From Eledone cirrhosa (lineage: Eukaryota), in contig OZ024742.1 of assembly GCA_964016885.1 (NCBI GenBank), positions 362,142,001-362,206,000 on the forward strand: DNA of 64,000 bases, read 5' to 3'. The notes beneath the pieces are model-generated. The model saw only the letters and a list, made by a program, of their open reading frames with translations. It did not search any database and was not told where the DNA came from. Below, in pieces: positions 1 to 64,000 of the stretch. The position numbers were made by a program, and so were the translations under genes. The stretch's first letter is position 1. Each line of letters begins with the position of its first letter.

Positions 1-501
1 CGCCTCCCCTCTTCAAAAACGAAGGAGAGGCGGTGTTTCTGTACGTAATAGCCATGGCGAAAGAGGTTGTATGGTGGACGCGTCTGGCCAACAACTGGTC
101 CGTTTCTTCCGATATCATTTCGGAAGAAGGATCAGGATGGAGAGAGAGGTGCTCCGCCCCAGCCGTTGTTATGAAAGATGGGTGAAAGTGGCGAGAATGG
201 CCCGTGTGAATGGGCCTTCACTCTACATCAGACTATAGGTGAGAAGATGAAAGAGCAAGGGAGCACCGCCCTCTGTGCTCCTGAGGAGAAGGGTTGCACA
301 CTTTTTTTCGGGGGTGTGTGCGACCCCCCCAAGGCGCCTCCTTCCTATTGAGGATTTTGTTATTAAATTTATTTTGTTATATTTTATTTTATTTGTATAT
401 CTTGTTATTGCCTCCTCCTTATTGAGGACGCCTTGTTTTGTAAACTCCCCCCATTGTACTTGTCCCACTTTTGGATGCCCTGGTGGCAAATAAAAAGAAA
501 G
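1..501 (+). mobile_element. 3' end of a Tx1/L1-clade non-LTR retrotransposon (degenerate ORF2 C-terminus + 3' UTR)
   Basis: Translates to PPLF..EAVFLYVIAMAKEVVWWTRL..RWVKVARMARVNGPSL, homologous to the ORF2 ends at 11101 and 55095; AATAAA at ~489 followed by (TA)n. Confidence 0.9.
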
Positions 502-540
<39 letters not shown>

Positions 541-569
541 CACAAACATAATTATATATTGGTGTGCAT

Positions 570-570
<1 letters not shown>

Positions 571-640
<70 letters not shown>

Positions 641-647
641 CTGGTAT

Positions 648-706
<59 letters not shown>
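571..706 (+). repeat. (AGT)n microsatellite
   Basis: Direct reading. Confidence 0.95.
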
Positions 707-844
707 TTAAAGGAAAGAGGAAGGTTTATCCTATTCTTTATTTTTCTTAAATATGTTCTCTTCATCTGGGCATGAATATAATTAGATTTGTTATTCAAAC
801 ATAGTTTCTCAGTATATATATATATATTATATATTATATATCTA

Positions 845-986
<142 letters not shown>

Positions 987-1021
987 AAAGAATAGAGGTG
1001 TAACACACAAGTTATTATATA

Positions 1022-1393
1022 TTGGTAAACGGAATGGAAAATGCTGACAAATTGTTCACAGTGAAAAATAGTTTAATTAGGAATAAATGAGAATTAGTAA
1101 TTGTATTGGTTAGTAATCAGTTTTGGTTTTAAGTTTTACCGGTTGCGCATTTCTAAATGCTTTTCAAAAATAATTTTGAGATAGAGCGTCCGTGATGTTT
1201 GATCTGATCTGAGCAAACATCACGGACGCTCTATCTCAAAATTATTTTTGAAAAGCATTTAGAAATGCGCAACCGGTAAAACTTAAAACCAAAACTGATT
1301 ACTAACCAATACAATTACTAATTCTCATTTATTCGTAATTAAACTATTTTTCACTGTGAACAATTTGTCAGCATCTTCTATTCCGTTTACCAA
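1022..1393. repeat. Long near-perfect palindrome (~180-bp arms, ~12-nt spacer)
   Basis: TTGGTAAACGGAAT...CGTGATGTTTG (1022-1201) is the reverse complement of CAAACATCACG...ATTCCGTTTACCAA (1214-1393), with a few mismatches; TA-rich flanks. Confidence 0.93.
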
Positions 1394-1824
1394 CATATAT
1401 ATATATATATCATAAAACATGTCTATAGAATCACCAGATAAAATATATACCGTTTCCTCTCCCAATTAGCATAATTAACCATAACAAGCTATAAGAATAA
1501 AGGCTCCTATGAAGTAATCTCCAACAAATAACCGAAAGCAGCTCCTTCGCGGTGGTTATTGAGCCACAACGTGACCCGTTGCAAAACACATATATATCTA
1601 TGACTTTATATATATATGTAAACCTTTATATGTAATAATCTCCCGTTAGGTTGAGATACAATTTGGCTGTATTGGGCTGCACTTACTAGCAATAAACCTA
1701 CCAGCCGTAAGCAACTAATCACATCCTTTCTAACTTGACCGCTGCTACGACACAATTCTTAGCCATTTTTAAATGTATTCTTGGCGCGATCACTTTGGAA
1801 AATTAATTGTCTAAATTTGAGCTG

Positions 1825-1902
1825 ACTTCCTGATGAATCCGAAGCTCTAGATGTCCCCTGTTATCGAATGTCTTAAAATACGGACGAAACCATGGTAGAG
1901 GT
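1825..1902 (+). ncRNA. Type I hammerhead ribozyme (family A)
   Basis: ACTTC-CTGATGA-ATCCG..CGGAC-GAAA-CCATGG-TA-GAGGT; stem I ACTTC/GAGGT, palindromic stem III ACCATGGT; homolog at 40039-40126. Confidence 0.85.
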
Positions 1903-2653
1903 AATGAAATATGTACACATTTCTTCAAAGTTTATTTTACACCTAATTATGTTTGGTTGACTGTATATCTGGTCGATTTATACATGGGATACTGGTAACA
2001 TGTATCCCAGTACAACCTGTCTCGTGGTCGGGTCGTTGGCGACTAAACTGGCAACCCCACCAAGGTTTCTTGGTGAGGAGGGTGACTTTGGACATCCTGC
2101 AGGACTAAAAACAAAACCTGTCAAAGGGAAAAGGAGCTCTTAAGAGTCAATGGCCATCCAAAATCACCGGGAGAGATGACCACTTAGCCTTTGTCAAGGC
2201 AGATTTCTAGTAGAAGGAAAACTCTGATATAGCACCTGCAACCCTGATGGTATCCAATGATGTTGACTTGTTCTTCTTTTTGGTAAATATCATCTTGGTT
2301 AAGAGAGTGGGACTGGCTTTGTGCAGTGCCTTTGCTCACTATAAAAGCTTCACGGCACAGGCATTGCTTTATATCTGGAGATCTCTCTGCACTTGTTACA
2401 TGGTACCATGGACCCAGCACTATGTGTCAATAGTTGTTACAAGTGTAGTGTTTGGACCAGAGTTTTCAAGTCGCTGGCTGGACTAAAAACTCACACACGT
2501 TCAGCGCATCGGTAGGGGTTCTCCTACATGGATATAAAGTAGTGGCCGTACTCGAAAACGAGTTGGCAGCCACCATATATATATTTATGCATATGTATTT
2601 ATATGTATATGTACGTACATGTATGTATATATATATATATATATATATGGGTA

Positions 2654-3104
2654 AAATTTCATTTCTCACTCTTAGTACAGCTGTTACTTAAATATAAGTA
2701 TGTATACGTACATACATATATGTATACAGACGTACAGTAGTATGTTTATATATATATACATACATGCACACATATATATATGTACGTATGGATTCACCGA
2801 ACATTTATTATAATGCTCGGTATGTTTGTAAACAAACATCCCGAATTAAGCCGTACAGTGTCTAGCAACCATCGTTGCTCATTTGTTCAACACTAACAAA
2901 TGAACGCTGTACTAGTTTCAAGCTTATTAGCTATCGTCAGCAACGTATACCTTCCTGCCAGATGTTTGAACGTCTGAAAGTATATACTTTCCATATGCAT
3001 ATTAACGGCTGAGCAGCCTAATTTGCATATCGAGTGAGTTAATCGGCCGGGGTACCGAAAACGACAAACGGAAAAATGAAACGAAATTTCATTTCTCACT
3101 CTTA
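2654..3104 (-). mobile_element. Retrozyme-like element family B, one ~430-bp monomer with terminal redundancy
   Basis: Begins and ends with AAATTTCATTTCTCACTCTTA (2654 and 3084); no ORF; contains an HHR; TA flanks. Confidence 0.8.
2904..2946 (-). ncRNA. Type I hammerhead ribozyme (family B)
   Basis: Minus strand: ACGTTG-CTGACGA-TAGCTAATAAGCTT-GAAA-CTAG-TA-CAGCGT. Confidence 0.88.
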
Positions 3105-4159
3105 TATATATATATATATATATAATTTAATACAATAAGAGAGATAGCTTTAAGCTAAACTCCGACTGGTAACCATCTCACTCAACAAACAGTAGGTTAT
3201 ACGTTAGTATAAACCCAATTTAAGTGTTTGGGGTGCTAACTATATATATTTTGTGGAAAGCCAGTTGTATTATTTTATATGAGATATAATTAAAGTTAAA
3301 ATATATCTCTCTTTCCAAACAATTGTTTCATTATAAGTTTTCTACAAGTTTGCAGAATGTTTCCAGTTTATGTAGAAGCCTAACATATTTTCATGTAAGA
3401 AAATATTTAGGTGGGCACTTATAAATCGTCAGTGGAAGTCCATTAAACTTTGATATAAGAAAAAATTCCTTACCACAGTTAATTTTCGTGTCCGCTAAGT
3501 TGTTCCTTCACGCATCGAATGACCGCCAAGTTTGAAATTCCAGCAGTCTTTTGACTGAGGAAGTATCATAGCGTCACGAAGCGGAAAAGGGAGACAACCA
3601 CGATTCACGAGAAAAGTAAAATAATATACACGTGGGTTAATTAGTTTTTTCAAAAACATTATCAATCCTGCGTGTTAAGAACTCAATTAATTTAAAAAAA
3701 ATAAATGTATGCGTGTATTAATTACACACGCATATAGATATTTTCTTAGGCTAAAAACTGAGAAATGATACCTAAAAACAATCACATCTCATAACTGTAA
3801 TAAATACGGAAAGTTACGCTTTAAAAGGCATTTGGGAATGTAAATCTCTGGCCAATATATATATATATATATATAAATGGAATAGAATGAGCGAAATTTC
3901 ATTTCTCACTCTTAGTACGGCACTTACTTAAATGTAAGTATGTATGTATGTATACGTACATACATATATGTATACAGACGTACAGTAGTATGTATATATA
4001 TACATACATGCACACATATATATATATATGCACGTATCGGTTTACCGAACATTTATTATAATGCTCGGTTTGTTTGTTTGTAAACAAACAAACAGCCCGA
4101 ATTACGCCGTACAGTGTTTAGGCAACCACGTCACTTTTTTGTTCAACGCTGACACAGGA

Positions 4160-4202
4160 ACGATGTACTAGTTTCAAGCTTATTAGCTATCGTCAGCATA
4201 GT
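4160..4202 (-). ncRNA. Type I hammerhead ribozyme (family B)
   Basis: ACTATG-CTGACGA-TAGCTAATAAGCTT-GAAA-CTAG-TA-CATCGT. Confidence 0.85.
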
Positions 4203-4613
4203 ATACCTTCCTGCCAGATGGTTGAACGTCTGAAAGTATATACTTTCCTTATGCATATTAACGGCTGAGCTGCCTAATTTGCATATCGAGTGAGTTTAGT
4301 CGGCTGGGCGCACCGAAAACGATAAATGGAATATACGTGCATATATATATGTGTGCATGTATGTATATATATACATACTACTGTACGTCTGTATACATAT
4401 ATGTATGTACGTATACATACATACATACTTACATTTAAGTAACTGCCATACTAAGAGTGAGAAATGAAATTTCGTTTCATTCTATTCCATTTATAGTTTT
4501 CGGTGCGCCCAGTCAATTAAACTCACTCGATATGCAAATTAGGCTGCTCAGCCGTTAATATGCATAAAGAAAGTATATACTTTCAGACGTTCAACCATCT
4601 GGCAGGAAGGTAT

Positions 4614-4655
4614 ACGATGCTGACGATAGCTAATAAGCTTGAAACTAGTACATGT
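4614..4655 (+). ncRNA. Type I hammerhead ribozyme (family B)
   Basis: ACGATG-CTGACGA-TAGCTAATAAGCTT-GAAA-CTAG-TA-CATGT. Confidence 0.85.
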
Positions 4656-4880
4656 TTCCTGTGTCAGTGTTAAACAAAAAGCTGACGTGGTTGCCTAAAC
4701 ACTGTACGGCGTAGTTCGGGCTGTTTGTTTGTTTATAAACAAACAAACCAAGCATTATAATAAATGTTCGGTAAACCGATACGTGCATATATATATGTGT
4801 GCATGTATGTATATATATATATACATACTACTGTACGTCTGTACACATATATGTATGTACGTATACATACATACATACTT

Positions 4881-5050
<170 letters not shown>

Positions 5051-5221
5051 ATATGTATGTATGTATATATGTATTATGTATATGTTTGTGTATATATACA
5101 TATAGAGTTGAACAATTATAACAAATGAAACAGCTAAATTTGAATTATCCATATATCGAGGAAACTGGATATAACCGAGCTTCTATCATCTTTACCAGGA
5201 TGTATATGGGAAAACCTATCA

Positions 5222-5265
<44 letters not shown>

Positions 5266-5340
5266 ATACATACATATGATCCAAGGCTCTGATACCATCA
5301 ACACTATAAACACAGAGCTGGCATATCTAAGAACTGACTA

Positions 5341-5396
5341 ACTGCCTGATGAGGTCATAGCCATTCAATGGCTATCATCGAAATATATATAGCAGT
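5341..5396 (+). ncRNA. Type I hammerhead ribozyme (family C)
   Basis: ACTGC-CTGATGA-GGTCATAGCCATTCAATGGCTATCATC-GAAA-TATATA-TA-GCAGT; perfect stem I; homolog at 16223-16277. Confidence 0.88.
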
Positions 5397-5436
5397 AAAT
5401 AAATGATTATGAGTTCATGCAATTGACTTATGTTTC

Positions 5437-5515
<79 letters not shown>

Positions 5516-5959
5516 TATACGCATATATATATCATATATACACACATATTTTATATATATATAGGTGTGTGTGTTTGTTTCATAGACAATTACATGAATA
5601 TATTAATCGTAATCAGTGCTTAAGTAGTGAACTTTAAATCCATCTTATAAAATGAAATAATGTTTTGTTTGTAAAATAAATGTGTCGATCGCCGCGTATA
5701 TTAGAAAATGAGAGATAAATTTTATTTTACATTATTAGTCGCTCTTTGAATCCAAATACACTTTGTTTAATTCCTAAATCTTTCTCTATACAGAGATGTA
5801 CCAATGTTAATTATCACACAGAGTCCTATAATGAAAAGATTACTCTTCACTAACTACACACACACATTCATACATACACATACACATACATACATATATT
5901 TCTAGATATTTATTTATCTATCTATATCTATCTACTTATCTATCTATTCACCAATCTAC

Positions 5960-8900
5960 CCCTCCCAGGGATGAAAAACCTGTTTTTAAAAAATTTGTGG
6001 CATAAACAATTTCAATCGTCTGACAGAAATGTTAAACGAGGCTAACGAAAATAGTGGTGGGAGGACAGCGGTAAGAGTTGTAAGCTCGCACGCTTTAGTC
6101 CTCCCCTTCCTTCCCAACTAACGTCATAGAGAAGGAAAGAAAAAATAAAAGAAAAACAGACGAATCTGCGGAGAAAAATGACGAAAACACAAATCTGGAC
6201 ATTGATTCCAACAACGAAAAAAAAAAAAATTTGAAAAGTTGCATGACACTATTAATACCACAAACAAAGACACGACAAACACAAAAATAACATTTGAAAA
6301 CAACATCATAACAGAAAGCAAAGCAGACGACAAAGTCAACACCAATAATATTTCGTTTGCACAAACAACAAAGAAATCTTTGACATATATACCTGAAAAT
6401 ATTTCAGATGTGGCACAAAGAATTACAGACGCCAAACAATACATAACTGAAGGGGAAAATGGTATTTTATCTGTAAAAATGCCTCAAGAACTCACCAAAG
6501 ACATTGAAAGTCGGACGGTCGTTTTCCGCACCATCAACAACATTTCTAAAAAACCTCAACAGCCAACACAAACAGAAATCAAAGCAGTACTTACAGAAGT
6601 ACTTAATGAAACCACTTTCATAAGAAAAGACAGACTGTATGGAAGCCTAGCGATTATTATGAAGAACGAATCGGCGGCAAAAAAATGTGCTTTGTCACCG
6701 ATTCGTTCGACAAATTTTACCTTTTATCCATCTTATATGGGTAAAAGAACTCAGCGCATATGGCTGGATGCAATGATGCCAGATGTGGACTACTGCTGGC
6801 TCATAACTGGCTTCATCGATCCAGCGAATGACAACGTGATTTCCATTGGGAAAACCACAGGCAATGCGTTCAGTGGAACAGGTATAGAACTTGTAGTGCA
6901 AATGAAGCCTGAACGCATCGCCCAAATACCCGACAGAATCCTATTAGAGGGCCACGGGTATATAAACATTAGCGTAGGGGGGAGAAGGCCGTCCTGTCAT
7001 ATGTGTGCAGGCAGAGGGCACCTGAAGGCGGCTTGTCCCCAACTCAACAAAAAGAAAACCCTGCTACCAACACCAGCTCCAGCACCACCACAACAGCTAA
7101 ACAAACGACAAACCTCAGTCCCACCCAACCCGTCCCTCAGTAAAACTACACCACCACCACAACACAAACAGTCACAACACATTACCCAAAAACAAAATAC
7201 AGTCCCACCCAACCCCTCACTCAATAAAACAACACAACCACCGCAGCCACAACACACAACACTGTCTAACATAGTGACATCCATCTCCCCCACAAAGAAA
7301 ACCAACACGGAAACATTACCAGCAAACATACCTCTTCCCTCCAACACTGAAGATAACCCAACGAATTCGGAGGAAGAAACGGAGTCCTTCAGACAGATTA
7401 AAAGGAAAAAAAGAAAACATGTGCAAAACACACAAGGCCAAACAACCCCTACCCAAATGTCATCACAATCCAACAAAACACAAAACACCCCTCCAGCAAC
7501 AAACAAAACCAAACCTGCCCCTCCCCTCTTCGAAACACTCACACCATCCGAAAAAAAGACATTACACTATACTTACATCAGCAGAAACAATAATAAATTA
7601 AATGAACTCATAAACAATAATCCTTCGGTACAAACCGAAGGTGTAAACTTTGTTTCTTCAGAAAACTATGTGTTAAGAGTAGGATGTTTGAATGCACGTG
7701 GCCTGGGCTCAACTTGGAAGCAAGCAAAGCTTCTAAATGACCTCAGGTCACGTGGTATAAATGTAATGGTTATCTGTGAGACTCGGATCAGCGTCGTGCG
7801 GCAGCTGGCCCCTACCTTCGATGACTTTGAGGTGCATGCATCTCTCTGTCAACCTGGAGGTGGGGGTGGGGTTGTCGTACTGCTGGAAAAACACCTGGGT
7901 CTCGCCGTACAGGTTGTTCACTCAGACCAGGAGGGTCGTTTGTTGGTGCTAGACGTTGGCAGTAGTGAAGGTGCGGCCTTGAGACTGGTCGCCGTCTACT
8001 CCCCTTTCGGAGCTGAACGGCCCGACTTCTTCCAGCGTTTGGAGACTTTTCTGGGAACGTCGCGTTCCCTGCTTCTAGCGGGGGATTGGAATGACATCCT
8101 AGATGCACGTTGGGACTATGCAGGAGCATGTCCTAATAGAGGGGGGTGTAACAGCCTCAAGGGGTTACTCGACCGTTTTAACTTGGTCGATAGATATCGA
8201 CTAGATTTTCCAACTGTGCCAACCTGGAATTGAACGAACCACAGTGGTTAATCTAGATCGTACTTAGATAGATTCTTAGTTAGAAGTAAGGATAGGGACA
8301 TATTAAGCTGTACAGAAATGCTCACGCTTGGCTATACGGATCACAAATTAGTGACCTGCGTAGTCAATCTCGAGAAAACACATAAACAGGGTCCCGGTTA
8401 CTGGAAACTTAATTTGTCTTTACCGGCAAAAGAGACTTACAGAAACCGGATTAGCAGATTAGTTAAGGAGAGGTTGACGGGTGCAATCGTCAACAACCGA
8501 TGGTGGGCTTCTCTCAAAAGAGAGATTAGAACAGAATCAATAAGTTATAGCAAGATGTTAGCTGCCGATAGGAATAGAAACGAGAAAGAATTAAGAGGTA
8601 AATTAGAAGAGGCAATCAAGAGCGAAGAAGTGGCCAGAGAGCTAGCATCGAGGACGGCCTTGAACCAGTTTTTCGATGCAAAGCACGAAGGCTGCGTCAT
8701 TCGAAGTAAAATACGTGCTCTAGGTAATGAGGGGGCCAAAGTCGTTGGCTGGGCTCGCTTGACAGAAGCTAAGAGTGGAAATCGATCCACCATCCGGTCT
8801 TTGCAAGACAGGGATGGACGGGTGATCCGGGAGCCTAAGCAGATGTGCGAGGCCTTTCAAAGGCACTTTGCCCGATTATTCGGGGGAGGCGAGGGTCCGG

Positions 8901-11316
8901 ACGGGGACGGGGATTTCGGTCCATACCTCGACGGCCTGCCGCGTCTCTCGAGCGAAAAGGCAGAGTCCTGCGAGGGACCACTCTCGGCTGATGAGATCGG
9001 GGATGCGCTGAGCCAATGCAGCAGACGCAAATCTCCAGGTCTCGATGGTATACCTTACGAACTTTATTTAGCAATGCCGGTCTTCTCCGAAATCCTCGAA
9101 GCGGTCTACTGCAATTGGCAGCAGAACGGGAGAATTCCTTGTTCTGTAGCCAAGGGCGTAGTCTCGCTGGTGAGGAAGGACGAGAACAAGGGGGATAGTG
9201 TAAATAATTTTCGGCCCATAACCCTGCTAAACACAGAGTTAAAGATTTTGGCCAAGGTGTTAGCAAAGAGGTTGGCGTTTGTCGTGGGTGGCCTGGTGGG
9301 AGATGCGCAGACATGTGCTATCCCATCCAGGTCCATTCACGATAACCTCCACCTCATGCGATACATCATAGAGAGGGTTGGCAACAAACCCGGCTTCGGT
9401 GGGGCCCTGATCAACTTGGATCAGTCTAAAGCCTTCGATAGGGTCGACCATGGTTACCTGGATGCGGTGCTAGCGGCGGCTGGGTTCGGTTCTGTTTTCA
9501 GAGGCTGGATCACTGCCTTACATAGCAACCACATCTGTTCTAGGATCAAGGTGAATGGCTACCTTTCGAAGCCGTTCGAAATCACACGATCCATTCGACA
9601 GGGGTGCCCTCTCTCCTCCCTTCTGTACGTATTTACTCTCGAGCCTTTACTGAGGAAGTTGGAGTTGTTGCAGGGTATCCCCCTGGAACCAGGATTGAGC
9701 AAAGCGGTGTCGGCCTACGCCGATGACGTAACAGTAATGGTATCGACCGACTCGGAGATCGAGGCGATCGGTACCTTACTGGAGGATTACGAAAGGTTGT
9801 CAGGAGCGAAACTGAACCGGGAAAAATCCATCGGGCTGCAACTCGGAACGTGGAGAGGCAGACCGATGCCTCCCAACGTTGTCGTCGGACACTGGACGGA
9901 GGGCCCGGTGAAGTTGCTTGGGGTATGGTTTGGATCGGACCTCCAGGTGGAAAAGAACTGGGACGAGGTTACGAACAAGGTGTTCGCACTAACCCAGAAA
10001 TGGGCCAAGTGTAAGCTGTCCCTAAAAGGTCGGGCGGAGGTGGCGAACATTTACATAGCGTCCGTCACTTACTACCGCCTGACTGTCGTGCCTTGCCCTA
10101 AGAAAACACTCACCACCATGGAACGCATGCTCTTCCAATTTCTTTGGAAGAAGCGCCCTCCTATGGTGAGAAGATCCATCTGCTGCCAACAACCTTCGAA
10201 AGGAGAGCTGGGGATGCCGTGGTTGATGATGCGTAGGCACGCATTAAAGCTACGGCACCTACAGGTATTCCTCACTGGTCAACCGGTGTGGGCTCCGTTC
10301 GTGAAACGAGCCTTTCCGAGACTCGTCTCGCTCACCGAGTTACAGTCCTGGGTCAAGCAAAGATCCGGAAAACTGGGAGACTGGCACACTGAGTGTGCTC
10401 AGGCGCTCAGGGCTCTCTGGCAAGCGGGCCAGACCATCGGTGGAGAATCCACCTCATCATTCTATAGAGGGCTGGTGGTTAGCAGGGGCGATGACACCCT
10501 TGGAGAGTCGCTGGACATGGAAGAGGACGAACTGGCCAGCCTGTTCGGTAGGACTTTCGGCCCGGGACCAATGGACAACTTCCAGAAGTCACTAGCCTGG
10601 CAGTGCTACGGGGGGGGGGGGTTACCCGTTCGAGAGAGGCTCTACAGACACGGGCGCCCGGGCAGGGATCCCTTGAAAAAGATTTGCCCTAGATTCGTGC
10701 GTCACGAAGAAACCGTTGCGCACGCATTGGTGCAATGTCTGGGCGTGGCTGATCTGTGGGGCTACGCCGAACGACTGCTGTCGCGGGCGGCGCCGATTCG
10801 ATTGACCGCCGAGTCCGTGATGACAATCAAGCCGCCTCCCCTCTTCACAAAGGAAGCAAAGGCGGTTTTTCTGTGCGTAATAGCCATGTTGAAAGAGGTT
10901 GTTTGGTGGACACGATTGAAAGGTCTGAGGTCAGGCAACTTCCTCTCTGGCCATAGTCTGGTCTACTTCTTCCGATATCACTTCGGAAGAAGGATAAGAA
11001 TGGAGAGAGAGGTGCTTGGCCACAGGCAGTTTTATGAAAGGTGGGTGATAGTGGCGAGAATGGCTCGTGTAAATGGGCCTTCTCTGTATACCATCCTGTA
11101 GGTAAAGAAGTGAAGGAGAGGGGAGCACCTTCTCCATGTGCTCCCCGGGCAAAGGATTGCACACTTTTTCGGGTGTGTGTGCAACCCCCATCACGTCCCC
11201 TCCCTTTTGAGGTTGTTTTCGATTATTTTCATTTTCTACCCTTTTTACTCGATTTTATGTAAACTCCCCCTTTGTATTTGTCCCTTCTTTTAATGCCTTT
11301 ATGGTAAATAAAGAAA
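5960..11316 (+). mobile_element. Near full-length Tx1/L1-clade LINE (5' boundary approximate)
   Basis: ORF1-like region with CCHC knuckle, APE endonuclease, RT, 3' UTR ending AATAAAGAAA. Confidence 0.9.
6239..11101 (+). pseudogene. ORF1 (gag-like, CHMCAGRGHLKAAC) fused in frame to APE endonuclease and reverse transcriptase; two nonsense codons (8231, 8249)
   Basis: Motifs LNARGL, ICETR, AGDWN, SRSYLDR, TDHK (APE); FRPITLLN, LDQSKAFDRVDH, RQGCPLS, AYADD (RT); ORFs 6239-8233 and 8318-11101 share a frame. Confidence 0.9.
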
Positions 11317-11542
11317 TATATCTATATGTTTATATATCTGGGATTCCTTTACACAAACAAATATATAGCGGTCATGCGACTAAATTCACACACAGAGACG
11401 GGGGTGCAATGTGGCAGCATGCTACTTCGTCCGTCTCTGAGTCAAAAACATAAACACATACTTTGTTTTTCTTTGTTTTTTCTTTGCTTGTTTCTTTAAA
11501 GTTTACCACTATTCCGTTGTCATACATCTATTACGCAATTTT

Positions 11543-11600
11543 ACACCTGATGAAGTCACCGAGTTCTTACGCAACTTGGACACTGAAATGTGCATAGTGT
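11543..11600 (+). ncRNA. Type I hammerhead ribozyme (family D)
   Basis: ACAC-CTGATGA-AGT..ACT-GAAA-TGTGCA-TA-GTGT. Confidence 0.8.
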
Positions 11601-11812
11601 TTGCAGAAATAAATACTTAAGGAAATTTAACATATTTGGCCTCCTGTCATTTCCCTTTATATATATATACTATAAGAATAAGGGAACAAGTATTCAGTGT
11701 TGCATCATAACATATTTAATAACATATTACATATGTTTCTCCCATACTATGCTTCCTATATATTTTCGTCCCCGATTCACACATTGAATCGGAGACGCGA
11801 ACATATAGGATG

Positions 11813-11902
11813 CATATCTGATGATCTTTCGATTACAGAGTCAGGTTCGATCTATAATAGGTCTTTCCTCGAGGTGATCGATAATGAAACATATGTAATA
11901 TG
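11813..11902 (+). ncRNA. Type I hammerhead ribozyme (family E), extended stem II
   Basis: CATAT-CTGATGA-TCTTTCGATTAC..GTGATCGATAAT-GAAA-CATATG-TA-ATATG. Confidence 0.75.
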
Positions 11903-12024
11903 TTATGATGCAACACTGAATCCTTATTTCTTTATTCTTATAGTATTATACTCTGCTCTGCGCGAGCACCGAGTGCTCAACCGGCATACTGCATACGGAC
12001 GCATTTATTCTTGCAACTATATAC

Positions 12025-12079
<55 letters not shown>

Positions 12080-12082
<3 letters not shown>

Positions 12083-12984
12083 TAATAAAATAATGAATAA
12101 ACAAAGTAACAGTTCCTTATATTAAAAAAATTCATCATTTTACGATCGTTTCTAGGATATATATGTGTTAGAGTTGGTATGCATATTCTATAGATCTATG
12201 TACAATATTTATACAAACTATCAGAGGGAATATACATACCTACACATATATATATGCTGTCTTCAGAAATAATGATATTTGTTTATTGAAAAAAACAAAG
12301 ATTCAATACAATAGGTCTGTTTGGGAACAGGTTTTGAATTGACCAATAGAGAGATAGTGAGGGTCAAGATAGTAATATAGTAGTAGAAGAACCTTAAATT
12401 ATGGGTAGAGGAAGGTAGATTTCAGTTTTGGATGGAAAAGAATATTATGAATGAAGGATTATTTTAGGGAAGAAATAGGTCATATGCTGACCTCAGAAAT
12501 AATTTTATTTGTTCATTGAATAAAACCAACAAAGATCTAATATATTCTGTCTGTTTGGTAAGAGGTTTAGAATTAACCAATAGAAAGTTAATAATTGGCC
12601 AAATGGTAAAATAGTAGTAATTGAAGCTTATTTTAGGGGTGAAAATAGGTCAGGTGGTCAGTAAAAGGTATACAAGCGGTTGCTGTTATAAAATAGTAAT
12701 GCCAATACAAATATCTAAGGTGACTAAAGTTTTAAGATAAGAATGTTAGTGAAAAAAATACATCTATGAAAAGAATATAAATTAATTTAATTGATGGGTA
12801 TATTTATATTGATAAAATTATACTAATACATATAGATATGATAAATAAGAGTTAGATGCAGTTGAAAAGTGGTGTTAAAGATGAGGGGAAATTAAGAGAA
12901 TATAAAAATAATATATATATATATATATACTTATATATATATATATACACACATATATACACATACACACACACACATACACAC

Positions 12985-13058
<74 letters not shown>

Positions 13059-13680
13059 GTGCATATATACATACATACACATATATACACACACACACAC
13101 ACACTTACATATACATATAATTATTGGGGGGGGGAATTAAATTTATTAGTGAGTAATAATAAATATATATAGTTTTCATGGAACATAGAGTCATAACCTG
13201 AAGTTAAAGCATTATATATGTTTACTTAATGGTATCAGTTTTAGGAAATGATATTTGTAATAAGGAAAGCAAAATGATGTAGTTCATCAGTAGTAGAATA
13301 TTAATTATAGGTTAACTAAATTAAAAATAATTTATATATTAATTTCTAAAGTGTATATTAATTAGGTTTATAATATTTAAAGGTTTTTCTCAGTTTATGA
13401 TTACACGATATTATTAATTCCTGTCGCTTAATTAATAGGATATCCTTAGATTTCATTATTTCAAAAAGTTCTTGGGAACATAATCTACATTCATATCTAC
13501 TATTTTGACAAGGGGTGGCCCTTTTGAGCACACTCCAGGTCAGGTCATATTCTATATTCCTCTTTCTATAACTATTAATTATTTCAGCTAGAGATGTTGT
13601 ATTAGCTAGTGCGGCATTTTTAAAACTATGTTTGTGGGTATTAAATCTTACTTTAAACCTTTAAATATTATAAACGCCCA
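12080..13680 (-). mobile_element. 5'-truncated Penelope-like element (GIY-YIG C-terminal remnant ~13380-13680 + 3' UTR/pLTR)
   Basis: Manual minus-strand translation RFKVRFNTHKHSF..SLAEII..TWSVL..CRLCSQE..LLIKRQELIISCNH matches the other PLE endonuclease ends; HHR at the 3' end. Confidence 0.8.
12134..12273 (-). ncRNA. Type I hammerhead ribozyme (family F) with ~100-nt stem II
   Basis: ATTATTT-CTGAAGA-CAG..CTA-GAAA-CGATCG-TA-AAATGAT; homolog at 45330-45463. Confidence 0.78.
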
Positions 13681-13684
13681 CTTT

Positions 13685-13812
13685 GTGGTTGCCTTAACAC
13701 CGTACGGCATAAATTCAGGCTGTCAGTTTGTTTACAAACGGACAAAGCGGGCGTTATAATAAGCGTCCGCTAAACTGATACGTACATATATGTATGTGTA
13801 CCTGTATGTATG

Positions 13813-13880
<68 letters not shown>

Positions 13881-14309
13881 TGCTACTGTACGTCTGTATA
13901 CATATATGTATGTACGTATACATACATACTTACATTTAAGTAAGTGCCGTACTAAGAGTGAGAAATGAAATTTCGTTTTCATTTTATTACAACTTATCGT
14001 TTTCGGTGCGTCTGGCCAACTGAACTCACTCGATATGCAAATTAGGCTGCTCAGCCGTTAATTTTCATAAGGAAAGTATATACTTTCGAACGTTCAACCA
14101 TCTGGCAGAAGGCTATACGGTGCTGATTATAGCTAGCGGGCTTGAAACTGGTACATCGTTCCTGTGTCAGTGTTGAACAAAAAGGTGACGTGGTTGCCTT
14201 AACACCGAACGGCATAAATTCAGGCTGTCAGTTTATTTACAAACGGACAAAGCGGGCGTTATAATAAGCGTCCGCTAAACTGATACGTACATATATGTAT
14301 GTGTACCTG

Positions 14310-14389
<80 letters not shown>

Positions 14390-14447
14390 TGCTACTGTAC
14401 GTCTGTATACATATATGTATGTACGTATACATACATACTTACATTTA
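13685..14447 (+). mobile_element. Retrozyme-like family B, ~1.5 tandem monomers (HHR at 14117-14159 mutated: CTGATTA)
   Basis: GTGGTTGCC start recurs at 14190; same monomer as 2654/3872 in another phase. Confidence 0.8.
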
Positions 14448-14735
14448 TGTATATATATATATATATATATAGATAGATATATAGATATATATAGTGAAAT
14501 ATTGAAGAATAACATGGTCAGCTGTACAACAAAGAGCTTTATTTCAAGTATTAGCAATTGCTTCATTGATCAGGTGAGGCTAAAGGCCGCTAATCACTCG
14601 AAGTTGCGTCACTCGACCTTCAATACAGTATTTAACTCTGATCAAATCCTCAGAATACTAGAGAACTCACATATGACATGGTATATATAGAGATACAGCA
14701 TTGAATCAAAACAATAACATCAATAATAAAATATA

Positions 14736-14799
<64 letters not shown>

Positions 14800-14801
<2 letters not shown>

Positions 14802-14898
14802 TGGTTACACAACAGTTAGTTCACCATACCGAGAACAATTGTTTCACCTCAGCGGATCCTCACCTCGTAATGATCCACTAAGGTGAAACAATTGTTCT
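14800..14898 (-). mobile_element. Short PLE 3'-terminal fragment (family G) with mutated HHR (GTGAGGA) and partial inverted copy
   Basis: Nearly identical to 35363-35435. Confidence 0.7.
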
Positions 14899-14968
14899 AC
14901 CTAACTCGTCCCAGGGACTGAGTGCTCTACCACTACGGATATTACCTTCCAGTGTCCTACCACTATAT

Positions 14969-16126
14969 CATCATCATCAGGTCGAGCTTGCTTGGCTTTC
15001 TACGACACGTTTCCTCCATCCATCTCTGTCTCTCATAGCGTTTGTCAGTTCTTCTGCAGTGCATCCAGTATCGTCCTCAAGTTGCTTGACGTATGTTTTC
15101 TTGGGACGACCAGCGTTTCTTGCTCCATGAGATGGACTCAATAACAATACATCACCTGCTATTTCTTCCTTGCTGCGCCAACAGTGGCCAGCAAATCTGA
15201 GTCTCTGTCCACGTATTGACCTGCTGATAGGTGGTATATTGCCATAGAGATCCTTATTTGTTGGGTGTTCCCTCCAAGACACGTTTCAAGCAGCACGGAT
15301 CAACATCAGGGCAAATACTTACTATTCGGCGTATCTTGGAAGGCGTAAAAGCCAAAAACCTCCCAGTAACTCTCCTGTTTATTGACCTTTCAAAAGCATT
15401 CGATTCCATCCATCATGGGAGGATGAGAGAGATACTTCTAGCCTACGGCTTGCCAAAGGAAACAGTAAATGCCATCATGATGTTATATAAAAACACCCGC
15501 GCAATGGTGCGCTCACCTGATGGAGATACCAACTTCTTTGACATCATTGCAGGAGTACTCCAAAGGGATACTCTTGCACCATATATTTTTATCATCTGCC
15601 TCGACTATGTATTGAGAAAAGCCCTGGACGAAAACTTAGAGCTTGGTTTCATTCTCACAAAGCGAACGTGTAGACGCCATGCAGCTCAGAAAATCACCGA
15701 TGCTGACTATGCGGATGATTTAGCGGTCCTCGCTGACTACCTTAAGGATGCAACATCACTACTTCACAGCATCGAATCAGTTGCAAAGGAAATCGGACAC
15801 TAGGTCAACGCAGGCAAAACAGAATATATTTGCCTGTACCAAGACTCTTCAGTTGGTATGCGAAATCTAAACGGCGATATAATCAAGCAAGTTGACGACT
15901 TCAAATACCTGGGTAGCTATATCGCCTCCACAGAACATGATGTTAACATCAGTCTGGGAAAAGCCAGGGCAGCATTGAATGCAATGGAAAAAATATGGAA
16001 ATCAAACCTGCCGGCCAAATTGAAAAGGAATTTCTTCAGAGCTGCTGTGGAATCTGTGCTTGTTTATGGGTCTATCACTTCGACGCTAACGTCGAAACTG
16101 GAGAAAAAGCTAGACGGGGCATACAC
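14969..16126. mobile_element. RTE-clade LINE fragment with 5' inversion; TSD ACCACTATAT
   Basis: Minus arm 14969-15293 encodes C-terminus (LRFAGHCWR, GRPKKTY) with (TGA)n tail; plus arm 15295-16126 encodes RT (IDLSKAFDS, DYADD, FKYLGS); TSD at 14959 and 16125. Confidence 0.9.
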
Positions 16127-16166
<40 letters not shown>

Positions 16167-16222
16167 AAATAATTAAGTCAAATATGTAAAATTTGGCTTC
16201 GTTTATTATAAATTATAGATAT

Positions 16223-16277
16223 ACTGCTATATATATTTCGCGGACAACCATCATTGGCTGTGACCTCTTCAGGCAGT
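16223..16277 (-). ncRNA. Type I hammerhead ribozyme (family C)
   Basis: ACTGC-CTGAAGA-GGTCACAGCCAATGATGGTTGTCCGC-GAAA-TATATA-TA-GCAGT; stem II covaries with the 5341 copy. Confidence 0.85.
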
Positions 16278-16938
16278 CCGAATCGGTGTGGGAAAGACAG
16301 GTACACATGTTGTTGAAGTGTGTTTTACTCCGTCAATACATCGATATGCCCAGCTCCTGGTTGTGTTGTTATTCTTCTGAGGAACTGGAATCATATGGGT
16401 TAGAACAAACGAATTTCGGCGTCATTGGACACGCTCGCATCCCATTGGTCAGTTGTGAGAACATTCCTCAGTCAAAAGTCTATAGAAATTTTTCTGAGGC
16501 AAGACAATCTGTTATAGTTGCTTTTGTTTAAGTACAGCTGACCTCCTCCATTGTGTTGGTAGTAGTAGTGGTGTTAAGGGGTCAGCTGACAGGTCAGCTT
16601 TAGTGTGCTGCTGCTATGTTCTGAAGAATTTGTGTGTGTAGTGTGGTATACATTCTGCCACCATTTCACGTGATGGGGGTGCCAAACAAATAAAAAAATA
16701 AAAAATGCGTGTGTTACAACCAATATCAAAATTTGAAACATATTAACTGAAGTAGAAAACCTGTGTGTCAGAATCGAGAAGTGTAAGAATTACAATTCTT
16801 ATTTTATCATCGAGTAGTGCGTTTTAAGAGCAAATGAGATAAAAGTGGAGTGTAAAACACCATAAACCTGAGTGTCAAAATCCTGAAATGCAAAGGACTA
16901 CAGTTCCTATTTCCGCATAAAGTACATATGCTTGTACT

Positions 16939-17009
<71 letters not shown>

Positions 17010-17031
17010 GTGTAATAAACAATACAATATA

Positions 17032-17109
17032 ATTACCTCATTACCAGAGGTTTCCCGAATAAGACGAATACGAAAAAAACGTCCTCATTCGTTCGTCGGA
17101 CAAGGTAAT
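17032..17109 (-). ncRNA. Variant hammerhead (family H; CCGACGA core)
   Basis: ATTACCTTGT-CCGACGA-ACGAATGAGGACG..CGTCTTATTCGG-GAAA-CCTCTGG-TA-ATGAGGTAAT; 10-bp stem I; copy at 21599-21676 has TAAA in place of GAAA. Confidence 0.7.
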
Positions 17110-17729
17110 ATAAAACATAGTGAAATATTTGGAAAGTCTCATCAAGAAATGCAAAAAATATATAAATAAAATAAGCAAGAGATATATTAAAAAATATAGA
17201 AAAATATACAAAAAATATAAGGAAATATAGTTAGTATGTATATATGTATGTATATACACTCACAAATGTACATATGTGTGTATGTACAAATGCATGTGTA
17301 TGGTGAAAATGTGTGCGTAAGTACATATATGAGGGCAAGTATATTTGTGTATATGTGACCACAAATACGGGTATAATATGAGTTGAAAGAGAAGATGATG
17401 ATATAGTTGACACGCATCTAGATACAGGTATTAAATACACATACGAGTATGAAAGCACGCGTATAAACACACACATACGCGCGGTCATTTAGTGAAAAGA
17501 AGTGTCATTCTCGATATATGTATAAAAATGAAACAATATATGAGAATGAAAAAAAATTTTTAAATGAAAGAGAAAGTAATCAATCAACACTAGAGAAAAG
17601 AAAACAAACATAGGGACGCACGTACATACACATATATCTATAAATAACATATATCCATAAAAATATTTATACACACAAATACGTACAGACAAAAGCGCAT
17701 GTATGCGTACATACATACACACGAGGCAC

Positions 17730-17821
<92 letters not shown>

Positions 17822-18120
17822 CCCCATGTATATCTAATCACACGTACGTACGCGAATATAATATACACACACACACATACACACCCATACATACGCATAC
17901 ACACATACACACATACACACACATTCACGTACATTCACCCGCTTACGCACGCACGTAAAAATAAGAATGTAAAAAACAGATGTAAAAACATAGATATAAA
18001 AACACACATACACACACATATATATACACGCACACATACAGAGGCGCTCGTATACATATACAGAACGTATACACACATAAAAACACTCAGACATATAGAT
18101 ACAGAGTATAAAGCAGTCTT

Positions 18121-19870
18121 ATGAATAAAGTTAATAATAATTTACATAACCATCTCTTAATAGATAACATCACCTCTAAATACCAAATAGCTAATATAAA
18201 CACGTATCATAATATAAAGAAGGAAGCTAAAGAATTAGCTAGTTCTTTAAAAATAGATAATAGGACAGACAAACTTGCTAAACGTAATGAATATATCACC
18301 CTTAAAGATCACAAACCTGACTTTATTAATCGTCCTAGTTGTAGATTAATCAACCCTGCTAAGACTGATATCGGTCTTGTCAGCAAAATTTTTTTAAATA
18401 ATATGAACACACAGATTAGAAGTAAGTCTAAATTACTCCAATGGATAAATAGCTCTTCCGTAGTACATTGGTTTAATAAAATTAAAGATAAAAATAGTTC
18501 TAGATTCACCCAATTTGACATTGTAGATTTCTACCCGTCTCTCACTCAGACTCTTTTAGCGAAAGCCTTAAATTTCGCTAGAAAGTTTACCAATATCTCT
18601 GATATTGAAGAGAATGTCATCTTGCATGCTAGAAACACTCTACTCTTTACTGATAATGACACTTGGGTAAAAATATCTAACCCAGAGAGCCCATTCGATG
18701 TCTCAATGGGCTCTTTTGACAGTGCTGATGTTTGTGATTTAGTCGGCCTATTCCTCCTACACACACTGAAAGAAAAATTCCCTAACCATATTTTTGGGCT
18801 TTATCGCGACGATGGTCTAATACTTTCCCATACCACCATAGGCCATAACTTAGATAGATTAAGGAAAGACTTAATAAAAACCTTTGCTAGTTTTAATCTT
18901 AAAATTACTATTGACACTAACCTTTCCAATGTTATCTTTCTAGATATAAACCTAGATTTGCCTACTGCTTCTTATAAACCATACCATAAACCCAATGAAA
19001 ATTTAAAATACATAAATAAAGGCTCTTGCCATCCTCCTATAGTTTTTAAAAACCTTATCCCTAATATTAGTCGTAGGATCTCCACCCTCTCTTCCTCAGA
19101 AGCTATTTTCAATAAGGCATCCCCCTACTATAATAAAGCCCTTCAAAATAGCGGTTTAGGGAAACCGATTAAGTACATACCCAACAATACTAACTCTGTT
19201 AAACATAATAATAGGAAAAGAAAAATAATCTGGTTCACACACCCCTACTCTCTAGCAGTTAAACTAATGTAGGCAAAAAATTCCTAGAGCTCTTAGATAA
19301 ACATTTCCCTAGAACACATAGATACTATAAGACCTTCAATAGAAACTATTTCAAAATTAGCTACTCCTGCGGTCTCCCTATTAAATCTTATATCATCAAT
19401 AAGAATTCACCTAGAGAACATCAAAATTGCTCCTGTAGAGTCAAAAGTGAATGCCCATGACAAGGTAAATGCAACACCAAAGCCATTGTATATGCGGCTA
19501 AAGTGACAACCATTAGCAACAACCAACCAGCCACCAGTGAGCGATATGTGGGTTTGACACAAGACAAATTCAAAACGCGTTATTACTCACATGTCGCATC
19601 TTTCCGACATCCAGAAAAAAGATTCACAACAGCTCTGGCTAGCAGAATATGGGATTTGAAAGACCAAGGTATCCAATATAAATTGGATTGGTCAATCTTG
19701 AACCAATCTAAAGAATATGAAAGAGGACAAGAAGATGCACACTCTGCATAAGTGAAAAATATTAGATTTTACAAAACCTTAAATCACCAAAGACCTGCCT
19801 AAATACAAAAACGGAAATTTTCACCAGTTGCCCACACATGAAATCACACTTGCTTTCCAGCTCATATAAA
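18121..19870 (+). pseudogene. PLE reverse transcriptase + GIY-YIG endonuclease (frameshifted, 5'-truncated)
   Basis: CRLINP, FDIVDFYPS, SMGS, YRDDG, FLDI (RT); CSCR..CP, IVYAAKV..YVGLT, FKTRYYSH, CPH (EN); frameshift ~19262, TGA at 19458. Confidence 0.92.
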
Positions 19871-20616
19871 CTTAATTCACTTTCAGATACTTATCCTTCA
19901 TAATCTCTTATTCTTCACTTTCCTTAAATTATTCTCTTTACAGATTTCTTTTTCTAATTTACTTTCATTTTTAACTTTATTTTTAATTTTATTTTTTTAC
20001 TTCACATCCACCAGTAACCCCCCCCCCCTACTCTTCGATTCACTTACCTAATAACTTCACATTCCACATGTTACTCCCCCATTTTCTTTCACTACCTGAT
20101 TTCCTTGTCACTTGCGTTTTCCACTCCAGATATATTCTGTTGTTTCGCAGCAGTTTTTATATTAGTACTCATTTATTCATAAGGCTGCTTTATACTCTGT
20201 ATCTATATGTCTCAGTGTTTTTATGTGTCTATACGTTCTGTATATGTATACGAGCGCCTCTGTATGTGTGCGTGCGTGCGTGTATATATATATATATGTG
20301 TGTATGTGTGTTTTTATATCTATGTTTTTACATCTGTTTTTTACATTCTTATTCTTACGTGCGTGCGTAAGCGGGTGAATGTACGTGAATGTGTGTGTAT
20401 GTGTGTATGTGTGTATGTGTGTATGTGTGTATGCGTATGTATGGGTGTGTATGTGTGTGTGTGTATATTATAGTCGCGTACGTACGTGTGATTAGATATA
20501 CATGGGGATATATATATATATATATATGTAGGAGGTGAGTTTTATTGTAGTACAATAAAGCAATGCAGATATCGGATAAGAAGCACTCTACAGTTTGTGG
20601 GACTGGAGTATGCATA

Positions 20617-20954
20617 ATATAAGATCAAAAGATGGTTAAAGGAGTTCCATATATTTTATTATGCGCATTTCAAAAACAAACATCATCAAGCAATAATATT
20701 TGTGTTTTCATCAGATAAAACAGGAGAACATGATATGAAGGCTAAAAAAACACTTGTTGATAGTGCAGTTTTAAATCAACATATATGATATGTTGATTTA
20801 AAACTGCACTATCAACAAGTGTTTTTTAGCCTTCATATCATGTTCTCCTGTTTTATCTGATGAAAACACAAATATTATTGCTTGATGATGTTTGTTTTTG
20901 AAATGCGCATAATAAAATATATGGAACTCCTTTAACCATCTTTTGATCTTATAT
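20617..20954. mobile_element. Palindromic insert (~168-bp arms) carrying a hammerhead on each strand (family I)
   Basis: Arms 20617-20784 and 20788-20954; HHR TTTTAT-CTGATGA-AAACACAAAT..TTTGTTTTT-GAAA-TGCGCA-TA-ATAAAA at 20851-20917 (+) and 20654-20720 (-); absent from the left inverted repeat of the host PLE. Confidence 0.85.
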
Positions 20955-21724
20955 ATATATATATATATATATACACGTGCCTTGTGTCTATGGATGTACG
21001 CATACATGCGCTTTTGTCTGTACGTATTTGTGTGTATAAATATTTTTATGGATATATGTTATTTATAGATATATGTGTATGTACGTGCGTCCCTATGTGT
21101 GTTTTATTTTCTCTAGTGTTGATTGATTACTTTCTCTTTCATTTAAAATTTTTTTTCATTCTCATGTATTGTTTCATTTTTATACATATATCGAGAATGA
21201 CACTTCTTTTCACTAAGTGACCGCGCGTATGTGTGTGTTTATACGCGTGCTTTCATACTCGTATGTTTATTTAATACCTGTATCTAGATGCGTGTCAACT
21301 ATATCATCATCTTCTCTTTCAACTCATATTATATCCGTATTTGTGGTCACATTTACACAAATATACTTGCCCTCATATATGTACTTACGCACACATTTTC
21401 ACCATACACATGCATTTGTACATACACACATATGTACATTTGTGAGTGTATATACATACATATATACATACCTAACTATATTTCCCTATATTTTTTGTAT
21501 ATTTTTCTATATTTTTTAATATATCTCTTACATTACTTTTATTTATATATTTTTTGCATTTCTTGATGAGACTTTCCAAATATTTCACTATGTTTTATAT
21601 TACCTTGTCCGACGAACGAATGAGGACGTCTTTTTGGTATTCGTCTTATTCGCTAAACCTCTGGTAATGAGGTAATTATATTGTATTGTTTAATATACAT
21701 TAAATTTTGCTCTGGTACTTACAT

Positions 21725-23272
<1,548 letters not shown>

Positions 23273-23396
23273 GAATATAGACATAGAATATTCGAAAATA
23301 TTCTGTATGTTTATAATAAACATTTTGAAGACCTAATCGCTATAGAATAGAATACGTCACGTATTACAATTCGATTCTCGATAAAAGCAAGGGAAG

Positions 23397-23437
23397 TAAT
23401 CTACGCGTTTCATTCTCGTTAGAAATCATCAGGACTA
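23397..23437 (-). ncRNA. Type I minimal hammerhead (family J), first of 7 minus-strand copies at 310-bp spacing
   Basis: TAGTC-CTGATGA-TTTCTAACGAGAAT-GAAA-CGCG-TA-GATTA. Confidence 0.9.
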
Positions 23438-25639
23438 CATATCCAGTGCTTTTATCGAGAATGACACAGCTAGAGACTTATAGAATACTTAGCTGTGTAC
23501 AGGAACTGGTTTGAAAGAGCGGTTGCCGGTCCGGCAGAAATTAGAAATTGGAATAAATGCTCTGAAATAGCGATATATATGTGAATATAGACATAGAATA
23601 TTCGAAAATATTCTGTATGTTTATAATAAACATTTTGAAGACCTAATCGCTATAGAATAGAATACGTCACGTATTACAATTAGATTCTCGATAAAAGCAA
23701 GGGAAGTAATCTACGCGTTTCATTCTCGTTAGAAATCATCAGGACTACATATCCAGTGCTTTTATCGAGAATGACACAGCTAGAGACTTATAGAATACTT
23801 AGCTGTGTACAGGAACTGGTTTGAAAGAGCGGTTGCCGGTCCGGCAGAAATTAGAAATTGGAATAAATGCTCTGAAATAGCGATATATATGTGAATATAG
23901 ACATAGAATATTCGAAAATATTCTGTATGTTTATAATAAACATTTTGAAGACCTAATCGCTATAGAATAGAATACGTCACGTATTACAATTAGATTCTCG
24001 ATAAAAGCAAGGGAAGTAATCTACGCGTTTCATTCTCGTTAGAAATCATCAGGACTACATATCCAGTGCTTTTATCGAGAATGACACAGCTAGAGACTTA
24101 TAGAATACTTAGCTGTGTACAGGAACTGGTTTGAAAGAGCGGTTGCCGGTCCGGCAGAAATTAGAAATTGGAATAAATGCTCTGAAATAGCGATATATAT
24201 GTGAATATAGACATAGAATATTCGAAAATATTCTGTATGTTTATAATAAACATTTTGAAGACCTAATCGCTATAGAATAGAATACGTCACGTATTACAAT
24301 TAGATTCTCGATAAAAGCAAGGGAAGTAATCTACGCGTTTCATTCTCGTTAGAAATCATCAGGACTACATATCCAGTGCTTTTATCGAGAATGACACAGC
24401 TAGAGACTTATAGAATACTTAGCTGTGTACAGGAACTGGTTTGAAAGAGCGGTTGCCGGTCCGGCAGAAATTAGAAATTGGAATAAATGCTCTGAAATAG
24501 CGATATATATGTGAATATAGACATAGAATATTCGAAAATATTCTGTATGTTTATAATAAACATTTTGAAGACCTAATCGCTATAGAATAGAATACGTCAC
24601 GTATTACAATTAGATTCTCGATAAAAGCAAGGGAAGTAATCTACGCGTTTCATTCTCGTTAGAAATCATCAGGACTACATATCCAGTGCTTTTATCGAGA
24701 ATGACACAGCTAGAGACTTATAGAATACTTAGCTGTGTACAGGAACTGGTTTGAAAGAGCGGTTGCCGGTCCGGCAGAAATTAGAAATTGGAATAAATGC
24801 TCTGAAATAGCGATATATATGTGAATATAGACATAGAATATTCGAAAATATTCTGTATGTTTATAATAAACATTTTGAAGACCTAATCGCTATAGAATAG
24901 AATACGTCACGTATTACAATTAGATTCTCGATAAAAGCAAGGGAAGTAATCTACGCGTTTCATTCTCGTTAGAAATCATCAGGACTACATATCCAGTGCT
25001 TTTATCGAGAATGACACAGCTAGAGACTTATAGAATACTTAGCTGTGTACAGGAACTGGTTTGAAAGAGCGGTTGCCGGTCCGGCAGAAATTAGAAATTG
25101 GAATAAATGCTCTGAAATAGCGATATATATGTGAATATAGACATAGAATATTCGAAAATATTCTGTATGTTTATAATAAACATTTTGAAGACCTAATCGC
25201 TATAGAATAGAATACGTCACGTATTACAATTAGATTCTCGATAAAAGCAAGGGAAGTAATCTACGCGTTTCATTCTCGTTAGAAATCATCAGGACTACAT
25301 ATCCAGTGCTTTTATCGAGAATGACACAGCTAGAGACTTATAGAATACTTAGAATGAAACGCGTAGATTACTTCCCTTGCTTTTATCGAGAATCTAATTG
25401 TAATACGTGACGTATTCTATTCTATAGCGATTAGGTCTTCAAAATGTTTATTATAAACATACAGAATATTTTCGAATATTCTATGTCTATATTCACATAT
25501 ATATCGCTATTTCAGAGCATTTATTCCAATTTCTAATTTCTGCCGGACCGGCAACCGCTCTTTCAAACCAGTTCCTGTACACAGCTAAGTATTCTATAAG
25601 TCTCTAGCTGTGTCATTCTCGATAAAAGCACTGGATATG

Positions 25640-25680
25640 TAGTCCTGATGATTTCTAACGAGAATGAAACGCGTAGATTA
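25640..25680 (+). ncRNA. Type I minimal hammerhead (family J), first of 6 complete plus-strand copies; predicted cleavage after GUA 25675
   Basis: TAGTC-CTGATGA-TTTCTAACGAGAAT-GAAA-CGCG-TA-GATTA; palindromic stem III ACGCGT. Confidence 0.9.
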
Positions 25681-27384
25681 CTTCCCTTGCTTTTATCGAG
25701 AATCTAATTGTAATACGTGACGTATTCTATTCTATAGCGATTAGGTCTTCAAAATGTTTATTATAAACATACAGAATATTTTCGAATATTCTATGTCTAT
25801 ATTCACATATATATCGCTATTTCAGAGCATTTATTCCAATTTCTAATTTCTGCCGGACCGGCAACCGCTCTTTCAAACCAGTTCCTGTACACAGCTAAGT
25901 ATTCTATAAGTCTCTAGCTGTGTCATTCTCGATAAAAGCACTGGATATGTAGTCCTGATGATTTCTAACGAGAATGAAACGCGTAGATTACTTCCCTTGC
26001 TTTTATCGAGAATCTAATTGTAATACGTGACGTATTCTATTCTATAGCGATTAGGTCTTCAAAATGTTTATTATAAACATACAGAATATTTTCGAATATT
26101 CTATGTCTATATTCACATATATATCGCTATTTCAGAGCATTTATTCCAATTTCTAATTTCTGCCGGACCGGCAACCGCTCTTTCAAACCAGTTCCTGTAC
26201 ACAGCTAAGTATTCTATAAGTCTCTAGCTGTGTCATTCTCGATAAAAGCACTGGATATGTAGTCCTGATGATTTCTAACGAGAATGAAACGCGTAGATTA
26301 CTTCCCTTGCTTTTATCGAGAATCTAATTGTAATACGTGACGTATTCTATTCTATAGCGATTAGGTCTTCAAAATGTTTATTATAAACATACAGAATATT
26401 TTCGAATATTCTATGTCTATATTCACATATATATCGCTATTTCAGAGCATTTATTCCAATTTCTAATTTCTGCCGGACCGGCAACCGCTCTTTCAAACCA
26501 GTTCCTGTACACAGCTAAGTATTCTATAAGTCTCTAGCTGTGTCATTCTCGATAAAAGCACTGGATATGTAGTCCTGATGATTTCTAACGAGAATGAAAC
26601 GCGTAGATTACTTCCCTTGCTTTTATCGAGAATCTAATTGTAATACGTGACGTATTCTATTCTATAGCGATTAGGTCTTCAAAATGTTTATTATAAACAT
26701 ACAGAATATTTTCGAATATTCTATGTCTATATTCACATATATATCGCTATTTCAGAGCATTTATTCCAATTTCTAATTTCTGCCGGACCGGCAACCGCTC
26801 TTTCAAACCAGTTCCTGTACACAGCTAAGTATTCTATAAGTCTCTAGCTGTGTCATTCTCGATAAAAGCACTGGATATGTAGTCCTGATGATTTCTAACG
26901 AGAATGAAACGCGTAGATTACTTCCCTTGCTTTTATCGAGAATCTAATTGTAATACGTGACGTATTCTATTCTATAGCGATTAGGTCTTCAAAATGTTTA
27001 TTATAAACATACAGAATATTTTCGAATATTCTATGTCTATATTCACATATATATCGCTATTTCAGAGCATTTATTCCAATTTCTAATTTCTGCCGGACCG
27101 GCAACCGCTCTTTCAAACCAGTTCCTGTACACAGCTAAGTATTCTATAAGTCTCTAGCTGTGTCATTCTCGATAAAAGCACTGGATATGTAGTCCTGATG
27201 ATTTCTAACGAGAATGAAACGCGTAGATTACTTCCCTTGCTTTTATCGAGAATCTAATTGTAATACGTGACGTATTCTATTCTATAGCGATTAGGTCTTC
27301 AAAATGTTTATTATAAACATACAGAATATTTTCGAATATTCTATGTCTATATTCACATATATATCGCTATTTCAGAGCATTTAT

Positions 27385-31906
<4,522 letters not shown>

Positions 31907-31908
31907 AT

Positions 31909-32056
<148 letters not shown>

Positions 32057-32204
32057 AGTAAGAATATTTTCGAAACAGCGAGTTGGTTTGAAATTATTAG
32101 AAATGTAAGGTATCGCCGTATTTTGACTGAAGAAATTAATAAAATTATTTAGACTGATAGTGGGGTTAAGAACCCTCGTAGAAATAGAAAAAGATGAGTA
32201 TTGA

Positions 32205-32279
<75 letters not shown>

Positions 32280-32603
32280 TTAGTTATACTATTTATGGTT
32301 ATGTAAACACAAAACCTTAAGCAGTTGTAAGTATTTTACACACACCCTAAATAGTGGTAGGCAGTAATGTATTACTACCTTATTACCAGTAAGTTAAGTA
32401 GCTCAATGTAAAAACATCAGATGATTTACAGAGCAGTTATATGAAATATAAGAATCAAAGAACTGTTCAAAACATTATTGTGCTTACTTTGTAATGAATG
32501 TTGACCCACAATGTTTGAATATGTATTAATGTTTGAATATGTATTGGTATGTCTCTCGGCTGAAAAGGAGGTCATATAACTGTCCATGCATTAATAAATT
32601 GCT

Positions 32604-32640
32604 CCGAAGAATCCAAACCTCGGTTTGGAGGAAACAGCTG

Positions 32641-32642
<2 letters not shown>
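32604..32642 (+). ncRNA. Variant/truncated hammerhead core (family L; CCGAAGA)
   Basis: CCGAAGA-ATCCAAACCTCGGTTTGGAG-GAAA-CAGCTG-TA; 3' strand of stem I missing. Confidence 0.55.
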
Positions 32643-32687
<45 letters not shown>

Positions 32688-33103
32688 GTTGTGAACTAAA
32701 CAGCGGATGTACGAGGGCAATCCCAAAATTAAGGTCTCCTTCCGATATTGCAACTTTTCAGAACATCGATCTGTAGCGCGCCCATAGCCTTTTATCCATA
32801 TGCAGCCGACTTATGCGTCATGATTATCTTTGTATATCTTTGTAAACATGACTTTGTAAATGTATATATTACGTTATACATTACATTTGAAGACAAGTAC
32901 ACACTTCAAATCTATTTATTTCCATGTATTTATATTTGTATTGAATAACAAGATACGTATTATGATTGGATAGAAATGATGTCTATAGGAGTTGATCTGT
33001 TGTATTTGTTTACACATAACTTCTATCTGAAATAAATCACGTACCATCTCTATATAATAAAGTATTTAAAAGTTGTCTATTGTCGTTACTCTTTGAAAAA
33101 CCA

Positions 33104-33234
<131 letters not shown>

Positions 33235-33521
33235 ATTATATGTTTATACATATATATATATACATATTTTTATATATTTATCTATATATATACAAATGTT
33301 TATACATATATATATATATATATATGACAATTACCACCTGAACTGTCTATTTCAGTGTGGAACAAACTTGCAATTAATCAGTATCCCATTTGGAATGGAA
33401 AACAATAAAAACTACACAAAAACAAATAACAAACAAATGACAACGCCATGTAAAGTCAATAACACATTTGATATAAAGCAGAATTGCTAAATAATATATT
33501 TATCAATTAATTATATACATA

Positions 33522-34093
<572 letters not shown>

Positions 34094-34512
34094 ACACCCT
34101 CTCAATTTCAGCTTTTGTCTTGTTCTTCATTTTAAAAGTATACACCTGTGCCGATTAGGTTGTTGTTGTTGTTTTTATTGTTGTTCTTGCTGTTCTTGTT
34201 CTTGTTGCTGCTGTTTTTGTAGCCGTCACCGCCATCGTTGTTGTAGTTACTGTTGTATTTTCTGATGTTGTTGTTGCAAATGATACTGTTGTTGCTGCTG
34301 TTGTTGTTATTAATATTATTATACTGTGGAAAATGGCGGCTGATGGTGTTTAAAATCGTATTTGTTTTGCCTTAATATTTATATATAGTTTTCATACAAA
34401 AACACGCACGCACATAAACACACAGAGACACAGACACATACACACATACACACACATACACACACGCATACACACACATACACACACGCATACATACACA
34501 CACAAACACACA

Positions 34513-34605
<93 letters not shown>

Positions 34606-35318
34606 TTTATATACACAACTATAGACACGCAATTATAGAAACCTGGTAAGAGTGAAATAAACAATGCCACAATATACAGACAGGCGTACACCTCTACAGC
34701 CTACCACACAAACTCAACGTACACACAAACGCACACACATATATACACACATGAAAATGGTAATTGCCAGCTGAACATATCATTATAATGTTTAAGAAAC
34801 CGCTAATAAACAATACCTCATTTCAAAAGAAAACCCAAATTAAATTTAAACATATATAAAGTAATATTTCTAAATAACATGTTTGCTAATTAATTATACA
34901 CACACACACACATACACACACACAACTATATATATATATATATATCAACTCTTATAATATATATATTATCACTATATAAATTCTAGTTTTCAATCAATCT
35001 TGTAATCTGGAAATACATACGTGTCATGCTTTAAAGTACAGGAGGCTCACATCCCACGTGGTCAATATGTTTATAGCTAAAACTTCTAAATGAGGGTAAG
35101 ACACTTCAAGAAACCATTTATTTTAATGGTTAAATGTATTCGCCTGCTATATGACAGATGTGCAGTTCGATTCAAATAGATATTTCTGTTCAGTTTAAAC
35201 CTCTCTACAGCTAATTCACTTTACCTAGATTATTCGATTTTTATTTATTGTGGCAGCCTTTCCAAGGCCCAAACGTATTTCAAAACTTCTCCATTGCTTC
35301 CTAAATGAAACAATAATG

Positions 35319-35360
<42 letters not shown>

Positions 35361-35363
<3 letters not shown>

Positions 35364-36378
35364 GTGGTTACACAACAGTTAGTTCACCATACCGAGAACA
35401 ATTGTTTCACCTTAGCAGATCCTCAGCTCGTAATGGACATTGTTATACGGAACAGGAAGGACAACCGTACGAACGCGCATGCGCAGAAACCAGCTCTTCG
35501 CGCAGGCAATACTAAAAAGCGTGCGAGAGGTGTAAGGGAGATAACTGCGAAAGTCCGAAAAGTTTCTAGTTGATAAGAAAATGAGGATGTTGTGGCGATT
35601 CAATCCGGAGCTTTGTAGTTATGTAAGAGGTGTTTCGAGACGTGTGGACAACGTATGAAGAATTCATACCTCGTGTTTAGGCAATCACTATTGCACAATC
35701 TCTTTAGAATATTTATTCGTTCATCAATACATAGTCCACAAGACGGATTTCCCCTTGCGTATGGCTTGGACTTAGTAATGGCTTTCCATTGAATGGAGTA
35801 GTCTATACTTGAGTCCTTGAGGGACCATACGTGGCTCGCGAGTTTCGTGGATGAATGTCTGTCCGGGTACCTAAAGGTCGACTGGTGGTTCAGAAAGCGT
35901 TCCTTAAATCGGCCCTCCGCCATACCCACATAGGATTTGACCTCCTGTGGTTGATTTGGTCGATTGGAAGTGACCACAGCTTCATAAATTACAGCGGGTG
36001 TGTTGCATTGCTGTTGAAGGGGATAAGCTTCTATAACACGGCGTTAGCTAACAGCGGCTTCTCACAACCTATCACTTACTCTCCCACTATCAACAACAGC
36101 AATAAGAAAAGAAAGCGTAACAATAGACAAACTATCTGGTTCTCTCCTATCTTCTCACTCAACGTTAAAACCAATGAAGGCAAAACATTTCTAGCCCTCT
36201 TAGATAGACACTTTACCATAGGTCATATATACCGCTCCATCTTTAACCGGCACAAAGTAAATCTAGGATACTCCTGCGCTAAGAACATGAATGCCCACAT
36301 CAACAACAGCCCTAAGAACAACACCCCACAAGGGTGCTCTTGCCGTAAGCCCGAAGCTTATCCCCTTCAACAGCAATG
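35361..36378. mobile_element. Penelope-like fragment (family G) with internal inversion: minus arm 35361-36031 (GIY-YIG + 3' end), plus arm 36032-36378 (RT thumb/linker)
   Basis: VIYEAVV..YVGMAE, FKERFLNH, CGLC, CPH on minus; TIWFSPIFS..CSCR on plus; 26-bp overlap 36006-36031 / 36353-36378. Confidence 0.85.
35393..35430 (-). ncRNA. Minimal hammerhead ribozyme (family G) in PLE 3' region
   Basis: CGAG-CTGAGGA-TCTGCTAAGGT-GAAA-CAATTG-TT-CTCG; weak stem II. Confidence 0.7.
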
Positions 36379-37410
36379 TTATGATTACCGTCCGTGTAAC
36401 TTATGCTCGGAGGAAACATTACAAATGATGTTTTCGAAGGACCAACTCCTAAACAAGAAAGACGAACTGGTAACCGCATGCAAACATAGATTGCGTAGGA
36501 CCTACCTCGCCTTCAAACCCCATAACGACCCGGGTGGGTAGACAAGGGCTGATAACCCACACTTGCCGAATAAGTTAGGGAAAACCCCAGCTTACTTAGG
36601 TAGATGTATCTCTTTTCTTTTCCTCTTTGTCTTCTTCCCCTGTCTCATCCTATCACTTCTTTCCACCCCCTATTTTCTTCCTCGTCTGCTTTTCCCCTTT
36701 CGCCTACCCCGATGCAGCCTATCGGGCCTCTGTAGCATCAGTTCCCCGACCCCTGTAATTTTAAGATAGAATTTGCCGAATACGTTCTACTAACTACTTA
36801 TAGCAGATGTGATAAAACCCCTTTAATTTTGTATCAGTTTTGTTACTACTCATTCTACAAGTTTTTTCTATTCTCAACTTATTAACCTGTAATTGTAAGA
36901 TAGCATTGTAATTTTTTAAAATTCATTTCTCACTATCTAATTTTATATATTTTTTTATTTCTTTCTATTATCTTTTATTGTCTTCTACTCTCATTCGATT
37001 TACCTATTCTATAACCTCCCTCCTCCACTTCATACACTATCCTTAGAATCTGCTGTATACATATCACCTTCAACGCTTGACCGCTCCACTCACTCCCCTA
37101 TTGTTCTACAGGCAAGTTCAGCCACCCCTACCTCCCACCAAATGCCATGATAGACTTATTTGTGTTTACAAAAAATGTTAACCAATCCTCTTGACAACTA
37201 CAATCTTCCCATATAAGGAAGTACCCCCTTGACAAGTTCGACTATTTATTCACCAGGCTAAAAATTCTAATTTAGTCCAGAAATAGCCGTCGAAACGGCT
37301 TGCGCTCTGCCGGCGGGGTCATACTTTTTCCTATTTCCAACTCTACTACCCTAAGTATTGAATACTCTGGTGCGTTACGGTCCATCTGGTTCCTTACCAC
37401 AATTCCTTTG

Positions 37411-37412
<2 letters not shown>
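36379..37412 (+). mobile_element. 3' fragment of a different PLE (EN C-terminus CNLCSEE..LLNKKDELVTACKH + 3' UTR)
   Basis: Protein similarity to the other PLE C-termini; terminal ~130 bp recur at 45690-45823. Confidence 0.7.
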
Positions 37413-37441
<29 letters not shown>

Positions 37442-37444
<3 letters not shown>

Positions 37445-39710
37445 GGAAAGTTATATTTAAATTGTTGGGTTAACAACGAGTAAATATTTATAACTGATAT
37501 AAAAGCACTCAACAAGTATTTGGAGTATATTTATGATATTAAATAAATGGAAACTATATTTATAAAACCATATTTATTTCATTATATATATTTCAGGGAT
37601 ATCATATTAACAATATGTTATGCCTTCTTCAGACAAAATACAATATAAACAGTCTTATAAATAAATAGATACGACATACCTTTCAATCGACTTGCATTTG
37701 GGAAGTTGATTTGGCAGTAAAAATATTATGGACAGTTGTAAAAAGAAAGAGAGAAAGAAAGAAAGAAAAACGAAGAAAAAGAAGAAATGCATGTGACTAA
37801 ATAGAGAGATATAGAAAGATAGATAAAGAGAAGAACTTCATGCAAAGAAACAGAGAGAGAGGAAAAAAGAAAGAGATAGACAGAGATAGATAGAGAAACT
37901 AGGTAGTTGAGCATCAGTTGATACATTTATTTATTTATTTATTTATTTATTCACTCAGCCCCAGCATTAATGCAAAGAAAGATGCATGTAGCCAAGAGAG
38001 AAAATAGCCGTCACATAGAGAGAAAAAAGAGAAAATGAAAAATGAAAAATAACCAGACACAAGCGAGGCAGAGTTTAAAAAACGCCATGTTTCATCATTT
38101 AGAAAATATTAGTTCGTATAAAACAGGCACCACAATGTAAACACCAGCACTCATGAATGAGACATGTATCCACAATGTGTGAAAAGCAATGATCCCATGT
38201 CTAGTTTTTAAAAATTCATATGTTTATATCATAACTATAAACAAACTCCTATTTCACACGAAAACATTCTCACTGTGCTATAAAAACTCAAGTATACATA
38301 TATGTGTGTATATATACACATATATATAGAGTCTACATCAACCATAACAATACTATTCTTGTCCTTACTCTACATGATTATCGATCAAGCAGAAACAGAG
38401 AACAGATTTCAACATACCAACAAAAACATCAGAAACAAGAAAATAAATAAACAGAAAACTAAAACATTTAATATTAAAAATAAAAATATCACAAAATATT
38501 AAAAAATAATAAAAATAAAACACAGTATGCCACGCAAATCGACCACAACGATCAGCCTTTCAAAGTTAATTGACAACACATTGCCAAGTTCATCATAAGC
38601 ATCAGAGTCAAAACAGACAAAACAAAAATTATTTACCAAATCCTGTCTAGCAGAAATCACCCCAAAAGTTTAGGATACCCATTTGGTCCACATATGTTCC
38701 CACATTCAATATAGAAGTTTATCTAGTGTAAAACTTAATTCGATACACTTGGAGCATCAGCCTTTAGGGCAGTTTAACCATTCATGAAGAATGTTTTAAT
38801 AAAAAGAAGAAATCGAAAGATTTATCGGCTAGTTTCATAAACAACTACAAATCAAATCAAACACACCACATTCCAAATCTAAATTTATATTTAAACGTTG
38901 AGCTCAATCCATGTCTGCAGCAACTGAATAAATCTGTCCGTAGATTAAGGGGATTTTTAGATTTTAGTATAAAGAATATCTCCTCCGCACAGAGGTCACA
39001 TGTCTCAGAGGATGAATTAAAAGGAATCCCTCTTGAAACTATATTCCAAGTCGTCGAATATCTAACGCTATCATGCCTAAGTTGCCAGAGTACGCCTGAT
39101 AGTGCTGTTGAAGATTTTCTGGATGGATCTGTGAAAGAACCCCTGTGGTTGCTAAGCGAAGTTTAAATTCCGTCGATGTGGAACCAACGTAGTTAAAAGA
39201 ATTAACGTCCGTTCCAACACCACAGTTGACGGCTATTTTCTCTCTTGGCTACATGCATCTTTCTTTGCATTAATGCTGGGGCTGAGTGAATAAATAAATA
39301 AATAAATAAATGTATCAACTGATGCTCAACTACCTAGTTTCTCTATCTATCTCTGTCTATCTCTTTCTTTTTTCCTCTCTCTATATCTCTCTCTCTGTTT
39401 CTTTGCATGAAGTTCTTCTCTTTATCTATCTTTCTATATCTCTCTATTTAGTCACATGCATTTCTTCTTTTTCTTCGTTTTTCTTTCTTTCTTTCTCTCT
39501 TTCTTTTTACAACTGTCCATAATATTTTTACTGCCAAATCAACTTCCCAAATGCAAGTCGATTGAAAGGTATGTCGTATCTATTTATTTATAAGACTGTT
39601 TATATTGTATTTTGTCTGAAGAAGGCATAACATATTGTTAATATGATATCCCTGAAATATATATAATGAAATAAATATGGTTTTATAAATATAGTTTCCA
39701 TTTATTTAAT

Positions 39711-39716
<6 letters not shown>
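37442..39716 (-). mobile_element. 5'-truncated Penelope-like element (GIY-YIG remnant ~38880-39210) with ~480-bp inverted copy of its 3' region (37532-38013 / 39227-39716)
   Basis: Manual translation NYVGSTSTEFKLR..STALSGVLW..CDLCAEE..LNLRTDLFSCCRH; HHR in both inverted repeats. Confidence 0.83.
39608..39673 (+). ncRNA. Type I hammerhead ribozyme (family M); inverted copy at 37575-37640 (-)
   Basis: TATTTTGT-CTGAAGA-AGG..CCT-GAAA-TATATA-TA-ATGAAATA. Confidence 0.82.
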
Positions 39717-39770
<54 letters not shown>

Positions 39771-39773
<3 letters not shown>

Positions 39774-40286
39774 TAAAACATGTCTATAGAATCACAAGAT
39801 AAAATATATACTATTTCCTCTCCCAATTAGCATAATTAACTATATAAAAAATCGAATAGACCAGGCTATACGAACGAGGCTTCTATGAAGGAATCTCCGA
39901 CAAATAACCAAAACTAGCGCTTCGCGTCGGCCGTAGCGGAATATTTATCGAATATTTCGACAGCGTAATCGCCTAGATATGGTCAACTAAACAGAATTAG
40001 GTTTAAAATAAACTAGGAGAAAATAGAATACATTTAAAACCTCTACCATGGTTTCGTCCGTGTTTTGAGTTTTCCTATAATTATGTAATAATTATATAAA
40101 CTCGAGCGCCGGATTCTTCAGGAAGCTCGCTCATATCTAGACATTAAATCTTCCAAAGCGATCGCGCCAAGAATTCATTTCAAAACGGCTAAAAATCGTG
40201 ACGTAGTCGCAGTCAAGTTGGAAGGGGTGTGGTAGTTGCTTACGACTGGTGGCATTTTTGCTAGAAAGCACAGCACAATACAGCCA
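39771..40286. mobile_element. Non-coding repeat related to 1390-1985, with family A hammerhead on minus strand (40039-40126)
   Basis: Shared start CATAAAACATGTCTATAGAATCAC; GCTTC-CTGAAGA-ATCCG..CGGAC-GAAA-CCATGG-TA-GAGGT on minus. Confidence 0.8.
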
Positions 40287-40297
40287 TATATATATAT

Positions 40298-40998
40298 TAA
40301 AGCAGCGCGGAGCATACGCGTGTATGCCCCGTCTAGCTTTTTCTCAAGTTTCGACGTTAGCGTCCAAGTGATAGAGACATAAACAAGCACAGATTCCACA
40401 GCAGCTCTGAAGAAATTCTTTTTCAGTTTGGCCGGCAGGTTTGATTTCCATATATTTTCCATGGCATTCAATGCTCCCCAGGCTTTTCCCAGTCTGATGT
40501 TAACATCATGTTCTGTGGAGGCGATATAGCTACCTAGGTATTTCAAGTCGTCAACTTGCTTGATTGTATCGCCGTTTAGACTTCGCATACCAACTGAGGA
40601 GTCTTGGTTCAGGCAAATATATTCTGTTTTGCCTGCGTTGACATAGTGATGTTGCATTCTTAAGGTAGTCAGCTGCTTTAAACGTGTCTTGGAGAGAAGA
40701 CCCTACAAATAAGGATCTCTATGGCAATATGCCACCTATCAGCAGGTCAATACGTGGACAGAGACTCAGATTTGCTGGCCACTGTTGGCGCAGCAAGGAA
40801 GAAATAGCAGGTGATGTGTTGTTATGGAGTCCATCTCATGGAGCAAGAAACGCTGGTCGTCCCAAGAAGACATACGTCAAGCAACTTGAGGACGATACTG
40901 GATGCACTGCGGAAGAACTGGCAAACGCTATGAGAGACAGAGATGGATGGAGGAAACGTGTCGTAGAAAGCCTAGCAAGCTCGACTTGATGATGATGA
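40298..40998. mobile_element. RTE-clade LINE fragment with 5' inversion (same family as 14969-16126)
   Basis: Minus arm 40298-40672 (RT thumb), plus arm 40671-40998 (C-terminus + (TGA)n tail). Confidence 0.9.
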
Positions 40999-41121
40999 TA
41001 TATATTTATCAATATAACAGATTAAAGTTTAAGCATATTTGCTCTACGGTTCTTATATATTTGATATATATTTATCCTTATCGAGCCCTCTTTGGATTTT
41101 AGTCTTCAAATTTATTATTAA

Positions 41122-41203
<82 letters not shown>

Positions 41204-41747
41204 CATACTCTGTGAGGAAGGCCATATCATGATTTCAAAATAGCTTGCAACAATTCAGATTTGATATAAACTCAAAGTGAAAATTAATAACACTATATGG
41301 AGCCCAGAGAAGACATTTCGATGTTTTTCCTCTTAAATTTAAAATCTCGGCACAATTACCACTATAATATGGTCTACGTTCGACAATTAATTTCTAAATT
41401 TACTGTCGAAATGATGCATGCTAAAGATATTACAATTTAGTATCTTAAAAATGACACTAATTAATTAGACGAATGACGTCACCAGTATAAGTATTGGAAA
41501 ATAAGGAAGATATATATTGTTATCTAAGTAAGTGTTAAGAGAATTGGTGCTAAAACAAATAGGATCTGAAATAGAGTTGTCAGCGTATATAAAGATATAA
41601 ATATGACAAGTGGATTATACTGAGGAACTATGATGCAAATTACACTGATATATTAAAACAATTACCAGATACATTCAACACTCACCAAGTGCTTATATAT
41701 TCATTATCATCACTATCACATTTATCTGACGTTCAATCCTGCTCTAA

Positions 41748-42644
41748 TCTATATATATAAAACTGTGGTTGTCTGTCTGTCTATCGATTTTTGGCACACA
41801 TCTCCTCTTAGAATCTCTCACGGAATTGCACCGAAATTGCTATACTTGTACATTGAGCCCTAGCGAAGACATCGGAAAAAAAAATTTCAAATTGACCCAC
41901 CCTATGTGACGAAATCGAATATAATGTATCGATTTTTGAGCGTAAGTTATCAGTTATTTCCCTTTGTTCTGTTTACATTGAGCGTCTTACGTAAAAAATT
42001 ACGCTGGCTTTAACAGTTGTCGAGCCAGCAAAATATTGACCTGCAAAATTCATCAGTTCGAACACTAAGCTTCCGTTTTGCTTCATTTCCATTTAAAAGC
42101 ATTTTAAAACAATATTTTTACTTGAAAACAAGTCTATTTAAAGACTACGTAAAACAAGCAAATATTTCGTCGTTAGGCGTGCAGACAGACAGTCGTGCAG
42201 AGAGGTGATATAGGCGTGCAGACAGACAGTCGTGCAGAGAGGTGATATAGGCGTGCAGACAGACAGTCGTGCAGAGAGGTGATATAGGCGTGCAGACAGA
42301 CAGTCGTGCAGAGAGGTGATATAGGCGTGCAGACAGACATAACTGATAATTTGGTTACGCTAATGTTTTTCTCTGCGTTGCAGTGTTTACATTTTCGATC
42401 TTTGTTAATAAATAACCAGTGCAGTTTCTATCCCCAGCATCCTCTTTTGTTATAACATTCGGGTTATCGTTATGTTTTCTTAACTTCATAAGGCATATTG
42501 TTGGTTGAGGGAATATTAATCAAAAACACAACATGCAAGTCTGCACAGTAGACACTACAGTTTTTAAGCCAAGAAAGAAACTTAACATTGTAACTTTAAC
42601 ACAGCTACTGAGCGACCCCGAGCAACGCCGGGCTTTACTGCTAG
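41748..42644 (+). mobile_element. Non-autonomous Helitron, copy 1
   Basis: A|TCTATATATATAAA 5' end; subterminal hairpin CCCGAGCAACGCCGGG; 3' CTAG|T; no TSD. Confidence 0.85.
42174..42339 (+). repeat. 37-bp minisatellite (~4.5 copies) inside the Helitron
   Basis: TAGGCGTGCAGACAGACAGTCGTGCAGAGAGGTGATA at 42174, 42211, 42248, 42285, 42322. Confidence 0.93.
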
Positions 42645-43435
42645 TCTATATATATAAAACTGAGGTTGTCTGTCTGTCTATCGATTTTTGGCACACATCT
42701 CCTCTTAGAATCTCTCACGGAATTGCACCGAAATTGCTATACTTGTACATTGAGCCCTAGCGAAGACATCGGAAAAAAATATTTCAAATTGACCCGCCCT
42801 ATCTGACGAAATCGAATATAATGTATCGATTTTTGAGCGTAAGTGATCAGTTATTTCCCTTTGTTCTGTTTACATTCAGCGTAGCGTCTTACGTTCTCTT
42901 TACATTTTCTGCGTGCAAAAATAAAAAAAATGATTTCCCTTTGTTCTGTTTACATTCAGCGTAGCGTCTTACGTTCTGTTTACATTTTCTGCGTGCAAAA
43001 ATTAAAAAAATTACGCTGGCAAAAATTAAAAAAAAGTAAATCTTTAGTAGAGTGAATTGGAATCTCCAATTTGTTTAATAGCTTCATTTGCACTGTACTG
43101 CCTTTGTATGCTACAACGCTTTAAAAGTTCGGCGAGTTCATACTTCGTAAGTTATTGATATTTATTTTTTTATTACGACGGTTAGCAAACTTTCCCTATT
43201 AAACGTTTAAATTAATTTTACGGTCTTATAAGGCTGAATTTACTTTAATTCGGGTTATCGTTATGTTTTCTTAACTTCATAAGGCATATTGTTGGTTGAG
43301 GGAATATTAATCAAAAACACCACATGCAAGTCTGCACAGTAGACACTACAGTTTTTAAGCCAAAAAAGAAACTTAACATTGTAACTTTAACACAGCTACT
43401 GAGCGACCCCGAGCAACGCCGGGCTTTACTGCTAG
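42645..43435 (+). mobile_element. Non-autonomous Helitron, copy 2 (same termini, different interior)
   Basis: TC start immediately after the CTAG of copy 1; same hairpin and CTAG|T end; internal ~80-bp duplication. Confidence 0.85.
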
Positions 43436-43639
43436 TTATCAATAAAATTAATTTCAATTACACACACAGAAATGGAATGCTATGGAATGGATATCCGTCG
43501 CGTTCAACGATGATTATTACAGTTGTACGATCAAGGAGAAAACCTGCTCGTGAAAGTAACGATCACGTGGTTGTACATTTCTCGCATGTGTGCATCTTTA
43601 ATATTGTTCTCAGGGAGATTCAGCATGATACAGCTCATC

Positions 43640-43790
43640 CGATTTCTACCCAATTTCACTCACAACATATAGCCTCACTCATGGCTATGGAAGCATGATA
43701 CTTGCCTAAGATTCCATGCTGTGCGATCGAAACCAGGACCTAATGATTTCGAAGGGAAATCCTTAATTATTCGACCATGCTGCCTCCATA
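43640..43790 (-). mobile_element. Degenerate tRNA-derived SINE
   Basis: Minus strand A-box-like TGGTCGAATAATTAAG, B-box-like GGTTTCGATC, then CTTAGGCAAGT core-like motif. Confidence 0.55.
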
Positions 43791-43864
43791 ACTCTGCTAC
43801 CCCCAACCTCCCATATGGATACAAACAAACATACGAAAGAGATATATATATACTGTTCCACAGT

Positions 43865-44080
43865 GGAGCCGAGTGGCCAAGTGGTAAGGTGTTGGACAAA
43901 CGATCCTAATGCAGTGGGTTGTTTGTTCTGTGTTGTGTTCTTGAGCAAAACACTTCATTTCACATTGCTCCTGTATACTCAGCTGAAACTGTGTACAAGC
44001 AATAGCTGGGGAGATTTAAACCCGCAATGGACTGGCGTCCTGTCCAGAGGTAGTCATGTGTTGTCAAGCACCGGCCTATA
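43865..44080 (+). mobile_element. Degenerate tRNA-derived SINE
   Basis: A-box TGGCCAAGTGG, then GTGTTCTTGAGCAAAACACTT (CORE/Meta-domain-like). Confidence 0.65.
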
Positions 44081-44632
44081 GAACCTCCTGACACGAGACA
44101 GATTTCAGAGACGTAGATAACAAACAGACATAATCAATCGGTGCCAACATCATCCCGACGTCGTCCATAACTAAATACCTGGATTTGACTGACCCTTCCC
44201 TTTTTCTATCCGTTAGCATCAAAACTTCCGGTCTTCAGGGTTAAGAAATGCCGTTTGCATTCGCCAAACTCTGAAGGAGATCATCTCGCATTAAATGGAG
44301 CTCCACGAGTATTTCTGATGTAGAGTCTATAGTTTTTTGTTTCCGTGGTAATGTTTTCTCCGTGTTTACTGATTGTAGATGAGATATACTGTCTAGACAA
44401 GAGTCTGATTACTAAACTCTTATATTCTATATATTTCTTCTCCCCCTCATATTCGTTTTTATCTCTCTTCCTGTTTGTATATGAAGTAGTTCCTTACATT
44501 CGGTAGCGATGTCAACACACTGTAAACATTAATCTTAGATCAACTGACTGTACAGGAAATATCGGATACAAAAATACATAAATAAACAGACACAGAGAAA
44601 CACATGCACGGACACATACATGCTCCTCCTCG

Positions 44633-44634
<2 letters not shown>

Positions 44635-44664
<30 letters not shown>

Positions 44665-44965
44665 CTTCTTCTTCTTCTTCTTCTTCTTCTTCTTCTTCTT
44701 CTTCTTCTTCTTCTTCTTCTTCTTCTTTGCCCTCTTACTCCTAAGAGGGTCGTGTGGGAAGAGTCCTCAAACTCTCACCCGTCTTCAACTGTTCCGGTTG
44801 GATCCCGAAGCGAGACAAGTCAAGCTTATGGATGTTATCCAACCATCTTCCTCGGCTCTACCCCTAGGTCTCCTGCCGGTTGGTTTCACCCGTAAAATCT
44901 GTCAAGCGATTCGTTCCTGAAACATTCAAACCACATGTCCATAGTATCAGATCCCTCAATTCGAG
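44635..44965 (-). mobile_element. Degenerate RTE-like 3' fragment with (GAA)n tail
   Basis: Minus translation YYGHVV..ERIA..KPTGRRPRGR; (CTT)n at 44635-44726. Confidence 0.6.
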
Positions 44966-45058
44966 ACAGACACTCCGAATATCTAGGAAGATATATAGAC
45001 GGAATAAAATGAATATTTAAACTCTACTACGATATTGAGTAACATTTCTCTGAGCCAC

Positions 45059-45126
<68 letters not shown>

Positions 45127-45194
45127 ATGTATCCATACATATTCATATATATATGTGATATATATATATATATACGAGTATATATGTATATATA

Positions 45195-45500
45195 TATTAA
45201 TAAAAATAATGAATAAAAACAAAGAACAAGTTCCTTATAATAAAATTCATCATTTTACGATCGTTTCTAGGATGTATATGTGTGTTGGTATGTATATCAT
45301 ATAGATCTATGTAAAAATATTCAGAAATTATCTTTTCTGAAGACAGCATATATATATGTGATGGTATGTATATTTCCTCTGATAGTTTGTAATATTTTTA
45401 CATAGATCTATATGATATACATACCAACACACATATATATCCTAGAAACGATCGTAAAATGATGAATTTTTAATATAAGGAATTTGTTCTTTGTTTTTAT
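45195..45500 (+). mobile_element. PLE terminal fragment (family F) with HHR at 45330-45463 and upstream partial inverted copy
   Basis: CTGAAGA-CAG..long stem..CTA-GAAA-CGATCG-TA-AAATGAT; homologous to 12080-12275. Confidence 0.75.
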
Positions 45501-46687
45501 TCATTGTTTTTATTAATTTATCTTTACTCTGTCTTCCTATGATTTTCATCAACAATTTTTGAATGCATCTTCTCTTTTCATAATATTTGGAGTTCTTCAT
45601 ACGGATTGGACACTACCGCATATTTTGGTAGATTTATCTACACATATATATCTGTATATATATATATAAATAGGAAAAGTGTCAGGACTCCGATGGCTGT
45701 CGAAACGGCCGGAGCTCAGCCGTCGGGGTCCTGACACTTTTCCTATTACCCACTCTACTACCCTAAGTATCGAGTACTCTGGTGCGTTAAGGTCCAGCTG
45801 GTTTCTTGTCACATTTTCTTTGTTCTACACACACACACACATATATATGTATATATAGATATATACATACATATATCCTTATACCGAAAGAAGACGATAT
45901 ACAATATTACAACAGAAAATGGAAGACAAATGGAGTTTTAGGTTATTATGAAGCTGCGGTAAACTGTAAATATGTTAACACGAAGGAACTTTTCAGTATG
46001 TTGAACAACGGAAGAGCATATTATGAATATCTGACATGTTATAAATCTTCTCGTTAAATTTGTAAGATGTGACCATCCGTTTAATAGGGAGCTATCACCC
46101 GGTTATAATACATTAAAATAAATGTATTTAAATGTCTGTCTGCTTTTAGTGAACATTTCAGCTAATTTGTTTAAATGATTATTGGGGTCTATAAAAATAT
46201 TTGGCGCTAGTAAAATATCCTCTCGTGCCCGGGTTTATTAATACCTACAATAAATATAATTACGTGAATTCACTATATTTCCAAACGATTGCTCTTATAA
46301 ATGCTGACAGTGCTCAGTTGATCCTGTAGCATTGATCCACGCTCAACATGCTTCCATTAACACAATCCAAAGAGCGTTCAAGCCGAGTCTCATATCAATG
46401 ATGAGCAGATAAGGTGGAATAGATAAATAAACAAGCCAATTGAAAATCTAACGGCCTATAATTTATAAACCTCTGAAAATATTTGAAAAGATGTGCCCTT
46501 GTAAAAGAAATTGCAGCTACGTAGGTGTAAAACTATGAACTACATTATAACACTTATATACAGATTTACATACATCCATTCACATTCATATGGGAGTAGA
46601 TAAGGCATTAGTGACGGTGCGTAGCTTAGTAAATAGTGTGGGGTATTCACGATAATACATAGAGTTCATCCCAGAAACCAATATTAA

Positions 46688-47143
46688 GGGCGGTAGATTG
46701 GTAGAACCGGTAGAGCGTCGGACAACATGCTTTGTAGCATAGAGGTTTGGCCCTTTATGTTCTGAGGTCAAATCCCGCGAAGGTTAGCTTTGCCTTTCAT
46801 CCTTACTGGGTCGATAAAATAGAGTACCAGTAACGTACTGAGGCCGATTTTATTGACTTTCCTGCCCCCCCCCCAGTTGCCGGCCTTGTGCCTAAATCAG
46901 AAGCCATTATTTAATTATTATTATTATTATTATTATTATTATTGGCAGTTTCGGTAGAGGGTCGGACGCCATGCTTTCCAGCATAGTTACGTCCCTTTAC
47001 GATCTGAGTTCAAATTCCGCCGAGGTTGACTTTGCCTTTCATCCTTACGGGGTCGATAAAATAAAGTACCAGTAATGCACTGGGTAATTACTGGTCTTGT
47101 GCCTAAAGTAGAAACAATTATTATTATTATTATTATTATTATT
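46688..47143 (+). mobile_element. Two tandem tRNA-SINEs with Nin/Deu-like central domain and (TTA)n tails
   Basis: B-box GAGTTCAAATTCC; GCCTTTCATCCTTAC(T/G)GGGTCGATAAAATA.AGTACCAG; copies 46688-46942 and 46943-47143. Confidence 0.75.
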
Positions 47144-49314
47144 ACAGATGCATTTATCTTGCTTTATGTTCATACGAGTTATCACCAAGTCACAACCAGT
47201 GACCTCAAGAGACAACAAGGTCCGCCATTTTCAAGAAAGAACATACATATTCACACATGCATCTTTAGTGTTTAGACTTGTGATGTACTTATATTGACAG
47301 AATCTTCCTTAGTATATGGGCAGTTCCCATTAGTACTATCTTTTGTATTTCTCCTATACGCGGGTTTCCTGGGATTTGCGATAAGTAATCATTAGACCCC
47401 CTAGGTATCATTCCCAGAGCGCCTACAACCACTGGTATTGTTTTAGTTCTCAATTTCCACATTTTTCCAATTTCTATCTCCAGGTCCTTATACTTGCTCA
47501 ATTTTTCAAATGTTTTTATAGATACATTCTTGTCTATTGGAACAGACATATCAATTAGCAGGCATACCCTCTTTTTGAAGTCCTTCATTATTATATCAGG
47601 TCTATTTGCATCTATTTTTCGGTCTGTTTGGATGCTAAAGTTCCACAAGATTGAGATGTGATCTTTTTCAAGTATGGGAGGTGGTTGATGCTCCCACCAA
47701 TTCTTTTGATGGGGCAGGTCAAAATGCTTACACATTATCCAATGTATGTATTGTGCAGCTCTGTCATGCCTGTTTAGGTATTCGGTTGGAGCTATAGGAC
47801 TGCACATTGAAATTATATGGTCAATGGTCTCTGGTTGTTTTTTGCATACACGGCATAATGGGCTGCATCCATTTTTTATTATGTTGGCTTGGTAATTTTT
47901 TGTTGGCAGACAATGATCTTGTGCTGATATAATCAGTCCTTCAGTCTTCGATTTCAGTCCAGAGGATGCCAACCACTGATGGGTTAAAGTTTTGTCAACA
48001 TCAGGATTGTTAGCTCGCTCTGGGTATTTTCCATACAGAGGCTTTTCTTGCCATTTCTTAGCCAGTTTCTGTAGCAGTTCTTTCTTTGCAGTTACTTTTA
48101 CCTGCTTTGCTTTTTCTGTGTTTTCCATTTCAGCAGTAAATGGGACTTCTGAAATTTGTAGTCCATTACTGTATCTTTGTGCATCTTTTGTAATGGAATA
48201 TGATCTTTTGATGCTTTCGTGTTTCAAAACGAGTTTGATCATCCAATCATGTGATTCCCTTAGATATGTAGATAATCCAATTGTTGCAGTTTTCAACGCA
48301 ATGTCTAACTGGATTAACCCACGTCCTCCTTCTTTCCTAGGGAGATATATTCTATCTATATCTGCCTTAGGGTGATGCATTCTGTGCATGGTTAAGAATT
48401 TTCGAATTTTTGTATCGAGCCTACGGATCTCTGTGCTTGACCAGTTGATGACATTGTAACTGTAGGTTACTACTGGTATGGCAAGCGTGTTTATGGCATC
48501 GATCCTATTCCTTGCATTCAATTCCGTTCTTAAGATTGCTCTTACTCTGCGGTAACATTCCTTCCTTATCCTTTCCCTCATTGTCGAGTGCTTGATTCCG
48601 TCTCCTTCACAAACACCTAGATATTTGTAAGTTTTTTCTTGATCAAGTTCTCTTATCACGTTCCCCCGATCAAGATTATTGTCTGAACTCTTCAGCAGCT
48701 TTGGCGCATTTATCTAGTCCAAACTCCATTTTAATGTCATCACTGAACTGCTCCACAGTGGATAATAGCCCTTGCAATTGTTCATCATTTTTTGCAAATA
48801 GTTTCAGGTCATCCATGTAGAACAGGTGATTAATGGTTTTGTCATAGACTTTATATCCATGTTTTGTTTCATTGAGCATTTTACTTAATGGTATAAGTGC
48901 GATGCAGAATAAAAGCGGTGATAAAGAGTCACTCTGAAAAATTCCACAATTAATATTAACTTCTCCAGCTTCCAGTGATTTTGTTTCACTATTCAAAAGG
49001 AGTGTCGTTTTCCATGTCTTCATACTGAATGACAAAAACCTCCTGACAACGGGGGATATTTTGAAAATCTCTAAACATTTTTCAATCCAACTGTGTGGCA
49101 AACTATCGAATGCTTTTTTATAATCTATCCAAGCAATCGATAGATTTTTGTGTCTATTATGACAATCTTCCAGTATCATTTTGTTAACCAGAAGCTGATC
49201 CTTACAGCCATATGAGCCTCGTTTACACCCTTTCTGCTCAATGGGAAATAGGTCATTTGTTATCAGGTGGTCATATGTGTATTCAGTTAGGACTGATGTT
49301 AAAATTTTATACAT
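47144..49314 (-). mobile_element. 5'-truncated R4/Dong-like LINE (RT + CCHC + restriction-like endonuclease), one frame break ~48665
   Basis: WIDYKKAFDS, FYMDD, YKYLG, CRVC..HIISMC, RPD..LIDMSVP; flanked by (TTA)n on both sides. Confidence 0.9.
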
Positions 49315-49546
49315 TATTATTATTATTATTATTGAATGCCATGGTTGACGGAGGCTCGGCTCTGTAAGGTATAGTAATTTTTAACCGTTAAAACAATTGT
49401 AAATTGTTTAAAACTTGAACCAAATTGTTGATAAAGACACCCTCCTCCTCGTGAGAGGGGTCTTTCTGTCCGTTATTTGGCCCTTCGGGGTTAAATAACC
49501 AGTTATTGGGGTTTTGTACCCAGAATTTCATTTTAAACAAAAAAAC

Positions 49547-51640
49547 ATGGCTACCAAAAAGAAATTTCATACGTCACTCCCACTCATTCCGTCTTCTTCT
49601 TCCTCAATCATCACTACAGCAGAGAGAAGATTGTCTCTCTCCCTCCCTTCTTTAAATGTGTCTCTCTCCCTCCCTTCTCTTTCGCAAGCGACGAAAGAAA
49701 AGAAAAGTCTCGTGCAAAGCGTGCAAGGTTTTTCCACGACGACGACGACAGCGACGAAAGAGGTGTGCGGGAAATACGAAAACCCAGTTCATTCGTCTGA
49801 CGTCAGGAATAATAGCAGTAGCAGCCGTAATAACAACAGCAACAGTGACAATGAAAACAACAGTAGCAGCCGCAACAGCATCACCAGCAGCATAAACAAC
49901 AACAGCATTAGCAGCAGCAACACCAACAACAACCACAGCAACAGCGGCGGAGGCAGTAGTCGTAGTACCTGCAGCAACAAAAGTACCAGCAGCTCTGACG
50001 ACAACAACAACAGCAGAGAAAAACCAATCTCATTTGCAGGTATTGCGAAAAACTTGGAAACAATCCTCATAACAAATGAGGAATTAGAGGAAGCGAAGAA
50101 GATGGTGACAAAGAACGGACACCGAGCAATCTGCAAGGCAGCGAAAAATTTTTTCGAAACCCAAGAGCACTGTACGGTCACGTACCGTACAGTAAGTACA
50201 AAATCCCGTAGGGTGGAAAGAGCCACAGAGGCCCAAATACAAAAAGCCTTGGGGTCCGTGTGGCAGAGGAAAACGCACATCACCCGAGGCAAAAAATACG
50301 CCACCGTAGACGTACTTTTTGCCACACCCCAGGAGGCAAAGGCCCAATCAGTAGTGACCCTAAGGAGCGAGGAAATGGTGTTGGTGCCCTCCTACTGCGG
50401 GCAAAAAATTGTGAGGGTCAAACTGACCCACGTCCCCCCCGGAATGACCCCTTCTTGGCTGGCCGCGTCTGTCCTCGTCGGAATCGAGGACAAAACAACT
50501 GTACTGCAAGTACAGAAAAAAGTAAGAGAAGATTGGGTCGGCTCCTCCATTGAGATGCTAATCCAAACCAACCAGGAGTGCATCGAAGCTATCCCGGATG
50601 TGATAGACTTCGATAACGGCACTCAACTGCCCATAAGTGTTGAGGGCAAACGCCCGAAATGCTTTCGCTGTGGATCGAAGACTCACCTCAGGGCCTTCTG
50701 CAACGAGAAGACCCTGAGAAAGGAGAAAACCCCCCTCCTTCCGAATCCGGCTCCACGGCTACCAGCAACAGGACAAGCGGCAACCAGGAACGATAGGTCC
50801 GTGGCACCCATACCCACTCCACGGAAATCAAAGACAGCAGCAGCAGTGGAAATATTAACAACAACAACAGCAATACCAAATGCAGCTGCAACAGAGACTC
50901 CAGTGCAAACATCACCAACAACAACAAGTGAAAGAGTGGAGCTGGTACCCCTCCCCGACCTTACAGAATCAGACATGGAGTGTGAGGTGGGAGAGGGATG
51001 GCAAAAGGTCGTAAGAAGGCACAAACGCAGAAGCAGCGCATCGTCGCCTTTGAAAAGGGAGGAAAGAAATGAGAAAAGGGTAAAGTCTACTGCAAAGAGA
51101 CCCACAGCAGCAACACCACCAACACCATCACCACCCACACCAGCACCACCATCACCACCGGCGACAACCCCACCGCCAACAACACCTTCAACACCACCAC
51201 CACAAGCACCAACATCGCAAACACAACAACAAAACACACACACCCAGCAACAACGACAAGAAAATAGCAGAACCACACCCCACCCCCAGAAAAACAAATG
51301 CACGGCAATAAATACACACAACAAGAAACTAATGACTTACATAATTGAACACACAGACATTTCACAACAGGACTACATAATACCAGCACCAATCAAAACG
51401 CCAACTAACATAAGACTGCTAAAAATAGCACAGAAACAATACACAAATATTAAAACGAAATTCCCCAACGCAGTTGGTGATTTCAGGGACCTAGGAGGAA
51501 CCATCAATCGAAGAGTATACTCAGACATTCTCTTAGAAGAGCCGACGACCAGCCGAAGGGACGATTCAACGGTCCCTTCACCAGACGATCAAGTGAAAAG
51601 GGATGTAAAAACCATCCCTCCTCTACCAAAAGTACGGTAA
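49547..51640 (+). CDS. LINE ORF1 protein (gag-like, CCHC knuckle CFRCGSKTHLRAFC)
   Basis: Open frame from first ATG (MATKKK); zinc knuckle; low-complexity linkers. Confidence 0.88.
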   Translation: MATKKKFHTSLPLIPSSSSSIITTAERRLSLSLPSLNVSLSLPSLSQATKEKKSLVQSVQGFSTTTTTATKEVCGKYENPVHSSDVRNNSSSSRNNNSNSDNENNSSSRNSITSSINNNSISSSNTNNNHSNSGGGSSRSTCSNKSTSSSDDNNNSREKPISFAGIAKNLETILITNEELEEAKKMVTKNGHRAICKAAKNFFETQEHCTVTYRTVSTKSRRVERATEAQIQKALGSVWQRKTHITRGKKYATVDVLFATPQEAKAQSVVTLRSEEMVLVPSYCGQKIVRVKLTHVPPGMTPSWLAASVLVGIEDKTTVLQVQKKVREDWVGSSIEMLIQTNQECIEAIPDVIDFDNGTQLPISVEGKRPKCFRCGSKTHLRAFCNEKTLRKEKTPLLPNPAPRLPATGQAATRNDRSVAPIPTPRKSKTAAAVEILTTTTAIPNAAATETPVQTSPTTTSERVELVPLPDLTESDMECEVGEGWQKVVRRHKRRSSASSPLKREERNEKRVKSTAKRPTAATPPTPSPPTPAPPSPPATTPPPTTPSTPPPQAPTSQTQQQNTHTQQQRQENSRTTPHPQKNKCTAINTHNKKLMTYIIEHTDISQQDYIIPAPIKTPTNIRLLKIAQKQYTNIKTKFPNAVGDFRDLGGTINRRVYSDILLEEPTTSRRDDSTVPSPDDQVKRDVKTIPPLPKVR

Positions 51641-51675
51641 GTGGTCTTTCCCATCTTTTCCACTCTATTTTAAAC

Positions 51676-54600
51676 ATGACCTCACTCAGAATAGGCAGCA
51701 TAAATGCGCGTGGCTTGGGGTCGTCATGGAAGCAGGGTCACCTGCTCAACGACCTCAGGTCACTAAACATAGATGTAGTGGCCATCAGCGAGACCAGAAT
51801 CTCCGAAGCACGGGCCTTCGCACCGATCTTCGGCGGCTACGATGTGTACGCATCTCCCAGCCGTCCTGGATCGGGTGGAGGAGTTGCTGTGCTTTTTCGG
51901 AGAGGTTTGGATCTCGCCATACGGGCCATCTTCCTGGACCCAGAGGGTAAGCTGGTGGTGCTGGACGTGACCAGCGGAGACGGGCAAGCTTTCAGGCTAG
52001 TGGCCGTCTATGCCCCGACAGGAGCAGGGCGGCCTGATTTCTTCCGGCGTCTGGAGAACTTTCTTGGAACGTCCCGCTCTTTAGTGTTAGTGGGCGACTG
52101 GAACGGGATCTTAGATGCACGCTGGGACTGTGTGGGATTAGCGGATAGGGGTGGAGGGTGCAAGAGCCTCACCAACCTGCTCAGGCGTTTTGAACTGTCT
52201 GACAGGTACCGATTGGATTTCCCGAATGTGCCAATGTGGACTTGGACAAACCGCATAGGGTCATCCAGATCATATCTAGATAGAGTATTTTGTAGGGAAA
52301 TAGATAGGTCTAGCATAGGCTGTCCACAATTCAAGATAGTCAGCTACACGGACCACAAATTCGTGATCTGTGTGCTTGACTTAGATAGGCTTCATAGACG
52401 AGGACCCGGCTACTGGAAGCTAAACGCGTCCTTACCAGCGCGCAAGGCCTACAGAGACCGGATTAGCGAACTAGTTAAGCGGGCGTTGACGGGGGCCATC
52501 GTCAACAACAAGTGGTGGTTTGCTCTGAAAAGAGCGATTAGAATAGAATCGATTAGGTTTAGTAAGGCTTTAGCAATAGAGAAAAATAGAGCAGAGGGAG
52601 AACTAGTTAAAAAATTAGACGAGGCGCTTAGCAAAGGCATTGCGACCGACGTGCTTGCGGCGAAATTGGCCCTTGACCAATTCTTCAATGCAAAGCACGA
52701 AGGCTGCGTTGTCAGAGCTAGGGTGCGTGCTCTCAGACACGAGGGGACGAAAGCCGTTCAATGGGCCCGAGTGGCGGAGGCGCGTCGTGGCAACAAAGCC
52801 ACGATCCGGTCTTTGGTGGACCACGACGGGCGCATGCTACTCGATCCCGGGAAAATGTGTGAAGCTTTTCAGCGACACTTCGCTCAGCTGTTCGGGGGCA
52901 GCGGGGGGCCGGGTAGAGGGATGGACTTTAGTGTCTACCTCGACGGACTGCCGCGGCTCTCGGCCACTGAGGCGAAGTGTTGCGAAAAGCCGATAACAGC
53001 CGCTGAAGTAAGGGAGGCAATGACTGGCTGCACAAGGGGTAAATCGCCTGGTTTGGATGGTCTGCCCTATGAACTTTACGTACAGATGCCAGACTTGTTC
53101 GGAGGCCTCTTGGCGGACGTCTACTGCAACTGGCAACAGAACGGGAGAATTCCCAGTTCTGTGAGCCGAGGAGCGGTGGCACTGCTGAGAAAGGATCCGA
53201 ACAAGGGGGATAACATAGACAATTTCCGGCCCATAACTCTGCTAAACACAGAGTTTAAGATTTTGGCCAAGGTGCTAGCAAAGAGGTTGGCGCTTGTCGT
53301 TGGTGGTCTGGTGGGAGAGGCGCAGACATGCGCCATTCCCGACAGATCCATCCACGACAACCTCCACCTCATGCGATACATCGTAGAGAGGGTAGCTAGG
53401 GAACCTGGCACGGGTGGGTCCTTGATCAATTTAGATCAGTCGAAAGCTTTCGATAGGGTCGACCATCGTTACCTAGCGGCAGTCCTGAGGGCGGCTGGCT
53501 TTGGGCCCGTCTTCAGAGGCTGGATCGCTGCCATGCACAGCGACATCTGCTCTGTGGTGAGAGTGAACGGTCACCTGTCGGAACCGTTCAACATCATGCG
53601 CTCGGTCCGCCAAGGATGTCCCCTCTCGTCCCTCTTGTACGTATTGACTCTCGAGCCATTACTGCACAAACTGGAGACGTTGAGGGGAGTCCCGCGCGAA
53701 CTAGGATGCGGAAGATCAGTGTCAGCATATGCGGACGATGTCACCGTAGTGGTGTCGAGCGCCAAACACATCGAGGCGATCGGCACTACACTAAGAGAAT
53801 ACGAAGCGGTGACAGGAGCAATGATCAACCAGGAAAAGTCAGTGGGCCTGCAGCTCGGCACCTGGAGAGGCAGGTCCATGCCGTCCAACAGCGTCGTCGG
53901 ACGCTGGACGGACGGACCGGTTAAATTGCTAGGGGTCTGGTTCGGTCCGGACCTCCAGACGGACAAAAACAGGGACGAGGTGACGAGCAGGGTGGCTTCT
54001 CTCACCCAGAAATGGGCGGAGAGGAAGCTATCCCTGAAAGGTCGAGCGGAGGTGGCTAACGCGTACATCGCGTCCGTCATCTGCTACCGTCTGACCGTCG
54101 TACCTTGTCCTAAGCCTCGCCTGACTGCGCTGGAGCGTTTGCTCTTTCGCTTTTTGTGGAAGGGACGCGCTCCGATGGTCAGGCGGTCCATCTGTTGTCA
54201 ACACCCGCTACGTGGAGGGCTGGGCATGCCGTGGCTGATGATGCGCAGGCACGCGCTCAGGCTACGACATCTCCACCTCTTCCTCGACGGTGATCAGGTG
54301 TGGTCGCCGTTTGCTAGGCGCGTGTTTCCCCAGCTCGTTTCCTTGACGGAGCTGCAGTCCTGGGTCAAGCGAAGACCGAGAGGGAGCGCCTGGAGACTGG
54401 AATGTCTTCAGGCGCTCACAGCCCTCGACCAATCGGGCAATGTAATCGGTGGAAACTCCACCTCGGCGTTCTATAGAGGATTAGTGGAGGGGAAGAGCGA
54501 TGACGTACTTGGGGAAACTCTAGGCGTCGACGAAAATCAACTAGCCAATCTCTTCGGAAGAACTTTCGGGCCAGGGCCTATGGACAACTTCCAGAAATCT

Positions 54601-55095
54601 CTGGCCTGGCAGTGCTACCGAGGAGCCTTGCCAGTTCGGGATAAACTCTACAGGCATGGAGGTGCCGTCAGCCGGGCATGTCCGAGATGCGCGCAGGGCG
54701 ACGAAACCGTCCTGCACGCACTCGTCCAGTGTCCGAAAATTGCTGACTTGTGGGTTTATGTCGAACACCTGCTGTCGCGTTTAGGACGGATCCGGCTATC
54801 ATCTGAGTCCATCGTGAGGATTGCCCCGCCCTCCTCCTTTAGCCGGGAAGGGCAGGCAGTTTTTATCTGCCTGGTGGCCATGGTGAAAGAGATAGTATGG
54901 TGGACACGTTTGAAAGGGCTGAAGACGAGCACTTACCTCTTCGGTGATGCTCTGATTGACTTTTTCAAATTTCATTTGAAAAGGAAAATCAGAGTAGAGA
55001 GGGAAGTGCTCTCTTCCCAGCATTTTGTTGAAAGATGGGTGAGAGAAGCAAGAATGGCCCGAGTGAATGGGCCTACGCTGAGTATATATCTGTAA
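51676..55095 (+). CDS. LINE ORF2 (APE endonuclease, reverse transcriptase, C-terminal CCHC), 1139 aa
   Basis: INARGL, ISETR, VGDWN, SYLDR, TDHK; QGCPLS, YADD; CPRC..HALVQC. Confidence 0.96.
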   Translation: MTSLRIGSINARGLGSSWKQGHLLNDLRSLNIDVVAISETRISEARAFAPIFGGYDVYASPSRPGSGGGVAVLFRRGLDLAIRAIFLDPEGKLVVLDVTSGDGQAFRLVAVYAPTGAGRPDFFRRLENFLGTSRSLVLVGDWNGILDARWDCVGLADRGGGCKSLTNLLRRFELSDRYRLDFPNVPMWTWTNRIGSSRSYLDRVFCREIDRSSIGCPQFKIVSYTDHKFVICVLDLDRLHRRGPGYWKLNASLPARKAYRDRISELVKRALTGAIVNNKWWFALKRAIRIESIRFSKALAIEKNRAEGELVKKLDEALSKGIATDVLAAKLALDQFFNAKHEGCVVRARVRALRHEGTKAVQWARVAEARRGNKATIRSLVDHDGRMLLDPGKMCEAFQRHFAQLFGGSGGPGRGMDFSVYLDGLPRLSATEAKCCEKPITAAEVREAMTGCTRGKSPGLDGLPYELYVQMPDLFGGLLADVYCNWQQNGRIPSSVSRGAVALLRKDPNKGDNIDNFRPITLLNTEFKILAKVLAKRLALVVGGLVGEAQTCAIPDRSIHDNLHLMRYIVERVAREPGTGGSLINLDQSKAFDRVDHRYLAAVLRAAGFGPVFRGWIAAMHSDICSVVRVNGHLSEPFNIMRSVRQGCPLSSLLYVLTLEPLLHKLETLRGVPRELGCGRSVSAYADDVTVVVSSAKHIEAIGTTLREYEAVTGAMINQEKSVGLQLGTWRGRSMPSNSVVGRWTDGPVKLLGVWFGPDLQTDKNRDEVTSRVASLTQKWAERKLSLKGRAEVANAYIASVICYRLTVVPCPKPRLTALERLLFRFLWKGRAPMVRRSICCQHPLRGGLGMPWLMMRRHALRLRHLHLFLDGDQVWSPFARRVFPQLVSLTELQSWVKRRPRGSAWRLECLQALTALDQSGNVIGGNSTSAFYRGLVEGKSDDVLGETLGVDENQLANLFGRTFGPGPMDNFQKSLAWQCYRGALPVRDKLYRHGGAVSRACPRCAQGDETVLHALVQCPKIADLWVYVEHLLSRLGRIRLSSESIVRIAPPSSFSREGQAVFICLVAMVKEIVWWTRLKGLKTSTYLFGDALIDFFKFHLKRKIRVEREVLSSQHFVERWVREARMARVNGPTLSIYL

Positions 55096-55354
55096 ATTAA
55101 AGGTGGAAAACTGGGAGAGGGCACTTGCCTTGGTGGTCAGGGTCATTGTGGCTTTTTACTGGGCTTTCACCACAAATGTCCCTCCGAAGTCTCCCCCCTA
55201 TTGGGGAATTTTTCATTGTTATTTTCATTGTTATTTTTGTTACATCCTCTGTTTTTGTTTTTTACACGCAGAAATGCCCATTTGTACCGTCCTGCATTGT
55301 CCTGCACTGTCCTTAATGTCTACTTTATGTAAACCCTTGTAGTTAATAAAGAAA

Positions 55355-55404
<50 letters not shown>

Positions 55405-58400
55405 GGCGACCTACGTAGGAAATCGTATTATCGTGAGCTCCGCAAAGGTTTGTTATTTCCGTTTTGTTTAAAAATTGCCATTTATGGAAAATTTTATTGT
55501 AAACTGTTTATAAGCACACATACATTGTTTTCCGAAAAGGACACCCAAAATGATTGGGGCCTTGTGCCCAAAATTTAAACTTTTATTATTATCCAAAAAT
55601 TTCTTTGAAAAAAAATGGCTAATTCCCCTCTGCACGAAGCAGCTGAAAGCCTTCCTCACAAAATAACACCTCACACCGACACCACCATTGTAAATGTTAC
55701 TACGTTTGCCAACACAAAAAAAATATAAGCAGTAGCAATATTTTAAATTTATCTCAGGCAGACATTCATTTCCCGCCATTACCAATGACTGCAGGTGTTA
55801 AACCCTCCACCACCACCACCACCGCGACAACCACCACCACCACCACCACCGCGACAACAGAAACAAAAGAAGAAAAAAATAAATTAACTCGTGACGTCGA
55901 AATGAAATCAAGCAAAATGGACTCTTCCCCACCAAAGACGACTGACGTCACCACCACCACAACTGAAATAAAATTAATATTAACGATAGCAACAACAACA
56001 ACAATGACATTATAAAACCAACCCTCAGTTTCGCCATCGTAGCAAAACAATTCGAAGCGTTCACTGTAACTCAAGAAGATTTAGAAAATGCCAAACAAAT
56101 GGTAAAGAAAGATGAGTACAGGGTCAGCCCCCCCCCACCTAATAAAATGGAGCATCGGCGCCTGTGCACCGTGTCGTATAGAACAATAAATGTAAAATCG
56201 CGCCGAGTGGAACGGGCATCCGAGTCCCAAATCCAAAAAGCTTTGGGACATGTGTGGGCAAGAAAAACCCACATCAGACGTGGGCAAAAGTATGGAACCG
56301 TGGATGTGTTCTTTGAAACACAGGAGGAGGCTAGAGAACACTCCATGGCCCCATTAAAAAGTGACGACCTCACACTCGTCCCAAGCTATTGTGGCCAGAG
56401 ACTCGTAAAGATCAGGGTGACCCACGTTCCACCGGCCATCGAAATTCCCTGGCTAATAGCGGCTGTCCTCGCCGGCATCGAAGCCAACACGAAAATAATG
56501 GCAGTAGCAAAAGAAAAGCAGGAAAACTGGTCCGGATCTGGGATGGAGCTCCTGATCCAAGCGGACCAAAAAAGCATTGAGGAGATCCCAGAGGTAATAG
56601 ACCTCACTGACGGCAGCCACCTCACGGTAATTGTCGAGGGCAGAAGACCTAGGTGTGTCGTTTGTGGTGAAGGAACCCACCTAAGGGCTTTCTGCCCTCA
56701 GGCTAAAAGGTTGAGGCCACCTCTCCTACCCACCCCAGTGACACAACCATCAAGACCACCAGTAGCAGAGATGGTAGCAACAACTGTAGCAGCAACAACA
56801 GAAGCAACTATAACAGCAACAACCCCAGCAACAGTAGCAAACCCAACACCACTACCACCACCAGCAAAACCAACACCACCACCACCCAACGCTTCAGAAC
56901 TAGCACCAGCGCCTACACCATCCACCACACCACAACCAAAACTAACGGCTGTGGAGGATTTTCCATTCCCCGGCCTATCACAACTGGAGACAGATTGTGA
57001 CGACGAGGAGTGGGAAACGATATCCGGAAAAAAAATAGAAACCAAAAAAGAAAAAATTCTCTTCCTTTCCCATCCAAAAACAAAATACAGAGGGAAACAA
57101 ATAAACTAAGAAACAAAAAAGTTAGGACAGATATGCCACCATCCACACCAGCATCACAAACCCCATCAACCCAAACACCAACACCATCACCATCATTATC
57201 CCCAGCACCACCATCACCTACACCACAAAAATCACCAAAATGCGAAACAGAAACAAACCCACAACAAACGCAAACAAAACAAAACAACCAAAACGATACA
57301 CACTACACAGCATTAAATTTGAACAACAAGCAATTATTACACTACATCCAACACAACACCAGCATCACAGAAAAAGACTACACAACAACCCCAAAATTCA
57401 CACCACCTCCACACATACAAATCACTCGCATCACACAGAAAACGTACATGACACTAAAACAAAAATTCCCCAAAGACATCGGAGACTTCCGACAAGCACT
57501 CTCCAGGAGGATTTATAAGGACATCCTTCCTGAGGAGGCCACAAGCAGTGAAAAGGATGGAAAAGCCGTCCTTCCCCTACGAGAAGTAAGGTAAGTGGTC
57601 TTTCCCATCTTTTCCACTCCTTTTCAACATGACCTCACTCAGAATAGGCAGCATAAATGCGCGTGGCTTGGGGTCGTCATGGAAGCAGGGCCACCTGCTC
57701 AACGACCTCAGGTCACTAAACATAGATGTAGTGGCCATCAGCGAGACCAGAATCTCCGAAGCACAGGCTTTCGCACCGATCTTCGGCGGCTACGATGTGT
57801 ACGCATCTCCCAGCCGTCCGTGATCGGGGGGAGGAGTTGCTGTGCTTTTTCGGAGAGGTTTGGATCTTGCCATACAGGCCATCTTATGGACCCAGAAGGT
57901 AAGTTGGTGGTGCTGGACGTGACCAGCGGAGACGGGCAAGCTTTCAGGTTAGTGGCCGTCTATGCCCCGACAGGAGCAGGGCGGCCTGATTTCTTCCGGC
58001 GTCTGGAGACCTTTCTTGGAACGTCCCACTCTTTAGTGTTAGTGGGCGACTGGAACGGGATCTTAGATGCACGCTGGGATTATGTGGGATTAGTGGATAG
58101 GGAAGGAGGGTGCAAGAGTCTCACCAACCTGCTCAGACGTTTTGAACTGTCTGACAGGTACCGAATGGATTTCCCGAATGTACCAATGTGGACTTGGACA
58201 AATCGCATAGGGTCATCCAGATCATATCTAGATAGAGTATTTTGTAGGGAAATAAATAGGTCTAGCATAGGCTGTCCACAATTCAAGATAGTCAGCTACA
58301 CGGACCACAAATTCGTGATCTGTGTGCTTGACTTAGATAGGCTTCATAGACGAGGACCCGGCTACTGGAAGTTAAACGCGTCCTTACCAGCGCGCAAGGC

Positions 58401-61260
58401 CTACAGAGACCGGATTAGCGAACTAGTTAAGCGGGCGTTGACGGGGGCCATCGTCAACAACAAGTGGTGGTTTGCTCTGAAAAGAGCAATTAGAATAGAG
58501 TCCATTAGGTTTAGTAAGACTTTAGCAATAGAGAAAAATAGAGCAGAGGGAGAATTAGTTAGAAAATTAGATGAGGCGTACTTGCGGCGAAATTGGCCCT
58601 TGACCAATTCTTCAATGCAAAGCACGAAGGCTGCGTTGTCAGAGCTAGGGTGCGTGCTCTCAGACACGAGGGGACGAAAGCCGTTCAATGGGCCCGAGTG
58701 GCGGAGGCGCGTCGTGGCAACAAAGCCACGATCCGGTCTTTGGTGGACCACGACGGGCGCATGCTACTCGATCCCGGGCAAATGTGTGAAGCTTTTCAGC
58801 GACACTTCGCTCAACTGTTCGGGGGCAGTGGCGGGCCGGATCGAGGGATGGACTTTAGTGTCTACCTCGACGGACTGCCGCGGCTTTCGGCCACTGAGGC
58901 GGAGTGTTGCGAAAAGCCGATAACAACTGCTGAAGTACGGGATGCAATGACTAGTTGCACAAGGGGTAAAGCGCCTGGTTTGGATGATCTGCCCTATGAA
59001 CTTTACGTACAAATGCCAAACTTGTTCGGAGGCCTCTTGGCGGACGTCTACTGCAACTGGCAACAGAACGGGAGAAATTCCAGCTCTGTGAGCCGAGGAG
59101 CGGTGGCGCTGCTGAGAAAGGATCCGAACAAGGGGGATAACAGATAATTTTAGGCCCATAACTCTGCTAAACACAGAGTTCAAGATTTTGGCCAAGGTGC
59201 TAGCAAAGAGGTTGGCGCTTGTCGTTGGTGGTCTGGTGGGAGAGGCACAGACATGCGCCATTCCCGACAGATCCCTCCACGACAACCTCCACCTCATGCG
59301 ATACATCGTAGAGAGGGTAGATAGGGAACCTGGCACGGGTGGGTCTTTGATCAATTTAGATCAGTCGAAAGCCTTCGATAGAGTCGACCATCGTTACCTA
59401 ACGGCAGTCCTGAGGGCGGCTGGCTTTGGGCCCGTCTTCAGAGGCTGGATCGCTGCCATGCACAGCGACATCTGCTCTGTAGTGAGAGTGAACGGTCACC
59501 TTTCGGAACCGTTCAACATCATGCGCTCGGTCCGCCAAGGATGTCCCCTCTCGTCCCTATTGTACGTATTGACTCTCGAGCCATTACTGCACAAACTGGA
59601 GACGTTGAGGGGGGTCCCGCGCGAACTAGGATGCGGAAGATCCGTGTCAGCATATGCCGACGATGTCACCGTAGTGGTGTCGAACGCCAAACACATCGAG
59701 GCGATCGGCACTACACTAAGAGAATACGAAGCGGTGACAGGAGCAATGATCAACCAGGAAAAGTCAGTGGGCCTGCAGCTCGGCACCTGGAGAGGCAGGT
59801 CCATGCCGTCCAACAGCGTCGTCGGGCGCTGGACGGACGGACCGGTTAAATTGCTAGGTGTCTGGTTCGGTCCAGACCTCCAGACGGACAAAAACTGGGA
59901 CGAGGTGACGAGCAGGGTGGCTTCTCTCACCCAGAAATGGGCCGAGAGGAAGCTATCCCTGAAAGGTCGAGCGGAGGTGGCGAATGCGTACATCGCATCC
60001 GTCATCTACTACCGCCTGACCGTCGTACCTTGTCCTAAGCCCCGCCTGACTGCGCTGGAGCGTTTGCTCTTTCGCATCTTGTGGAAGGGACGCGCTCCGA
60101 TGGTCAGGCGGTCCATCTGCTGTCAACACCCGCTACGTGGAGGGCTGGGCATGCCGTGGCTGATGATGCGCTGACACGCGCTCAGGCTACGACATCTCCA
60201 CCTCTTCCTCGACGGTGATCAGGTGTGGTCGCCGTTTGCAAGACACGTTTTTCCCCAGCTCGTCTCCTTGACGGAGCTGCAGTCCTGGGTCAAGCGAAGA
60301 CCGAGAGGGAGCGCTTGGAGACTGGAATGTCTTCAGGCGCTCACAGCCCTCGACCAATCGGGCAATGTGATCGGTGGATACTCCACTTTGGCGTTCTATA
60401 GGGGATTAGTGGAGGGGAAGAGCGACGACGTACTTGGAGAAACTCTAGGCGTCGACGAAAATCAACTAGCCAATCTCTTCGGAAGGACTTTCGGGCCGGG
60501 GCCTATGGACAACTTCCAGAAATCTCTGGCCTGGCAGTGCTACCGAGGAGCTTTGCCAGTTCGGGATAAACTCTACAGGCATGGAGGTGCCGTCAGCCGG
60601 GAATGTCTGAGATGCGCGCAGGGCGACGAAACCGTCCTGCACGCACTCGTCCAGTGTCCGAGCATTGCTGACTTGTGGGTTTATGTCGAACACCTGCTGT
60701 CACGTGTAGGACGGATCCGGCTATCAGCTGAGTCCATCGTGAGGATTGCCCCGCCCCCTTCCTTTAGCCTGGAAGGGCAGGAAGTTTTTATCTGTCTGGT
60801 GGCCATGGCGAAAGAGATAGTATGGTGGACACGTTTGAAAGGGCTGAAGACGAGCACTTACCTCTTCGATGATGCCCTGATTAACTTTTTCAAATTTCAT
60901 TTGAAAAGGAAAATCAGGGTAGAGAGAGAAGTGCTCTCTTCCCAGCATTTTGTTGAAAGATGGGTGAGAGAAGCAAGTATGGCCCGAATGAATGGGCCTT
61001 CTCTGAGTATGTGTCTGTAAATTAAAGGTGGAAAACTGGGAGAGGGCACTTGCCTTGGTGGTCAGGGCCACTGTGGTCTTTTAATGGGCTTTCTCCACAA
61101 ATGTCCCTCGGAAGTCTCCCCCCTATTGGGGAATTTTTCTTTGTTATTTTATTTCAACCTCTGTTTTTTTACACGCAGAAATGCCCATTTGCACCGTCCT
61201 GTATTGTCCTGTACTGTCCTTAATGTCTACTTTATGTGAACCCTTGTGGTTAATAAAGAA

Positions 61261-61263
<3 letters not shown>
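55405..61263 (+). mobile_element. Full-length but disrupted Tx1/L1-clade LINE (ORF1 ~55785-57594, ORF2 57629-61020; frameshifts and stops)
   Basis: ORF2 fragments nearly identical to 51676-55095; ORF1 with CVVCGEGTHLRAFC; flanked by (TTA)n. Confidence 0.92.
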
Positions 61264-61294
<31 letters not shown>

Positions 61295-61310
61295 TTATTG
61301 TTATTGTTAT

Positions 61311-64000
61311 TCCTTGAATCTCAGTCATTGATGTTGGTTAACTGGAAAGTCCGTTGGATTGAATATCAAGCCACTACCTGCAGCCTCAGATATTCAGGAC
61401 GTATCGGAGGGTTCTTGCTGTTCCAAGCAAGCATGCCTTTTGAAGCGTTCCAAAAAGCGTGAAGGGGCCGATTTTCTTTAACCATCCCTGGAAACCTTTG
61501 GAGATAGTCCCCAGTGCGCCTATGACAATCGGGATCACTTTGACTTCATGGCAGTTCCAGATCCTTTTCACCTCCCACTTTAGGTCCTGGTATCGGTTAA
61601 TTTTCTCCCTCTCCTTCTCTTGCACTCTCGTGTCGAACGGGCAGGCCACATCCACAATCAGGCACGATCTTTCTTATTTGTCCACAACCACCAGGTCAGG
61701 TCTATTGTGTTCCAGTTTTTTGTCCGTCTGTATCCTAAAATCCCACAGCACCTTCACCTGACTGTTCTCCATCACCGCCTCTGGCCTATGCTCATACCAT
61801 TTCTCAGAATGTGGTAGATTGTTTACTTTGCACAGGTGCCAGTGGATCACCCTGCCCATCACATCGTGTCTCCAGCCCTTATAGTGGGTCTGGGCTAGGT
61901 GTTTACACTCGGACACAATGTGAGCCACAGTCTCCTCTCTCTCTCCACAGATCCTGCACAGTGGGCTAGCCTCCTCCTTGTAGATATGGTGCTTCAACCA
62001 CTTCGTTTTGGGGGCCTGCTCCTGCGCAGCCATTAGCATTCCTTCTGTAGCCTTTTTGAGGTCTCCTCTTCTCAACCAGTTCCATGTCTGTGGATCTCTA
62101 AATTCAGTTTTCTCAAAGAAGGTACTATGAAGGGATTTTCCCTTAAGGCTGCTCTTCCTCCTTGATGTTATTTCCTCCTTGGACATCCCCTGGCCTACTG
62201 TCCCCTCCTTCAGTACAGCTCTGAGCATTGGCTCCATACTATAGGTCACGTATTTGTATAGGTTGTTTTTCTCCATCTGAACACAGTCCTCTATGCTGAT
62301 AAGACCTCTTCCACCCTCAGATCTCCTTAGGTAGAGTCTATCGACATCACTCCTCTTGTGGAACATGTTGTAGATAGTCAATAGCTTCCTAGTCTTCCTA
62401 TCCATTTCTTTTTGTTCAGCAACATTCCATCTCAGAATTCCCGCACTGTACCTAATAATAGACACAGCTCGGGAATTTACTGCGCTTATGGCATTTCTAC
62501 TGTTCAGATGTGACTTCAATACGCTCCTTACTCTTCGAATGTATTCAGTTCTTAACAATTCCTTCATTTTTTTGTTCTTTATGCCATCAGCCTCCAGAAC
62601 GCCCAAATACTTGTATCCTTCCTCAGAGTCAATTTCCTTTATCATCTCACCTGTTGGTATCTGGATCCAGTTACTTCTGCTCAACCTACCCCTCTTCATC
62701 ACAATGACTCCACATTTACCAATACCAAACTGCATACATATATCACTGCTGAAAATACGGACAGTGTCAACAAGCACATCCAACTCCTTCTCACTTTTCC
62801 CGAAGAGCTTAAGATCGTCCATGAAGAGGAGGTGATTGATGGTAAGCTCTCCCCTTCCCAACTTGTATCCTGCTCTCACTTTTCGCAGCATAATGGTCAA
62901 GGGCATCAGGGCAAGGACAAACAACAGAGGGGACAGGCTATCTCCCTGGAAGATACCTCTCTTGATCTTCACGCTTCCCAAGGATACTCCAGTTGATGTC
63001 AACTCTGTCTCCCAGGACCCCATACTCCTGCCCAGCAACTGTCTGATGTTATCTGCCACCCTGAAGACCTCCAGGCTTTTGGTGATCCAGGAATGAGGCA
63101 CCATGTCAAATGCCTTTCTGTAGTCTATCCATCCCATGGCAAGATCAGTGTGTCTCCTCCTGCAATTCCCCATTACCATCTTATCAATAAGCAACTGGTC
63201 CTTTGTACCACGTGACTTCTTTCGGCATCCTTTCTGTTCGTCCGGTAACAAGTTGTTTGTGTGGAGGTGATGGTAGATTTCCTCAGACACAATGCTCGTC
63301 AACAGTTTCCACATTACGGGCAGACATGTGATAGGTCTATAGTTGGTAACATCATTACCCTTGATTCGGTCTTTCATTATCAGAACTGTGGTACCTTTTG
63401 TCAACCACTCTGGCACCTCACCCGACACCAAGCAGTCATTGAACATGGCCGTCAGCTTCGGGTGGAGGGATGTTAAATGTTTAATCCAATACCCCTGCAC
63501 ACCATCTGGGCCTGGTGATTTCCAGTTGGTTAGTTTTTTGGCTTGCCCCTTAAGAGTTTCAACTGTGATACTCAAATCAGTCTGTTGTTGTGCCTTCTCA
63601 CCGATCTCCCTCTGTACTGTCTCAATCCACCCTGCCTGGGCATTGTGTCTAACATCCTGCTCCCATATTCCTCTCCAGAATGTTTTAGCTTGTTCCGCCC
63701 CAGGGATCAAGTCGTTGCCTCTTTCTTTCCCCTCAAGCTGTCCAAACAGCATCTTCTGGTTGCTGTCGAACATGCGGTTCTGTTTATACTGACTGACTCT
63801 GTTCTCGTATCGCCTGATTTTGGCACTCTTTGCTACAATGCGTTGCTTCAATTCCTCTATGATAATATTTAGCTTTTTACTCCTAGTTTTGTATTTTATT
63901 TCCAGTCTATTTTTAGTGCCTATGTTTTTTAGTGTCCCATTCAGTAGTGACTCAAGCTTTCCTATGTCATTTCTCATTTCCCTGATTTGCCCACTCAGTC
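61311..64000 (-). mobile_element. R4/Dong-like LINE (RT + CCHC + restriction-like endonuclease), one nonsense codon at 61674; runs off the window
   Basis: YRPITCL, WIDYRKAFD, QGDSLS, LFMDD, CRIC..HIVSEC, RPD..IVDVACP; 3' end abuts (TAA)n. Confidence 0.93.

Follow-up and report, generated by a model that had tools for sequence, protein, structure and literature searches.

A head-to-head double array of a 310-nt unit was found in a 64,000-nt stretch of DNA (the window), and the best explanation overall, which is held with good confidence, is that the array is a retrozyme inserted in the manner of Penelope. The unit itself is very probably a non-LTR retrozyme, i.e., a retroelement of animal DNA that is non-autonomous and lacks coding capacity. 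The fold of the unit is known already as an expected property of animal retrozymes; what is of value is the insertion signature.

The monomer, taken from cleavage site to cleavage site (25676..25985, plus strand), comprises 310 nt with a GC content of 34.5%, and 12 exact genomic copies of it were counted in the array. Its longest ATG-initiated ORF encodes 30 aa, and a coding function of the monomer was rejected. The right arm (25351..27385, plus strand) contains 6.56 tandem units with 0 mismatches to a perfect tandem; it starts at monomer position 296 and stops at position 159-160 in (TA)n. The left arm (23273..25352, minus strand) contains 6.71 tandem units, starts at monomer position 220 and stops at position 129-130, also in (TA)n. 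It carries one substitution, at 23372, which is the only internal substitution in approximately 4.1 kb of array. At the head-to-head junction (25351..25352), the arms overlap by 2 nt, and monomer positions 220 and 296 are joined. The array ends directly in (TA)n with no LTR organisation, and no RT or GIY-YIG ORF was found in it.

One type I hammerhead was found per unit (25949..25991, plus strand; consensus and core numbering according to the available part of PMC4209133). It consists of a 6-bp stem I (25949-25954/25986-25991), a core (25955-25961), a GAAA segment (25976-25979) and, following U.U at 10.1/11.1, a stem II of 4 bp; the core boxes match exactly. Cleavage is predicted at GUA, after 25985. 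In total, 13 complete hammerhead motifs are present in the array. The hammerhead descriptor matched the plus strand only (4 of 5000 shuffled monomers also matched), and a descriptor scan of the minus strand of the monomer detected no hammerhead core. No ribozyme family was reported by Rfam at gathering scores in the whole window. At E values up to 10, a search of low sensitivity, only chance matches were obtained in 25600-26100, with neither a hammerhead nor any other ribozyme family among them; this result was counted against the retrozyme reading.

Helix III of the hammerhead is palindromic (25979..25984, plus strand), so that two neighboring copies could form a double hammerhead by pairing their helices III. 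According to the accessible text of PMC4209133, hammerheads that cleave as dimers in tandem repeats are marked by a helix III that is short and palindromic. In a stretch with two ribozymes (25600-26030), the double-hammerhead fold was the unconstrained minimum (-110.7 kcal/mol versus -107.6 kcal/mol for local stems), and helix III was paired with a probability of 0.65. One of the two junctions of this fold is built from the monomer's own stem I and the 16-bp helix described below. The minimum-energy fold of a stretch with three ribozymes had local stems I and not the double hammerhead; therefore, the double hammerhead was only near-isoenergetic. In the predicted circle, stem I was formed (probability 0.86-1.0), and stem II was mostly unformed (0.15). 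The weakness of stem II in the array allele with U.U (pair probability 0.15-0.39) was counted against cleavage. An axolotl retrozyme with U.U at the base of stem II is reported to cleave well as a dimer (PMC7229834, in part), and eight of nine Xenopus dimers are reported to show no cleavage in vitro (10.64898/2026.07.22.740005, in part). Judged from sequence, the array copy appears reasonably probable to cleave in vivo.

The initial annotation had described the monomer as folding like a branched RNA of viroid type. All of the helices and near-palindromes that it named were found at the positions given. On the plus strand, a perfect 16-bp helix (5' arm 25688-25703, 3' arm 25925-25940) extends stem I, and a 9-bp helix (25889-25897/25915-25923), two 8-bp helices (25734-25741/25813-25820 and 25773-25780/25785-25792) and three near-palindromes with a 1-nt spacer (25712-25726, 25851-25863 and 25754-25770) are also present. 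The branched interior (25712..25923) is made up of the hairpins 25712-25726, 25851-25863 and 25889-25923 and a long arm, 25734-25820. The longest perfect inverted repeat in the monomer measured 16 nt, compared with a maximum of 11 nt in 300 shuffles. At least three palindromes with a 1-nt spacer, the number in the monomer, occurred in 1 of 2000 shuffles.

Comparison with shuffled controls, the check proposed in the annotation, favored the monomer in both its linear and circular forms. The linear fold had an energy of -72.5 kcal/mol (z -3.91; 1 of 100 shuffles was equally good), and the circular fold had an energy of -67.8 kcal/mol (z -4.31; matched by 0 of 300 shuffles). For the minus strand, the circular fold reached -77.9 kcal/mol (z -5.22; again 0 of 300). 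Since stability was symmetric between the strands, the z-score alone is no sign of selection at the RNA level. When the 16-bp clamp was left out, the monomer interior folded with a z-score of -2.37 (4 of 300 shuffles were as good). Pairing in the predicted circle amounted to 60%. Pair probabilities in the circle were approximately 1.0 over most pairs of the 16-bp and 9-bp helices, approximately 0.97 for AGAATATT, approximately 0.6 for ATAGCGAT and only approximately 0.4 for the ATGTTTAT hairpin. A fold of this kind is expected for the retrozyme family because published members are described as highly self-paired circles.

The modeled monomer agrees with the description of a branched, well-paired unit bounded by cleavage sites, in which the extended stem I would close the unit and place its ends near each other. 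The 16-bp helix had also been proposed to run across the cleavage site. It does extend stem I; it does not cross the site since it starts 12 nt past the 5' end and stops 45 nt before the 3' end. Internal loops separate it from stem I. The near-palindromes are predicted to fold as ordinary triloop hairpins, and the proposal that they could favor intermolecular pairing was not borne out: the homodimer gain was -12.5 kcal/mol, compared with -10.3 +/- 2.4 kcal/mol for shuffled sequences, 19 of 100 of which were as good. The palindrome relevant to dimer action is the 6-nt helix III, which was absent from the annotation. A sigma-70 scan, based on a model ill-suited to animal DNA, returned 4 sites versus 3.0 expected.

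The retrozyme family is defined by tandem copies, size, a GC content under 50%, the lack of LTR, PBS and PPT, and a long target site duplication (TSD), according to the available part of PMC7229834. The unit studied here has a size within the range of 150-450 bp and the low GC content given above, exists as tandem DNA, contains a type I hammerhead in every repeat, has no coding capacity and is predicted to form a self-paired circle with stem I. A Penelope-like element (PLE) is co-resident in the same animal DNA, the animal origin of the window being indicated by long TA, CA and CT microsatellites together with several LINE reverse transcriptases and a PLE-type RT. The TSD, for which more than 4 bp is given, was estimated at approximately 12 nt from two paralogous empty sites within a microsatellite.

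As an identity, "viroid-type" was not supported: the unit is a tandem repeat in animal DNA, and only one of its polarities carries a hammerhead. Viroid identity was rejected since no hammerhead core was found on the minus strand and a DNA form exists. Hammerhead viroids (Avsunviroidae) and viroid-like circles, as presented in the accessible parts of PMC11721086 and PMC7761336, have their size, non-coding nature, branched fold and hammerhead in common with the unit; the unit differs from them in its type I rather than type III hammerhead, single polarity, genomic DNA form and 34.5% GC. It is extremely improbable that the array is an endogenised viroid-like replicon of the Avsunviroidae type with symmetric rolling-circle replication. 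Such a replicon would agree with the size, the branched fold, the 60% pairing and the good folding of both strands, but not with a type I hammerhead on one polarity, a dimer-type helix III and genomic tandem DNA. Moreover, circles with a ribozyme on one polarity are expected to be retrozymes (PMC11721086, in part), and the viral and metagenome contigs that were scanned yielded no relative beyond the ribozyme core.

The ends of the array were compared with the insertion features of PLEs. Published hallmarks of these elements are head-to-head inversion, a one-sided tail of 30-40 nt and (TA)n targeting (PMC8557442), as well as a 31-bp tail and TSDs of 8-10 bp (PMC3846280), both sources being available in part. 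The array has inverted, 5'-truncated arms joined head to head, a (TA)n target and a one-sided tail of 30 nt. The 3' ends of its arms lie 129 and 159 nt beyond the last cleavage site and are 30 nt apart in the monomer. The left end adjoins the only AT run of the unit (positions 132-139) and can be placed at position 139 if one mismatch is allowed, which gives a tail of 21 nt instead of 30. The 30 nt that separate these 3' ends (25806..25835, plus strand; monomer positions 131-160) may correspond to a "tail" of the Penelope type, flanked by two start sites of reverse transcription, by analogy with the systems covered in the available parts of PMC11167929 and PMC8557442. Purified PLE protein is reported to nick and extend both strands, with internal starts at two RNA sites that bound the tail (PMC11167929, in part).

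Target remnants were found on both sides of the array: 20 nt of (TA)n on the left (23253..23272) and 15 nt of (TA)n on the right (27386..27400), the latter followed by a TTT interruption. Two microsatellite blocks (28200-29480 and 30080-31292) were used as paralogous empty sites. The distance from the last C to the TTT mark was 23 nt at both empty sites, compared with 20 + 15 nt around the array. This suggests a target duplication of approximately 12 nt, a value to be read as approximate because the paralogs are imperfect microsatellites that differ elsewhere. It appears likely that the insertion was of the Penelope type and that the array was trans-mobilised by a (TA)n-targeting PLE.

A perfect inverted repeat of 2014 nt with 100% identity could also arise when a simple tandem is folded back in a read or during assembly, and such structures are reported to trouble assemblers (PMC8557442, in part). 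It is nevertheless very unlikely that the inverted double array, with its head-to-head junction as read in the assembly, is an artefact of this kind. The arms stop at different monomer positions (130 and 160), and the flanks are not mirror images. The left block was aligned to the empty sites in direct orientation with a score of 928, compared with 393 when reversed, and an empty site is restored when the two flanks are put together. The center keeps a 74-nt asymmetric spacer, and the monomer itself is present in independent runs.

An element of the kind that could supply the enzyme for the array lies 1.6 kb from it and is not part of it. This broken Hydra-type PLE (17003..21705, plus strand) contains an RT (18121-19272), a CxCX5C linker, the remnant of a C-terminal GIY-YIG domain and inverted pLTRs with a hammerhead; the clade features used for the assignment were those of section 11 of PMC8557442, as far as that source was available. 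The pLTRs are 757 nt long and 96.8% identical, and the element is broken by a frameshift and stops. Its hammerhead has a CCGACGA core variant at 17099 (minus strand), with a degenerate copy near 21610. The one top relative of the RT that bore a species name was a sea cucumber protein. A 15-mer of the array (25920-25934), which overlaps the 3' arm of the 16-bp helix, is antisense to the pLTR sense strand of this element at 17502-17516 and 21189-21203; in this post hoc comparison, 31 of 5000 shuffles matched the element and 240 of 5000 matched the window. Apart from this 15-mer, no extended homology was found between the array and the pLTR of this one PLE, to which the comparison was limited. 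A small inverted element with two outward-facing hammerheads (20528-20954) is nested in the right pLTR region of the PLE, and a 136-nt near-perfect palindrome around a TA run (21725-21860) lies between the PLE and the microsatellite block.

Outside the array, 12 further hammerhead motifs were found in the window, compared with 0-1 in 100 shuffles. In three other hammerhead-bearing inverted pairs, the 3' ends face outward towards (TA)n at unequal distances, as in the array. Downstream of the array, which sits in a TA/CA block, there are three 612-nt elements (27599-28210, 29480-30091 and 31295-31906; 611/612 and 607/612 identical). Each is a long palindrome whose spacer holds a type I hammerhead with CTAG as helix III, and each has a terminal hairpin. 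They alternate with TA/CA blocks of 1.2-1.3 kb at periods of 1881 and 1815, forming a second hammerhead tandem. An inverted-repeat element at 37442-39715 has 500-nt arms of 96.6% identity and is bordered by (TA)n on both sides; it is extended on one side, and its two CTGAAGA hammerheads face outward. Solo type I hammerheads with a palindromic helix III are located at 1830, 2940 (minus strand), 5346 and 16272 (minus strand), and two of them lie 50-64 nt upstream of (TA)n. GC-rich LINE copies occupy 7691-11086, 51592-55404 and 57547-61311; the last two encode an endonuclease, an RT and zf-RVT and form a tandem pair with 94.6% identity.

The following route would account for the array. A multimeric transcript would be cleaved at every GUA, most probably by pairs of hammerheads joined through the palindromic helix III, with one junction of each pair contributed by the monomer's stem I and the 16-bp clamp. 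A host ligase of the RtcB type would then close the monomer, whose ends are kept near each other, into a circle with stem II mostly unformed; this kind of ligation is the circularisation route published for retrozymes (PMC7229834, in part). A (TA)n-targeting Penelope-like RT/endonuclease would nick both strands of the microsatellite approximately 12 nt apart, and two cDNAs would be primed at internal RNA sites 30 nt apart. Each cDNA would extend over approximately 6.6 units, copied from a circle or an uncleaved multimer, and the two would be joined by the 2-nt overlap.

The circle is given a slight preference as the template for the cDNAs. It would be the simplest source of approximately 6.6 identical units per arm; an uncleaved multimer would also serve. 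A route with no circle is possible, if doubtful: the array may have been copied from an uncleaved multimeric donor transcript, or a short insertion may have been expanded later by unequal crossover, in which case the monomer fold would act mainly as an RT-binding site. Unprocessed, uncleaved RNA is reported as the main substrate of a PLE in vitro (PMC11167929, in part), and therefore, a circle is not required. Local expansion has been proposed (10.64898/2026.07.22.740005, in part), and the U.U allele may cleave slowly. Against this, the two arms would need to have been expanded separately to nearly equal lengths (6.71 and 6.56 units) while staying identical, and related retrozymes are reported to accumulate as circles (PMC7229834, in part).

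Relatives of the monomer were found in sequencing runs. Of 24 listed runs, 20 contained 65-100% of the sampled monomer words; these runs bore 18 organism labels and belonged to 17 studies, one possibly being the source. No RNA run was listed among those with the words, which counts neither for nor against expression. Raw Hi-C reads of a further run, X23 (1938 million letters, approximately 1 in 100 of the run), gave 0 matching reads, a result that carries no weight. Contigs from three runs (X16, X18 and X20) each contained one homogeneous unit with approximately 99% identity and a joint leading back by 310, at depths of 3-18. All three have A at 25962, which gives an A-U Watson-Crick pair at 10.1, at the base of stem II, where the array has U.U. 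In loop 2, all three also have A at 25970. Changes private to one run were found at 25806 in X18 and at 25855 in X20 (depth 3), the latter breaking a hairpin pair. The C-to-T change at 25806 in X18 lengthens the AT run and yields the base that is also seen at the left insertion junction, 23271. None of the four variable sites in the three runs fell within the 16-bp helix, and no two-sided compensatory change was present among them, this amount of variation being too small to decide on covariation. The X20 contig begins and stops at the GANTC site of the unit and has a GATC chimeric junction at one end; it is therefore DNA, and the library was presumably of the Hi-C type.

These data may be read as the trace of an RNA circle, similar to a retrozyme, which spreads from one animal species to another and which resident PLEs now and then reverse-transcribe into genomes. 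A hammerhead circle would then pass nearly unchanged (approximately 99% identity under up to 18 organism labels) between unrelated hosts and be fixed in the genome by resident (TA)n-targeting PLEs through two-strand priming and rolling-circle reverse transcription, as an animal counterpart of a retroviroid with a very recent insertion. Both the movement between species and this extended form of it are considered improbable. The number of carrying runs and the three homogeneous contig sets speak for such movement, but since the organism labels are coded, the hosts may be close relatives, share a cobiont or food, or represent cross-contaminated libraries. Bleed from a library rich in repeats would likewise produce a single consensus unit at low depth. 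In two further runs of the X18 sample, next to none of the sampled words were present, which is no proof of absence, the X20 contig is DNA, and the minus strand has no ribozyme core. From a high-copy repeat, one would not expect single homogeneous units at depths of 3-18; low-copy carriers, a cobiont and library bleed fit equally well.

In a metagenome scan, the strict core pattern gave 0 loci, and the relaxed pattern gave 25 loci (L002-L026), all of which are hammerheads with the same palindromic helix III. None of the 25 showed likeness to the monomer beyond the core or a comparable tandem period. Many of them lie inside or beside inverted repeats of 250-650 nt, and they are probably PLE ends from animal DNA. 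No relative was found in a viral scan, in which the 1 locus obtained was a chance match in a coding repeat.

The array is relevant to the search for the mobiliser of animal retrozymes. In the available parts of 10.64898/2026.07.22.740005 and PMC7229834, PLEs are named only as likely mobilisers, on the basis of co-occurrence, shared ribozymes and pLTR trees. Here, a single very young insertion combines four Penelope-type marks, among them the suggested duplication of ~12 nt, on a multimeric non-coding array. Since the monomer offers two candidate sites for the start of RT, trans-mobilisation becomes directly testable with purified PLE protein. No description of an inverted retrozyme insertion of this kind was found in the literature searched, which covered few subscription papers. 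If the carriers are unrelated species, the data would also count as evidence that a ribozyme circle moves horizontally among animals.

Metazoan non-LTR retrozymes of coral, mussel and axolotl, as described in the available text of PMC7229834, likewise consist of tandem units with one type I hammerhead per unit and no ORF. Two axolotl ribozymes from that source share details with the unit studied here: HHR_Amex2 has U.U at the base of stem II, and HHR_Amex1 has a single-pair helix III with a palindromic tetraloop. Compared with those retrozymes, the 310-nt unit represents a new sequence family, known here from DNA alone. Its helix III is of the dimer type, whereas most of the invertebrate retrozymes described there cleave as monomers, and that part of the source mentions no head-to-head double array whose ends are offset by 30 nt. 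The repeats are called species-specific there, whereas the 310-nt unit was found with approximately 99% identity under several organism labels.

Vertebrate non-LTR retrozymes have been treated as PLE derivatives by Li, Clavereau and Pollet (10.64898/2026.07.22.740005, in part). By the definition of an active element given there, a minimum of two successive units whose hammerheads are complete, the array counts as active; its unit length of 310 nt is near the family averages, and PLEs are present in the same genome. The link to PLEs consists of co-occurrence and pLTR homology in that work, whereas in the array it consists of insertion-site signatures, pLTR homology to the neighboring PLE not having been found.

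With PLEs of the Hydra clade and others (PMC8557442, PMC3846280, PMC11167929 and PMC4209133, each available in part), the array shares the inverted 5'-truncated arm, the one-sided tail of approximately 30 nt, the (TA)n target and a candidate TSD near 10 nt. Its hammerheads, which lie upstream of the 3' ends, likewise have a palindromic helix III. Unlike these elements, it contains no RT or endonuclease and is built from a 310-nt unit that is multimeric in both arms.
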